Source: a virus. From it: a stretch of 45,608 nucleotides of DNA. Positions 1 through 45,608 of this stretch are shown here, one piece after another. The notes beneath the pieces were generated by a model. It was not told where the DNA came from, searched no databases, and saw only the letters and a program-made list of their open reading frames with translations. Position numbers and translations under genes: made by a program. Where the stretch lies: IMG/VR virus record IMGVR_UViG_3300022917_000004, positions 1 through 45,608 of that record; one strand, 5' to 3'. Numbering within the stretch: position 1 is the first letter of the stretch; each line of letters begins with the position of its first letter.

Positions 1-50
1 GATATGCGCCGTGGCCCGTGGTGCTGTGGTGCCGCCTCCGCAAGCACCCC
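1..50 (+). repeat. Terminal direct repeat, copy A (identical to 45559..45608)
   Basis: gatatgcgccgtggcccgtggtgctgtggtgccgcctccgcaagcacccc is present at both ends of the window. Confidence 0.95.
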
Positions 51-119
51 GAACGCCAGTATTGGTATAGCGGCAACACTGCTCGCTGCATCAACTGCGG
101 GGATATCTGCGAACGCTAA
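3..119 (+). CDS. 3' part of a 48-aa Cys-rich ORF that starts at 45531 and crosses the contig junction
   Basis: The frame continues from 45531..45608 into 51..119 (stop TAA 117..119). Joined product: MNLFRPRYKRYAPWPVVLWCRLRKHPERQYWYSGNTARCINCGDICER. Confidence 0.5.
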   Translation, partial: YAPWPVVLWCRLRKHPERQYWYSGNTARCINCGDICER

Positions 120-141
120 ACTGCAATAAGAGGCCGCAGAG

Positions 142-303
142 ATGACCAAGTTGGAACTAGAACAGGCCCTTATTGCCGAGCGCGAGCGATGCGCGAAGAT
201 TGCAGAAAATCCCGGCTTCATTCAGGCCCAAGACACCGAATGGGACGCGGGCGTGAACTACGCCAAGCGGTTTATCGCTAACGCGATCCGTAACGCGGAA
301 TGA
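142..303 (+). CDS. Hypothetical protein, 53 aa (below the ORF-track cutoff)
   Basis: ATG at 142 preceded by AAGAGG with an 8-nt spacer; stop TGA 301..303 forms an ATGA overlap with the next ORF; product MTKLELEQALIAERERCAKIAENPGF... Confidence 0.5.
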   Translation: MTKLELEQALIAERERCAKIAENPGFIQAQDTEWDAGVNYAKRFIANAIRNAE

Positions 304-497
304 ACGAGGACGCTATGGGAGAATGGCAACCGATTGAGACTGCCCCAAAGGACGGCTCGCGGTTTCTGTTTTTCAACGGCGAGTGGATGGCGTGCGGTCA
401 CTATCACTTGGGCCAATACTTTGCGGCTGACAGCGGCAACGGACGGCGGCTGCTTGATCCTACTCACTGGATGCCGTTACCGCCCGCGCCAATCTAG
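300..497 (+). CDS. DUF551-like phage protein
   Basis: W-x-P-I-E-T-A-P-K-D-G ... THWMPLPPAP pattern typical of DUF551. Start may be the second ATG at 315, which has the same CGAGGACGCTATG context as the ORF at 45531. Confidence 0.65.
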   Translation: MNEDAMGEWQPIETAPKDGSRFLFFNGEWMACGHYHLGQYFAADSGNGRRLLDPTHWMPLPPAPI

Positions 498-505
498 AGG
501 ACGCA

Positions 506-1003
506 GTGACACGATTGCTCGCGGGCATGACCATGCTGTTGCTGCTGTCGTGTTGCGAAGCGCACGCGTCTCGTTCCTGCATGTCTCACAGCGAAGCGCG
601 GCAAGCCTACCCGCGCGCTTACTTGTACTGGTCTGGCGGCGGCAGAGGCCAACGCTGCTGGAGTAACAGACGCGGACGGCATCGCGTGATTCCGGCCCGT
701 GCGCTCGTTGTCCAAGCGTCTGTGCCGAAGGCGCAAGAGGCGCTTCCGGCCGAACCGAAACCGAAGCCGTATCAGCCACAGTGGGGCTGGGTCTTCGACG
801 TGGTCGCGAATCCCCTCGATCTCTCAGACGAGTATTATTCTACCTTCCCGCCCGGCGAAGAACCCGACGTCTGGCCGCGTCTCGAAACCGCGCAGGTCAA
901 TAAAGACGGCACTGTGATGCTGGTAACGCTAAGCGCCATGACGCTGGTGCTGGCGATCATGTTCCAGCGGTGGCGTGCGCGACGGATCAGAATCACTTGG
1001 TAA
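506..1003 (+). CDS. Predicted lipoprotein with a C-terminal transmembrane anchor (unimolecular-spanin-like or superinfection-exclusion-like topology)
   Basis: GTG start after GAGGA; N-terminus MTRLLAGMTMLLLLSC has a lipobox L-L-S-C; Pro-rich middle; C-terminal hydrophobic VMLVTLSAMTLVLAIMF followed by RWRARR. Confidence 0.55.
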   Translation: MTRLLAGMTMLLLLSCCEAHASRSCMSHSEARQAYPRAYLYWSGGGRGQRCWSNRRGRHRVIPARALVVQASVPKAQEALPAEPKPKPYQPQWGWVFDVVANPLDLSDEYYSTFPPGEEPDVWPRLETAQVNKDGTVMLVTLSAMTLVLAIMFQRWRARRIRITW

Positions 1004-1011
1004 TTTAATTG

Positions 1012-1040
1012 TTGTGACTTGCGGGCGGTGATATTATACA
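1012..1040 (+). promoter_or_regulatory. Candidate sigma70-type promoter (TTGTGA, 17 nt, TATACA)
   Basis: Hexamers read directly in the AT-rich 71-bp gap upstream of the 1075 ORF. Confidence 0.3.
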
Positions 1041-1074
1041 AATCACATTACTCACCAATCGGGGAAGAACGCCA

Positions 1075-1314
1075 ATGCGAGGGATCACGCTAAACTTGGA
1101 CGGCGCGCGGCTGTCCGATCTATATTTCAACTTCGAGCATCCGAACCGGACCAAGCTCTATGACGTCAATCGCGGTGACGAAATCGACCCGGTCGATGCC
1201 GAAGAAGCCGACAAGCTGGACGCCAAGGAATTTGTCGAGATTCTCGGCATCCCCGAGCAGGACCGCGAGGCGTTCGTGGCCGAGCTGGTCAAAGATTTTC
1301 AACACCGAATTTAG
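1075..1314 (+). CDS. Hypothetical acidic protein, 79 aa
   Basis: ORF track; about 19 D/E versus about 10 K/R by my count; GGGGAAG upstream. Confidence 0.6.
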   Translation: MRGITLNLDGARLSDLYFNFEHPNRTKLYDVNRGDEIDPVDAEEADKLDAKEFVEILGIPEQDREAFVAELVKDFQHRI

Positions 1315-1323
1315 GAGCGGCGA

Positions 1324-1494
1324 ATGACCGATCTCAAAGCGACAGCCGAAGCACTCGACGTCTGCCAGTGGTTTTTGCAATGCGAAAACCCCGCCACCAC
1401 CAGCCTGCTGCACCCGGCGCTGGGGGAGGTTTCGTGCTGCGAGCGGTGCGCCGGGTTCGTCAACCGGATGGCCGCCGCGACGGTGCGGCCATGA
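1324..1494 (+). CDS. Hypothetical Cys-rich protein, 56 aa (below the ORF-track cutoff)
   Basis: ATG 1324 preceded by AGGAG with a 6-nt spacer; product MTDLKATAEALDVCQWFLQCENPATTSLLHPALGEVSCCERCAGFVNRMAAATVRP; ATGA overlap with the next ORF. Confidence 0.5.
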   Translation: MTDLKATAEALDVCQWFLQCENPATTSLLHPALGEVSCCERCAGFVNRMAAATVRP

Positions 1495-1676
1495 AGCCCC
1501 GGAAAACCCACTACGTCATGTTGCGGTTGGTGTTCGATAAACCGTGCGACCAAGCCACCGCTGTACGCGGCGCGCGGTACGGGCTGATGACCGACAGGAT
1601 GATTCCGGCGAACATCAGCCGCGAGGAACCGAACACTTTTCGGGTCGACCGCGTCGTCTCGACTAAGCGGGATTGA
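1491..1676 (+). CDS. Hypothetical protein, 61 aa
   Basis: Internal ATG of ORF 1368..1676, coupled by ATGA to the preceding ORF; the upstream part of the long ORF overlaps the 1324 ORF in another frame. Confidence 0.45.
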   Translation: MKPRKTHYVMLRLVFDKPCDQATAVRGARYGLMTDRMIPANISREEPNTFRVDRVVSTKRD

Positions 1677-1683
1677 GGTTTAA

Positions 1684-1702
1684 CGCGGCAGTTTGCGCGG
1701 CA
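1684..1702 (+). repeat. CGCGGCA x2 at 12-bp spacing (candidate integrase arm-type sites, left pair)
   Basis: CGCGGCA at 1684..1690 and 1696..1702. Confidence 0.4.
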
Positions 1703-1909
1703 ATTTCGGCTTTGTTCACGTTTGCGTTGGCACTCACACACTCATAGCCCGTTGATCGAGTTCAACAATTTATTCGAAAATCTCGACAACGACCACTTTT
1801 TCTGAGCCAAACTGACGCGGAGGTTGGGCGGTGTGAGTGACGCCCGACATTGTTTCGTCTGTCTTTTTCACCGATGGAACCCACAAAACACGACAAAAAA
1901 TGACGTTGG

Positions 1910-1928
1910 CGCGGCAGATTACGCGGCA
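1910..1928 (+). repeat. CGCGGCA x2 at 12-bp spacing (candidate integrase arm-type sites, right pair)
   Basis: CGCGGCA at 1910..1916 and 1922..1928, with the same spacing and orientation as the left pair. Confidence 0.4.
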
Positions 1929-1929
1929 A

Positions 1930-3024
1930 CTATTTTTGCCCCGAAACCACCCGAATAGCGTCTCCGAGATTCTGCACGCAGGCGTGCGCGTAGACCCTCC
2001 GGACCGTTTCTTCGGTGTCTCCCAAAAGCTGGGCGACGTGGTAGGTCGAGACCTTGCCGGTGTGCAGCAAGTGTGTGGCGCGGCTGTGGCGCAGTACGTG
2101 GGGGAACCCTTTGTGCTCCAGCTTGAGCGACGCCAGAAGCTGTTTGAAGGGGTAGTAAAAATCCAGCTTCGCCCCGAACAGCCAACCGGTGTGCCCGTTC
2201 TCTGCCAGCATCCGCTCGATTGTCGGCCGCAGCTCGTCTGCAATCGGGACGTGTGGACGGCGCTTTTTGCTGCGCCGCTGGAGGATCGTTTCGTCAGGGT
2301 GCCGAAGGTTGATGGTGCCCTGGATCAAATTGATCTGGCCGGGGGTCAGAACCTCAATGGAGCGCCGCCGCGCGCCCGTGTAGTAAGCGATCATGATGAA
2401 ATCGAGCAGATCGCCCTCTGCCCAGCGGAGCAGCGTCTGAAACTCACCCACGGTCAGCCAGACGGTTTCTTCGGCCACGAACTGCGGCTTGAGGATGACC
2501 GGCATGGGGGTCGGGGGGTCGGCTGTTGGGCCAAGGCGCTTGTTCTTTCGGGCGTGGTTGGCCGCCGTCCCGAGTAGGCCAAGCTCGCGGGCAATCGTGC
2601 TGTCCGCCGCCGCGCCATAGTGCTTGCGCCGGTTCATGCCGCCGCCATGCAATCCTTGACGGCGCGCTTCGGTGTATGCGCGGCACAGCGTCTGATCGAC
2701 GTCTGAAAAAGCCACGTCTCCAAAGAACCCCTGGAGGTTGGCGATGATGTTTTCCTGACGGTCCTGGTCGATCACGCCTTTGGACGCGTGCTCGTCCCAA
2801 TACTGGCGCAAGCCTTGGCCGACAGTCAGTCGAGAACCGACTTGGCCGGTGATCGCGTCCTGATTGGTGAGGAAGGCAGCGAAACGAGCTTTCGCTTCAT
2901 CAGGGTCTCGCGTAGCCAGCGACTTGGACTCCGTCCGTCTTTTCGTCTCGTCATACCAGAAGGCGTACCATCGGCCGTTCTTCCGCGTAGCAAGCCAAGG
3001 GACTCTGCTGATGGGCTTTGCCAT
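1930..3024 (-). CDS. int: Tyrosine recombinase (phage integrase)
   Basis: 364 aa; C-terminal catalytic signature ...ARRRSIEVL..., HVLRHSRATHLL, ...VRRVYAH (R..HxxR..Y); N-terminal SAM-like region. Confidence 0.9.
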   Translation of the reverse strand: MAKPISRVPWLATRKNGRWYAFWYDETKRRTESKSLATRDPDEAKARFAAFLTNQDAITGQVGSRLTVGQGLRQYWDEHASKGVIDQDRQENIIANLQGFFGDVAFSDVDQTLCRAYTEARRQGLHGGGMNRRKHYGAAADSTIARELGLLGTAANHARKNKRLGPTADPPTPMPVILKPQFVAEETVWLTVGEFQTLLRWAEGDLLDFIMIAYYTGARRRSIEVLTPGQINLIQGTINLRHPDETILQRRSKKRRPHVPIADELRPTIERMLAENGHTGWLFGAKLDFYYPFKQLLASLKLEHKGFPHVLRHSRATHLLHTGKVSTYHVAQLLGDTEETVRRVYAHACVQNLGDAIRVVSGQK

Positions 3025-3185
3025 AGGACTCTCTCGATTTGCTCACGCGTGAACCTCGGGCGACCGCTTTTCGTAAAAGACGCTGGCTCCCCGAAAAATC
3101 CGGCCGCGATGTAGCGTTCCACCGTGCGAGTGGAGACGCCCAACATTCCCGCAATCTCACTGTGCTTACTTTTTCGAGTCGTCAT
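2826..3185 (-). CDS. Excisionase/AlpA-like HTH DNA-binding protein; the conserved core covers only the first ~55 codons and the rest overlaps int out of frame
   Basis: From the internal ATG at 3185: MTTRKSKHSEIAGMLGVSTRTVERYIAAGFFGEPASFTKSGRPRFTREQIERVLW matches the MerR/AlpA-type excisionase pattern. The ORF then runs 199 nt into int. Confidence 0.55.
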   Translation of the reverse strand: MTTRKSKHSEIAGMLGVSTRTVERYIAAGFFGEPASFTKSGRPRFTREQIERVLWQSPSAESLGLLRGRTADGTPSGMTRRKDGRSPSRWLRETLMKRKLVSLPSSPIRTRSPAKSVLD

Positions 3186-3612
3186 TAATGAGTTGTGCAA
3201 CCTTGAGGGCACATGCGAGCGACACGACCTGATTGACGCGCAACGAGGCGCGGTCATCGCCCAACACGCGAATATCCAGCGGCGGCGTGGTCTCGCCACG
3301 ACGCGGCAGATTGTTCGCGTTGGGCATCAAGTCTTCGGCGCTAACGCCAAGGGCTTTCGCCAGTGCTTCGAGGTTGACGGGGTTTGGGACGTAGCGCCCG
3401 TGGACATAGCTGGACACTAAATCGCGCCCGAATTGCTTGTCTGGAACGTACTTCGACGCGGCTTTCGCCAGGTCGGTTTGCGTCATCCCTTTTTGGACGA
3501 GCAGACGGTGGAGGCGTTGACCAAACTCACGCTTGAGAACGTCTTTGTGAGCGTAGGCGTCAGTCTCGTTATCAGTCGAGCCAAGACGCCCCATTGGTGG
3601 GGTCTTAGGCAT
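3166..3612 (-). CDS. XRE-family HTH transcriptional regulator (CI-like repressor candidate)
   Basis: QKGMTQTDLAKAASKYV...VSSYVHGRYVPNPVNLEALAKALGVSAEDL is a classic XRE HTH; sits at the head of the xis-int unit; GGGAGC RBS. Confidence 0.75.
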   Translation of the reverse strand: MPKTPPMGRLGSTDNETDAYAHKDVLKREFGQRLHRLLVQKGMTQTDLAKAASKYVPDKQFGRDLVSSYVHGRYVPNPVNLEALAKALGVSAEDLMPNANNLPRRGETTPPLDIRVLGDDRASLRVNQVVSLACALKVAQLINDDSKK

Positions 3613-3723
3613 GATAGCTCCCGGTTATAGTTCTGAGACACGGGCTGGTAGATTTTCTGAATACGACAGGAGGACGTATTGGCGTTTTTATTCTCCGGCG
3701 TAGAGTTTGTTGGGCAGTCCCGC

Positions 3724-3788
3724 TCTCACAATTTAGGTATGCCCATTCGGTCGGGGCGTCAACAGGTAATCCATATTAAATTGTGAGA
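3724..3788. promoter_or_regulatory. 11-bp inverted repeat TCTCACAATTT / AAATTGTGAGA (candidate operator pair) in the repressor upstream region
   Basis: Arms at 3724..3734 and 3778..3788, flanking a minus-strand TTGACG hexamer in the AT-rich 239-bp gap. Confidence 0.45.
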
Positions 3789-3851
3789 ACCACTTGAAAA
3801 TCTTGCAATTGAAACTAACGAGTTAGACTTCTAAGTAGACGGCTTAAAAGA

Positions 3852-4487
3852 CTACGCTACAGCCACGCTTTCCTGTAGTGCGTACAGGAAGGCGCGATGA
3901 TATCCCTCGATAATTTTGCCAATAGACACCCCTCCTGACCATTTCGGGACCGCGGATTTGTCGCCATTTATGATGCCACGGGCATTGTAGGGGTCATCGG
4001 AAGTACCATTGAAGTAACGCGGAAGTGTCTCAGGCTGGCCGTCTTTTGTACGAAACCAGCCCTCAATCATTCCATAAAATAAGACATCACCCGCGATTGT
4101 GAGGTCGAGCGCCTTGTGGGCGTGCCACTCAAGGTTTTCGTGGCTCTCCAGCTTCAACTCTTTGGTTGCCCGCGCGTAATTGTCGCGCCAGGTGAGCTGG
4201 ACGAAGCCCCGTCCGTAATAGGTCTGTTTTGTCTCCGGGTCGGGCGTCCCGTAGTTCATCCCCTTCCCTTTGCCGTATTCCTCAATCGGCCACATCGTCG
4301 AGGCGGTCTCATGCATGGTGGTCGCGAGCGCATAGGCCAGCCAGCGGAAGTCGACCGTGGCCGGGTCGATCTCCCAGCGGTCCAGAATGGCGTCCTGGCC
4401 ATCGACTTGCTGCTGGGTCAGCGTCCCATTGAAAGGGTCCAGACGGACGTGATCGAAGTAGGCTTTGCGGTCGATAACCGGGATCAT
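3852..4487 (-). CDS. Endolysin, glycoside hydrolase family 19 / COG3179 chitinase-like
   Basis: 211 aa from MIPVIDRKAY; MHETASTMWPIEEYG and YYGRGFVQLTWRDNY motifs; ATGA overlap with the upstream gene. Confidence 0.8.
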   Translation of the reverse strand: MIPVIDRKAYFDHVRLDPFNGTLTQQQVDGQDAILDRWEIDPATVDFRWLAYALATTMHETASTMWPIEEYGKGKGMNYGTPDPETKQTYYGRGFVQLTWRDNYARATKELKLESHENLEWHAHKALDLTIAGDVLFYGMIEGWFRTKDGQPETLPRYFNGTSDDPYNARGIINGDKSAVPKWSGGVSIGKIIEGYHRAFLYALQESVAVA

Positions 4488-4765
4488 TTTTTCAATCCGC
4501 CCGTCAGAATGTCCACAATCCGCTCCAGTTGCGCGCTGTTCTTCACTTGGCCTTGCTCCAGCACAGTGATCCGCTGTTTCATTTCTTCCATGCGCGCCAC
4601 GGTGTACTCGGCACCGCGCGTCTCCATCGTGTAGACGCGGGTTTCCATCTTCACCATGTACGCCAGTAGCGAAGCCCCGCCCGCAGCCAGTGCAGCCGCT
4701 TGCGCCAGTAGAAACATAACGAGGGTGTGGTTCTCTCGAAACCAAGAGCGCATCTGGTTGACCAT
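4484..4765 (-). CDS. Single-TM membrane protein with a coiled-coil C-terminal domain (holin or i-spanin-like lysis protein)
   Basis: 93 aa; TM LVMFLLAQAAALAAGGASLLAYMV followed by a heptad-like charged tail; translationally coupled to the endolysin. Confidence 0.5.
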   Translation of the reverse strand: MVNQMRSWFRENHTLVMFLLAQAAALAAGGASLLAYMVKMETRVYTMETRGAEYTVARMEEMKQRITVLEQGQVKNSAQLERIVDILTGGLKK

Positions 4766-7700
4766 CAGCGCCCCGCTGGTTCGTCTTCATCGTCTTCTTG
4801 GACAGCGCCTCTTGCGGCCGTGACGCGGCGAAGCACCTTCTGGAGCTGGGCGTTCCACTTCGGAGTGCCAGCCTCTTTGACGTTGCGCGTGAGCAGCGTC
4901 TGCGCCAGCTCCGGGTCGAACATTGCGCGAGTGATAAGCCGTTCGACCGGGATATTGCTGTCGCCGGTCATCGTCTTAATGGCGACCTTGAGCGTGCGGA
5001 ACATGCCGCCGCCCTTCAAGATGCCGTAGTAGCCCTTTAGCGCCAGCTCCAGCGGACGCATCGCGGCTTCGGTGCTCTCCGCTGTGGTCGAGCCAACCGT
5101 CGCCTGCACGTTGCGTTTGAGTAGTGGACTCAAGACCGTCTGCGCGCGTTGCAGCGCCTGCATTTCGTCGGGCTTCATGCCAGCGGCTATCAGCGTGTCG
5201 CGGTGCTTCTCGAACTTCTTCACCAGCGCGCTCAACTTCACTTCGTAGTCGCCGTGCGCCGGATTGAGCGCACCGACTTCCTTGACGAAGTGATCGGTGA
5301 CGGCAGCTTTCAAAGACGCGTCGGCGTCTGGGTTGTTGCCCATCTTCCGGCGTAGCTCAGCCATGTTTTTCGGCGCGTTCGGACCGTCCATGATCCGGCC
5401 GACTGCTTCGTCTGGTGTGCGGTCTGCGATCTTGCCGACCGGGCCTTGCTGGAGTTCTTTCGTCGTCTCAGCGAGCTTGGTTTCGGCTTGCTTGACCTTG
5501 CCGCCGACACGCGCCGTCAGATCCACGCCGCTGCGGGCATCCGCGACCAGGGTGTCTACTTGGCCACGCAACTCCGGAATGGAGTTGATAACGTCGACGT
5601 TTTTGTTGCGCCATTGGACGAGCTTATCCGGGTCAATCGCGCCGTCTTTAATCACGCCGCCTTGAGCGAGACGGTCCATGATGATGCTTCGCGCGTTGGC
5701 CGCGACCTCGTCCGCGTTGCCGCGCAAGTTCGCAATGTCCATGAGCTGCCGCGCGCTGGACCCACGATTCAAGAACTCCGCGCCAGCGGTCTCAGGCTGG
5801 ACCTGTCCGGGGTTGGTCTTCAAACGCATGTCCAAGCTGCCGCCGACGTTCTCGCGGAAGTTCGGGGCAATGCGTTCGCGGACGTTGGTACGCGCAGCTT
5901 CGATTGCGATTTTACCGGGATGGTCGTCCGGCAACTGGTCGATGGACCGCACAAGGCTGTCTTTCAGCTCTTTGAGCGGCTTGAAGTCTTCGCCGTCTTT
6001 CAGCGAAACTTTGATCTTGGCCTCGATGTCCTTAATCATCTTCGACACTTCCCAACCGGGGAGTGTTCCGGCGTCTTTCGCCGCCTCGATGCGTTTCAGG
6101 AACGGTTCGACCAGGGGGCTTACCGGCGACGAGCCAGTGGCTTTCGAGTGGATTTCCTGCGCCGCTTCCAGTGTCGGGTTTATGTCGACGTGGCTCTCGG
6201 TCCAAGCGGGGTTCGCGTAGAGCGCGTCTTTGCGCTCCCGTTCGAGGACGCGCGTGTTGCGGTACGTGTCGAGAATGTTGGACGACGCTCCCGGCGTCTG
6301 ACCGACGTTCGCGCTGAGTTGATTGGCCTCTGTCTCCAGCGCCTGCTCGACGCCGCGCGCCCTGCCCGCTGGCTGGTCGACCTGACGTTGCCGCGCTTCC
6401 AGCTCCATCGCGGCGCGCTCTTGAGCACGCTTCTGGAACAGCTCCGGATCGACGCCGGGCTGGCGGATCGACTGTACATTCTCAGACGCGGAGTCTCGCA
6501 GCGCCTGGTCCCGCGCGCCAAAGCTGTACGTCTGTTTGGTCTCTGCGGACGCGTTCGGGTCCAGCTCCGTGGGGCCGGGGCCAGCACGCGTCCGCTGGCG
6601 CTTTTCCAGACCGGCCAGGCCGATGTCGTCGGTTAAAAGACCAGTGGTCGGGACCGGCAGTCCCGCGTCCCGGAACTCCTTCGTCCGCTGGCCGATCTGC
6701 GCGGACAGCGCCTCGGGATCGCTCGTCGTCAGACTTCGCAGAAACTTGGTCGCCTCGTCCGCAGTCTGGTTCGAGACGTACATGCCCGTTGTCGGATCTA
6801 CGGAAATGCCGTCCGCCATCTTGTTTCGCGTAATGAGGTTGCCGGTCGTAGTCGGCGCACCCATGACACCGCTCGCCAGCGTGCCGCCGCTCACGCCGCC
6901 AACGAGCTGCGCGAAAATATCGGACAGCACGCCAACCGAGCCGCCGCCCCTGGCGCGGACGTCTTCCGGGATCTGTTGCGCGCCGGTCAGCGCCGCGCCG
7001 CCCGTCGCACCGGCCGCAGTGTCTCCAATGACCGTCTTTACCGGCGCATCGAAATACGGCCGCACGAACTTGTCGCTCCGCAACGGCATCGCGCCTGGCT
7101 TTGCCAATTCAAGCGCACGCGCGCCCGCTGCTTTGCTGAGCGCCAGCCCCGAACCGAGACCTTCCGTGCCGAGCTGGACGACGTTCGAAAGAGTTTTTTC
7201 CTTGAGCGAGTTTGGCTCGACCGCCTCGTAGCCAGCCTTCTCAGCGAGATCGGACGCGATGCCTTTCACGAAGTCGGTCGGTAGCTGCCGGTTCGGCATC
7301 CCCTCGGGGCGCACGATCCGGGGAGTGCTGAAATCCCCAAGCCCCAAGATCTTCGCGCCAACGCCAGCGACAGTGTCGGCGGCCTTGTACGCGCCATGCT
7401 CGATGCCCTTCGCGGCCAGGGCCGGAATATCGAACAGCATCCCAGGGACGTTGACCGCCCCGCTGCCAGCGGCTTGCAACGCGATCTTGCCAGCCCGCCC
7501 CGCCTGCATATCCGGGTCGGGAAACGATCCTGCCGGGTCCGGGAACGCCCTGGCGGGTGGCACTTGATCGTCACCCACCATCGGGACGTCGAACCCCGGA
7601 ATGCCAGCGACCGGATCGCCGCCACCCGCTGGCCATTGCGCCGTGCGCGCGGCGGGGCCGATTACGGACGGCTGCGTGGCGAAAGTGTTCGGCTGGAAGG

Positions 7701-7875
7701 TCTCAAGCGGCGGCGCAGCCGCCTTTGGCGGCGGCAGCGGTTGCCAGCCCGTGCCGTCATGAAAGACTTTCTCGCCGGTCTTCGGGTTGGTCGCGGTCTT
7801 GGCTGGCAACCACTGGCCTGTTGCCTCGTCCAGATAAACCCGTTCGCCGGTCTCTGGATTGGTTGCGGTTGCCAT
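4765..7875 (-). CDS. Large internal virion / ejection protein (T7 gp16-like by position), 1036 aa
   Basis: Last and largest gene of the virion operon; duplicated TATNPxTGE+V..D..TG.WxP motif at the N-terminus; long helical and Gly/Ala-rich segments. Confidence 0.5.
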   Translation of the reverse strand: MATATNPETGERVYLDEATGQWLPAKTATNPKTGEKVFHDGTGWQPLPPPKAAAPPLETFQPNTFATQPSVIGPAARTAQWPAGGGDPVAGIPGFDVPMVGDDQVPPARAFPDPAGSFPDPDMQAGRAGKIALQAAGSGAVNVPGMLFDIPALAAKGIEHGAYKAADTVAGVGAKILGLGDFSTPRIVRPEGMPNRQLPTDFVKGIASDLAEKAGYEAVEPNSLKEKTLSNVVQLGTEGLGSGLALSKAAGARALELAKPGAMPLRSDKFVRPYFDAPVKTVIGDTAAGATGGAALTGAQQIPEDVRARGGGSVGVLSDIFAQLVGGVSGGTLASGVMGAPTTTGNLITRNKMADGISVDPTTGMYVSNQTADEATKFLRSLTTSDPEALSAQIGQRTKEFRDAGLPVPTTGLLTDDIGLAGLEKRQRTRAGPGPTELDPNASAETKQTYSFGARDQALRDSASENVQSIRQPGVDPELFQKRAQERAAMELEARQRQVDQPAGRARGVEQALETEANQLSANVGQTPGASSNILDTYRNTRVLERERKDALYANPAWTESHVDINPTLEAAQEIHSKATGSSPVSPLVEPFLKRIEAAKDAGTLPGWEVSKMIKDIEAKIKVSLKDGEDFKPLKELKDSLVRSIDQLPDDHPGKIAIEAARTNVRERIAPNFRENVGGSLDMRLKTNPGQVQPETAGAEFLNRGSSARQLMDIANLRGNADEVAANARSIIMDRLAQGGVIKDGAIDPDKLVQWRNKNVDVINSIPELRGQVDTLVADARSGVDLTARVGGKVKQAETKLAETTKELQQGPVGKIADRTPDEAVGRIMDGPNAPKNMAELRRKMGNNPDADASLKAAVTDHFVKEVGALNPAHGDYEVKLSALVKKFEKHRDTLIAAGMKPDEMQALQRAQTVLSPLLKRNVQATVGSTTAESTEAAMRPLELALKGYYGILKGGGMFRTLKVAIKTMTGDSNIPVERLITRAMFDPELAQTLLTRNVKEAGTPKWNAQLQKVLRRVTAARGAVQEDDEDEPAGR

Positions 7876-7881
7876 GCGGCG

Positions 7882-9339
7882 CTAATCCAAAACGAAGCCG
7901 GGAGGGGGCGCTGCGCCGGGAGCTGCTGTCGCGCCCCGCGCTGTTGGCGGCGGTACTGCGCCTGGAGCAGACGCTTGGTTCGTCTGCCGCCGCAGCTTGT
8001 TGTTGTCCAACTCGATGCGGAGTTCGTCTTCCGTGGCCTGCATCCGGTTGAGAAATTCGGTCGGACCCTTGAACCAAGAGTCGGGCGTGCCGACCATGTT
8101 GCGCGCACGGTCGACGTCCATGTTGGACAGCGTGCCGCCTTTGTTGAGCGCACGCGCGACTTTGTAGGTCAGCAACGCGTGCAACGTCTCAACCTTATTC
8201 AGATCGCCAGAGAAGATTTCCGGGAACAGCTTGTCGGCCGAGTCTCCGAGCGTCCGGCGAACGGTCATGCGCGCCGTTTCGAGATCGCCCTTGATGTTGG
8301 CCGTGCCGCCCAAAAGACCGTGCATCGACGCGACCACGTCCGTCACGGTCTGACCGGCGCGCAAGGCGTTGCCCGCTGGCCCGACGATGTTCGGGTTGGC
8401 TTGCACCATCGTCTTGATTCTGCCGGTCAATCCGATGGCGTCTTCGCCAGCGATAATGCTCTCGTCGAGGTTGCCGGACTGCGTCCGTCCAAGCCCGGCC
8501 GCAGTCATGGAGTTGGCACCGCCTGCCGAGCTGGGGGCGTAGAGCTGATGGCCAACAGGCAGCGGCTGCTTCGTGATGATATCGGTCTGCCGGTCTACCG
8601 ACGTGCCCTGGCGCGGCGGGCCACCAGGCGTCTCAGGCGGCGCGATCCAGTTAAAGACGGAGTCCGGTTTCACGTCCGCGCCCAGATACGCGAGCTTGTT
8701 CGGGTCGGCCCAGTTCGGGAACGCCGCACCGGCTTGCGCGCTCTTGTAAATATCGGACGGCGCAACCTGGACGTATTTGCCTGGGTTCGCCAGGAACTCC
8801 GCACGCGGAACGGTGGCGTAGCCAAGCGGGTTCTCTGGCGTGATCGGTGCGTGGACCTGGATCAACTCCCGCGCATTTTTCAGCTCGTCTGCTCTGACGA
8901 TCCTGTCGGTCTTCGCCAATTCAGACGCCGCGTGTGCGCGCTGCGTCGACTCCATGCCGAGCGGCGTGCTGCCGTAGGCAGTGCCTGGAATGGTGAGCTG
9001 GTTCTGCGTGATGATGCCTTGGTTTGCCGGGGTGCCAAGCGCGTTCGGATCGAGGCCCGAAATGCTCACGCCGGATCGCATCCCAAAGAGGTTCGACGGC
9101 GTGATACCGGCGCGGACAGCGTTGCCAGCCAGCAAGCCAGTGTCGTAGCCGGGTTGTGCAATCCCCTGCGCCACCAACTCGGTCGCTTCGTTCTGCCGCT
9201 GCTGTTCCTTGAACTTTTCGCGCGTGTATGCGGCGGTCGACGCCTTCGGCCCGAAGAACGATTCCGTGAGACCGCCAAGACCGAACAGGTCTTCGCCCAT
9301 CGTCTTTTGGTTGCCGTAAGGATTGATGATCTGCACCAT
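7882..9339 (-). CDS. Virion structural / internal protein, 485 aa
   Basis: ORF track; tightly packed in the virion operon (stop of the upstream gene 2 nt away). Confidence 0.5.
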   Translation of the reverse strand: MVQIINPYGNQKTMGEDLFGLGGLTESFFGPKASTAAYTREKFKEQQRQNEATELVAQGIAQPGYDTGLLAGNAVRAGITPSNLFGMRSGVSISGLDPNALGTPANQGIITQNQLTIPGTAYGSTPLGMESTQRAHAASELAKTDRIVRADELKNARELIQVHAPITPENPLGYATVPRAEFLANPGKYVQVAPSDIYKSAQAGAAFPNWADPNKLAYLGADVKPDSVFNWIAPPETPGGPPRQGTSVDRQTDIITKQPLPVGHQLYAPSSAGGANSMTAAGLGRTQSGNLDESIIAGEDAIGLTGRIKTMVQANPNIVGPAGNALRAGQTVTDVVASMHGLLGGTANIKGDLETARMTVRRTLGDSADKLFPEIFSGDLNKVETLHALLTYKVARALNKGGTLSNMDVDRARNMVGTPDSWFKGPTEFLNRMQATEDELRIELDNNKLRRQTNQASAPGAVPPPTARGATAAPGAAPPPGFVLD

Positions 9340-9340
9340 G

Positions 9341-10036
9341 TCACAGACTCGTTGGCATCGTAGTGAGAAGGGTGGGCGCTGCGGCGTTCGCTGCGGCTTT
9401 GCCAGCGAAGTATCCGCCGCCAGCGCCGCTCATCATTGCGGACCCGGCCGTCTTGAGCAGCGGACCCCAAATCGTCGGAGACTTTTGTGCTGAATAGGCC
9501 GCGAAATCTTGCTGCGATGGCAGCATCGCCGCTTCCTGTCTGGAGAAACCGTTGTAGGTGTCGACCAGGCGGCCAGCCTCGGTCAGATCCACGTTGTTGC
9601 CCATCAACGTGTCCTGCCAAGTGAGCGGCTTCGCCGCGAGCTTGGCGTGCTGCGTGGCCGTATTAAAGACGTCTCGCAGACGCTGGCCCACTTGGCCCTT
9701 GATGATCTCGGGCGCACCCTCCAGCGGAATCCCTTCCACGCCGGGGGCTTGTTGGCCGATGGCTTCGGTGATCGCCACGTCGCGGCGCTTGATCGCTTCG
9801 TCTTGCGTCTTGGCCTGATTTTCCTCGCTGAATTTATCGAGCGCCTTCTGCACGCCCTCTTGGCGGCTCTTGTCTTCGTAGCCACGCAGACGCTGCCGCG
9901 ACGCGAGCAGCTCGCGATTGCGTGCGCTGGCCGCAGCCGCAGCGTTGTTCTGCTGTTCGTTGCGCTCGACCAGCGTGCCGCCAGCCGCTGCCGCAGCACC
10001 GGCCGCCATGATGGCAATTTCGATGCCGGTACACAT
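9341..10036 (-). CDS. Virion internal protein, 231 aa, with a hydrophobic Ala/Gly-rich N-terminus
   Basis: MCTGIEIAIMAAGAAAAAGG... then a coiled-coil-like region; location in the operon. Confidence 0.45.
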   Translation of the reverse strand: MCTGIEIAIMAAGAAAAAGGTLVERNEQQNNAAAAASARNRELLASRQRLRGYEDKSRQEGVQKALDKFSEENQAKTQDEAIKRRDVAITEAIGQQAPGVEGIPLEGAPEIIKGQVGQRLRDVFNTATQHAKLAAKPLTWQDTLMGNNVDLTEAGRLVDTYNGFSRQEAAMLPSQQDFAAYSAQKSPTIWGPLLKTAGSAMMSGAGGGYFAGKAAANAAAPTLLTTMPTSL

Positions 10037-10039
10037 TGG

Positions 10040-10828
10040 CTATCTCTTTTTCTTCGAGCTGCCGATGACCTTCGCTGACGCCGCTGGGCCAGCCGCACCG
10101 CCAGCGAGATTGAGACCACTTGCGCCCTGCGCGGCACCGAACGACATAGCTGGGCCAGCGGGGTCCGGCGTGGATGCGTATGGCGCAATCAGACCGCCAA
10201 AGACGTCACTGCCGAGCGTGCTGGCGGGAGCCGCTGTCCCGAAGATCTTGTCGGCTTCCGCCTTGGTGCGCGTGCCCAGGCTCGCATTGTCCGCGCCAGC
10301 GCCGATGCTGCCGTAGAGGTTGTTCTTCGCGGTGTTGACGGTGTCCGACAAACTGGTCTGGAAACTCTGCGCTGCGGTCTGCCCCTTGCCCAGCTCCTGG
10401 TCCCGCAACGCGTCGAGCTGCTGAAAAAGACCCTGACTCTGGGGAGTATTACCAAGGCCCTTCTTTGCGGTGCCAGCGGTCAGGACGTCTTTGGCCAAGC
10501 CGTACTGGCTATCCACGCCGCTCTTGTACGGGTTGTACGCGTTTTGATACTGCGTCGCGTAGAACTCTGGCGTGAACTGCGAAAAGCCAGCGTCGACGAT
10601 GCCACGGAACGGACTTGCATCGAACACGGGCTGAGTCACCGGGGCGGCGGCTGCGGCTGTATCGACTGCCGTTCCAGCCGTGCTGGACGCAGCGGATTGC
10701 TGTTGCGCTGCCTGCTGTGCTGCCGCCGCGTTGGCGGCGTTCTGCGCGTCGATGTTCTTTTTGACAGCGGCCCAATACCACCAATCGGTGTCGGGGTTTT
10801 GGCCGAATACACTGTCCATAATTCCCAT
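10040..10828 (-). CDS. Virion internal protein, 262 aa, Ala/Gln/Gly-rich
   Basis: AGGAGA RBS; low-complexity AAAAQQAAQQQSAASS region; location in the operon. Confidence 0.45.
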   Translation of the reverse strand: MGIMDSVFGQNPDTDWWYWAAVKKNIDAQNAANAAAAQQAAQQQSAASSTAGTAVDTAAAAAPVTQPVFDASPFRGIVDAGFSQFTPEFYATQYQNAYNPYKSGVDSQYGLAKDVLTAGTAKKGLGNTPQSQGLFQQLDALRDQELGKGQTAAQSFQTSLSDTVNTAKNNLYGSIGAGADNASLGTRTKAEADKIFGTAAPASTLGSDVFGGLIAPYASTPDPAGPAMSFGAAQGASGLNLAGGAAGPAASAKVIGSSKKKR

Positions 10829-10840
10829 GATCGTCTCCTA

Positions 10841-11473
10841 CTAGGCGCGACCGTAAACTTGTTCTTTGCGGGTCGGTGCGTTGAACCAACTCGCGACCCG
10901 TCCGCCGTATGGCGAGTACGCGTCCGCCTGCGCGGCAGTGCCGAGCGACTTGATGGTGCTGCCGAAAATGTCTCCGAGCTGCGAGGTGCCGGGCTGCGCC
11001 ACCAACGCGGTGGCTTCGCCAATCGCGCGGTTCGCCATAGCGGTGGGATCACCGGCCGACGTGTTGAGCGCGTAGAGGTCGGTCTTTTGTTTCTCGACGG
11101 CGGCGCGGAGCTGATTGGCCTGGGTTACCGCGTCGTTGGCGATCTGGCCCAGCGTCGTGGCGCGGGTCTTTTCTACGTCGCCAAAAGCGTTCGATCCGAT
11201 GCTGGATTTGAGAACACCACGCCCAGCGAGCAGCGCCGTCGCCTTATCTTTGGCCTTGGCGTACTGGTCTTCAACCTGGGGCGCGTTCGCGCCAACACTC
11301 GCGTCTTGAAATCTTTTGTAATAATTGTCGTCGAACTGCGAAAAGGCTTGGTTGATCTGCCCTTGGCCTTCGAGGATGCGACCTTGGCGAGCAGCTTCTT
11401 CGTTTTTCTGCTCTTGTTTGGAGATTGCCGCTTCCCAGCGGGAAGCGTCGGCCGCTTTGTTGCTGAAACACAT
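10841..11473 (-). CDS. Virion internal protein, 210 aa (T7 gp14-like by position)
   Basis: ORF track; helical and charged; location in the operon. Confidence 0.4.
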   Translation of the reverse strand: MCFSNKAADASRWEAAISKQEQKNEEAARQGRILEGQGQINQAFSQFDDNYYKRFQDASVGANAPQVEDQYAKAKDKATALLAGRGVLKSSIGSNAFGDVEKTRATTLGQIANDAVTQANQLRAAVEKQKTDLYALNTSAGDPTAMANRAIGEATALVAQPGTSQLGDIFGSTIKSLGTAAQADAYSPYGGRVASWFNAPTRKEQVYGRA

Positions 11474-11517
11474 ACTTGCGCGACCTTTGGGTCGGGCACG
11501 GTGCGGCGAACTCCGTA

Positions 11518-12036
11518 CTATGACGCTCGCGGATTTGTAGGTTTATAGCGCCCGACAGCCCCAACGTCACGGCTTTTGTCGATTTCCGTGAGAATGTAGT
11601 GGTGGTCGCCGTCTGCCGTTGTGCCGATGTAGTGGAAATCCAGAAGCGAAAACCACCGGCTACGCTCCCAATGGTCCGACGCCGTGTAGCTGTGAAAACT
11701 GACGGCCGGGTAGAAGGTTCTCAGTAGCTTGACCCGTCTTTTACAGGCCAGGGTGGCGGCCAGGCCCCGGTCCACAAAGCCCTGGGAAAAGACGAACCAG
11801 GTCGTCCGGACGTTGCGATTCTCGCTGGGATAATGCCCGAAAATGGCCAGCGCCCGGTCGTGCTCGTCGACCAAAACGTCGGTCTGGGCGTCCGGCAACT
11901 GGAGCAGCTCCTGGACCTTGGGCAGCGCGTTCCACCAGTTTCCGCAGTCTCGCCGGACCTCTGCGGCCGAAATAGAGGACAGGTCCGCAAAGACCTGGTG
12001 AATGTCCCCCATCAGCGCCGTCCGGAAACTCAACAT
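11518..12036 (-). CDS. Hypothetical virion-module protein, 172 aa (T7 gp13-like by position)
   Basis: TAATG overlap with the upstream 702-aa gene. Confidence 0.4.
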   Translation of the reverse strand: MLSFRTALMGDIHQVFADLSSISAAEVRRDCGNWWNALPKVQELLQLPDAQTDVLVDEHDRALAIFGHYPSENRNVRTTWFVFSQGFVDRGLAATLACKRRVKLLRTFYPAVSFHSYTASDHWERSRWFSLLDFHYIGTTADGDHHYILTEIDKSRDVGAVGRYKPTNPRAS

Positions 12037-14144
12037 TAGCGGTCTTCCTCACCCCCCTGGAAGTGGATCAACAAGCCCGACAGGCTCGCGTAGCCCGCGT
12101 TCGAACATTCCAACGTCAGCGCAAAATGACTCGTTCGCGCGGTGACCGGAATGTGTGGTTCGTGGAACGAATTGCGTGTGAGACGGCCGATAGTTTGCTC
12201 GATGCTCTCTTTGTTGGGATCGGGGAGCAACTTCACCAGCCATTCGTTGTTGATCGCGATGTCCATGCCATGAAGCGTCTTGATCGTTGCCGGGCTGTCC
12301 GCAGACAGGAACGGAAGTTCGACGCTAACCACCTGTTCGTTGTCGGCCGGATATTCTTCACCGCTGTCGCCGCCGTAGAGATAGATCTTGTCGTCGTTGC
12401 CGCGCACGAACAACCGCGCGCTGTCGCGGACGAAATCCTCGATACGAAACGGCAGCTCGTAGTACGACCAGGCCGTGACCTTGGAGCTGGGGAAGTAGCT
12501 CAAGACGTAGATCCGATTGTCCACGGCCAGCCAATAGCGGCCATCGACCGGCTCCACGACCGAGACCGCCCGCGCGACCGTGTCGGTGGCAAGCGTCCGT
12601 AAGTGTGCGTGAACAAACGGGTCGATGGCAGTGCCGACGTCGTTGACGTAAGCGGCGTTGAGCACATCGCGCGCCCTGATAGATCTCACGCCGGTCGGGT
12701 CGAGATAAAAGACGTCGTTGTTGCCGTAAGCGAGCACGCTTCGGTTCGCAAACGTGCCGGTGTTGTCCAGGCTCTGGTAGAAACTAATTTCTTGGGCGTC
12801 TGTCGAGATCGTATAAAGACGGATCTGAGACCGTCCAAAGACGACTGCGTAGTTCGAATACTGCCCCACGCAGACCAAGCGTTCTGAGCCTTCCGACTCG
12901 TTGGACGCGTCGATCTGCACAAAGCCAGACGCGGCGGCGCTGTCGCTCCAGTTTGAAGGGTCATTGAGCTTCGATCCCACGAACAGCGTCCCGGCGACGC
13001 TCCACATGCGTTGCTTGTAGGTGAAAGCACTGACGCCAGTGCCGGACGCTTTGCCGGTCGCCACGTAGGCCAGGCCGTTGATGGTGACGGTGTAAATGTC
13101 GTTGGCTTCGTAGGTGCCGCCGAATGTGAGTTTATTGACCTGTGCGACCGCCGTCAGTTTGGTCACGCCGCCCACGAAATCGGTCTTTGTGGTCGTGACG
13201 TCGCCAGCGACTGTAACCGCAACCACGCGACCGTTCGCCGTTGCGCCAAGCCCCACCGCCGCCTGGATCGTCACCACGTTGCCGGTGGCGAACGCAGTGT
13301 AGCCGTGAACCGACGTCTGGTTGCCGATGGCCACGGCCAGCGCCGTTGCGGTGGCGTTGTTGGACGTGCGCCAGTGCAATGGGACTGCGAGCAAATTGAC
13401 TGCGGCAACCGTGATCTGGCCAATGTAGTTGTCTTCCGGAATGAACGTGCCGCCCGTGATCGTGACGGTGCCGCTTGCTCGAACTTCGGCCACGGCCGTC
13501 ACGTTGGCCTGTACCACCGCATTGACCAGCGTCTGGTCTGCGACACCGGCACCAGCGTTCGTCGTCGCCGTTGTGACAGTGAACGGCACGCCTGGGACGC
13601 GGGCCTCGATCATCACGGTGTTGGCCGAGCTTTGCGCCTTGACCAACGGTGAGCTGTTGATCTGCAAGGCCATGTATTCGGCCAGCGTCGTCACGTTGGA
13701 GTTCGCCACGACAATGGGAGGGCCGACAGAACCAGCGCCGATGGCCTCCCAATCGGTTACTCTTACCCCATCGTAAAAATGGTGAATGTTGCCGTCGTTG
13801 AACTGCGCCACGACGTAGAGCTTGCCGCTGAAAGCGCGAACCTCCAGCACGCGGGTCAGCGTCGGACTGCCTGGCGCAATAAGCCGCTGGTACAGCACGC
13901 CAAGCGGCATCAGCGCCGCAAGATCCGCAGACCCAAAGACGTAGAGCTGAGACCGCAGACGCGCGAGACCGTGCGTGCCGCTAGGGAGTGTGTGCTTGAG
14001 AACAAATTTCTTGTTGCGCTCAATGTCGCCGCCGCGCGTGATATGCGCGTTCTTCAAAGTGAAAAGCGTACCGGAAACGCCCGCTATGCGCGGCCGTCTG
14101 CGATCCATCCCGAATTTGAAATCCGCAATCGCAAGGTACGCCAC
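12036..14144 (-). CDS. Large tail (nozzle / tail tubular protein B-like) protein, 702 aa
   Basis: Size and position immediately after the adaptor-like gene; beta-rich with repeated VT.T.GG segments. Confidence 0.45.
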   Translation of the reverse strand: MAYLAIADFKFGMDRRRPRIAGVSGTLFTLKNAHITRGGDIERNKKFVLKHTLPSGTHGLARLRSQLYVFGSADLAALMPLGVLYQRLIAPGSPTLTRVLEVRAFSGKLYVVAQFNDGNIHHFYDGVRVTDWEAIGAGSVGPPIVVANSNVTTLAEYMALQINSSPLVKAQSSANTVMIEARVPGVPFTVTTATTNAGAGVADQTLVNAVVQANVTAVAEVRASGTVTITGGTFIPEDNYIGQITVAAVNLLAVPLHWRTSNNATATALAVAIGNQTSVHGYTAFATGNVVTIQAAVGLGATANGRVVAVTVAGDVTTTKTDFVGGVTKLTAVAQVNKLTFGGTYEANDIYTVTINGLAYVATGKASGTGVSAFTYKQRMWSVAGTLFVGSKLNDPSNWSDSAAASGFVQIDASNESEGSERLVCVGQYSNYAVVFGRSQIRLYTISTDAQEISFYQSLDNTGTFANRSVLAYGNNDVFYLDPTGVRSIRARDVLNAAYVNDVGTAIDPFVHAHLRTLATDTVARAVSVVEPVDGRYWLAVDNRIYVLSYFPSSKVTAWSYYELPFRIEDFVRDSARLFVRGNDDKIYLYGGDSGEEYPADNEQVVSVELPFLSADSPATIKTLHGMDIAINNEWLVKLLPDPNKESIEQTIGRLTRNSFHEPHIPVTARTSHFALTLECSNAGYASLSGLLIHFQGGEEDR

Positions 14145-14149
14145 ATCAA

Positions 14150-14851
14150 CTACCCATTAACTTGCACGACAACCTTGGGCGACGGCTTGTTGGTGCCGCC
14201 GTCTGTCAGCACGTAAGACTTCCCCGCAGATTTCATTCGAGCACGATGGCGCGAGTACAGCGCCTGCGCCGCGCGCAACTTGTTTTCGGCGTCTGGACTG
14301 CCCTGCGCTGTCAGCATTTCAGCAGCCGAGAACGCGATAACCAGGTTGTCGTCGAGGAAGCACAAATCAATGTCGTTCACCAAGCGAACGAATTTCTTGT
14401 AGCCGATGAACTGGACCCACTGCGCGCTGGTGTCTGGAACTGGCCAGACCTCGTATTGCACATGGTCATGCAGCTCAGCCGAACGCAGATCCCAATGGGA
14501 GACCGGCGACGACCGCTGGTCGTCTTCGGTGTCGTAGATCGAGTATTGCTCAAAGCCGATGCCGCGCGTCAGCGGACAGGCTTCGCCGGAATACCAGACA
14601 GCGACTTTTTCGATCCGCTCCGCGTCCAGCTCTGGTGGCAGATCGTAGAGAAACTGCCCCGAGTTCATCGCCATCGACGGGCAGACTTTTCGCAGGATCG
14701 GCCAATCGTAGTCGGTGTAGAGGAACTCGTAGTTCCGATTAATGACGCGTTTCAGACCGTCTGCGTCCGACGAGCTGACGGCCGGATCTGTCGACCGGCG
14801 CAGCTCGTCGCGAAGCATGTTTAGCAGCGTCAGGAACTGCGAGCCACGCAT
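14150..14851 (-). CDS. Tail adaptor (tail tubular protein A-like) protein, 233 aa
   Basis: AAGAGG RBS; position upstream of the 702-aa gene, as in T7 gp11/gp12. Confidence 0.4.
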   Translation of the reverse strand: MRGSQFLTLLNMLRDELRRSTDPAVSSSDADGLKRVINRNYEFLYTDYDWPILRKVCPSMAMNSGQFLYDLPPELDAERIEKVAVWYSGEACPLTRGIGFEQYSIYDTEDDQRSSPVSHWDLRSAELHDHVQYEVWPVPDTSAQWVQFIGYKKFVRLVNDIDLCFLDDNLVIAFSAAEMLTAQGSPDAENKLRAAQALYSRHRARMKSAGKSYVLTDGGTNKPSPKVVVQVNG

Positions 14852-14860
14852 GGAAGCCTC

Positions 14861-15346
14861 TTAGGTTTCGAGTAGCGCCGACTCTTTCTTGGCCGTCTTT
14901 TTAGCGAAAGGTTCGGGGACGCTTGAGACCGGGTCGCCCGGCAACAGCACAGCTTTAGGGCGCGGTGGCTCTTGCGGCTCCAGTTCCACGAACTTTTCTT
15001 CTTCGCGCAGCAGCGGCGCGTCTTCGAGTTCGCCAACCGGCTGCGTCGTGTATTCGAGCGGCAGCGGATTTCCCACGCCGTAGAGCGCGTTCAAGACCGC
15101 GATGCCGTTGGTCTTTCCAGGCGCATTGTATCGAGTGCCGATACGAGCACGCTCTTGCGTGTCCGAACGATCCACGCCTTTGCCGGTTGGCTTGACGTTG
15201 GTGATCGGGTCGGTGCCGCTCTCGTTTTCGCCGTGGATGGCGCGCAGCACATACATTTCGGCTGCGGTGATGTTCGGCACAAAGACCGAGTTGTCACGCG
15301 AGCCACTGAGCAAGACCGTGCAGTCGTAAAGCGGTCGAACAGGCAT
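14861..15346 (-). CDS. Hypothetical virion-module protein, 161 aa
   Basis: Internal ATG at 15346 preceded by a perfect AAGGAG. The longer ORF to 15520 overlaps the 74-aa membrane gene and has an implausible composition. Confidence 0.55.
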   Translation of the reverse strand: MPVRPLYDCTVLLSGSRDNSVFVPNITAAEMYVLRAIHGENESGTDPITNVKPTGKGVDRSDTQERARIGTRYNAPGKTNGIAVLNALYGVGNPLPLEYTTQPVGELEDAPLLREEEKFVELEPQEPPRPKAVLLPGDPVSSVPEPFAKKTAKKESALLET

Positions 15347-15357
15347 AGGAACTCCTT

Positions 15358-15582
15358 TTAGCCGTGGAAGATTGGGACTCGAACTCCTGCCGCCCCCAGC
15401 AGAACCATGATGATCCACAGCACCACCAGCACCAGGATCACGGTCATCAGCACTCGGATGATTGTCGCGAACGGTTCGGCAATCGGGATCAGCGGAAGCA
15501 GTTGCTGTACGGCCCACCATACGATGCCCAAAATTATTAGCGCGAAGATGATTCCGATCAGCGTCCCAATAAGTCCCGACAT
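15358..15582 (-). CDS. Small two-TM membrane protein, 74 aa (class II holin-like topology)
   Basis: GGAGGA RBS; two hydrophobic spans, LIGTLIGIIFALIILGIVWWAV and IIRVLMTVILVLVVLWIIMVLLGAAG. Confidence 0.6.
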   Translation of the reverse strand: MSGLIGTLIGIIFALIILGIVWWAVQQLLPLIPIAEPFATIIRVLMTVILVLVVLWIIMVLLGAAGVRVPIFHG

Positions 15583-15596
15583 CGTATCCTCCTGCG

Positions 15597-15627
15597 GTTA
15601 AAAGACGGGGGCTTTCACCCCCGTCTC
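15597..15627 (-). terminator. Rho-independent terminator after the capsid-region genes
   Basis: Minus strand AGACGGGGG-tgaaag-CCCCCGTCT followed by TTTTAA; stems at 15603..15611 and 15618..15626. Confidence 0.6.
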
Positions 15628-15631
15628 AGTT

Positions 15632-16495
15632 TCAGGCGACGTATTGCGGGATGCCCCGGTCGTCTGGGGCATTAGAGATCGCAACCAGTGTGTAGGCCGT
15701 CAGACCATCGGGCGGGGTCAGCGGCGCATAGGTGCCGCGAACATCGCCGGACGTACCAGTTGATGCGGTCGTGATGCCGACGATTGACGCACCGGTTGGC
15801 GCGGCAACAACGCCGTTTTTGACCTCGTAGATAAGCTGCGAGGCGCTAGCGATACGAGACGGGAAGCCAAGTTGGAGACCGTGGCCAACTGTAAGACCAG
15901 TGACAGCCACACTTAGGCGGACTTCCGTAATCGACGCGAACGCCTTTTTACCGGTGTGCGCCACGCCAGCCGCCGACAACTCTGTCAGCGGTTGACCGTC
16001 GACGTCGAAACCCCGGATCGTCATAACGCTTGTGTTCGTCCACGCCGCCACGATGTTGCGCGGTACGTCCGGAGTCTGGCCACGGGCACCGTTCAAGATA
16101 GCGGCGCTGGTCGTCGCTACTGACTGAGACAGCGCAAACGAGTTGGCTGCTGCGGCCAGGGGCGCACCAAAGTAGAGACCGATCAGCGGTGCTCGGACGA
16201 TCTGTCTATTAAGCGGCACATCGTCGTCGACGTCTGCGCCGAGAATATCCAGACCGAGCCGGACGTTTTCGCCAATCGGGAGTGTCGTCTGTCCGTTCCA
16301 CGTCACAGTCAAAGACGCCGTGAACGCGATGGTGAAGTCTTTGGGCGAAGAATACTCCGAACCCATCGCATACATTTTGTGATTGACCGCGTTGGCGAAG
16401 AACGCAGCAGACGTTCCAGCCGGATACGGCGCGGTAAACGTGCCCGCCAATGGAACGGCGGCCAGCAAGACGGTTGAAGTTACAGCCGAAGACAT
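15632..16495 (-). CDS. Virion protein, 287 aa, downstream of the major capsid gene (decoration or minor capsid candidate)
   Basis: ORF track; beta-rich, Ala/Thr/Gly-rich; followed by a strong terminator, suggesting high expression alongside the capsid. Confidence 0.45.
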   Translation of the reverse strand: MSSAVTSTVLLAAVPLAGTFTAPYPAGTSAAFFANAVNHKMYAMGSEYSSPKDFTIAFTASLTVTWNGQTTLPIGENVRLGLDILGADVDDDVPLNRQIVRAPLIGLYFGAPLAAAANSFALSQSVATTSAAILNGARGQTPDVPRNIVAAWTNTSVMTIRGFDVDGQPLTELSAAGVAHTGKKAFASITEVRLSVAVTGLTVGHGLQLGFPSRIASASQLIYEVKNGVVAAPTGASIVGITTASTGTSGDVRGTYAPLTPPDGLTAYTLVAISNAPDDRGIPQYVA

Positions 16496-16564
16496 GGGTT
16501 TACCCTTTCTCTCTGGGCGGAAGCGGTAAGCCGCCCGGTCTTTTAAGACCGAGCGGCCACTTGC

Positions 16565-17602
16565 TTACGCGATTGAGTAAACGCCGTGGCAGTTGCGCTG
16601 GTCAGTGACCAGCCCGCCCACCCACGTCTTCGCGCGGTAGAACACGTACTTGTCGTATGGACGCGACGGCGAGTGGTCGCGCATTGACTCGCCTTCAACG
16701 GCCATCGGGTAAATGTGCTTGGTGTCCAGGACGTAGAGATACTTGCTCTTGCCCTGGTCATCGAGCGACGGGTCGTACTTGATCGGCTTGCCCTTGAAGG
16801 CAATGTCGGTGATCGACGCGTCGATCATGCCCTTGTTGGCCCAGCCTTCGAGCGTGTAGTTGCCCTTGGCGCGCAGCTCTTTCTCGAAGAACTCCATGAA
16901 GTCGGAGCCAGCGAGCAGAAGGTTCGGGTTTCCGCCATAGCGACGGAGCTGCCGGAACTCTTTCTGCAAGAGCGTGACGACGCCCTGCAACGTCGCGTCA
17001 GCGGACGGGATCGCCAGCGACGCACGGTTGCGCCACCATGCGTTGGCGACCTGGTCGATACCGCCAACGGTCGCAGCCGCTGCCGGATTGTCGACCACGA
17101 ACGACTGCACGCCCGGCACCAACTTGGTGTCCGGCAAGCCGTCATCCCAGAACATGGTGTTCATGCCCTTGTCGGTGCCTTCCTGCATGTCCTCCAACTT
17201 GTCTTCCAGGAGGTTCGCAAGCCGGACTTCTTCGCTGTGCGTCGCGGTGGTCGAGCCGTCGTCGCTGTCGACGACGCTGATGCCGTTCTTAATGAGTTCG
17301 TGCATCGAGAACTGGATGCCCGAGTGGATCAGCTTGTAGGGGAATTTCGCAGTCTTGATGTTCTGCGGATCGCTGTAGGTGACGGGATCGTCATGCACGA
17401 ATCCCATGATGGTCGTCGTGTAGACGCCCTTCACGCGGACCGTGATAAATTCGAGACCGCCAGGGAAAGATTTCTCTTTCGCCATGAAGGCTTCGAGCAG
17501 CGGCTTGTCTTGAATGGTCGAAGACGTGATCTTGCCGCGACGGAAGTGATAGTCGATGGCCGCGTTAGCGGCGTTTTCGAGCTGAGCTGCGGTAAAAGGC
17601 AT
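16565..17602 (-). CDS. Major capsid protein, 345 aa
   Basis: Position after portal and scaffold; size typical of an HK97-fold MCP; hairpins downstream. Confidence 0.65.
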   Translation of the reverse strand: MPFTAAQLENAANAAIDYHFRRGKITSSTIQDKPLLEAFMAKEKSFPGGLEFITVRVKGVYTTTIMGFVHDDPVTYSDPQNIKTAKFPYKLIHSGIQFSMHELIKNGISVVDSDDGSTTATHSEEVRLANLLEDKLEDMQEGTDKGMNTMFWDDGLPDTKLVPGVQSFVVDNPAAAATVGGIDQVANAWWRNRASLAIPSADATLQGVVTLLQKEFRQLRRYGGNPNLLLAGSDFMEFFEKELRAKGNYTLEGWANKGMIDASITDIAFKGKPIKYDPSLDDQGKSKYLYVLDTKHIYPMAVEGESMRDHSPSRPYDKYVFYRAKTWVGGLVTDQRNCHGVYSIA

Positions 17603-17626
17603 GAGACGTGGTCCTATTCCAGACCG

Positions 17627-18652
17627 CTACGCCGAACCCCGTGTGCTCATGCGGATCGCTTCCAGCATGGATTTGGGTTCTGCAACGCTGCGGGTGGAAG
17701 ACGCACCGCCATTCGGCGCTCGCACTGCGCTTGGCTTTGGCATCAAGGCCCGCAAGTCGGTCGTCACACGCTCGTAAATGCGATTGAACATTTCGACGGC
17801 GTGTTGCGCGGACGGCGGCGGCCCCTTCTCCAGAACTTCGAGCTTCGCGAGTTCGTGAACGCGGGCAGACTTCCGGTTCCAATCTGGATCGCTTCCCGAT
17901 TTCGTCCGCTCCCACTCGTCGGCCGTACTGACCAACGACTGCATGTGGGTCACGCGGCGGGTCTCTTGGTCGGCCGCCTGACGCTCTTGCGCGGAATGTT
18001 GTTCGCGCGCCCTCGCGTGTGCCGCCTCGCTTCGAGACATAGCCAGATCGCGGGCGTGCTGTTCGGTGAGGTAGCCCTGGTTGACCTGCGTTTGCAGATC
18101 GTCGGGCAGCACCACCCCAGCCTGCCGTTGAAGCTGCTGGACTATCGGAGCGAGCTTCCGCAGTGCTTCGTGCGGATTGCCCTGCTTCATCGTGGTGGCG
18201 ATGTCGAAGACCGTATCGAGTTCGTCGGCCTTTAACTTCGTCGACCTGATGTAGTCGACCACCCTGTCGTACTCGACGACCCTGGCTTGCAGTGCTTCGT
18301 TCTGCTGTCCAAGTTCGCTGACGCGCGACGTCAGGCGCTCGAAGCTCTTTTTAGTCCGGCCCTTGAGCTGAGACCTTTCGGCCTCGGTCAACTCGTCGGG
18401 CGCTACCGCTTGCTCCCCCGTCTTTTCAGACGTCGGAGCGGCTTTGGTCGGGTCTTGATCCTGTGCAGAGGCTGGCGGGGCCTCGACCTCGTCTTTTGGT
18501 TTGAGCGCGGAGTGAACCGCCTCGACCATCGACTTTGGTGCGCCGGTATCTGTTTCCGCTGGCGACGACTCAGCAGGCGCTACGTCGGGTGCGGTCTGGG
18601 CTAAGCCATCGACCGGAGGTGTTGATTCGGGGGACGAATCCGAATCGGCCAT
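17627..18652 (-). CDS. Scaffolding protein, 341 aa
   Basis: Acidic Pro/Ala/Glu-rich N-terminus, then long charged helical segments; located between portal and capsid. Confidence 0.6.
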   Translation of the reverse strand: MADSDSSPESTPPVDGLAQTAPDVAPAESSPAETDTGAPKSMVEAVHSALKPKDEVEAPPASAQDQDPTKAAPTSEKTGEQAVAPDELTEAERSQLKGRTKKSFERLTSRVSELGQQNEALQARVVEYDRVVDYIRSTKLKADELDTVFDIATTMKQGNPHEALRKLAPIVQQLQRQAGVVLPDDLQTQVNQGYLTEQHARDLAMSRSEAAHARAREQHSAQERQAADQETRRVTHMQSLVSTADEWERTKSGSDPDWNRKSARVHELAKLEVLEKGPPPSAQHAVEMFNRIYERVTTDLRALMPKPSAVRAPNGGASSTRSVAEPKSMLEAIRMSTRGSA

Positions 18653-18766
18653 TTACGTCTCTCCGAGACACTCCCAAACGACTCGTTGTTGAGTTGTAGG
18701 GCGTCAACGCCCGCATTTCTCACAGACACAGACGCGCTAGTCAAGTTTGCGCGTCTGTTGGGTCTG

Positions 18767-20908
18767 TTATTGCATCGTCGCGCCACCGGCCGGATAGCCA
18801 GGTTGTGGACCCGGTTGATTCGCTACGGGCTTCTCCGCGTTCTGCTTTCCTTGTCCACCCTGTGCAGACGGGTCCGATTGCGCGCCTTGGCCCGCGCCGC
18901 CCATGCCTGGAGGGCCTGCGAGCTGGTTCTGTGCGGCGATGGAGGGCAGACCGGCCTTGTAGAGATCCGCGATGTTAAGGTCGAGTAGATCCGCGTATTT
19001 CTTCGCCAACGGTTTAGGCGAAACTCCAGGGATTTGAAGCACATACGGGGCTGCTCGCTCCAGGTTGGCCAATTCGGCGGCCTTGTTGGGCCGCCCAGAC
19101 GAGCCAGCCTCGACTTCCAATTCCAGGTCTTTGGCGATGGTCTCGCGCGTCGGTCTGGTATCCGGCCAGACAGCGCCGGGTCCGACGATCTCGATGACGG
19201 TCTCTTTTTCGAGTTCGAGCATCATCAAATGGCCGGTTGCTTTGGCCAATTCGCCAAGGAAATCATCAAGCTCGTCGACGTTGTCGGCCTGCGAGGCGCT
19301 ACGCGCACTTTCTGCGATAGAGTTTTCTGTCGCGGTGCCGCCGCTCACACCGCCCATCGCGGCCTCGGACGACCCAACAGACCGCAGAATGTCTTTGTGG
19401 TGTTCCTCGACCTGGTACTGGTTCGGATCAATGCCGGTGTGGTCGAACTTCTGGATTTTCTTGGCGATGTCTTCGCCAACTTGCAGACCTTGCAGCTCCA
19501 GGATCGCGTGCGCCTCGGAGTTGGCGATCTTCGCCTTGTCCTGTTCCTCCAGCGAGCCAGCGCCGGTCACGTATTTCGGCCGGTTGGCGTTGCGGTGCTC
19601 CCGCAGACCCTGGCGCGCACGGTTCACGTCTTTTTGCGGATGCCGCATCAGCCAGACGTCAGACGGCGGAAAGGCTTCTTCCTCGTTTTCGACTTCGTTG
19701 AAAACCAGCGGGAAAAGATTCCAGAAACGCTCCAGTTTGACTGACGGCTCCTGTGGCTCAGATACAAAATCCGGATAGCCCTCCGCGATTGCAAGCTGCT
19801 GTTTATTAGTTTCATCGAAGATTTCCCAGACGCAGACTTCGGCGGTCTTGCTCTTGCGCCGGTCTTGTTTGCCGTTCTCGTCGGTCCGGTACCGCTTGGT
19901 GTAGAGATCACCGATTTTCACGCCGTAGGTTGAAAAGACGCGTTCTGGCGTCATCATGTATTCGCGCGCGTACCAGCCAGCGCCTTCCATCGTTTTGACG
20001 TGGGTCACGCCTGGATCAATGATGATGTCGCGCACTTTTGGCCAAGCAAATACCGGACCTTCGCGGACCACGATCATTTCCTTGTTCTGTAGGTCTTGAA
20101 GGTTGAGACGGAGCTGCTCCAGCTCAGCGTTGCCGTCTGGAACTTTGTCGTCGCCAACTTTTTCCAAAGTGGCTTCGACCGATTTGATCTTGGACGTCAC
20201 GTCCTGAATCTTTGCGGACACGTCCGGGTTAGGCTCAAGGATACGCTGGTAGCCAAGTTGGCAATACGCTGCGCCCGCGACCTTCGCCCGGCGCACCAGC
20301 GCCTTCATCTGTGATTTGAAATTGGTCGCCTGTTCCTTGGTGTAGTAGTCCCACAAAATCTCCAAGGTCTTGCCGAGCTTCTCGACCATCTGCTCGTACT
20401 GCGAGACCTCTTTGATCTCCTGCAAAACCGCAAGATCGTTCGGGTCTGGGCCAGGGACCATCTGGCCCATCGCCGCCATCTGCTGTTGCATCATGATCTT
20501 TTGGATGATGCCTTCGATCTGCTCCTGCGAGCCATCCCAGAGCGAGTACATCAGTTTGGTGCGCGGCTTCGCGGCGACGCGCGGGTCTTTCGCGTAAAGC
20601 GTCGCGACCGCCTGATTGATATGCCGCGGAATCACAGGGACCGTGTACGAGTCCGCTGCAACCCAATCTTTATCGGCCCCGGCGAACGCGAGCTGCTCGC
20701 ACTCGCGCGTGCGCTTGAAGAACTTCTCCCAATGCTTTTTGGCGGACTTGAGCTTGTCTTCCCACTGCGTAATGAGCGCGGCACGCGCGGGATCGACCTC
20801 GGGCACGTCATCCCAAGCTGGCTTCTTCGCCGGGGCTTGCATCCCAAGAGCTTCGGTCGCGTTCATCGCGCCGCCCGCTGGTTCGCCGCCGTAGGTGTCA
20901 GACATCAC
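18767..20908 (-). CDS. Portal protein, 713 aa
   Basis: Directly downstream of and overlapping terL; size; start GTG 20908 or ATG 20905 (TGATG overlap with the terL stop). Confidence 0.7.
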   Translation of the reverse strand: MMSDTYGGEPAGGAMNATEALGMQAPAKKPAWDDVPEVDPARAALITQWEDKLKSAKKHWEKFFKRTRECEQLAFAGADKDWVAADSYTVPVIPRHINQAVATLYAKDPRVAAKPRTKLMYSLWDGSQEQIEGIIQKIMMQQQMAAMGQMVPGPDPNDLAVLQEIKEVSQYEQMVEKLGKTLEILWDYYTKEQATNFKSQMKALVRRAKVAGAAYCQLGYQRILEPNPDVSAKIQDVTSKIKSVEATLEKVGDDKVPDGNAELEQLRLNLQDLQNKEMIVVREGPVFAWPKVRDIIIDPGVTHVKTMEGAGWYAREYMMTPERVFSTYGVKIGDLYTKRYRTDENGKQDRRKSKTAEVCVWEIFDETNKQQLAIAEGYPDFVSEPQEPSVKLERFWNLFPLVFNEVENEEEAFPPSDVWLMRHPQKDVNRARQGLREHRNANRPKYVTGAGSLEEQDKAKIANSEAHAILELQGLQVGEDIAKKIQKFDHTGIDPNQYQVEEHHKDILRSVGSSEAAMGGVSGGTATENSIAESARSASQADNVDELDDFLGELAKATGHLMMLELEKETVIEIVGPGAVWPDTRPTRETIAKDLELEVEAGSSGRPNKAAELANLERAAPYVLQIPGVSPKPLAKKYADLLDLNIADLYKAGLPSIAAQNQLAGPPGMGGAGQGAQSDPSAQGGQGKQNAEKPVANQPGPQPGYPAGGATMQ

Positions 20909-23346
20909 CAGCCCTTTACCAATTTGAGGCGTGTACCTTCACGCGTCTTCGCCTGGGCGTTTTCCAAGATCCACTGGATCGAGCCGCTCGCGTGTTTGGC
21001 GCGCGGGATCGACCGGATCGTCGGCCGGATCTCTTTGTTCAATCCCATGCCGATGTGCGCCAGCCAATCGACAAAGTCATCATTAGCGCCAGCCGGAAAG
21101 CGCAGAAGCTGCGCCCTCGCGGCTGGCCACCAAGGCGCACGGCGGGGGAACCGCACCTTACGCATCCGCATCCGGCCCTGGATGGATCTTGCTCTCAGCG
21201 ATTTGTCTTTAGACGGCGTCACCGCGTCTACAGACGTGTAGATCTTTTCCTCGCGCATCCGCTTGTAGAGGAACGGGCCAAACGACTTCGAAATAAGCTC
21301 GCTCTCCATCCACCAGAGTAGCGGTTTGTGCAAAGCGAACTGCGCCAGCATTTCCTCGACGGTGCGATCAGTCTCCAATCGGTCCCAGACCAGATCAGGC
21401 AATACCCAAAGATCATCATTTTCGTCGACGCCCACGCAGCCGAGCACAGTGTAGTCACGCCCTTGTGCTTTCGAGACGGCGTGGTCCGACGCGCCGTATT
21501 TGCGGAGCTGCTTCGGCAGCTCGCTCATGTCGTATTCGACAATGTCTTCGGCGCGGAAATACGAGCCATCGTCCGGCGATGGCTTGCCCATGCGTAGCGC
21601 GGAGAAGCCGACCGGGTCGTTGTGCTTTGCTTCGGCCAAGAAAGTCAGCGGAAACTTTTCTTCCCACAGCGACGCCATCGGCTGGGTGCCGAACTCGCGG
21701 ACGATGATCGGATCTGTCTGGACACGAAGCTCCAACTCCAGCGCCTTGGCCAAGCCAGTTTCAGTGACGACAGCGGGAATGTTGAAGTAATCCCACTTTT
21801 CCTCGATGCCCTGGTAGCCGCCATCGGCGACGGGTCTTTTTCGTCCGGGATGGTCTGGGTCGCAAAGACGGCCGATTAGGTCGTCTTCGTGCCATCTCGT
21901 GTTCGAAGTCCACAGACCGTTGGCGAGAAAATTATGCGTTCCGTCGACCGTCAGGTCGTAGACTCGTTCCACACCAAACGAAGTTACGCTCTCGACAACG
22001 TCAGTATCGGGTTCTGACGTAGTCGATGGCGCGTTCCAGAATTTCGGTATCTCTAGTTCGGCCTGCGATTCGGTTGCAATCGTTGCATAGGAGTCCGCGC
22101 AGTTTTCCCGTCGTATGATTGTGGTCGGGAACGAGGTTTGTGACCCAATGCCGTGGCCTGCCAACGCTCCCGTCAGTCCGGCAAATGGCGCAAAGCCCAC
22201 CTTGCTCAGCGAACATGCGGTCGAAACTCTCCGCATCAATTCCGTAGCGGCGCTTACGGCGAAGCTCCAAACGCCTCGATGAATTGACTGAGGGCGGTCT
22301 TGACCCGGAAGCCCACTTCGCCTTGGCGTAGTGCGTACTGCACAGCCCTCGACATTTCGCGGGGACTGAGCAGTCGTCGGCCGAACAGATGAGTCCTTTG
22401 TACGAACCGCGCTTTGCGCCACGATACGCATCCCACGCCGCAAGTTTCTTGTTCTTACCCACCGCAACCCCCCGTCTGAAAGAACCAGAAACGGATGCCG
22501 CGCGTTCGCTCGGACTTCCGTTCCACTCGTTCTAATCAAATAGGTTTGGTCATTACCAACGTCAATGGCGGCGGTAACTTTTCGGCCGACAGTTTTTAAC
22601 CCATCCCAAGAGACAACCCGGTCGCCCGGCGCGACTGCGTCCAGACGCTTAGAACTTCCGTCAGCCATCGAGATTTGTGTGTCGCCGGTCAGGCAATGGA
22701 CGACCACTATGGGCGTCTTGCCGTGGCAGCGTGTGAAGACGACACGATTGAACCATTTCCAAATCTTGTCACGGTACGTTGGGCTGTTCGCGTCTTCGTC
22801 GTTACGAATTGGATCGTCGACAAAGAAGAAATCGGCGGGCTTACCAGTGCCCGAGCCGCCAACACCAACGAACGCAAGTTTCCCACGCTGTTGCGTAATG
22901 AGAAGATCTTTCGACGCGCCGCCTTTATCCAGCTTGTACTCTGGAAATACTTGGGCGTAGCCAGCACTGTTGATGAGTTGCCGAACGTCGTCGCCAAACT
23001 CATTGGCAAAGTCCTGATTATACGCGCCGACCATGATGTGGCGGCGTGGATCTCTACCGGAAATCCACGCCGGACCTCCCCGAGTCAAAACCTGGCTCTT
23101 TCCCGTCTGCGGTGAGATCGAGACGGCAACGCGCTTGCGCTTGCCCTTCTCGACGTCTTCCAAGATCTCGCAAAGTAGTTTCGCCTGGGGCGTGACCGTG
23201 TAGAGCGACTTGGTGACGTCGTCCAAGGAATTAGGATCTGGCATCGTCAAGCGCATGAACGGAAGCAGTTTGTTGTGCGCGTCTTTAATCGCCAAAAGAC
23301 GACGCGCTGCGTGGAGCAGCTCGTGCTTGGCGGCGCTCACTAACAT
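20905..23346 (-). CDS. terL: Terminase large subunit interrupted by a 265-aa intein (mature TerL about 548 aa)
   Basis: Walker A SPQTGKS, Walker B FFFVDD, then TRWHEDDL after the insertion; C-terminal nuclease region with ...GASDHAVS... and VLGCVGVDENDDLWVL. Confidence 0.85.
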   Translation of the reverse strand: MLVSAAKHELLHAARRLLAIKDAHNKLLPFMRLTMPDPNSLDDVTKSLYTVTPQAKLLCEILEDVEKGKRKRVAVSISPQTGKSQVLTRGGPAWISGRDPRRHIMVGAYNQDFANEFGDDVRQLINSAGYAQVFPEYKLDKGGASKDLLITQQRGKLAFVGVGGSGTGKPADFFFVDDPIRNDEDANSPTYRDKIWKWFNRVVFTRCHGKTPIVVVHCLTGDTQISMADGSSKRLDAVAPGDRVVSWDGLKTVGRKVTAAIDVGNDQTYLIRTSGTEVRANARHPFLVLSDGGLRWVRTRNLRRGMRIVAQSAVRTKDSSVRPTTAQSPRNVEGCAVRTTPRRSGLPGQDRPQSIHRGVWSFAVSAATELMRRVSTACSLSKVGFAPFAGLTGALAGHGIGSQTSFPTTIIRRENCADSYATIATESQAELEIPKFWNAPSTTSEPDTDVVESVTSFGVERVYDLTVDGTHNFLANGLWTSNTRWHEDDLIGRLCDPDHPGRKRPVADGGYQGIEEKWDYFNIPAVVTETGLAKALELELRVQTDPIIVREFGTQPMASLWEEKFPLTFLAEAKHNDPVGFSALRMGKPSPDDGSYFRAEDIVEYDMSELPKQLRKYGASDHAVSKAQGRDYTVLGCVGVDENDDLWVLPDLVWDRLETDRTVEEMLAQFALHKPLLWWMESELISKSFGPFLYKRMREEKIYTSVDAVTPSKDKSLRARSIQGRMRMRKVRFPRRAPWWPAARAQLLRFPAGANDDFVDWLAHIGMGLNKEIRPTIRSIPRAKHASGSIQWILENAQAKTREGTRLKLVKGW
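21901..22695 (-). mobile_element. Intein within terL (residues 218-482 by my count)
   Basis: Starts CLTGDTQI directly after IVVVH; block B-like ARHPFLV; ends VYDLTVDGTHNFLANGLWTSN with +1 Thr of TRWHEDD. Confidence 0.8.
22001..22462 (-). CDS. Homing endonuclease of the T4 endonuclease VII family, 153 aa, encoded inside the intein in a different reading frame
   Basis: RRYGIDAESFDRMFAEQGGLCAICR...LVPDHNHTTGKLRGLLCNDCNRIAG signature; N-terminal C..C...C..H finger; GTG start with GGGGGG 5 nt upstream; frame offset 2 relative to terL. Confidence 0.75.
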   Translation of the reverse strand: MGKNKKLAAWDAYRGAKRGSYKGLICSADDCSVPAKCRGLCSTHYAKAKWASGSRPPSVNSSRRLELRRKRRYGIDAESFDRMFAEQGGLCAICRTDGSVGRPRHWVTNLVPDHNHTTGKLRGLLCNDCNRIAGRTRDTEILERAIDYVRTRY

Positions 23347-23364
23347 TGTTGTGTTCTCCGCTGT

Positions 23365-26300
23365 TTACGCTGGCCGCGCCTCTAGCTTGCCTTCAAGGTC
23401 AGCGACGCGCGCCCGCAGCGCCTTCAACTCTTGCAGAAGCACCGGGACATATTTGCTGTAGTCCACGCCCCACCAATCAGCTTCTTTGTTGTAAGTGATC
23501 GCGGTTGGATAAACCTCGTTCGCCTGCTGCGCGACGATGCCGTAGGACCGTTCGCCCGTTGTTTTCCACGCGAAATCATAGACGTTCGTGTTGTCCACTA
23601 TGTTGCCAGCGTCGAACGACTTGAGGTCTTCCTTAAGCCGCGCGTCGGACGATGTGTTGTAGGACACCGATGAGGTGGCCTGCGAAATTGAACCCGTCAG
23701 CGCGGTGCTGGCATTCAAAAAGACCATTGGCCCGACACCGCCAGACGTATCGGTGGCCGATTTAAATGCCATGCCGTAGGATGTACTGCTACCCGGATAC
23801 TTAAGGCCAACCGAGGCGTTGAAACCAAAATCGGCAGCAACCGCACCACCAAACAGCGTATTGAATACAGCGGTATCATCCACCTTGAGTTGGAACGTAC
23901 GCAGCCGGGCGTTCAACGATATGTTGGCGAAATAACTATTGATGACGCGCCAAGCATCGTGGTTTGGTACGCCGCCCTCCCACACCTGTTGACCGAGCGG
24001 AAAATAGCAGTTGAGGGCGGTGCCGAGCAGCCGCGCACCGGCCAGCATTGGCCGTGCCATTTCCTTGGCAACCAATCCATTGAAATTGACATGAGGTTGG
24101 ATTGGCGACACCCAACCCATTGCCGCGCTGCCCAACTCGGCCCAGTATTGCACGCCTGCTGAGCAAGTGCCGGTGATAGTCCCGTCGATTTCCACCACCA
24201 CGTCATGCAGCGTGGCAGGCGTGCCAAGCACTTGCGTGCCGCCCGAACTCTTGTAGCTGTGCAACACCATCAACGATTGCGTCGATGGCGTTGCGCCGAT
24301 TTGCACGTCGAGGTGCAACTTGCAGCGGATTTTGCAGCCACCTTCAAATGACGCAGGCAAGCCTTGCTGTGCCGTTATTGCAATCAAGAAATTTGTAAAG
24401 GGTGTGGTGCCGCGCGTCCTAAGCCAGATTTCACTTTCAGTGTAGCTCGCATTCACATCAGTGGCCGGATAAGCATACCCCGCCACCATCACCGCCTGAT
24501 TGACAAAGTTATCAACATCAACGCGCGCTTTGAGGCCACGACAGCCATAGCAAATGATTGCGCGGCCAACGTGATTGCAAACCACGTCGTAGGTGCAATC
24601 ATCGCCGTCATATTGGCCATCAATCGCATAATACAATTCAGAAATCTTGCCGGTGAATGTCAAGTTAGAGCAGCGCGGCGCAGCGCCAGCCGCGCGCACA
24701 CAACCAAACCCAGTGTGGCCGCCAGCCAGATCGCCATTCAAAAAGTGAATGCTTTTCGATCCATTCTCGCACAGCACATGGCGCAAATTCCCAACCGTAA
24801 AATCGGTGTAACCATAATCGTGTACCGACTTGAAGCCTTGCACCCACACATCGCGGCAGGCGTTGAAGCGCACCACGATGGTGCTGGATGCTGTCGGATA
24901 TTTGATATGCAAATAAGCGCCGTTGAAATACCAGCGCAGCCCCTTCACTGATGCAAACGGCATCAACACGGTGCCGGTGGTGGAGATAGAGGCGTTGGTC
25001 GGCCAGACGATGTATTCTTGATTGGGATAGCAATGCAGCGTCAGCCCGCCGCCGACTGCGTTGACGTAATTCGCCAAAGCTAAAAACGCCAACGTGTCAT
25101 CGTTGGCGGCACCACCTTTGATGCCAACCGCTTCGATGAACATGTCGTCTTGCTGTTGCGACAGGTGCCATGAAACGCCACCCCCGTCTGTCACTGGCAA
25201 GCGAGCCGCCACGCTGCCGCGCTCATACCATGCGGGTGCGTGCGGATGCGCCGCCGAATAGCGGCCAATCCGAATGCGCGAAACCGTCGCCGGAATAATT
25301 TTGCCCGCCAGATCGGTGCGGCTTTCAACTTCGATGCTGCCACCGCCGCCGCTGCCACCGCCGCTAACCGCGTCAACGTATTGCTTGGTGGCGGCGTGCA
25401 GAGGATTGATTGGATCGCCAAGCAGCTTGAGGCGTCCCGCCGCGCCCTCAAGCCGCATCATTTCAACGCCGGTCGCGGTGAAGTTGCCTGATGCGTTAAA
25501 TACTAGATCGGCGCTTGAGGTTGGGGCTACGAGTTGCATTCCCATCCGGCAGACAGTTTTGGTCAGGTCGCCATTCAGCGTCCAATCAATGGCGGCGATG
25601 TTAGGGAAATCCGCAAATCCGCCGTCAATTCCTAAAAACGGTACCGCATTGTCCGGGATAGCCATCTGCCTAGCAATACGCAGCGGACCCGTCATGCCGT
25701 CGCCCGTCTTGGCGACTTTGGTGTCGGCATACGATTTGTTAACGACGTGGCTGGGGCTAGTCGGCACCCCGTCGGTACTCGGGACATTCTGACCCCGAAC
25801 TATGTAGAGTGGATTGAGCGCCGTACCCGCATCATTCCATCCGGTGACAACAAAATTGTCGCTAGCGCTGCCATCGCCGTAGATCACTTGCCAGCGGTTT
25901 ACACCAGCACGTTGACCGCGCACCGCGTTCGCAAAAGACTCGGCAGCATTTAAGAATAAAAAATTATGATAGGCTGGAGCGGCAAGCGTTAAATTCCCAG
26001 TCATGGTGTCGCCAGCCTTGGCGACCTTTTCGGTGTCCAGCTCTTGGATCGCCACCTGCACGTTGTTCGCGGCGACGTTTCCAGACGGCGTGAACGGAAT
26101 ACCGGCCGCGCTGGTCGCGGCGACCGCGATCCAGCCCGCGTCTTTTCGTCCGTAGGTCGAGCCGTTGATCGGCGCTTCGGCTATGCCGCCAACAACGGTG
26201 GTCGTGCCTGCATCGCCCGCGCGGGTGAACTCCACGTTGAGCGTGTCCAAAGACGCAAAAGACCCGGAGTGGGTGACGTAGCTCACTGGCACTTGTAGCC

Positions 26301-27129
26301 AAGAGGTAACGTCAGAGACCGCACCAGTGATCTTGAAGACCACGAAATTCTGCGCCGCCGACGCTTTGCGAATCGTGATCTGGCCTTTCGACGGATTGTT
26401 GGAGTCATCCCACGTCGCCACCCAATCGGAAACGTCTGGATTGCCGGTGATCGAGGACAACGCGCTCAACGCGATCTGTGTCACAGACGGCAGCGCCACG
26501 TTGTCGAAGCGCACGTTGCCGGTGCCGGGATCTATCATCGTGGTTGTAGTGGCGTACTTCCACGGAAACGCGTTCGCGGTCGCCGCTTGAGCCGCACTCG
26601 CCGCTGCTGCCGCCGCACTGTTCGACGCGTTGGTCGCAGACCCAGCGGCAGCGGTCGCACTACCAGCAGCGTCGGTCGCACTTGTGGCTGCTTGACCAGC
26701 GGACACAGCCGCTGCGGCAGCAGCCGCTTCCGCGTCGGTGGTCGCTTGCGTGAAGTCGGCCAACAAAACCCATTTGCCAGCGGCTAGGTCTGTTGCAAAG
26801 ACAGTGGACGTGTGGCTGATCTCGCAAAGATAAAAACCGTTGTCCGCAAAGACCGTGTCGCCCGGGAAGTAATCGTACCCCGGCACCCACGGCTCTGGCG
26901 CACCAAACCCGAGCAGCACTTCGTCTTTTAACTGATCGCGGCCAACCGAACCATTCTCCAACGCACCATCGTCACGTTGAATCAGATCAAGATGCTGGAT
27001 GATGTCGTCAGTCGTAATCTTGATCGCATTGTATTCCTGATCGAGCTTCGGAGCCGGATACGGGTCCGTTGGCGCGAGCGCCTGATCGTTCTGGAGGTTC
27101 GTGATGCGGTCGTATGGGATGATCGCCAT
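23365..27129 (-). CDS. Tail fibre/tailspike, 1254 aa, with an Ala-rich coiled region, a beta-helix (pectate-lyase-like) depolymerase region and a C-terminal S74 intramolecular chaperone domain
   Basis: GGAANDDTLAFLALANYV region typical of tailspike beta-helices; C-terminus SSDARLKEDL...YGIVAQQANEVYP...VDYSKYVPVLLQELKALRARV matches Peptidase_S74. Confidence 0.75.
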   Translation of the reverse strand: MAIIPYDRITNLQNDQALAPTDPYPAPKLDQEYNAIKITTDDIIQHLDLIQRDDGALENGSVGRDQLKDEVLLGFGAPEPWVPGYDYFPGDTVFADNGFYLCEISHTSTVFATDLAAGKWVLLADFTQATTDAEAAAAAAAVSAGQAATSATDAAGSATAAAGSATNASNSAAAAAASAAQAATANAFPWKYATTTTMIDPGTGNVRFDNVALPSVTQIALSALSSITGNPDVSDWVATWDDSNNPSKGQITIRKASAAQNFVVFKITGAVSDVTSWLQVPVSYVTHSGSFASLDTLNVEFTRAGDAGTTTVVGGIAEAPINGSTYGRKDAGWIAVAATSAAGIPFTPSGNVAANNVQVAIQELDTEKVAKAGDTMTGNLTLAAPAYHNFLFLNAAESFANAVRGQRAGVNRWQVIYGDGSASDNFVVTGWNDAGTALNPLYIVRGQNVPSTDGVPTSPSHVVNKSYADTKVAKTGDGMTGPLRIARQMAIPDNAVPFLGIDGGFADFPNIAAIDWTLNGDLTKTVCRMGMQLVAPTSSADLVFNASGNFTATGVEMMRLEGAAGRLKLLGDPINPLHAATKQYVDAVSGGGSGGGGSIEVESRTDLAGKIIPATVSRIRIGRYSAAHPHAPAWYERGSVAARLPVTDGGGVSWHLSQQQDDMFIEAVGIKGGAANDDTLAFLALANYVNAVGGGLTLHCYPNQEYIVWPTNASISTTGTVLMPFASVKGLRWYFNGAYLHIKYPTASSTIVVRFNACRDVWVQGFKSVHDYGYTDFTVGNLRHVLCENGSKSIHFLNGDLAGGHTGFGCVRAAGAAPRCSNLTFTGKISELYYAIDGQYDGDDCTYDVVCNHVGRAIICYGCRGLKARVDVDNFVNQAVMVAGYAYPATDVNASYTESEIWLRTRGTTPFTNFLIAITAQQGLPASFEGGCKIRCKLHLDVQIGATPSTQSLMVLHSYKSSGGTQVLGTPATLHDVVVEIDGTITGTCSAGVQYWAELGSAAMGWVSPIQPHVNFNGLVAKEMARPMLAGARLLGTALNCYFPLGQQVWEGGVPNHDAWRVINSYFANISLNARLRTFQLKVDDTAVFNTLFGGAVAADFGFNASVGLKYPGSSTSYGMAFKSATDTSGGVGPMVFLNASTALTGSISQATSSVSYNTSSDARLKEDLKSFDAGNIVDNTNVYDFAWKTTGERSYGIVAQQANEVYPTAITYNKEADWWGVDYSKYVPVLLQELKALRARVADLEGKLEARPA

Positions 27130-27269
27130 GAGCCAGACCTACCAAGCGCGGTAGAGCCGTTGGCGACACGGCATTGCGGCCACTCGCACGACGCGTCTGG
27201 CTTCGCCAGACTTGTCGTCGCTCGTGCGGGCTTCGCCCCCACAAGCAGTCTCTTATAACCCCGAACAAC

Positions 27270-28037
27270 TCACGCCGACAACTGTACCGGCGCACCAAGC
27301 TCGCCAATGATGTTCGCGATGCTCTTGGGCTTTCGAACTTGGGTCGCTGGGTCTGTCTGCGGTTTGGCCAAGGGCGCTAGTGCATCCGCGAAGATGCTGC
27401 CGAGCATCTGCTGTTGTCCCAACGCTGCGCCCATTGGGTTATTCACGGGAGCGCCAGCAGCAACAGCCCCGACATCAGGACCAGCGCCAGCAGGAGGGAC
27501 AGAACTCGTACCCGAAGAACTCGTACCTGGAGATCCTGGAACAGCGGTCCCCTCATACTTCGCCTTCCACTGATCTAAAAAAGCCTGGGCTGGTGCGTCT
27601 GGATTGCCAGCATTCAAGGCCACTGCGTCGCGCGCGATCTTCGGATCTTTGTAAAACGCGCTTAGGACTTCCGCTGCTGGTCTGTTTGGATTCTGAATCA
27701 ACGCCGGACCGCCAGCAGCACCTTGCTGATGGGTCATGTAAACTTCCCAAGGTGCGGGTTCTCGGCCTAATTTTGTTCTGAGCGCGCTCATGTTGTCGCG
27801 AATGTATCGTGCGCCAGCGTCGACGTTGGCCTCTGCGTCCAGGGGATTGCGGCCGTTACCGTATTTGTCCCAACTGCCACCAGGCTTGGTCAAAAACTGA
27901 TAGACGCCACGCGCGCTGGAGTTTGGATTCGCGGAGTTCGGGTTCATCCCGCTCTCAATCTGAGCGATCCTCAACATCATCTCAGGCGAGAGCTGATACC
28001 TCGCGGCCGCATCCTGGATGATCGAGCGCAGATCCAT
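27270..28037 (-). CDS. Lytic transglycosylase (SLT domain) virion-associated muralytic protein, 255 aa
   Basis: IAQIESGMNPNSANPNSSARGVYQF ... YMTHQQG motifs; low-complexity Pro/Gly/Ser C-terminal half. Confidence 0.75.
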   Translation of the reverse strand: MDLRSIIQDAAARYQLSPEMMLRIAQIESGMNPNSANPNSSARGVYQFLTKPGGSWDKYGNGRNPLDAEANVDAGARYIRDNMSALRTKLGREPAPWEVYMTHQQGAAGGPALIQNPNRPAAEVLSAFYKDPKIARDAVALNAGNPDAPAQAFLDQWKAKYEGTAVPGSPGTSSSGTSSVPPAGAGPDVGAVAAGAPVNNPMGAALGQQQMLGSIFADALAPLAKPQTDPATQVRKPKSIANIIGELGAPVQLSA

Positions 28038-28054
28038 CTTTGGCCACGAAAAGG

Positions 28055-28092
28055 CGGGGCTGGGGAAGACCGGGGGGCGAACCCCAGCCCCG
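28055..28092 (-). terminator. GC-rich hairpin (11-bp stem) followed by CCTTTTCG on the minus strand, just upstream of the SLT start; terminator or attenuator
   Basis: CGGGGCTGGGG at 28055..28065 pairs with CCCCAGCCCCG at 28082..28092. Confidence 0.4.
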
Positions 28093-28492
28093 AAAGATCG
28101 TGAGGGCGAACGCCAAGAACACCCTCAACCACCTACAAACGCACATAGCACGCCAAACAGACGAACAACAGCCATTTTTAGGGGTTTTCAGCGCCCGAGC
28201 AGCCCCTGTGCCGACCCCGAGCAGGCTTTTGAGGGCCTCGAACACTAGGAACATGGTCCTAAAAGCTCTGAATATATTGAAAATTTAGCGAAAATGGCTT
28301 GGCCGTTCGCTGCTCGCGCGTCGCGGGGGGTGCCGGGGGCACGGTCCGGGGCATGGTCCGGGTCCGTCTTTTATCAACGATATCAAAGGCTTAGAGCCTA
28401 CGCGCCTGCCCCGTCCAAGGCATAAAAGACAGGCCACGGGGCGCATTGCCCCGATCATGCCCCGCACCCTTTGGAGCCTAGAGAAGACTGAA

Positions 28493-28954
28493 TTAGTCCA
28501 ATACACTCAAAGGGTTAGCGTCGTTTGCCGTGTCAAATGACGCGTCAAATTCAAGCGCCTTCACTGGAGTCGAGCGCGCGAATAGTTCCGTCTCAAGCCT
28601 CTCGACCAAAGCCCGGAGGTTTTTCGCAGGCATTTCACTAAGGTTTTCAATGGGTTGCGCCAATTGAAGCGCCGTCTGCGAGACGACTCCAGCGCGGTCT
28701 AGTATGTCCGACGCTGCCAAGCGCCTGACCGCTGCGGGGATCGCTGAATCGGTCGCCAGCCGCACTAAAACCGACAAGGCTTGCGGCGCTGCCGATAGCA
28801 ATTGCGCCTGCATTCCGTCACGCGTGGCTTTCAGAATCGCGCGGTTGTGAATCGCCTTTTGAACGCTGATTCCGCTGGCGTTCGCGGCTTTCCTAGAACT
28901 GCCGGTCGACAAAATTACATCGACGAAAATTCTCTCATTCGGAGTTAGCGCCAT
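28493..28954 (-). CDS. terS: Terminase small subunit-like protein, 153 aa
   Basis: LTPNERIFVDVILSTGSSRKAANASGIS... and ...RRLAASDILDRAGV resemble the Terminase_2 family; first gene of the late strand. Confidence 0.55.
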   Translation of the reverse strand: MALTPNERIFVDVILSTGSSRKAANASGISVQKAIHNRAILKATRDGMQAQLLSAAPQALSVLVRLATDSAIPAAVRRLAASDILDRAGVVSQTALQLAQPIENLSEMPAKNLRALVERLETELFARSTPVKALEFDASFDTANDANPLSVLD

Positions 28955-28992
28955 GATTCCGTGACTATATCCCCAAACCGCCTAGATTCCTG

Positions 28993-29022
28993 TTGACCTT
29001 GTTGGGAGTTGTGAGCGATAAC
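28993..29022 (+). promoter_or_regulatory. Candidate rightward early promoter (TTGACC, 18 nt, GATAAC)
   Basis: Hexamers read directly in the 134-bp divergent gap upstream of the AAA+ gene. Confidence 0.3.
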
Positions 29023-29088
29023 CTAAGTGGGGGCGTAGACCCTCACAACGCAAAACAACTAACCCATTGAAAACGCAGGAAAAAGCAA

Positions 29089-30288
29089 ATGTCCAGAACG
29101 CCAACCATGTCCGTCACGGAACTAGAGTCGCTGCTAGGTCCGCGCGGTCAACTGATCGTAACCACCGAAAACCGCGCCACCGCTCGCAAGTGGCTTACTG
29201 CACAAGGCTTGCCGTCTTTGTTTGTTGGCGGCTTGGCCATGCGCGCCATCGGAGCGGCTTACAATGAAACCGATGGCAAGGCGCTTGAACGCTTGAAGGC
29301 GCAAGCCGCAGACGCCACCGCAGACGCCGCAGACGAAGACTCCGCGACACTGCCGCAGACGTTGCCGACATTGCCGCAGACGCTGCCGACAATCCCGACG
29401 CTGCCGAACGACAAGGCAGCGGCGTTGCAGACGTTGCTAGGCTTGCTTGGCAGTAGTGGTGGCGGCTTAGACGCGGACGCTGTCCGCGACATTGTCCGCA
29501 AAGAATTGCCGAACCTGATTCCCGTGACGCGGCTTGAGATCGTGACTGCAAGCGGGACAAAAGACCACGGCAGCAAGCCGCGCCACAAGACTCTGCCGAC
29601 GCTGATTCAGGCGCTTGCACAAAAGCTACCTGTTGCGCTTGTCGGCCCCGCTGGCAGCGGCAAAACCACCGCAGCGGAACAAGCGGCAGAAGCCCTAGAG
29701 GTTAAGTTTTACATTCAAGGCGCGGTGCAAGGCGCGCACGAATTGCTAGGCTTTGTCGACGCGCACGGCCGCTATCAATCCACGCCATTTCGCCAAGCCT
29801 TTGAGCATGGCGGAATCGTTTGTCTGGATGAACTAGACGCTGGCGACGCTGCGGGGATTCTCGTCTGCAATTCGGCGCTGGCGAATGGTTACATGGCTTT
29901 CCCCGACTCCACCGAACCCGTAAAGCGCCACGCTGATTTCGTCGTCGTGGCTTGCTTGAATACTTACGGAACAGGCGCAGACCGCGTCTATGTCGGCCGC
30001 AATCAAATGGATGGCGCGACAATGGATCGCTTTGTCGTGCTGTTGTGGAATTACGATGAACGCTTAGAGCGCGCCATTTGCGGTAACGACTCATGGTGCG
30101 ACCGCGTACAGGCGCTGCGGTCAGGCGCTGCAAAGGAAAAAGCGCGCGTTGTCATATCGCCACGCGCTTCAATCTATGGCGCGCGTTTGCTTGCCTCTGG
30201 CATGACTCAGCACGTTGTCGAAGAGTCTGTTGTCTGGAAAGGCATCGACTCCGAATTGCGCCGCCGCATCGAAACCGCAGCGGCTTAG
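29089..30288 (+). CDS. AAA+ ATPase (AAA_5 / MoxR-CobS-like), 399 aa
   Basis: Walker A GPAGSGKT, Walker B IVCLDELD, ...MDRFVVL sensor region; AGGA RBS; repetitive acidic/LPQT linker in the N-terminal third. Confidence 0.8.
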   Translation: MSRTPTMSVTELESLLGPRGQLIVTTENRATARKWLTAQGLPSLFVGGLAMRAIGAAYNETDGKALERLKAQAADATADAADEDSATLPQTLPTLPQTLPTIPTLPNDKAAALQTLLGLLGSSGGGLDADAVRDIVRKELPNLIPVTRLEIVTASGTKDHGSKPRHKTLPTLIQALAQKLPVALVGPAGSGKTTAAEQAAEALEVKFYIQGAVQGAHELLGFVDAHGRYQSTPFRQAFEHGGIVCLDELDAGDAAGILVCNSALANGYMAFPDSTEPVKRHADFVVVACLNTYGTGADRVYVGRNQMDGATMDRFVVLLWNYDERLERAICGNDSWCDRVQALRSGAAKEKARVVISPRASIYGARLLASGMTQHVVEESVVWKGIDSELRRRIETAAA

Positions 30289-30299
30289 TGGGGGCGACA

Positions 30300-31220
30300 A
30301 TGGCAAAAAGACAAACCATAGAACGGCGCGGCGATAACAGCGGCTTGGAGTCGGTAATCCCGACTCCAAATCAATCCCGCGTTTGGCTTTCCTATTGGAG
30401 CACGCCAGAGACTCTAGCGTCGTTTGTCGCGACGCTAGGTCACGGCGAGTCCAATTGGCACAAATCCGCTTGGACAAACGATAAGGCTTTCACTGGAACG
30501 CATAGCATGTCCGACGCGATTAACCTCTGCCGCGATGGCTGGCCAGAGGGTGCGGCGCGTGCCGCCAAGCTACGCGACCAAATCAACGCCGCGAATCCAA
30601 TGGGGCCGCGCGTCGTTAAATGGGACGTGGCCGGAGCGGTGGCCAGCGTGCCCCGCGCTCTGGCTGGCAATCCTCTAAACATGCGGCGCGTCGACTCCGC
30701 CAAGCTACGCCGCAAGCCTGTCCTGACTCTGTTGTCCGATATGACAAACGGCGCAAACGTAAACGCCAAGGCGATCACAAACCGCGCCGCTGTTGTCGCC
30801 GCTGTTGTCGACGCGATAGAGGCCGCTGGCTTTGCTTGCGAGGTCATCACGTTTGAAAAATCAGGCAAAGAAAACCTGACTCAAATCGTGGCGGCAACCG
30901 TCAAGGAATCAGGCGCGCAAGCAGACATTGGGCGGCTTGCTTTCGCTCTAGGTCATGCGTCTTTTTATCGTCGCATATCGTGGGCGGCTTTCACCTGCGA
31001 GGATTTCACTAGCGATATCGGCAGCGGCTTAGGTCAATGCCAGTCTATTGACCGCGACGAAGCCAACAAGCGCGGCGCTTATATTCTGCCGACGACAAAC
31101 AACGCCGAGTCGTTTTTCAGGACAGAAGAAAGCGCCGCGACCGATGGACTCGCCTATCTCATTAAGGCGCTGCGGCAACAGGATTGCCCCGCGTTCCCAA
31201 AACTAGACGAAGCCGCATAA
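30300..31220 (+). CDS. CobT/vWA-like partner of the AAA+ ATPase (degenerate MIDAS), 306 aa
   Basis: Internal ATG at 30300 after GGGGG. KPVLTLLSDMTNGANVNAKAITNRAAVVAAVVDAIEAAGFACEVITF resembles the CobT vWA beta1-alpha1-beta2 region, but with DMTNG in place of DxSGS. Confidence 0.45.
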   Translation: MAKRQTIERRGDNSGLESVIPTPNQSRVWLSYWSTPETLASFVATLGHGESNWHKSAWTNDKAFTGTHSMSDAINLCRDGWPEGAARAAKLRDQINAANPMGPRVVKWDVAGAVASVPRALAGNPLNMRRVDSAKLRRKPVLTLLSDMTNGANVNAKAITNRAAVVAAVVDAIEAAGFACEVITFEKSGKENLTQIVAATVKESGAQADIGRLAFALGHASFYRRISWAAFTCEDFTSDIGSGLGQCQSIDRDEANKRGAYILPTTNNAESFFRTEESAATDGLAYLIKALRQQDCPAFPKLDEAA

Positions 31221-31306
31221 GACCGAAACGCGCGCCCCGCTTGGCGCGCGTCATGCCGTGACGCGGCATCTGATGAAGGTCAGTAACCCCTAAAGGATGA
31301 AACGCC

Positions 31307-31804
31307 ATGTCCTGCCCCGACCCGCTTGCCAATGTCCTGTTGAGAATTGCGGAATTGAACGCGCAACAATTCCGCGCCTCTGGCGAATTACCCGCGACTC
31401 TAATTATCGGGCCGCGCCGTCGACAAGATGGCTTTGAGGTTTTGCCGCTTGAGGCAATAACCTTGCGCGCCGTACAGCACGAAATCGCAGACGCTTGCCT
31501 GACCATTACTTGCCTTGAAGGTCACTTGATGGAACAGCGCCGCGACGAAGCCGGGCGCTTTCCTCCAGAGCCAAACCCCGACACTATCGCGGACAATCCC
31601 GACGCACGCCGCTGCTACGTTTATTTGGCGCAAGCCATCGACGGGACTCGCGCTTGCGCCGTTCAATATGTTTTGAGGCCAGAGCATGGGAGCGCGACAC
31701 TTGCCCCGCTCAAAATTCTAACTGACCACAACGTGGCAATTGTCGACGCGGACCTTACAGACCTAGCGCGCCCTGGTCGCCGCGCTCCCCGCTCAACGCA
31801 CTAA
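31307..31804 (+). CDS. Hypothetical protein, 165 aa
   Basis: ORF track; AAGGA RBS. Confidence 0.6.
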   Translation: MSCPDPLANVLLRIAELNAQQFRASGELPATLIIGPRRRQDGFEVLPLEAITLRAVQHEIADACLTITCLEGHLMEQRRDEAGRFPPEPNPDTIADNPDARRCYVYLAQAIDGTRACAVQYVLRPEHGSATLAPLKILTDHNVAIVDADLTDLARPGRRAPRSTH

Positions 31805-31814
31805 GCCAGCGCCC

Positions 31815-31898
31815 ATGATTTCGCTGGCTTGCGTTGTCCTACCCCGCATTGGCGCGGCGCTATTGGCGATTGCCATTTGCGCCGCGCTGTTCTCCTAA
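31815..31898 (+). CDS. Mini-ORF, 27 aa hydrophobic peptide (MISLACVVLPRIGAALLAIAICAALFS)
   Basis: Read directly from the sequence; no clear SD, so weakest of the three. Confidence 0.3.
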   Translation: MISLACVVLPRIGAALLAIAICAALFS

Positions 31899-31918
31899 CC
31901 CCAAACCGGAGTCGCACC

Positions 31919-32002
31919 ATGCGAATCCTTTTCGATCTAGTCGCCAGCGCGACTCTTATCGCCGCGCTTTTCGTTTTCGCCGCGCTGGCTTGCGGCGCTT
32001 AA
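31919..32002 (+). CDS. Mini-ORF, 27 aa hydrophobic peptide (MRILFDLVASATLIAALFVFAALACGA)
   Basis: GGAG 7 nt upstream of the ATG; a single predicted TM. Confidence 0.4.
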   Translation: MRILFDLVASATLIAALFVFAALACGA

Positions 32003-32026
32003 ACCCTCTCACAAGGAATCTGAATC

Positions 32027-32173
32027 ATGCTGGTAATCGCAGGCGGAATCATTCTCGCCGTTGCTTTGGTGTTTGTTGCCTTAGTCGTGCTCGCCTTCCT
32101 CCCCGAAATAGTACGCGTCACAGGCGCGCTGTTGCTTGGCGGCTTCGTCCTACTCAAACTATTCGGAGGATAG
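32027..32173 (+). CDS. Mini-ORF, 48 aa two-TM peptide (MLVIAGGIILAVALVFVALVVLAFLPEIVRVTGALLLGGFVLLKLFGG)
   Basis: AAGGAA upstream; immediately followed by a strong terminator. Confidence 0.45.
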   Translation: MLVIAGGIILAVALVFVALVVLAFLPEIVRVTGALLLGGFVLLKLFGG

Positions 32174-32190
32174 AGTCCTGCGACCACTTG

Positions 32191-32221
32191 CCGGGGGCAT
32201 CGCGCCCCTGGTCTTTTTTTT
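32191..32221 (+). terminator. Rho-independent terminator ending early operon A
   Basis: CCGGGGGC-atcgc-GCCCCTGG hairpin followed by TC and then 8 T (32214..32221). Confidence 0.7.
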
Positions 32222-32306
32222 GTTGCGGTCTTTTGGTCCGCGTCCCCTGCCCCACCCTACCTGGCGGGCGCGGCGCAGCTCCGTCGAAAAACGTCTCTAA
32301 TATTTT

Positions 32307-32388
32307 TTATGGATTCCCAAATTCCTGGGAAAATCCCCCGCGACGAAAAGTTTCGGGCCATAAATTTTCTTATGGATTCCGAAACTCC
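32307..32388 (+). repeat. Two 19-bp direct repeats TTATGGATTCC(C/G)AAA(T/C)TCC, 63 bp apart
   Basis: Copies at 32307..32325 and 32370..32388 in the convergent non-coding gap; 17/19 identical. Confidence 0.6.
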
Positions 32389-32430
32389 AGACTAAAAAGA
32401 CGGCCTGGCGACGCCGAAGTTCTCCACCGA

Positions 32431-32985
32431 TTATCCCCTGTGGTTGGGCTGAAAAAGACGGCCACCCCTCGATTTCAGATTTTCAGGCGCACTGGGCAAC
32501 GCCAGCACGTCGACCGTCTCACAGGTTGGGTCGTCGAGCACCGCCGCCCGCAACTCCACCGCCCACTGACTCAGACGCCACAAATGCCTCGGCTCGATGT
32601 GCTCGCCCCGCTTGGCCATCGCCCCCAACACAACAGCCGACAGGTGGATCTCCTGCCACGCCGGGTTGTCGGCTTTGTCGAGCATCGCCCTCAACTGATG
32701 TTGTGCGCCGTGGCCGATTGGCTTTTTCCGCCCCACCATCCGGCCAAGCAACGCCTCCCCGTACCAGCGCCCCGGCTCCATTGCCACTAGGAGCCTCACC
32801 CATTGAGCGGAGACCCTCACCACCCCTCGGGAGACCATCCCGAACACGGGACCGCTCCCAGAGGCCCAGCGGGCCTTGGTACTCAAGCGGCTGCGGTCCC
32901 AGCGTTCCTCCTGCCGCCGCACCCGGCGCTGTACCTTCGCCACCTGCGCGTCCAAGGCGGCGGTGTCTTTCCATAGTCTCAGCAT
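32431..32985 (-). CDS. Hypothetical protein, 184 aa
   Basis: Internal ATG 32985 (MLRLWKDTAALDAQ...) overlapping the stop of the upstream gene by 7 nt; the longer ORF to 33081 overlaps that gene. Confidence 0.5.
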   Translation of the reverse strand: MLRLWKDTAALDAQVAKVQRRVRRQEERWDRSRLSTKARWASGSGPVFGMVSRGVVRVSAQWVRLLVAMEPGRWYGEALLGRMVGRKKPIGHGAQHQLRAMLDKADNPAWQEIHLSAVVLGAMAKRGEHIEPRHLWRLSQWAVELRAAVLDDPTCETVDVLALPSAPENLKSRGGRLFQPNHRG

Positions 32986-33323
32986 CGCGCCTTCCGTCTG
33001 TGAGTGTGTCGGGCGATCCGCAGCGCCTCGGCAAAGTCGGGCAGATCCGCCCACGTCTTTTCCGACAAGTGCATCACCCAACCAAACTCGTCCTCATTCT
33101 CCCACAACCGGCGTCGGTCGATACAGTAGGTTCCGTCCCGACACTCCAGCCCGTACTTGGTCACGGCCCATTGCCGTCCCTGCCAAACAATTGGAGCCAA
33201 CACTTCGCCCCGACAGTAGACCGCGCCCGGGGTCTGGTATCGCGGCGGGTCGGCCAAACAGGTCGCCGCGTATTCGACCAGGGATTTGATCGAGGTCTTT
33301 TTATTCTGCTTCTGCGTCTGCAT
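32979..33323 (-). CDS. Hypothetical protein, 114 aa
   Basis: ORF track; purine-rich leader with GGAGGGG; sensible composition. Confidence 0.6.
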   Translation of the reverse strand: MQTQKQNKKTSIKSLVEYAATCLADPPRYQTPGAVYCRGEVLAPIVWQGRQWAVTKYGLECRDGTYCIDRRRLWENEDEFGWVMHLSEKTWADLPDFAEALRIARHTHRRKARC

Positions 33324-33362
33324 TTATTTTAATTCCCCTCCTATTTCCCCTCCCCGCCCTCT

Positions 33363-33578
33363 GCGTGACATTCCGCACCCGTATAGGGGTGCGGAAACCT
33401 TGTCACGCTCAGAAAGTAGGGTTTTCTGGCCTTGTCACGCTCTGTCACGCTTGTCACGCCACTAGCTAACCCCTTTGGCGTAAAGGGTAATTTCTTGTCA
33501 CGCTTTTCTGTCACGCTTTGTCACGCTGTTTTGGTTGTGTTCGAGAAATTTTCTAGCGTGACAAAGATCTTTGTCACG
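33363..33578. repeat. Iteron-like array: 10 copies of TGTCACG(C), 8 direct and 2 inverted
   Basis: Direct copies start at 33401, 33433, 33443, 33452, 33496, 33509, 33519 and 33572; inverted copies (GCGTGACA) at 33363 and 33556; a 10-bp-stem hairpin at 33371..33396. Confidence 0.85.
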
Positions 33579-33599
33579 TTTTGTAGGGTTTGTTGGGCG

Positions 33600-35618
33600 C
33601 TAATCGTCCTCGTCTTCCGAATTATCGGGATTATTTTGCAAATACCCTTGCTGCCGCAGCCGCGAGATCGCCTTCCGCATGGCGACGTCTTTTACCGCCG
33701 CGAGCAAGTTGTCGGGTTCGTTGGCCTTGAGCCAGACCAAGAGACCCTTGGCCCCCACCGTGTGGACTTCGACGTCTTTGGCCTTGGCCCAGCGCGAAAT
33801 CGTCTCAGCCAGCGCCTTTTCAGACGGCGTCATTTCCTCGGAAAATTCTTCCTTGGCGTCGTCGCACCACACGGCCACCGCCGACGTGACGTCGAGGCCC
33901 TCCGGTGTCTTTCCCAGGTTCACTACTTCGAGCCGGAACCACAGCGGCGAAGACGGCAGCTCGCCGTCTCTCACGCGGAGCACCTTGAAGCTCCGTCTTG
34001 AACCCTTTTTGCCCTGCCCCGGATCGTGGACCTCGATCAGCGTATCCACCCAGCCTCGGAACGCGGAGCTACCGCGCGGTCCCTTGCTGGCGTCTTTACC
34101 CGGGTGGTGGATCACCAAGACGTTCGCCCCGGTGGTGTTCTTCACGATCTTGGCGTTGTGAATGAACAGGTTCATGTGTTCGACGTCCGTGCCGCCAGCC
34201 AGTGCCTCGGACAGCGTGTCGATCACCACCAGCCTGATGGGCTGGCCCATTTCCTCGCCGCGCTGTTTGATAAGCTCGCACAGCCGTTTCGCGTCATAGG
34301 TGCCGGTCCGCATGTCGATGGCGTAGCGCAGGAGCCTCATGGGCACGTTGGTTTTGCCGTGCTTGGTCCGGAGTGCCCTAAACCGCTTTCGGATCGTTGG
34401 GCCGCCTTCTGCGGCGACATAAAGGACCGCTCCCTGCGTGACCTTCCGGCCGTTCCACGGGGTGCCGGTGGCGATGGCGTGGCATATGTCGAGGGCCGCG
34501 AAGGATTTCCCCGATTCAGGGTAGCCATAGATCGCGCTGATTTCGCCTTGGCCCATGATGCCGTGGATCAGCGGGTTGGACTGATTGTCCAGCGCCGTGT
34601 CGGCGGCTTCGTCGAAGCTCTCGTCCAGCATGGGTTCGCGGACGTGTTTCGAAAAAGTGCTCGGGTCGTCTTTGTCGTCTTTCGGTTGTTGGGCCGCTGT
34701 AGGTTGTTCATCCCCACTATTCTCAACATCGAACTCATTCAAAGCACTTGCCGCGCCCGGAGCGTTCTGGCCGTAAGCGTAAGCATTCCTGACCTTTGTT
34801 CGCAGTGCGTCGTAGGCCCAAGGCGGCACGGCTTTTTGTTCGTTCCAATTGTCGAACATCAGGTCCAGGCATTTTTCCTCGGAGATCCCAAGGTCTTTTA
34901 TGTGAGCGGCCACCCGATAGGTCGCTTGATCGCCCCCAGATCCCTCGATGGCTTCTGGCGCGTGGTTGATGATCCATCGCTTTACGGTTTCGATGGCCTC
35001 TGGCCGGTCCAGTTCACCGATGGGTTGCTTGTTGTTCGTGGATTCGTTTTGTTGTTGGGCCGGATCGCCCTTGGCTGCGGCCGTCTCCAATTCCGCTGGC
35101 ATAAAAGCGATTTCGTCGAACTCGCCTACCCGATGGTATTCCACGCCCTCGATGATCGCGCCTTCGCCTATGACGTAGCCTCTGACACCTCGCACATCGA
35201 CATTTGGTGCAATGCGGGATTGCGAGTTGGGAATCGGTCTGAGGCTCCAATAATATTTGTGGATACCGTTGGGAGTTTTGATCGTGCGTGTGTCTGCCAG
35301 ACCAAACAGGGTGTGTTGCGCCAGTGCTTTTGCGCCTAATTGGCCGGGTTTCATGTCGTAGTCGACGACGACCAGATAGACGTCGACCTCGACGCCGTTG
35401 ATGACGATTCGTTTTGTGAATCCGCACGCGACGGCTGGATTGAAGTCCTCCAGTTCCCACAAGCGAGTCAGCGTTTCGCTATTGGTGGTGGCGCGCTCTG
35501 GCCATTTGGCTATGGCTGGGGTTTTTGCGTTCGGCTTGGCCGGGAAGATTCGCAGTTGATCGGTGTTTGCACTTCGTAGTGCGGCTTGGAGCAGTTTCTT
35601 TTCGCTGCGCGACAGCAT
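33600..35618 (-). CDS. Bifunctional primase-polymerase / replicative helicase (Prim-Pol N-terminus, PriCT-like middle, RepA/AAA_25-like C-terminus), 672 aa
   Basis: IFPAKPNAKTPAIAKW...VVVDYD; ATYRVAAHIKDLGISEEKCLDLM; Walker A GYPESGKS and LVVIDTL Walker B. Confidence 0.8.
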   Translation of the reverse strand: MLSRSEKKLLQAALRSANTDQLRIFPAKPNAKTPAIAKWPERATTNSETLTRLWELEDFNPAVACGFTKRIVINGVEVDVYLVVVDYDMKPGQLGAKALAQHTLFGLADTRTIKTPNGIHKYYWSLRPIPNSQSRIAPNVDVRGVRGYVIGEGAIIEGVEYHRVGEFDEIAFMPAELETAAAKGDPAQQQNESTNNKQPIGELDRPEAIETVKRWIINHAPEAIEGSGGDQATYRVAAHIKDLGISEEKCLDLMFDNWNEQKAVPPWAYDALRTKVRNAYAYGQNAPGAASALNEFDVENSGDEQPTAAQQPKDDKDDPSTFSKHVREPMLDESFDEAADTALDNQSNPLIHGIMGQGEISAIYGYPESGKSFAALDICHAIATGTPWNGRKVTQGAVLYVAAEGGPTIRKRFRALRTKHGKTNVPMRLLRYAIDMRTGTYDAKRLCELIKQRGEEMGQPIRLVVIDTLSEALAGGTDVEHMNLFIHNAKIVKNTTGANVLVIHHPGKDASKGPRGSSAFRGWVDTLIEVHDPGQGKKGSRRSFKVLRVRDGELPSSPLWFRLEVVNLGKTPEGLDVTSAVAVWCDDAKEEFSEEMTPSEKALAETISRWAKAKDVEVHTVGAKGLLVWLKANEPDNLLAAVKDVAMRKAISRLRQQGYLQNNPDNSEDEDD

Positions 35619-35736
35619 TTCGAGACGCCTGTGTGTGGGTTGGCGAATAACAAGTCACAACAAAGCACTAGCCGAAAAGACAGATAACAGACGGGTTTGC
35701 GGGCTGTCCGGTGTTTTGTTTAGCACCGGACATTTG

Positions 35737-35764
35737 TTGACAGTGTGCTTTGTAACTGTATTGT
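35737..35764 (+). promoter_or_regulatory. Candidate rightward early promoter (TTGACA, 16 nt, TATTGT) embedded in the inverted repeat GTTGACA/TGTCAAC
   Basis: Consensus -35 at 35737..35742; -10 at 35759..35764; inverted-repeat arms at 35736..35742 and 35764..35770. Confidence 0.5.
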
Positions 35765-35833
35765 GTCAACGCACTACGATCTCACACAAAACGAATTTTT
35801 GAAAGCTCGCTCCCCTAACCTAACTAAACCAAA

Positions 35834-36145
35834 ATGAAGAAAGCTAAACCAATGGATAGACGGAAAGTCCTCGCGCGGGTCAAGGAAGCCGTGAACAATG
35901 GCTTCTCTGCTACGCGGCTGGGGTATCTCGCGTCTGGCGATCCGCTGTTTGTGAAGAAGCTCCGCAACGGTCATCCGTTCAAGCCCGCCACGTTGTGGCG
36001 TGCTTACGAGACCATCTGCGAGTTTGACCGGCCTCGATTCTCTTGGGTCGCACAAGGTCGCCGCAAGTCCAACAAGACTCGGAAGAACGCAGTGCTGGGC
36101 CACAAGCCTAAGCGTGCTCCGTCTAAGTCCGCCGACGTCGTCTGA
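35834..36145 (+). CDS. Hypothetical basic protein, 103 aa (possible early regulator)
   Basis: First ORF after the promoter; Lys/Arg-rich C-terminus; no clear SD. Confidence 0.5.
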   Translation: MKKAKPMDRRKVLARVKEAVNNGFSATRLGYLASGDPLFVKKLRNGHPFKPATLWRAYETICEFDRPRFSWVAQGRRKSNKTRKNAVLGHKPKRAPSKSADVV

Positions 36146-36154
36146 CGTCTGCGG

Positions 36155-36721
36155 TTGTCTGATCGCGTCGTGAATACCTCTCACAGTGGGAGGCCCTCTG
36201 TGGCCAAACGCACTTACCTCTGCCTGGATCTCGGGACTATGACCGGCTTTGCGCTGCTGACGTGCAATGTGGCTGGCTACAATGTGATCTCGGGATTTTG
36301 GGATTTCAGACCGGGGCGCTTCGATGGCGCTGGCGTTCGCTACGTGCGTTTTCGCAAGCAGCTACTGGAGATTCTGGAGTCTTCGAAACCGGACGTGGTG
36401 CTGTTCGAGGAAGTCCGCCGACACATCGGCGCGGACGCGGCGCGGGTCTACGGCGCGCTGTTTGGGGTGGTCACGTCTTTATGTGAGGAATTGGCGATTC
36501 CCTACGAGGGTATCCCGGTGGGGACCATCAAGAAATACTGGACCGGCAAAGGCAACGCCTCAAAAGACCTGATGATCGCGGAAGCTCACGACCGGGGCTA
36601 TTGGAACGTGTCAGACGACAACGAGGCCGACGCCATTGCGCTGGCACACTTTGCCCATGATCGAGACGTTGGAGACCATCCCGGCGACGGGCCGGATGCT
36701 GGTCCGAGTGTGCTGTCATGA
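36155..36721 (+). CDS. RuvC-like Holliday junction resolvase
   Basis: LCLDLGTMTGFA, VLFEEV and DDNEADAIALAHFA supply the acidic catalytic residues of the RuvC fold; non-ATG start, exact start uncertain. Confidence 0.75.
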   Translation: MSDRVVNTSHSGRPSVAKRTYLCLDLGTMTGFALLTCNVAGYNVISGFWDFRPGRFDGAGVRYVRFRKQLLEILESSKPDVVLFEEVRRHIGADAARVYGALFGVVTSLCEELAIPYEGIPVGTIKKYWTGKGNASKDLMIAEAHDRGYWNVSDDNEADAIALAHFAHDRDVGDHPGDGPDAGPSVLS

Positions 36722-36918
36722 ATCAACGTCCGGTCTCTCCCACCCTCTATCGCGCGCTGGTCGATGTTCTCGCTGCGCTGCAACGCATCGAGGCTGGCGT
36801 CATTCCACAAAGGCTTAGTGCTAATTGTGGCCGCGTAGGAGACACGCAAAGCGTGAAGTTTATTTGCACGTCATTTTCGTTGGGACTTGAGAGCGATGAC
36901 GAAAAGACCACACACTAA
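36718..36918 (+). CDS. Hypothetical protein, 66 aa
   Basis: ATGA overlap with the RuvC-like gene. Confidence 0.45.
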   Translation: MNQRPVSPTLYRALVDVLAALQRIEAGVIPQRLSANCGRVGDTQSVKFICTSFSLGLESDDEKTTH

Positions 36919-37189
36919 TTACGACAAGAAAACTCCGAAGCCGGTTTCGCGGGAAGTGGACCCAGCCGAAGTGTGGGCCGCCGCGACCAACGAAAAAGCC
37001 GCCCGCGCTATGGCCGCGTGGTTGAAGGGGTCTGTGCATTTGTCGCGCATCATTGGGTCTTTGACGTTGGGGGAAATGCAGGCGCTGGCGTCGACCGCCA
37101 ACCACGTCTGGATTGTCGAGGCGTCCCGTCGCCGGTCTGTCGAGCCAGACCCGGCGCAGCGGGAGAAGCTCCAGAGTTTGTTGAGTTGA
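36896..37189 (+). CDS. Hypothetical protein, about 97 aa
   Basis: ORF 36887..37189; first ATG at 36896. Confidence 0.45.
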   Translation: MTKRPHTNYDKKTPKPVSREVDPAEVWAAATNEKAARAMAAWLKGSVHLSRIIGSLTLGEMQALASTANHVWIVEASRRRSVEPDPAQREKLQSLLS

Positions 37190-37750
37190 GTGGTGTGCTG
37201 GCTACCGAAAAACGCGGCTGATGCCGCCATGAGAACATGGAAACCAAAGATGCAAATGACGCTGACGATCACTGCGGAGAACCCGTCCGAAATGGCGAAC
37301 GTGCTCCAGGCGCTGCAAACCGCTGGAGTAACTTCGCCAGTGCGGCTGGTGACAGACGCGCCAAAGGCGAACCCGATACCCGAGAGCATCAAGTCGCCGG
37401 AAGTGGTCGAGACCGAGCCTGAGCCGCCAGCGCCACGGCGTGGCCGTCCGCCCAAGGGCGACAAGCTCAAGGTCGTCCCGAAAGACGAACCCGAGGCTGA
37501 AAAAGACCCCGAGCCAGAACCGAAAAAAGACATCACGGTCTTGGACGTGCGCGCTGCGTTGACGCAGTTCCTCGCGGCCAACGACGAAGCCGCTGCCGCT
37601 GTGCTGCTCAAGAAGCACGGCCACACCGACCGGCTGTCTCAGCTCAAGCCTGAATACTTCGAGGCGGTCTACCACGCGGCTGTCACGCCGATTGTGAAAG
37701 ACGCGCCTGCGATGTTCGACGACGAGATCCCCGATCTGGGCCGCGCCTAA
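37190..37750 (+). CDS. Hypothetical protein with an AT-hook-like RRGRPPKG and an acidic/Pro-rich linker, 186 aa (start uncertain)
   Basis: ORF track; GTG 37190 or downstream ATGs. Confidence 0.5.
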   Translation: MVCWLPKNAADAAMRTWKPKMQMTLTITAENPSEMANVLQALQTAGVTSPVRLVTDAPKANPIPESIKSPEVVETEPEPPAPRRGRPPKGDKLKVVPKDEPEAEKDPEPEPKKDITVLDVRAALTQFLAANDEAAAAVLLKKHGHTDRLSQLKPEYFEAVYHAAVTPIVKDAPAMFDDEIPDLGRA

Positions 37751-38904
37751 TGGCACACGCTGTCTTTGCACCGTCCAGCGCGTACCGCTGGTTCAAATGC
37801 CCCGGCTCGATCCGCATGTGTGCGGACGTGGCAGAGTCTTCGTCTGTGTACGCGGACGAAGGCACGGCGGCACACGAACTGGCGGCGTTGTGTTTGCAGG
37901 ATGGCGAAGACGCCGCTGTGCATGTCGGGAAAGTTATCAACGTTGGCGAGCGGCACTTTGTCGTTGACGACGAAATGGCCGACGCGGTCCAGGTTTTCTT
38001 GGACTTAGTGCGGTCTTTTGTTGAAGACGGCTATGAGCTGCGATCCGAAGTAACGCTCGATCTTGGCCATCTATGGCCGGGGCAGTTCGGCACTGGTGAC
38101 GCGGTGTTGTTTCACGCGGAGCACGCTGATCTCCAGATTGCGGATTTCAAATACGGCAAGGGGGTCGTGGTCGAGCCAGAAGAAAATCCGCAACTGCTGT
38201 CTTACTTGTCTGGCGCGGCGCGGCTCTATCACAACCACAACGTCCAGACTGTCTCAGCGCATATCGTGCAACCGCGCGTGCCGGGGGCCGCTCCCGTCAA
38301 ATCATGGGAGACCACCGTCGAACGCTTGGCGGATTTTGAATCAGAGTTCCGGACAGCGGCCGAGAACGCCTCCCGGCCGGACGCTCAAATGGTTTCAGGG
38401 AACCATTGCCAATTCTGCCCCGCAGCGGGCTTCTGTCCGGAGCTGCGGGGAGCTTCCCTTAAAATAGCGCAAGCCGAGTTTGCAGACGACGTGATCGAAC
38501 TTCCGTCTGTGGAAAAACTCACGGCCAAGCAGCTTGGCGCGATCATGTCAGAGGTCGCACTGGTCGAAGCCTGGTGCTCTGCCGTCCGCGATCACGCCTT
38601 GGCGTCTGCGCTCGATGGCAAAACTCCGGACGGCTTCAAGCTGGTGGCCAAGCGCACTCACAGGCGCTGGATCGACGAGGCCAAAGCCGCTGGCGCATTG
38701 CGGACGCTCTACGATCTGGAAGACGCCGCGCTCTATACGCGGAAATTGGTCTCGCCAGCGCAAGCCGAAAAGTTGGTCGGCAAGGCCAACTCGAAGGGGC
38801 TTGGCGTTCTGACGACGAGTCCGTCCGGTGGCGCGACGCTCGCGCCGCTGTCCGATAAGCGCAAACCAATTTCGGTCGATGCCGCCGACGAGTTCGGAGA
38901 GTGA
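37750..38904 (+). CDS. PD-(D/E)XK nuclease, DUF2800 family (Cas4/RecB-like)
   Basis: N-terminus MAHAVFAPSSAYRWFKCPGS is typical of DUF2800; DFKYGKG core; C-terminal Cys cluster CQFCPAAGFC. Confidence 0.75.
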   Translation: MAHAVFAPSSAYRWFKCPGSIRMCADVAESSSVYADEGTAAHELAALCLQDGEDAAVHVGKVINVGERHFVVDDEMADAVQVFLDLVRSFVEDGYELRSEVTLDLGHLWPGQFGTGDAVLFHAEHADLQIADFKYGKGVVVEPEENPQLLSYLSGAARLYHNHNVQTVSAHIVQPRVPGAAPVKSWETTVERLADFESEFRTAAENASRPDAQMVSGNHCQFCPAAGFCPELRGASLKIAQAEFADDVIELPSVEKLTAKQLGAIMSEVALVEAWCSAVRDHALASALDGKTPDGFKLVAKRTHRRWIDEAKAAGALRTLYDLEDAALYTRKLVSPAQAEKLVGKANSKGLGVLTTSPSGGATLAPLSDKRKPISVDAADEFGE

Positions 38905-38905
38905 C

Positions 38906-39091
38906 ATGGGCAGAGGTGCGGAACCTGTCGTCGTGTTCGCGGAAATCGCCTCCGAAACCGAAAAGGCGTTCCGTCTGAATGACGGCTCAAAGACCGAGTG
39001 GGTGCCTAAGTCTCAAGTCAAACAAACCAACGACGGCGTCTGGGTTATGCCCGAGTGGTTGGCCGACAAGAAAGGTTTTTCACATGACTAA
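38906..39091 (+). CDS. Hypothetical protein, 61 aa
   Basis: Internal ATG after GGAGAG; product MGRGAEPVVVFAEIASETEKAFRLNDGSKTEWVPKSQV... Confidence 0.5.
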   Translation: MGRGAEPVVVFAEIASETEKAFRLNDGSKTEWVPKSQVKQTNDGVWVMPEWLADKKGFSHD

Positions 39092-39323
39092 GCAGACGCT
39101 GGAGCAGGCAATCGCTGCGATCACTGCAATCAAAGGCGCGAATTTCAACGTGGCTTTGTTGCTGCTGTCTGGCGACCGGCTGGCTGGCAAACTGGAATTG
39201 CCTGTCGGCAATCACGGCTTCATTCGAATCGACGTGACCCGGATTGATGGCGCAAATCTGCGCGACGGCCCAATCCGGTCATGGGTAAACCTTGATGCCA
39301 TTCAGGCCGTGGCCATCGACTAA
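39084..39323 (+). CDS. Hypothetical protein, 79 aa
   Basis: Internal ATG 39084 overlapping the previous stop. Confidence 0.5.
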   Translation: MTKQTLEQAIAAITAIKGANFNVALLLLSGDRLAGKLELPVGNHGFIRIDVTRIDGANLRDGPIRSWVNLDAIQAVAID

Positions 39324-39362
39324 CTGTCAAACTGTGAAACCTGTCAAACTGGAGAGCTTTCG

Positions 39363-39959
39363 ATGAATCCTAAATTCAAGACCTGTGCGCTGACCAAAGC
39401 TGGAACGCTGTTGCTGCCAGCCGGTCGTCTCTCTTACCCCAATCTCTTTAAGGCTCGCCCGATGCCGGGCGAGTCCGATGACAAGGCCAAGTTCGGCACG
39501 TCTGTCATCTTGCCGCCAGACAGCGATCTCACGCTGGCGTTGAAGATGGTCGAGGAAGCCGCCGTCGATAAGTGGGGCAAGAATATCGGCAAGGTGAAGC
39601 GCCCCTTCATCAAGCACGCTGAAAAGACCGAAGACGCGGAGCTGGCGGCGGCGTTTCCGATCCTCGTTCGCATGTCCAGCGCCAAGGCCCCGAGCGTGAT
39701 CTACGGCAACGGCGAACCTTGCACGGTCGACGACGAAGTCTATCCGGGCCGCTGGGCCAGGGTGTCTGTCAGGATCTACGCCTGGGAGCACCAGACGGGC
39801 GGCCGTGGCGTGTCTTTTGGTCTTTCGAACGTGCAGCTCCTAGACCACGACGACCGCATCGGTGGCGGCCGGGCCAAGGTCGAAGACGAGTTCGAGTTCA
39901 TCGCAGACGCCAACGACAGTGCAGCCAAGAGCGGCAATCCGGACTCGATCTTCAAATAG
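39363..39959 (+). CDS. DUF2815-family single-stranded DNA-binding protein
   Basis: GGAGAG RBS; ...GRLSYPNLFKA...VSFGLSNVQLL... pattern and an acidic C-terminal tail; typical neighbour of DUF2800 and PolA. Confidence 0.65.
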   Translation: MNPKFKTCALTKAGTLLLPAGRLSYPNLFKARPMPGESDDKAKFGTSVILPPDSDLTLALKMVEEAAVDKWGKNIGKVKRPFIKHAEKTEDAELAAAFPILVRMSSAKAPSVIYGNGEPCTVDDEVYPGRWARVSVRIYAWEHQTGGRGVSFGLSNVQLLDHDDRIGGGRAKVEDEFEFIADANDSAAKSGNPDSIFK

Positions 39960-40007
39960 CGTGCCCTATTTGTTGGGTGTTGAGGGAGATACTTCCCGAC
40001 AACAAGA

Positions 40008-40096
40008 CAACGCGAGTTTTGACGCCTCGCGTTGGTTGGGGGGTTTCACGCCAAACGGGCGTGCGGGGGTGGGCTTTGTGAGAGGGGTCCACCCCC
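40008..40096 (+). ncRNA. Three consecutive stem-loops in the 160-bp gap after the SSB gene (structured RNA, terminator or leader; function unknown)
   Basis: CAACGCGAG/CTCGCGTTG (40008..40034), CACGCC/GGCGTG (40047..40063), GGGGGTGG/CCACCCCC (40065..40096). Confidence 0.3.
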
Positions 40097-40119
40097 GAAA
40101 TAAGCAGGGAAACGAGAAA

Positions 40120-40332
40120 ATGCCATCCACCTACTTGGTCGTGGTGAAAGACGAGCCGCACGGGCTGGTTATCCGGGAACGCTACCGCTGGATTTGGCGG
40201 CTTGGCGACAGGGTCCACCGCTACCACCGCAGCGCCTCACGCTCTGGCGTGCATCTGCACATCGCTCGATCTCTGGCCGCACCGTTCGCCAGCGTGCAAC
40301 TGCGCCCGATCCGCCTGCCGGTGACGCCATGA
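40120..40332 (+). CDS. Hypothetical protein, 70 aa
   Basis: ATG 40120; ATGA overlap with the next gene. Confidence 0.45.
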   Translation: MPSTYLVVVKDEPHGLVIRERYRWIWRLGDRVHRYHRSASRSGVHLHIARSLAAPFASVQLRPIRLPVTP

Positions 40333-40688
40333 GTTTGAGATTGGTCGTTTTAGAATCGCCCTACGCGGGCCAGACCGAGAAGGACATCGAAGACAACTGC
40401 GAGTACGCGCGCTGTTGTCTGCGGGATTCCTTGCGTAGAGGCGAAGCGCCGCTCGCGTCGCATCTGCTCTACACGCAGCCCGGCGTGCTCCGCGACGACA
40501 TTCCAGACGAACGCAAACAGGGCATCGCTGCTGGCTTGGCGTGGTCCGATTTCGCAGACGCGATGGTCGTCTACACCGATTACGGAATTTCGCCCGGCAT
40601 GGAAAAGGCCGTGGCCTACGCCATCGCGCACGATTTGCCGGTTGAATACCGCTCACTGACGGAGAAGCCCGCAAATGCTGTCGGGTGA
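40329..40688 (+). CDS. Nucleoside 2-deoxyribosyltransferase-like (DUF4406-like) protein, 119 aa
   Basis: LVVLESPYAG ... AMVVYTDYGISPGMEKAVAYAIAHDLPV resembles the NDT-fold beta1 and C-terminal motifs. Confidence 0.4.
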   Translation: MSLRLVVLESPYAGQTEKDIEDNCEYARCCLRDSLRRGEAPLASHLLYTQPGVLRDDIPDERKQGIAAGLAWSDFADAMVVYTDYGISPGMEKAVAYAIAHDLPVEYRSLTEKPANAVG

Positions 40689-40974
40689 ACTCATGACGGC
40701 GCGCTGTCCGCACTGCGAAAGACCGTTCGGCGGGATTCGCTTTGGCGTGCGCTTCGGTGAGCTGGCGGTCCACATCATCGACACTGTGCGGCGCGCTGGG
40801 CCAATGGGGATAGCGCCCGACGCGCTATTCGAGATCGTCTACCACGACCGGCCATCCAAGCGCACCGCGCTCAAGGGCTACATCGACAGCATCAATCGCC
40901 GTCTCGCAGAGACAACCAACGTCCGCATCAGCGCACGCGGCGGCACCTATCACATCAGGAAGGCGTTCCGATGA
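40675..40974 (+). CDS. Zinc-ribbon plus winged-helix DNA-binding protein, 99 aa (alternative start 40693)
   Basis: CPHCE near the N-terminus; LKGYIDSINRRLAETTNVRISARGGTYHI resembles OmpR/PhoB-type winged helices. Confidence 0.45.
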   Translation: MLSGELMTARCPHCERPFGGIRFGVRFGELAVHIIDTVRRAGPMGIAPDALFEIVYHDRPSKRTALKGYIDSINRRLAETTNVRISARGGTYHIRKAFR

Positions 40975-41393
40975 CCGAGCACGTTCGCACATTCGAGACG
41001 GGCGCAAACCGCGATCTCGATACGACCAAGCTCGACTACGAGGGTTTCTTTTCGCCAGAGGTACTCCGCGCGTTCGCCATCTACATGGATTTCAACCGCC
41101 ACTTACCAGACGGCACGCGACGCGATTCCGACAACTGGCAAAAGGGCATCCCACTCGACGTCTACATGAAGTCGTTGTCGCGGCATTTCATGGACGCTTG
41201 GCTGGCGCATCGCGACTACCCGATCAGCGAAGGCCGCGTCTGGGCGCTGCTGGGCTTGATGTTCAACACGATGGGCTACCTCCACGAATTTATGAAGGCG
41301 CATCCGTCTGCATTGCCGCTCGCGTTGTCTGCGGCGCACGGCCGCCGCGTCGACGACCCCCGCTGGAAAAAGACCGAGGAGTCTGAGCCGTGA
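40971..41393 (+). CDS. DUF5664-like protein (dATP/dGTP diphosphohydrolase N-terminal domain family)
   Basis: FETGANRD...KLDYEGFFSPEVLRAFAIYM...DSDNWQKGIP...SLSRHFMDAW. Confidence 0.5.
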   Translation: MTEHVRTFETGANRDLDTTKLDYEGFFSPEVLRAFAIYMDFNRHLPDGTRRDSDNWQKGIPLDVYMKSLSRHFMDAWLAHRDYPISEGRVWALLGLMFNTMGYLHEFMKAHPSALPLALSAAHGRRVDDPRWKKTEESEP

Positions 41394-41575
41394 ATCAAAA
41401 GCCACGTCCGAGGCCCGCGAAGCTAATCCGCTGCTCGATCTGCTTTGGAGAGCTTGGAGACCCTTGGGGCAACAACGCGGAGCCGGTCAACGCCGGTCGC
41501 TGCTGCGCCAACTGCAACTTTCGCGTGGTGATACCCGCGCGCATCAGGATCGTTACCAACCGAGCGAGGAAATAA
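41390..41575 (+). CDS. Small zinc-ribbon protein, 61 aa
   Basis: CSIC...CCANC; GTGA overlap with the upstream gene. Confidence 0.5.
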   Translation: MNQKPRPRPAKLIRCSICFGELGDPWGNNAEPVNAGRCCANCNFRVVIPARIRIVTNRARK

Positions 41576-41577
41576 CC

Positions 41578-41943
41578 GTGTCCTACTACATGCCGTCTGT
41601 GGCCTACGTCGCGCGTGCGCTCCAACGCATCGGTGCCGATACCGATTGGGACGAGGCTACGTCCGAAGAACAGAACGCCCACATGGCCGTGGCACGCGTC
41701 GCCATCGACGCCATCCAAAGCTGGCAGCGGTCTCATAAGCCGAGCGGTCTGCAACGCTATCGCTGCGAGCCGACGAAGTCGGACAAGAGTGAGCTGCTGG
41801 GCTGGGCAATCCACGACATGAATGAGGGCGGTCTGACCAACCGGCTTGGCATCGTTCACGACCCGCTGCTGGCGCAGCAAATCATTGACGACTTGAACGG
41901 TCGCGAAGACGCACAACAGGCGAAGAAAGAGCCGACCCCGTGA
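41578..41943 (+). CDS. Hypothetical protein, 121 aa
   Basis: GTG 41578 preceded by GAGGA with a 7-nt spacer. Confidence 0.5.
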   Translation: MSYYMPSVAYVARALQRIGADTDWDEATSEEQNAHMAVARVAIDAIQSWQRSHKPSGLQRYRCEPTKSDKSELLGWAIHDMNEGGLTNRLGIVHDPLLAQQIIDDLNGREDAQQAKKEPTP

Positions 41944-42269
41944 GCCGTCTGCCGCCAGATATTTTCGAGCCGCTCACGCGGGCGAGACGGGGCGATCCTG
42001 AAACGTCTCTTGAAGCGGCGGAAGGTATCGCGCCTCGGATGAATGCGCTGCGTCAGGTCGTATTGAATCATTTCGCAGTGCGTGGCGACATGACCGATCT
42101 GCAACTGCAAATTCTCTGCGCCAACCACGGGGCTACCTTTCGCACGCGGCGCGCTGAGCTTGTGCAAATGGGTCTTATACGAGATTCCGGCAGGCGCACC
42201 GTACAGCTCAAACGCAACCGCATCATCTGGACGCTCACGCAACTTGGCCGGGAGGCTGCTAAACCGTGA
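41940..42269 (+). CDS. Winged-helix (MarR-like) DNA-binding protein, 109 aa
   Basis: ...QVVLNHFAVRGDMTDLQLQILC...RRAELVQMGLIRDSG...; GTGA overlaps on both sides. Confidence 0.5.
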   Translation: MSRLPPDIFEPLTRARRGDPETSLEAAEGIAPRMNALRQVVLNHFAVRGDMTDLQLQILCANHGATFRTRRAELVQMGLIRDSGRRTVQLKRNRIIWTLTQLGREAAKP

Positions 42270-44257
42270 GCGTCGATTGCCATATCGACCTTGAAACGCG
42301 TTCCGCCGTCGATCTGCGAAAGACGGGCGTACACGTCTACGCCGAAGATCCCACGACCGACGTGTGGTGCGCCTGCTACGCGTTCGACGATGGCCCGATA
42401 AAGACGTGGATGCCTGGCGAACCATGTCCGACAGAGATCGTCGCGCACGTTCTCAAGGGTGGCCGGTTTTGGGCGCACAACGCTGCGTTCGAGCGAACCC
42501 TTTGGGCGAGCGTCTTGCACCTACGCTACGGCTGGCCGTTGCCCGCACCAGAACAGTGGGACTGCACGATGGCGCGGGCCTACTGCATGGCGCTGCCCGG
42601 CTCGCTCGATAGCGCGTCTGCGGCGCTGGGCATCAACGAAGCGAAAGACCCGGCTGGCTACCGGACCATGCTCCGCATGTCCAAGCCGCGTCGCTACGAG
42701 GAAGACGGTTCGCCGGTCTGGTGGGATGACCCGCCCCGCGTCGCGCAGCTCGTCGCCTACTGCGGCCAGGACGTGGTCGTGGAGCGCGCACTACACGCCC
42801 GTCTGATGGATCTGCGTCCGCTGGAAAGGTTGATCTGGCTGCTCGACCAGAAGATCAACGACCGCGGGGTCTACGTAGATCGCGCGCTATGCGAGGCGGC
42901 CAAGCCGATCATTCGAGACACGCTGCTCAAGCTCAACGCCGAAATGCGGAGCGTCTCGAAAGGGTTTATTCCGAGCTGCGACGCGGTCGCCAAGATCGTG
43001 GAGTTCTGCCAGCACCGTGGCGTCGACGCGGACTCGATACGCCGCGACGAAGTCGCGGAGCTGCTGTCGCAAGAGCTTCCGTCCGATGTGAGACGGGTTT
43101 TGGAATTACGCGCCGAAGCTGGCAAAGCAGCCGTCAAGAAAATCGACGCGCTGCTGCTGGGCTGTTCGAAAGACGGCCGCGCCAAAGGGCTTCTGGCGTA
43201 TCACGGAGCGTCTACGGGAAGATGGAGCGCAAGGCGCTTTCAGCCGCAGAACCTCAAAAGACCAAAAGACAAATCGCAAGAGAGCTTGATCCCGATTGTC
43301 ATGACCGGGTCGGCCAGCGCCGTGGAGCTTTTGGCCGGGCCTCCTTTGGAAGTAGTAGGCGATGTCATCAGGGGCATGATTACGGCTGCGCCCGGCGCGA
43401 TGCTGTTTGCGGCGGATTTCGCCAGCATCGAGTCTCGGGTGCTCGCGTGGCTGGCTGGCGAGCAGTGGAAGGTTAAAGCGTTCGAAGAATTTGACCGTGG
43501 CGGGGGCGCGGATATGTACCGCCAGACCTACGCCCGCGCGTTTGGTGTCTCGGTCAACAGCGTGAACGGCGATCAAAGAACTATCGGGAAGGTCTTGGAT
43601 CTTTCCCTTGGTTTTCAGGGAGGACAGCGGGCGCTCCAGTCGATGGCCAAGATTTATGGTATAGAGATCGAAGACGACCGCGCCGACGAGCTTAAAACAG
43701 CCTGGCGTGACGCACATCAGAACATAAAACAGTTTTGGTACGACGTCGAAGACGCGGCACTGCGCGCAGTAGGCAATCCCGGCAAAACCAAGCACTGCGA
43801 TAAGCTCGCGTTCAAGACCGCTGGGAGTTTCTTGTTCATGCGCCTCCCAAGCGGGAGAGCGATCACATATCCCTACCCCAAGCTCAAAGAGATCAAGACG
43901 CCGTGGGGCAGCACGAAGCTGTCGCTCACGTATAAATCCGTTATCAGTCCAGCCAACACCAAGCGCATCGTCAAAGACGACCTCAACTCGTCGAATTGGG
44001 CGCGGATCTCAACTTACGGCGGCTCGCTGGTGGAGAACGCCACGCAGGCGGTGGCGCGCGACGTCATGGCCGAAGCGATGCTGCGTGTAGACGCCGCAGG
44101 CTACCCGCCCGTCCTTACAATTCACGATGAAGTTGTCAGCGAGCGTGCTGGCGGCAGCGTCGCTGAGTTTGAGGATCTTATGGTGCAACCGCCCGCGTGG
44201 GCCGGTGGTCTCCCAATCGCCGCAGAGGCGTGGAGCGGGCCACGGTATCGGAAATGA
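42266..44257 (+). CDS. Family A DNA polymerase with 3'-5' exonuclease domain, 663 aa
   Basis: Exo I IDLETRS; motif A FAADFASIESRVLAWL; motif B RTIGKVLDLSLGFQGG; motif C LTIHDEVV. Confidence 0.9.
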   Translation: MSVDCHIDLETRSAVDLRKTGVHVYAEDPTTDVWCACYAFDDGPIKTWMPGEPCPTEIVAHVLKGGRFWAHNAAFERTLWASVLHLRYGWPLPAPEQWDCTMARAYCMALPGSLDSASAALGINEAKDPAGYRTMLRMSKPRRYEEDGSPVWWDDPPRVAQLVAYCGQDVVVERALHARLMDLRPLERLIWLLDQKINDRGVYVDRALCEAAKPIIRDTLLKLNAEMRSVSKGFIPSCDAVAKIVEFCQHRGVDADSIRRDEVAELLSQELPSDVRRVLELRAEAGKAAVKKIDALLLGCSKDGRAKGLLAYHGASTGRWSARRFQPQNLKRPKDKSQESLIPIVMTGSASAVELLAGPPLEVVGDVIRGMITAAPGAMLFAADFASIESRVLAWLAGEQWKVKAFEEFDRGGGADMYRQTYARAFGVSVNSVNGDQRTIGKVLDLSLGFQGGQRALQSMAKIYGIEIEDDRADELKTAWRDAHQNIKQFWYDVEDAALRAVGNPGKTKHCDKLAFKTAGSFLFMRLPSGRAITYPYPKLKEIKTPWGSTKLSLTYKSVISPANTKRIVKDDLNSSNWARISTYGGSLVENATQAVARDVMAEAMLRVDAAGYPPVLTIHDEVVSERAGGSVAEFEDLMVQPPAWAGGLPIAAEAWSGPRYRK

Positions 44258-44757
44258 GGTGTGATGTGGCGTTGACCGCGAAACGGCTGAAAAACCTGCT
44301 GAGCTACGATCCGAAAACCGGCGTCTTTTGTTGGATAAAAAGACGCGGGAGCAACGCGCCCGCTGGGTCGGTAGCTGGTTGCATTACGCGGCGCGGCTAC
44401 CGAGTCATTATGATCGACCACTACCAGCACTTGGCGCACCGCCTTGCGTGGTTGCACACGCATGGCCGCTGGCCTGCGAACCAGATCGACCACATCAACC
44501 GAGATTGCGCGGACAATCGTTTAGTAAATCTCCGCGAAGCGACCCCCGCACAGAACAAAGCGAATAGCCCCGCACCAGCGCACAACACTTCTGGCCTAAA
44601 AGGCGCGCAATTCGTCTCCCACGTAAACCGATGGCAGGCGGCCATAGTTGTCGCCGGGCGTCGCAAATATCTCGGTCGTTTTGCCACCGCCGAACAAGCC
44701 CACGCCGCCTACTGCCGCGCGGCCAAAGAGCATTTTGGCGAATTTGCCAGAGTCTGA
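44254..44757 (+). CDS. HNH homing endonuclease (HNH_3 plus AP2-like DNA-binding domain), 167 aa
   Basis: HRLAWLHTHGRWPANQIDHINRDCADNRLVNLREATPAQN; ...RWQAAIVVAGRRKYLGRFATAEQAHAAY; ATGA overlap with the polymerase stop. Confidence 0.85.
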   Translation: MRCDVALTAKRLKNLLSYDPKTGVFCWIKRRGSNAPAGSVAGCITRRGYRVIMIDHYQHLAHRLAWLHTHGRWPANQIDHINRDCADNRLVNLREATPAQNKANSPAPAHNTSGLKGAQFVSHVNRWQAAIVVAGRRKYLGRFATAEQAHAAYCRAAKEHFGEFARV

Positions 44758-44776
44758 AAACAGAGGAACGAAAAAT

Positions 44777-45130
44777 ATGAACACCAAAAACGGTAACGGA
44801 ACGCCAACACCAGATCTGCCAGAAGACCGCAAAGCAGCCGTCCAGTACGGGCTTGAGCAGTTTCAGGTAATCGCGTCCGAGCGTGACGTTTTGCAGCGTG
44901 AGAATTTCGCGCTCAAGTCGGACATTGCTGGTCTCAAAGTGGCGCTCGAAGCACAGACGACGCAAATGTCCGAAATGGAATCGCGCGTCGCCACCGCGAT
45001 GCTGACAAAAGACCAAGCGTTGGCCGAGCGCATCAAATACGAGGGGCTTTTCGTCGCGATCTTCGCGCAACTCCGCGCTTTCCAAGTACCGGCTGCGCCG
45101 CTGATTAAAGACGCGGACGAGGCGCAGTAA
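44777..45130 (+). CDS. Coiled-coil protein, 117 aa
   Basis: Internal ATG 44777 preceded by GAGGAA; heptad-like sequence. Confidence 0.55.
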   Translation: MNTKNGNGTPTPDLPEDRKAAVQYGLEQFQVIASERDVLQRENFALKSDIAGLKVALEAQTTQMSEMESRVATAMLTKDQALAERIKYEGLFVAIFAQLRAFQVPAAPLIKDADEAQ

Positions 45131-45337
45131 GTGGACCCGCATAAAACGATCTGGCTACAGCCTTCGTGCCAAGCCTGTGCCGCGGAGGATCGTTCATGGT
45201 GTCAAGATAACGTGTGGGAGGGTGGCTGCGAGGAATGTGGAACGATGCCGGTCAAGTATGTTCTGGCTCCAGACCAACCCGCAGGCGCGGCCAAACTTGG
45301 TGAGTTACCGAAGACGCCTGCGGAGGACGGGAAATGA
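45131..45337 (+). CDS. Cys-rich small protein, 68 aa
   Basis: GTG start directly after the previous stop; CQAC...C...CEEC. Confidence 0.5.
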   Translation: MDPHKTIWLQPSCQACAAEDRSWCQDNVWEGGCEECGTMPVKYVLAPDQPAGAAKLGELPKTPAEDGK

Positions 45338-45519
45338 ACATTACGAAGGCAGAGCGCGACGTGCTGAACGATCTGCAAGCCGCCGCCATGCGGTCAATGC
45401 GATCCAAGCCAACGCTCAGAGTGTTGTCCGGTCTAGCGGATAAGGGGCTGATCGAGTTTGACCCGTTTTCCGGGACCGCGAAGCTCACCACCGAAGGCGC
45501 GGGCCAAGTAGAGACATAA
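45334..45519 (+). CDS. Small winged-helix-like protein, 61 aa
   Basis: ATGA overlap; ...LTKAE-like ITKAERDVLNDL...LSGLADKGLIEF...LTTEG. Confidence 0.45.
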   Translation: MNITKAERDVLNDLQAAAMRSMRSKPTLRVLSGLADKGLIEFDPFSGTAKLTTEGAGQVET

Positions 45520-45530
45520 CCGAGGACGCT

Positions 45531-45608
45531 ATGAACCTGTTTCGACCACGCTACAAACGATATGCGCCGTGGCCCGTGGTGCTGTGGTGCCGCCTCCGCA
45601 AGCACCCC
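45531..45608 (+). CDS. 5' part of the junction-spanning 48-aa Cys-rich ORF (continues at 51..119)
   Basis: ATG 45531 in the context CGAGGACGCTATG; open to the end of the window. Confidence 0.5.
   Translation, partial: MNLFRPRYKRYAPWPVVLWCRLRKHP
45559..45608 (+). repeat. Terminal direct repeat, copy B (identical to 1..50)
   Basis: Exact 50/50 match to the window start by direct comparison. Confidence 0.95.

Follow-up and report, generated by a model that had tools for sequence, protein, structure and literature searches.

The large terminase subunit gene (terL) of the virus record IMGVR_UViG_3300022917_000004, analysed here over its full 45,608 nucleotides (the window), carries an insertion in which a second open reading frame is nested out of frame. 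This raises the question of what kind of element can occupy a packaging gene with two overlapping coding sequences, and what each of them may do. An earlier note, made from the DNA letters alone, had proposed an intein whose linker also encodes a free-standing homing endonuclease.

An insertion at the ATPase C-motif of terL

The terL frame divides into two exteins and an intein:

20905..23346, minus strand: terL precursor ORF, 813 aa, 90.7 kDa, Terminase_6 family, without interruption
22696..23346, minus strand: N-extein region, TerL residues 1-217, ending ...TPIVVVH; joined to the C-extein in intein-less homologues P0001-P0006
21901..22695, minus strand: intein, TerL residues 218-482, 265 aa, 28.5 kDa, Cys1 to Asn265, +1 residue Thr
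20905..21900, minus strand: C-extein region, first residues TRWHEDDL (ATPase C-motif / coupling motif)

Profile searches gave Pfam Terminase_6N and PHROG terminase large subunit matches on both sides of the insert, which begins with CLTGDTQI, contains RANARHPFLV and ends with THNFLANGLWTSN ahead of TRWHEDDL. Removal of residues 218-482 leaves a protein of 548 aa that is 84-87% identical to the intein-less homologues (548-551 aa), in which PIVVVH and TRWHEDDL adjoin; the insertion point thus lies between VVVH and TRWHEDDL. The ORF listing and this alignment bear out what had been read from the letters, namely a frame open across 813 codons and a 265-codon insert, with coordinates and junctions exact. 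Alignment of the flanks of intein-less and intein-bearing alleles indicates that 20905..21900 and 22696..22716 presumably reconstitute the homing target of intein-less alleles. These flanks show no co-conversion tract on either side of the insertion site.

Splicing halves and the linker between them

The insert encodes two splicing halves and an intervening linker:

22408..22695, minus strand: N-terminal splicing half of the HINT domain, intein residues 1-96; block A CLTGDT, block B RANARHPF
22018..22407, minus strand: terL-frame linker, intein residues 97-226; the endonuclease gene read through in its +1 frame
21901..22017, minus strand: C-terminal splicing half, intein residues 227-265; blocks F/G VYDLTVDGTHNFLANGLWTSN

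Pfam Intein_splicing matches the insert with 44-48 bits (cut-off 35.8), and blocks A, B and F/G lie where they had been placed by eye. An AF2 model of the intein, built on a shallow alignment of 12 sequences, has an all-beta N-terminal splicing half (pLDDT 85-94) and a C-terminal half at pLDDT 86-94, with residues 97-226 at pLDDT ~30 and without secondary structure. The model matches the Ssp and Npu DnaB and Mtu RecA mini-inteins with a probability of 1.0, and its TM-scores against mini-intein structures are 0.75-0.85 (normalised to the target). PDB mini-inteins are also matched by sequence. A Pfam search returned no match within residues 97-226. This segment is the low-complexity, S/T/R/A/P-rich stretch that the earlier note described, with S, T, R, A, P and G making up 58% of it versus 39% of the extein. 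In the model both splicing halves are well folded, and the linker that joins them is predicted to be a disordered loop.

The class 1 splicing residues are all there, namely Cys1, His67 (in RANARHPF), Asn265 and Thr+1, and C1, H67 and N265 are invariant across the intein alignment. Two details had been singled out as non-canonical, N-A-R-H in block B and Ser as the penultimate residue; both are present, but they are family traits and not defects. Every relative has Asn in place of the block B Thr (N-x-x-H), and this holds too for the Chandler/Phlyer group, for whose intein splicing has been shown by experiment. Nordenberg, a viable Gordonia phage, likewise has a penultimate Ser and not His in a Ser-Asn C-terminus, as do L004 and L006. 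The Chandler gp6 TerL6-f intein, a member of the same family, splices efficiently when placed in a reporter (Kelley et al. 2016, PMC5050341). This spliced homologue, together with viable cultured phages that bear the cassette of intein and endonuclease gene, TerL being essential, lends indirect support by analogy to splicing of the window intein.

An endonuclease VII-like ORF nested in the intein

The nested ORF and its elements are as follows:

22001..22462, minus strand: endonuclease VII-like homing endonuclease ORF, 153 aa, 17.2 kDa, pI 10; +2 frame of terL
22468..22473, minus strand: GGGGGG, Shine-Dalgarno-like run, ending 5 nt ahead of the GTG; intein codons Gly-Gly
22460..22462, minus strand: GTG start codon, its TG being the first two bases of the intein Trp79 codon (cgG TGg)
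22331..22387, minus strand: N-terminal Cys/His knuckle (C26, C31, C41, H44), invariant in 25 homologues
22073..22192, minus strand: His-Me finger core (C91, C94, D113, H114, H116, C126, C129, N130), invariant in 25 homologues
22001..22003, minus strand: TGA stop, overlapping Thr and Asp codons of the terL frame, just ahead of the C-terminal splicing half

The offset from terL, (23346-22462) mod 3 = 2, agrees with the 2-nt shift first reported for this ORF, as do the GTG with GGGGGG 5 nt upstream and the stop at the edge of the block F region. Pfam Endonuclease_7 matches the 153-aa ORF at E=1.2e-19 and 70.4 bits (cut-off 23.6; profile positions 2-81 of 82), so that the two frames each exceed a Pfam cut-off in the HMM search that the earlier note had suggested. 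PHROG endonuclease VII families are matched as well. The AF2 model of the endonuclease (pLDDT 80) has Hpy99I and T4 endonuclease VII as its best Foldseek matches (probability 0.97-1.0), and its fold matches 1e7l, 2qnf, 1en7 and 3fc3. Residues of the His-Me finger core align with the C23-N62 region of T4 endonuclease VII, and the window copy retains 12/12 of the zinc-binding and catalytic residues. Profile, fold and conservation across the 25 homologues all uphold the Endonuclease_7 signature and the N-terminal Cys/His finger seen in the letters. By sequence and model, the product is predicted to be a basic zinc-binding His-Me-finger nuclease of the endonuclease VII family.

Selection on two overlapping frames

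Frame-specific selection was measured on 11 diverged relatives by substitution periodicity and dN/dS, which supplies the comparison of both frames proposed at the outset. Over these 11 lineages the endonuclease frame has a dN/dS of 0.12, versus 1.28 for the terL frame of the same DNA; in the splicing halves the terL frame has values of 0.16 (N-terminal) and 0.15 (C-terminal). Position 3 of the terL codon is the most variable in intein codons 1-85 and 231-265, and position 2, which is endonuclease position 3, in intein codons 91-230. These data show that the endonuclease frame is under purifying selection and that the overlapped terL frame is only kept stop-free. The proposal that the linker (~130-150 codons) is double-coding is thus sustained by HMM matches, folds, endonuclease-frame selection and a conserved start, SD-like run and stop.

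The chance of an open terL frame had been put at about 1 percent, which is too low for a single sequence. When synonymous codons of the endonuclease ORF are resampled, P is 0.06 for the window copy and 0.03-0.22 for homologues, with 1.3-2.5 stops expected in the terL frame across the ORF. The terL frame is the intrinsically stop-poor alternative frame, the third frame holding 5-13 stops. The stronger evidence for selection comes from the diverged copies: wherever TerL is intact, in more than 30 of them, the terL frame is open without exception.

Conserved geometry of the overlap

An ATG or GTG occupies the identical position on the intein Trp codon in 34/34 loci (13/13 in one set and 21/21 in another), and in each of them no other start codon lies between it and the preceding in-frame stop. 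Most relatives start the endonuclease with ATG, the window copy with GTG. At the place equivalent to the GGGGGG of the window, relatives have a purine-rich GGAG, GGGG or AAGG stretch, and the endonuclease TGA lies at the same place in 13/13 loci.

This geometry bears on how the nested ORF could be reached by ribosomes. A -1 ribosomal frameshift in terL, for example at C GGG GGG (22468..22474), would yield a fusion of N-extein, intein-N and endonuclease and leave the ORF's own start unused. The endonuclease frame is indeed the -1 frame of terL, the G6 run lies just upstream of the GTG, and in the window the endonuclease frame is open for 23 codons upstream of it. The G run is not conserved in relatives, however, and an endonuclease-frame stop lies 0-5 codons before the start in L009, L005, L012, L091, L096, L103, L084, L085, L086, L093, L095 and L097, directly before it in L009, L091, L096 and L103 and 3-5 codons upstream in many others. 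With the start codon kept at the same spot in all loci and no Rfam frameshift element found, we regard frameshifting as extremely improbable.

An assembly or sequencing artefact, in which two compensating indels would have disguised a normal intein with an in-frame endonuclease, is effectively refuted. More than 30 loci from independent assemblies repeat the +2 offset, start and stop, as do cultured actinophage genomes finished by Sanger or Illumina sequencing, and no relative has the endonuclease in frame inside an intact TerL.

A disjunct distribution at a single site

The same geometry occurs in more than 30 independent loci, comprising viral contigs and prophages assigned to about nine bacterial phyla. 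Cassette, site and frame are the same in 11 IMG/VR contigs, in 19 of the best 20 GTDB genome matches (many phyla) and in 39 actinophage records; tblastn matches of the nested ORF coincide with the terminase genes of Chandler, Phlyer, Nordenberg and Keitabear, among other phages. Among cultured phages the overprinted cassette was found in actinophages only. The nearest exteins (84-87% identical) are without an insert, whereas the nearest inteins (64-77% identical) and endonucleases (68-76%) are housed in exteins that are only 25-48% identical. Sporadic, incongruent with the host gene and confined to a single conserved target site, this distribution is, as far as sequence comparison goes, the signature of a homing element.

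A fixed relic is a different way to account for the locus: the intein would splice while the endonuclease, untranslated or inactive, decays, and the whole would pass on by vertical descent, in effect a mini-intein with a long loop of junk. Decaying copies do exist elsewhere, one with the endonuclease ORF cut to 49 aa under a still open TerL (L104) and one with TerL broken (L099). The GTG start of the window copy and the lack of any copy >77% identical in another extein point the same way, and Gosselin et al. term the distribution of the intein type 'ambiguous'. The low endonuclease-frame dN/dS, the complete set of zinc-binding and catalytic residues, the full-length ORF with its conserved start, SD-like run and stop, and the absence of the insert from the closest TerL relatives all speak against decay, and we consider a relic unlikely.

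T4 endonuclease VII resolves branches ahead of packaging, and HNH proteins assist some terminases. On these models the nested protein could have been domesticated for packaging, either to resolve branched DNA like T4 gp49 or to aid terminase cleavage like HNH proteins, with nesting serving co-expression and not mobility. Its location inside a packaging gene, on the same late mRNA, and the strong purifying selection on the ORF would suit such a role. Across the 14-22 kb covered around terL, however, syntenic phages with 84-87% identical TerL encode neither the intein nor a homologue of endonuclease VII, and the cassette is scattered over very different TerL lineages at one site. At the same TerL site this intein lineage is also found in two other forms, a mini-intein of 171 aa and a version with LAGLIDADG in frame, alternatives that argue against a packaging function and fit invasion of the loop by a free-standing gene. 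Domestication therefore seems very unlikely.

A model for splicing and homing

We conclude that the locus is most probably a composite, selfish element that belongs with the 'non-canonical inteins', in which a class-1 HINT intein at the C-motif of a Terminase_6-type TerL (TerL6-f) carries a +2-frame endonuclease VII-family gene in its loop and works by splicing and homing. Such an element could have arisen when a once free-standing homing endonuclease gene lodged in the endonuclease-insertion loop of the intein. Ribosomes on terL would cross the endonuclease gene in its +1 frame, which has no stops, and produce the 90.7-kDa precursor. Intein residues 1-96 and 227-265 would fold as the HINT domain around an unconstrained disordered loop (97-226). 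Splicing through Cys1, Asn265 and Thr+1 would then release a 62-kDa functional TerL, with VVVH-TRWHEDDL restored, and a 28.5-kDa nuclease-free intein.

No sigma-70-like promoter was found inside terL, so translation of the endonuclease would have to use the terL (late) mRNA at the same time as ribosomes read it in the other frame. We infer separate initiation at the internal GTG (22462), aided by the G-rich SD-like run, which would give a 17-kDa nuclease. In a mixed infection or on encountering a prophage, this nuclease may cut an intein-less terL at or near the conserved C-motif coding sequence, and recombinational repair would copy the entire intein-plus-endonuclease cassette into the cut allele. 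The intein would make the insertion harmless to the phage and the endonuclease would provide mobility. Either the GTG start or the penultimate Ser of the window copy could mean lower activity.

Relation to known systems

The architecture has a precedent, of which the earlier note was not aware. Gosselin et al. (2025) have already described it in phages of actinobacteria, where the inteins are of the TerL6-f type. Non-canonical inteins with alternative-frame homing endonucleases date, as later papers cite it, from Gorbalenya (1998). TerL6-f inteins, whose site is assigned to the C-motif, occur for example in Mycobacterium phages Chandler, Phlyer and Pipefish and Gordonia phages Nordenberg, Vivi2 and Keitabear (Kelley et al. 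2016, mBio, PMC5050341). The window cassette shares with the actinophage TerL6-f cassettes the insertion point directly before TRWH(E/P)(D/E)DL in the C-motif of a Terminase_6-type TerL, a start codon on the intein Trp codon and an in-frame linker predicted to be unstructured. With Phlyer and Nordenberg it shares the identical +2 ('frame 3') overlap, on the same strand and between the splicing blocks. Its splicing halves are 46-59% identical to those of Nordenberg, and its endonuclease is 43-48% identical to those of the actinophage cassettes.

The window phage (GC 59%), unlike these, appears not to be an actinophage. Its nearest named TerL homologues belong to Bradyrhizobium and Mesorhizobium prophages (~60% identity), and it has no DNA-level similarity to any INPHARED phage. 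It is apparently non-actinobacterial and temperate, and probably alphaproteobacterial. What is new here is a member of the actinophage-described arrangement from another host group.

A cyanobacterial dnaX intein (Gorbalenya 1998), analysed in 2026 by Phillips, DeSimone and Gogarten (bioRxiv 10.64898/2026.09.14.751524), also has an endonuclease gene overprinted in the +2 frame of its loop, with purifying selection on the endonuclease frame, a relaxed host frame and a proposed origin by secondary invasion of a mini-intein. The dnaX enzyme is a LAGLIDADG endonuclease in a cellular host, whereas that of the window is an endonuclease VII / His-Me finger protein in phage terL. Fractured genes with split inteins (Dassa et al. 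2009, NAR, PMC2677866) likewise carry a self-translated free-standing endonuclease gene at the endonuclease position of the intein, and the same model of a free-standing gene invading an intein applies. Theirs are two trans-splicing ORFs, whereas the continuous 813 codons of terL rule out a split intein or fractured gene and imply that the intein is cis-splicing.

A similar case is found in phage DNA methylases, where ShiLan-type HNH insertions (Arsenault et al. 2025, Genes, PMC11855218) hide an alternative-frame nuclease ORF, for which a GTG start is also proposed, within an open host frame. These insertions have no splicing domain and the host protein retains the loop, whereas a complete HINT domain would remove it here. 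Canonical bifunctional inteins and group I introns with endonuclease ORFs share the homing logic and the insertion at a conserved catalytic motif. The window endonuclease, in contrast to that of a bifunctional intein, is not a domain of the intein polypeptide, and splicing would occur at the protein and not, as in group I introns, at the RNA level. A group I or II intron is itself ruled out by the uninterrupted host frame encoding a HINT domain and by the lack of any Rfam family at gathering score anywhere in the window.

A second TerL intein has a sister architecture, with an HNH_3 ORF overprinted in its +2 frame; this arrangement appears to be undescribed.

We favour, with some reserve, the view that the endonuclease VII cassette is one ancient composite mobile element not confined to actinophages. 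With a fixed overlap geometry it would have moved between TerL genes in phages of about nine bacterial phyla, and at the same site it would coexist with LAGLIDADG-bearing and mini versions of the same intein lineage. Its geometry may consist of a start on the Trp codon, an SD-like run in the preceding Asp/Glu-Gly turn and a stop before block F, with the endonuclease always opposite the stop-poor frame. If this is true, the LAGLIDADG, mini and overprinted versions would form a natural series of intein endonuclease gain and swap.

The terL intein and its nested gene

The terL gene of this phage encodes an intein-containing terminase in one continuous frame, and the same stretch of DNA encodes an endonuclease VII-like protein in another. 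The terL ORF, the insert and the nested ORF proposed in an earlier note on this sequence are all present in the ORF listing and the sequence, as are the GTG start, the GGGGGG run that ends 5 nt upstream of it, and the TGA stop immediately ahead of the C-terminal splicing segment.

20905..23346, minus strand: terL ORF, 813 codons, uninterrupted
21901..22695, minus strand: intein, 265 codons (TerL residues 218-482), starting with CLTGDTQI and containing RANARHPFLV
22001..22462, minus strand: nested ORF, 153 aa, shifted by +2 nt relative to terL, GTG start

HMM searches of the two frames returned Intein_splicing and Endonuclease_7, both above their cut-offs. In the terL frame, Pfam Intein_splicing scores 44-48 bits (gathering score 35.8), and Terminase_6N (Pfam) and PHROG terminase families match both flanks of the insert. 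The intein ends in THNFLANGLWTSN, which is followed by TRWHEDDL of the C-extein. Removal of the 265 codons leaves a TerL of 548 aa with 84-87% identity to intein-less homologues (548-551 aa), in which PIVVVH and TRWHEDDL are contiguous, confirming the insertion point. In a model built from a 12-sequence alignment, intein residues 1-96 and 227-265 form an all-beta HINT domain (pLDDT 85-94) that resembles the DnaB and RecA mini-inteins. The linker, the terL-frame reading of the endonuclease region (residues 97-226), has a pLDDT of ~30 and no secondary structure in the same model. The element is not a split intein, as terL is one continuous 813-codon ORF.

The nested ORF matches Pfam Endonuclease_7 (E=1.2e-19, 70 bits against a cut-off of 23.6) and PHROG endonuclease VII families. 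Its model has a pLDDT of 80, and the restriction enzyme Hpy99I and T4 endonuclease VII match it best in both structure and sequence. The zinc ligands and catalytic residues (C91, C94, D113, H114, H116, C126, C129, N130) are invariant in 25 homologues, as is an N-terminal C-C-C-H knuckle. Searching the window with HMMs of the aligned endonucleases and of the HINT halves detects this copy alone. In the protein database, close homologues of the endonuclease (P0121-P0142) are found almost only on 0.5-2.3 kb contigs with truncated terL; on longer contigs, gene callers give terL only. The family is thus systematically under-annotated.

Distribution of the cassette

A tblastn search of cultured phages with the 153-aa ORF retrieved 39 records, all of them actinophages, and every match sits under a terminase gene. 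Translation of Phlyer and Nordenberg revealed the same intein, an identical junction and an endonuclease likewise in the +2 frame. IMG/VR contributes 11 loci (L003-L013) with endonucleases 68-76% identical to that of the window, and the TerL frame is open across the endonuclease ORF in all of them. In GTDB, searched with one genome per species, 19 of the best 20 matches are nested alike. These genomes and MAGs include Anaerolineae, Mycolicibacterium, Sulfuritalea, Oribacterium, Dysosmobacter, Kistimonas, Vulcanimicrobiota, Opitutaceae, Gallionellaceae, Saccharimonadales, Geobacteraceae and Caulobacteraceae, with one match on a 948-kb Bradyrhizobium tropiciagri contig. Protein-context look-ups added three further nested copies. 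The +2 nesting shared by cultured actinophages, the IMG/VR loci and the best GTDB matches excludes an artefact or a chance overlap. Since the cassette is restricted to actinophages among cultured phages, the window and its metagenomic and prophage relatives widen the family well beyond the described group.

Two GTDB loci, from Oribacterium sp. HCP28S3_H8 (L089) and Dysosmobacter sp. HCP28S3_G4 (L090), have identical ORF coordinates and junction peptides. These isolates of different genera come from one study, and the identity reflects either one shared prophage or cross-contamination.

Phage genome and host

The window is a phage-like sequence of 45.6 kb with 59% GC, and it looks like a complete or near-complete temperate phage genome. 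It also encodes an endolysin, a major head protein and a portal; no tRNA was found in it.

1930..3024, minus strand: tyrosine integrase
23365..27129, minus strand: tail fibre, 1254 aa, with a C-terminal Peptidase_S74 chaperone domain
33600..35618, minus strand: Prim-Pol and AAA_25 primase-helicase
37750..38904, plus strand: DUF2800/PD-(D/E)XK nuclease
42266..44257, plus strand: family A DNA polymerase

The terL stop overlaps the first possible start (GTG) of the downstream ORF by 4 nt (GTGA, 20905..20908). This ORF encodes 713 aa and occupies the portal position, and the overlap suggests translational coupling of the two genes.

A blastn search of the region against INPHARED phages gave zero DNA matches. 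The closest named TerL relatives are from Bradyrhizobium and Mesorhizobium prophages (58-60% identity), which point tentatively to a Hyphomicrobiales-like host. The assignment is tentative because the nearest cultured-phage TerLs are just 36% identical.

Chance and selection in the two frames

The terL frame across the endonuclease is the intrinsically stop-poor alternative frame; the third frame contains 5-13 stops in the IMG/VR loci. Given the endonuclease amino-acid sequence and local codon usage, the probability that the terL frame is open by chance is 0.06 in the window and 0.03-0.22 in relatives. The earlier estimate of ~1% was therefore too low for one sequence, for which ~6% applies. 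All diverged copies whose TerL is intact keep the terL frame open, which shows that stop codons are purged.

A codon alignment of the window with ten relatives varies most at terL position 3 across intein codons 1-85 and 231-265. Across codons 91-230 the maximum shifts to terL position 2, equivalent to endonuclease position 3.

dN/dS by region and reading frame (Nei-Gojobori method)
N-terminal splicing half, terL frame: 0.16
C-terminal splicing half, terL frame: 0.15
Overlap, endonuclease (+2) frame: 0.12
Overlap, terL frame: 1.28
Overlap, non-coding third frame: 1.72

The frame-specific variability and the dN/dS values together show that the endonuclease gene is functional and encodes protein. 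On the linker in the terL frame, no amino-acid-level constraint acts except openness. The structure models of the intein and the endonuclease are in accord with this.

Two relatives represent states of decay. In L104, a locus from an uncultured bacterium (CAIQQO010000477.1), a TAG cuts the endonuclease ORF to 49 aa and the TerL frame around it is open for 1001 codons; here the endonuclease is decaying and TerL read-through is still selected. In L099:2544-4743, from an uncultured alphaproteobacterial MAG (CAVVPW010000008.1), the TerL frame stops within the intein N-half, the remaining N-half and the endonuclease VII domain are fused in a single 202-aa ORF, and the C-terminal part of TerL lies in yet another frame. 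Either prophage degradation or an assembly error accounts for this locus.

Proposed translation of the nested gene

At 34/34 loci, the endonuclease frame has an ATG or GTG codon overlapping the conserved Trp of the intein (xTG/G), and at each this is the first start codon past the upstream in-frame stop. A GGAG/GGGG/AAGG-like stretch precedes it within the Asp/Glu-Gly turn of the intein. In the window, the G6 run and 23 open upstream codons would in principle allow a frameshift. In relatives, an endonuclease-frame stop immediately precedes the start (L009, L091, L096 and L103) or lies only 3-5 codons upstream (many other loci). These stops favour internal initiation and, with the conserved ATG/GTG, argue against a -1 frameshift fusion, which we reject. 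We infer that the nested ORF is translated by internal initiation.

No sigma-70-like promoter was detected in 21700..23500, and terminator-like sites in this interval did not exceed their frequency in shuffled sequences. Rfam gave zero family matches across the whole window, indicating that it contains no intron or frameshift element; together with the uninterrupted terL frame, this rules out a group I intron. RNAalifold predicted a weak helix (-8.8 kcal/mol) at the nested start in 12 loci (window 22433..22522, minus strand, and 11 relatives; alignment A3), in which the block-B His-Pro codons (AUCCGU) pair with the start region (AUGGGU). The covariation term is ~0, as coding fixes both sides. 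As an unsupported speculation, the helix could keep the start codon hidden until ribosomes on terL have moved through.

Relation to described inteins

The earlier note knew of no precedent, which proved wrong. The 'TerL6-f' intein, located at the C-motif of Terminase_6 TerLs in B3/B4 mycobacteriophages, was defined by Kelley et al. 2016 (PMC5050341), who also demonstrated efficient splicing of the Chandler gp6 intein; Chandler is among the cultured-phage matches of the nested ORF. Gosselin et al. 2025 described this architecture in phages of actinobacteria, showed that the in-frame product of the endonuclease region lacks recognisable structure and proposed that free-standing homing endonucleases had invaded the inteins. 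Our matches also include their example phages Angelicage ('Angelicase' in the preprint), Affeca, Keitabear and Sedona. Non-canonical inteins with endonucleases in alternative frames had been proposed already in Gorbalenya 1998, and a LAGLIDADG endonuclease in the +2 frame of dnaX gave an outcome similar to ours in a 2026 selection analysis (bioRxiv 10.64898/2026.09.14.751524). Fractured genes (Dassa et al. 2009, PMC2677866) and ShiLan-type hidden HNH insertions (Arsenault et al. 2025, PMC11855218) are related concepts. The cassette is thus a further member of a described kind and opens no new category, its architecture and interpretation having been published.

A different nested endonuclease occurs in L083:90-3464, on a Fimbriiglobus sp. 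MAG contig (JBOFPB010000308.1), which encodes a TerL of 1124 aa with two inteins. The second, near the C-terminus (AHDDQ/CLVAGT...LLVHN/CDVL), contains in its +2 frame a 206-aa Pfam HNH_3 ORF (L083:2606-3226, E=1.7e-15). Six IMG/VR loci (L169-L174) likewise have a nested HNH_3 ORF, an open host frame of 700-890 codons and intein-like ends. Out-of-frame HNH_3 is absent from the four non-canonical arrangements of Gosselin et al. 2025 and may be undescribed.

Proposed mobility and origin of the cassette

Copies of the intein (64-77% identical) and of the endonuclease (68-76% identical) sit in TerL exteins with only 25-48% identity to the TerL of the window. Syntenic 47-48 kb phages with TerLs 84-87% identical do not carry it, and no endonuclease VII homologue was found in the 14-22 kb around their terL. 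Such a distribution is what a homing element would be expected to show. Comparison of the window exteins with three intein-less syntenic phages revealed no co-conversion tract: apart from the effect of conserved motifs, identity neither falls nor rises locally.

At the VH/TRWH site of related TerLs, the intein lineage shared with the window (splicing halves 38-49% identical) occurs in two other states.

State 2: in-frame LAGLIDADG domain, ~332 aa, Pfam LAGLIDADG_3 or Hom_end; database proteins P0011, P0022 and similar, 871-885 aa
State 3: 171-aa mini-intein; database protein P0028, 719 aa

All three forms part and rejoin at two shared points. The endonuclease VII-nested, LAGLIDADG and mini forms make up a three-state series of one intein lineage, compatible with a free-standing gene invading the endonuclease loop of the intein, as proposed by Gosselin et al. 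and Dassa et al.

We conclude that the feature is real and that its structural interpretation is right. Inference and the experimental splicing of a homologue give the mechanism good support, with translation of the nested ORF and DNA cleavage as predicted steps. The window copy and its relatives provide clean frame-specific evidence of selection and a conserved internal translation-start architecture, and the fixed overlap geometry and frame-specific selection are now documented across this wider set of loci. One 460-nt stretch yields two products under very different selection, which is useful to annotation pipelines that never call the nested gene. For intein evolution, the cassette and its relatives support the view that splicing came first and the endonuclease invaded later.

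Follow-up and report, generated by a model that had tools for sequence, protein, structure and literature searches.

A short-repeat array directly 3' of a Prim-Pol/RepA-type helicase gene as the putative replication origin of an uncultured phage

Introduction

What purpose is served by ten copies of one short motif packed into 216 bp directly behind a primase-helicase gene, and which protein reads them? The locus belongs to a 45,608-bp stretch of viral DNA (hereafter the window), the ends of which share an exact overlap of 50 bp, so that the window is probably a complete genome assembly; the physical ends of the genome are not fixed by such an assembly. Structural genes occupy the minus strand to the left of position 28954 (~28.9 kb), far from the array, and a plus-strand replication module starts at 35834 and encodes a RuvC-like resolvase, a DUF2800 nuclease, a Gp2.5/Enc34-type single-strand-binding protein, PolA (42266-44257) and an HNH endonuclease. 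No tRNA genes were detected within the window and no known RNA families in 32900-33900, and a DNA search with 32900-36200 returned no match among cultured phages.

A first-pass annotation of the sequence had offered two readings of the array, an iteron-type origin beside an initiator/helicase gene or a cooperative operator for the leftward genes. We find that the first is the one favoured by comparison with relatives, in which the array is syntenic and keeps its layout while its sequence varies by lineage. On these sequence comparisons, the array is probably the replication origin of this ~45.6-kb uncultured phage, lying directly 3' of the gene for a putative self-loading initiator-helicase, which we name as the most likely reader of the repeats.

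Results and Discussion

A dense and phased repeat array past the helicase stop codon

TGTCACG occurs 13 times in the window, and ten of these copies lie within 33363-33578: eight in direct orientation, starting at 33401, at 33572 and at the six triplet positions given in Table 1, and two inverted copies (GCGTGACA) at 33363 and 33556. A recount reproduced all copy coordinates of the first-pass annotation, the position of the array in the 276 bp that separate the helicase stop (33600) from the 114-aa gene, which starts at 33323, and the two triplets with a period of about one helical turn, for which the actual spacings are 10/9 bp and 13/10 bp. With 0.014-0.028 copies expected per 216 bp (from base composition, or with the rest of the window as background), the probability of at least ten copies in the 216-bp array is ~1e-22 to 1e-25. 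No other 7-mer across the window attains a comparable local density, and the earlier impression that the motif is not clustered elsewhere in the window holds even when one mismatch is tolerated. The repeat unit is longer than 7 bp, with an extra C in nine of the ten copies (the exception being the 33572 copy, TGTCACGT) and an extended consensus on the helicase-gene strand of AGCGTGACAA, also written a.AGCGTGACAaag in helicase sense.

Table 1. Coordinates of the array parts and adjoining genes in the window, in helicase-gene direction
Feature	Coordinates	Strand	Description
672-aa replication protein gene	33600..35618	-	Prim-Pol, AAA_25 helicase, C-terminal domain, acidic tail
C-terminal domain (residues 583-672, ~90 aa)	33603..33872	-	Proposed repeat reader
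IR1	33556..33578		Inverted copies forming a perfect 22-bp palindrome (11-nt arms, 100% complementary)
AT-rich segment, IR1 to triplet B	33527..33555		30-bp windows with GC 0.37-0.43 (genome, 0.59); candidate DNA-unwinding element
Triplet B	33496..33526	+	Direct TGTCACGC copies at 33496, 33509, 33519
Central spacer (36 bp)	33460..33495		Small hairpin at 33471-33487 and CCAA.G.GTT motif
Triplet A	33433..33459	+	Direct TGTCACGC copies at 33433, 33443, 33452
Single repeat copy	33399..33409	+	CTTGTCACGCT; one IR2 arm, beside the hairpin
GC-rich palindrome/hairpin, TA-rich centre	33371..33396		TTCCGCACCC-GTATAG-GGGTGCGGAA; stem 10 bp, loop 6 nt
Inverted repeat copy	33363..33370	-	GCGTGACA; adjoins the hairpin, second IR2 arm
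Purine-rich leader (minus strand)	33324..33362	-	Duplicated GGAGGGGAA Shine-Dalgarno-like units 5' of the 114-aa gene ATG
114-aa gene	32979..33323	-	Lineage-specific, inside the exchanged cassette
184-aa gene	32431..32985	-	Conserved family downstream of the array in close relatives

The array begins 21 bp past the helicase stop codon with IR1 (CGTGACAAAGATCTTTGTCACG, formed by the ~33556 and 33572 copies), and it ends on the far side with a second pair of oppositely oriented copies (33401 and ~33363) that bracket the hairpin. Neither of these arrangements was mentioned in the first-pass annotation, which had correctly placed the hairpin itself. An inverted pair equivalent to IR1 is found in the relatives L122, L001, L123, L127 and L129, and in the window it is overlapped by a promoter-like hexamer pair on the minus strand (GTGACA-18-GAAAAT). 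The candidate unwinding element that follows has counterparts in L122, L162 and L165, where AT-rich stretches likewise lie on the helicase-proximal side, and the triplets are co-linear with those of L122, L001, L127 and L123. In the central spacer the small hairpin is the match (CCCTTTGGCGTAAAGGG) found in a terminator-like scan, and the CCAA.G.GTT motif is common to relatives, where it forms conserved columns of a five-genome alignment. Set against a design with an AT-rich centre, the window has inverted pairs at 33556-33578 and 33363-33409, an AT-rich patch that is off-centre and a central spacer of moderately low GC content. Finally, the cumulative GC-skew, which had been suggested as a check on the origin, reaches its minimum at 34285, ~700 bp from the array; the position agrees with an origin here, in a measure that is confounded by gene orientation.

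Relatives keep the layout and change the repeat

A search for the array at the syntenic position in related phages, also suggested earlier, found it in every close relative examined, mostly with a repeat of its own. All of these genomes (L122, L001, L127, L123, L124, L125, L129 and L126; helicase 40-62% identical) have it at the same site and with the same layout, namely an inverted pair, a triplet, a spacer, a second triplet, a single copy, a GC hairpin with a TA-rich centre and an inverted copy. The repeat sequence is lineage-specific, with GCGTGACA, GTGTGACA, GCGCGGCA, TTCGGGGTAA, CCGGGGAAA, TCGGCGGA, CCGACAA and others represented. The virome contig L001 (helicase 49% identical to that of the window) has nine copies of the window's own motif directly past the helicase stop and in the same layout; the repeat is GCGTGACAA in L122 (60%), GTGTGACA in L127 (51%), GCGCGGCAA in L123 (52%; L123 type, GCGCGGCA), ACTTCGGGGTAA in L124 (41%), ACCGGGGAAA in L129 (40%), TCGGCGGA in L125 (41%) and CCGACAA in L126 (62%). 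In the five-genome alignment the repeat positions are co-linear and change in lockstep, and the spacers drift. Furthermore, at least five copies of a 7-mer are present right past the helicase stop in ~30 family loci, namely the window and 29 relatives, out of 48 for which this stop could be placed, and these include prophage-like elements in Alphaproteobacteria. Prophage-like relatives occur in Mixta, Erwinia, Aurantimonas and Azospirillum.

Since the repeats differ between lineages, a shared host factor is excluded as their reader, which points to one encoded by the element itself. A host-derived REP-like element or host-factor binding site is accordingly the reading to which we give the least credence of all. 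It could draw on the occurrence of TGTCACG arrays in many unrelated viral contigs with GC contents of 43-71%, but these arrays again adjoin primase-helicase genes, close relatives keep the layout and change the repeat, and the motif is rare elsewhere in the window. Arrays of at least six copies were counted for TGTCACG in at least 36 of 120 scanned loci, compared with at least 6 of 119 and at least 14 of 120 for shuffled 8-mers, an enrichment that is modest and to be taken as indicative.

The same comparisons bear on the operator reading, under which a cooperative regulator bound at many sites would control the leftward genes (114 aa and 184 aa) or transcription that runs on out of the helicase gene, and the array would have no part in replication. 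The promoter-like hexamer pair within IR1 speaks for such a reading, one inverted copy adjoins the 114-aa gene's leader with its ribosome-binding site, and in close relatives a gene of the same orientation always comes next. Against this, the array follows the helicase gene whatever lies beyond it: the small genes are different or absent in L001, L122 and L125, and in L131 the array sits between convergent genes and hence needs no downstream gene. As the array stays with the helicase gene even there, control of the leftward genes does not stand as the main explanation. The array moreover co-varies with the helicase tail (see below) and not with any regulator, its ten sites, two inverted pairs and family-wide palindrome exceed the needs of a promoter operator, and the same architecture is found beside AAA_25 helicases in many unrelated elements. 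We therefore regard a purely regulatory array as improbable; because of the hexamer pair in IR1, a secondary role in leftward-gene control is compatible with the data, and to this extent the earlier operator claim survives.

Short repeats in arrays are found in R1 parC and other centromere sites as well, and in terminase sites like those of P1 (pac) and lambda (cosB). A partition or a pac/cos-type packaging site would resemble the array in this respect, and the 50-bp terminal overlap with its unfixed physical ends can be cited in support of the latter. However, ParA-, ParM- or ParB-type genes are neither nearby nor among the ORFs scanned, the structural genes are remote, and the site goes with the helicase gene in phages and integrative elements alike, all of which makes a partition or packaging function very improbable, more so than the operator. 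The preferred reading of the array as a replication origin leaves the identity of the reader to be considered.

The helicase protein and its C-terminal tail

The 672-aa protein combines a Prim-Pol domain (residues 15-175, Pfam E=1e-18) with an RSF1010-RepA-type AAA_25 helicase domain (residues 336-510, Pfam E=1e-33), and its PHROG matches are primase/helicase families. When the family profile was compared with solved structures, RSF1010 RepA (PDB 1G8Y) was the best match (E=1e-9), followed by RAD51 paralogs. Some homologues are true RepB_primase-AAA_25 fusions (P0044, P0047, P0052 and L167).

Beyond the helicase domain lies the C-terminal domain, for which the AlphaFold2 model of the window protein (pLDDT 79.5) has four helices and no strands, i.e. 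a helical core without a wing, and returned no significant match in Foldseek. The family-profile and Pfam matches of the tail are weak and nearly all to winged-helix domains. The tail of the relative P0009 was modelled as H1-S1-H2-H3 plus a beta-hairpin wing, the topology of a winged helix, and its leading Foldseek matches are all winged-helix proteins (Fur, MCM6, ORC2, H1 and BlaI; probability up to 0.99, E=0.03-0.5). The profile matches and the P0009 model suggest that the tail is winged-helix-like.

Natural swaps link the repeats to the helicase tail

Two pairs of closely related genomes differ in their repeats in an instructive manner. L126 and the window are 93% identical in DNA sequence over 37812-34687 and 90% over 32860-32172, and the block between these flanks has been replaced as a unit. 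It runs from the helicase domain and tail through the repeats and the small gene into the 184-aa gene, of which it takes in the first 42 codons. In the prophages L162 (Mixta) and L165 (Erwinia) the helicase proteins are 85% identical in the N-terminal part and 82% in the helicase domain and 34% over the last 85 residues, and their origins retain scaffold and hairpin with every repeat position switched (GCGCAAC versus CGGGACA). Among pairs with helicase-domain identity of at least ~68%, to which the comparison was limited, tail identity is 43-100% when the repeat is the same and 27-39% when it is different. L127 and L001, whose repeats are single-nucleotide variants of one another, have tails that are 60% identical; the window and L122, a same-repeat pair, are 43% identical in the tail versus 74% in the helicase domain, the tail being the faster to diverge. 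These genome comparisons show that repeats and helicase C-terminus are inherited together. Across the whole family, a Mantel-type test of repeat similarity against tail identity with helicase identity controlled gave a partial r of 0.08, which is not significant (permutation p ~0.10). A K/R-x-A-F-x-R helix signature was considered as a mark of TGTCACG readers and failed, as its carriers L130, L131 and L132 have the repeats GCAAGAA, GCGGACA and CCCGGACA, respectively.

None of the neighbouring small proteins tracks the repeats. The window and L124 have unrelated repeats, yet the 103-aa protein encoded upstream of the helicase gene is 96% identical in the two, and it was rejected as a specificity determinant. 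So was the 184-aa protein, the family of which is kept across repeat types: homologues are present in L001, L123, L124 and L125, the N-terminus MIEDLIxLNR is common to genomes with differing repeats, and the L126 counterpart is ~90% identical to the window at the DNA level from residue 42 on, with different repeats (a homologue search with the 184-aa protein returned three close sequences only). The 114-aa protein, which has no Pfam or PHROG match, was discarded both as a determinant and as a conserved binder, its gene being lineage-specific: L001, with the window's repeat, lacks it, and L122, likewise with that repeat, has an unrelated 136-aa gene in its stead. The replication-module ORFs scanned include no separate initiator of the Rep_3, RepC, DnaA or lambda O type, and none of the array-flanking genes has a Rep_3 match in Pfam or PHROG.

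It is nevertheless conceivable that the array is an origin or initiator-binding site where a separate small DNA-binding protein reads the repeats and then recruits the helicase, with a small unannotated ORF, the 184-aa protein or an OmpR-type winged-helix protein as candidates. RSF1010 offers a precedent, as it uses a distinct initiator, RepC, with a homologous helicase (PMC8567376). Small OmpR-type winged-helix (Trans_reg_C) genes do lie near the helicase gene in L125 and L132, the tail domain of the window is without a significant structural match, and the global correlation of tail with repeat is the non-significant one given above. Several observations argue otherwise: the exchanged cassette of the window holds no such gene save the lineage-specific 114-aa one, the 103-aa and 184-aa proteins persist across repeat types, the helicase tail is the only strongly diverged coding segment beside the switched repeats of L162 and L165, and families like RepC, Rep_3 and O are missing from the replication-module ORFs scanned. 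A separate reader is thus unlikely, though the least unlikely of the alternatives weighed here, and in some relatives one may be at work. Of the binders proposed in the first-pass annotation, the Prim-Pol/helicase protein is the supported one, and the putative winged-helix proteins at 40675, 41940 and 45334 lack family support. We infer, with good support, that it is probably the helicase tail that reads the repeats.

A conserved hairpin accompanies the helicase core

In addition to the variable repeats, the array includes one element that stays constant: the hairpin, a palindrome of the CCCC-T(A/T)TA-GGGG type. With a perfect GC-rich stem of at least 7 bp and a TA-rich centre as the criterion, 17 of the 30 family arrays have it, compared with 2 of 378 control windows; in 13 of the 30 it is bracketed by a repeat and an inverted repeat. 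It is identical in L162 and L165 though their repeats differ, and it also occurs beside AAA_25 helicases that lack a Prim-Pol domain or have a RepB_primase domain instead. Being unchanged across different repeats and present without Prim-Pol, the hairpin goes with the conserved helicase core. An intrinsic terminator was considered and rejected: in neither the window nor its relatives does a T-run follow the hairpin on one strand or the other, so that it is not a canonical terminator. By analogy with the ssi hairpins of RSF1010 and the stem-loop of pRN1, we propose that it may serve as a site of helicase loading, melting or priming.

A model for initiation

These elements can be assembled into a working model. 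The 672-aa Prim-Pol/RepA-type helicase would bind the 8-10-bp repeats via its winged-helix-like C-terminal domain, the two phased triplets would gather protomers, and the inverted pairs IR1, at the helicase stop, and IR2, around the hairpin, would place complexes in opposite orientation. The duplex may then melt either in the AT-rich stretch or in the palindrome of the CCCC-TATA-GGGG type, a possible source of extruded hairpins; the ring helicase would load onto the single strands laid bare in this way, and the first primers for the phage PolA would come from the fused Prim-Pol domain.

A more general proposal, which we put forward tentatively and hold to be somewhat less than an even bet, is that one polypeptide, consisting of a Prim-Pol or RepB-type primase, a RepA-type ring helicase and a winged-helix tail, would be initiator, helicase and primase complete in itself, much as if the three proteins of the IncQ system had been fused. 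The origin would then have two parts: lineage-specific repeats read by the fast-evolving tail, and a palindrome (CCCC-TATA-GGGG) common to the family and set between convergent repeats, with the conserved helicase core as its reader for loading or priming. Such a module would occur widely among proteobacterial phages and prophage-like elements and would swap its repeat and tail cassettes against cross-talk between co-resident elements.

Comparison with known initiator systems

The principle proposed here has precedents in SaPI/PICI Rep, P4 alpha, pRN1 and the lambdoid O/ori cassettes. It has been established experimentally for SaPI Rep of Staphylococcus aureus that 6-12 repeats just 3' of the rep gene are bound by a winged-helix domain at the C-terminus of the protein (PMC9371898). 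In SaPI/PICI the helicase doubles as initiator, as is proposed here; as in the window and its relatives, the repeats lie directly 3' of its gene and are specific to the element, and SaPI5 likewise has a primase-helicase fusion (PMC9371898). The SaPI repeats point in opposite directions around a melting region (PMC9371898), with which the two inverted pairs and the off-centre AT-rich patch of the window may be compared. The window has ten short repeats, in 33363-33578, just past its putative initiator-helicase gene, within the SaPI range. The motor differs, as SaPI Rep is an AAA+ protein (SF3/MCM-like) whereas the present helicase is a RecA-fold AAA_25 protein with RSF1010 RepA as the closest solved structure. 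Unlike SaPI, the window has a conserved GC palindrome with a TA centre between convergent repeats, its AT-rich patch is not central, and its repeats measure 8-10 bp rather than 5-6 bp.

The RSF1010 oriV has, besides its repeats, inverted repeats that form hairpins and act as sites of priming (PMC8567376). Shared with this IncQ system are a homologous AAA_25 helicase, a primase of the archaeo-eukaryotic superfamily and a known or putative origin with repeats and hairpins. RSF1010 divides the work between three proteins, with RepC reading the repeats, whereas here there is one polypeptide, and RepC was not found among the replication-module ORFs scanned. RSF1010 has ~3.5 repeats of ~20 bp, so that 3-4 long repeats there stand against ten of 8-10 bp here. 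Its ssiA and ssiB are two 40-nt sites, in contrast to a single 26-bp palindrome in the window, which could give a hairpin on each strand; in place of the RepB' primase the window protein has Prim-Pol, with the RepB_primase-AAA_25 fusions found in relatives.

P4 alpha is one protein that unites primase, helicase and a C-terminal origin-binding domain reading octamer repeats (TGTTCACC). The same three functions would be joined in the window protein, by Prim-Pol, AAA_25 and the C-terminal domain, but the domains are not homologous, P4 alpha consisting of a Toprim-type primase and an SF3 helicase; P4 moreover needs a second repeat cluster, crr, and the window has no second cluster. The Sulfolobus plasmid pRN1 has its essential origin just 3' of the Prim-Pol-helicase-winged-helix gene ORF904, where it depends on a stem-loop (PMC4234260). 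The domain order and the position of the origin directly downstream are those proposed here; the differences are an SF3 helicase, a 100-nt stem-loop origin without repeats and an archaeal host. Lambdoid phages exchange the repeat-reading domain of O and the ori repeats together between otherwise similar phages. The swaps of L126 and of L162/L165 behave alike, although the lambda ori lies inside the O gene, and O is not a helicase and needs P and the host DnaB.

What appears to be new, on comparison with these systems, is the use of a RepA/AAA_25 motor, the proposed union of initiator, helicase and primase in one protein, and a conserved palindrome between convergent repeats. Our literature search turned up neither an account of such an origin nor a mention of TGTCACG as a repeat in one. 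The findings would define a recurring origin design for the large and poorly studied RepA-type (AAA_25) primase-helicase family of phages and integrative elements, many of them in Alphaproteobacteria, with a variable part (the repeats and the fast-evolving tail) and a constant part (the GC palindrome with its TA centre). Its modularity suggests how related elements may avoid competing for each other's initiators; the natural swaps provide ready-made material for specificity switches, and the cassettes could yield minimal replicons and orthogonal origin-initiator pairs.

As for the phage itself, it has no near relative in culture; its closest cultured relatives by PolA are the Ralstonia phages RpY1, DU_RP_II and C22, at ~44%, and the Prim-Pol gene of RpY1 has a different C-terminal half and no repeats 3' of the gene. 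The genomic relatives of the helicase are found mostly in Alphaproteobacteria, which suggests this as the host group.

TGTCACG arrays in other viral contigs

We scanned 120 IMG/VR loci (L002-L121) for TGTCACG and, scoring as an array any cluster of at least six copies per 300 bp, found arrays in 36 of them, over a GC content of 43 to 71%, as compared with 6 of 119 and 14 of 120 loci for two shuffled 8-mers. At twelve of the array-bearing loci the array lies 3' of the end of a primase-helicase gene belonging to one of two different primase-helicase families, with L001, a relative carrying its array at the same place as the window, as a possible thirteenth. Three loci (L085, L065 and L109) feature two opposed TGTCACG sets, one on either side of an AT-rich or low-complexity centre, and adjoining Zn-ribbon (P4-like) primase-helicases; this arrangement resembles the SaPI/PICI origin layout, while the repeat itself is identical to that of the window. 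In eight further loci the arrays are found within ORFs, which fall into two unannotated protein families, an organization that recalls the location of the lambda ori inside the O gene.

Candidate sites and proteins for additional DNA-binding factors

A CCAA(C)G.GTT motif is kept, in aligned columns, in the spacer between the two repeat triplets in five of five genomes (the window, L122, L001, L127 and L123) while the repeats themselves differ, and may constitute the site for a conserved factor. Near the helicase gene, contigs L125 and L132 each carry a small gene encoding an OmpR-type winged-helix domain (Trans_reg_C), whose products could act there as separate origin or promoter binders.

Variation in the primase-helicase

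The helicase gene of relative L126 is a hybrid, with a Prim-Pol half almost identical to that of the window and a helicase half and tail of the L124/L129 lineage, and this mixed parentage provides evidence of recombination within the gene. In homologs P0044, P0047 and P0052, as well as in contig L167, an IncQ-type RepB_primase domain is fused to the AAA_25 helicase, and these proteins in effect represent natural RepB'-RepA fusions; the L167 gene is followed, 3' of its stop codon, by a C-run/TA/G-run hairpin. The window helicase ends in an acidic tail, NNPDNSEDEDD, and an acidic end is also present in close relatives. It recalls T7 gp4 and gp2.5, whose acidic tails touch the polymerase.

Other features and window ends

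The 50 bases at the two ends of the window are identical, so that the assembly, of about 45.56 kb, probably represents a complete genome, either circular or terminally redundant. The six CGTCTGC/GCAGACG copies within the AAA_5 ATPase gene were rejected as a regulatory array, as they correspond to a coding repeat, TLPQTLPTLPQTLPTIPTLP. In L124 about 14 CCCTGGTGCG(CTCG) units form a tandem array of their own downstream of a 243-aa gene, with no equivalent in the window. The 'gap' at 31805-32430 holds two small plus-strand ORFs for hydrophobic peptides (MRILFDLVASATLIAALFVFAALACGA and MLVIAGGIILAVALVFVALVVLAF...), followed by a hairpin and T-run, and its GC skew is strongly negative.

Coordinates of features in the window and in fetched loci
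Sequence	Positions	Feature
Window	1-50; 45559-45608	Identical ends
Window	29300-29400	CGTCTGC/GCAGACG copies
Window	33460-33495	Central spacer holding the motif
Window	33603-33635	Acidic helicase C-terminus
L126 (Logan SRR18465912 contig)	window 34687-32860	Hybrid helicase gene
L167	1587-3614	RepB_primase-AAA_25 fusion
L125	2089-2538	Trans_reg_C gene
L132	2681-3004	Trans_reg_C gene
L085	5692-5974	Opposed sets
L065	888-1173	Opposed sets
L109	2221-2503	Opposed sets
L014	13666-13908	Array within ORF
L019	2743-3025	Array within ORF
L069	2506-2752	Array within ORF
L022, L071, L080, L090, L115		Array within ORF
L124	6690-6880	Tandem array
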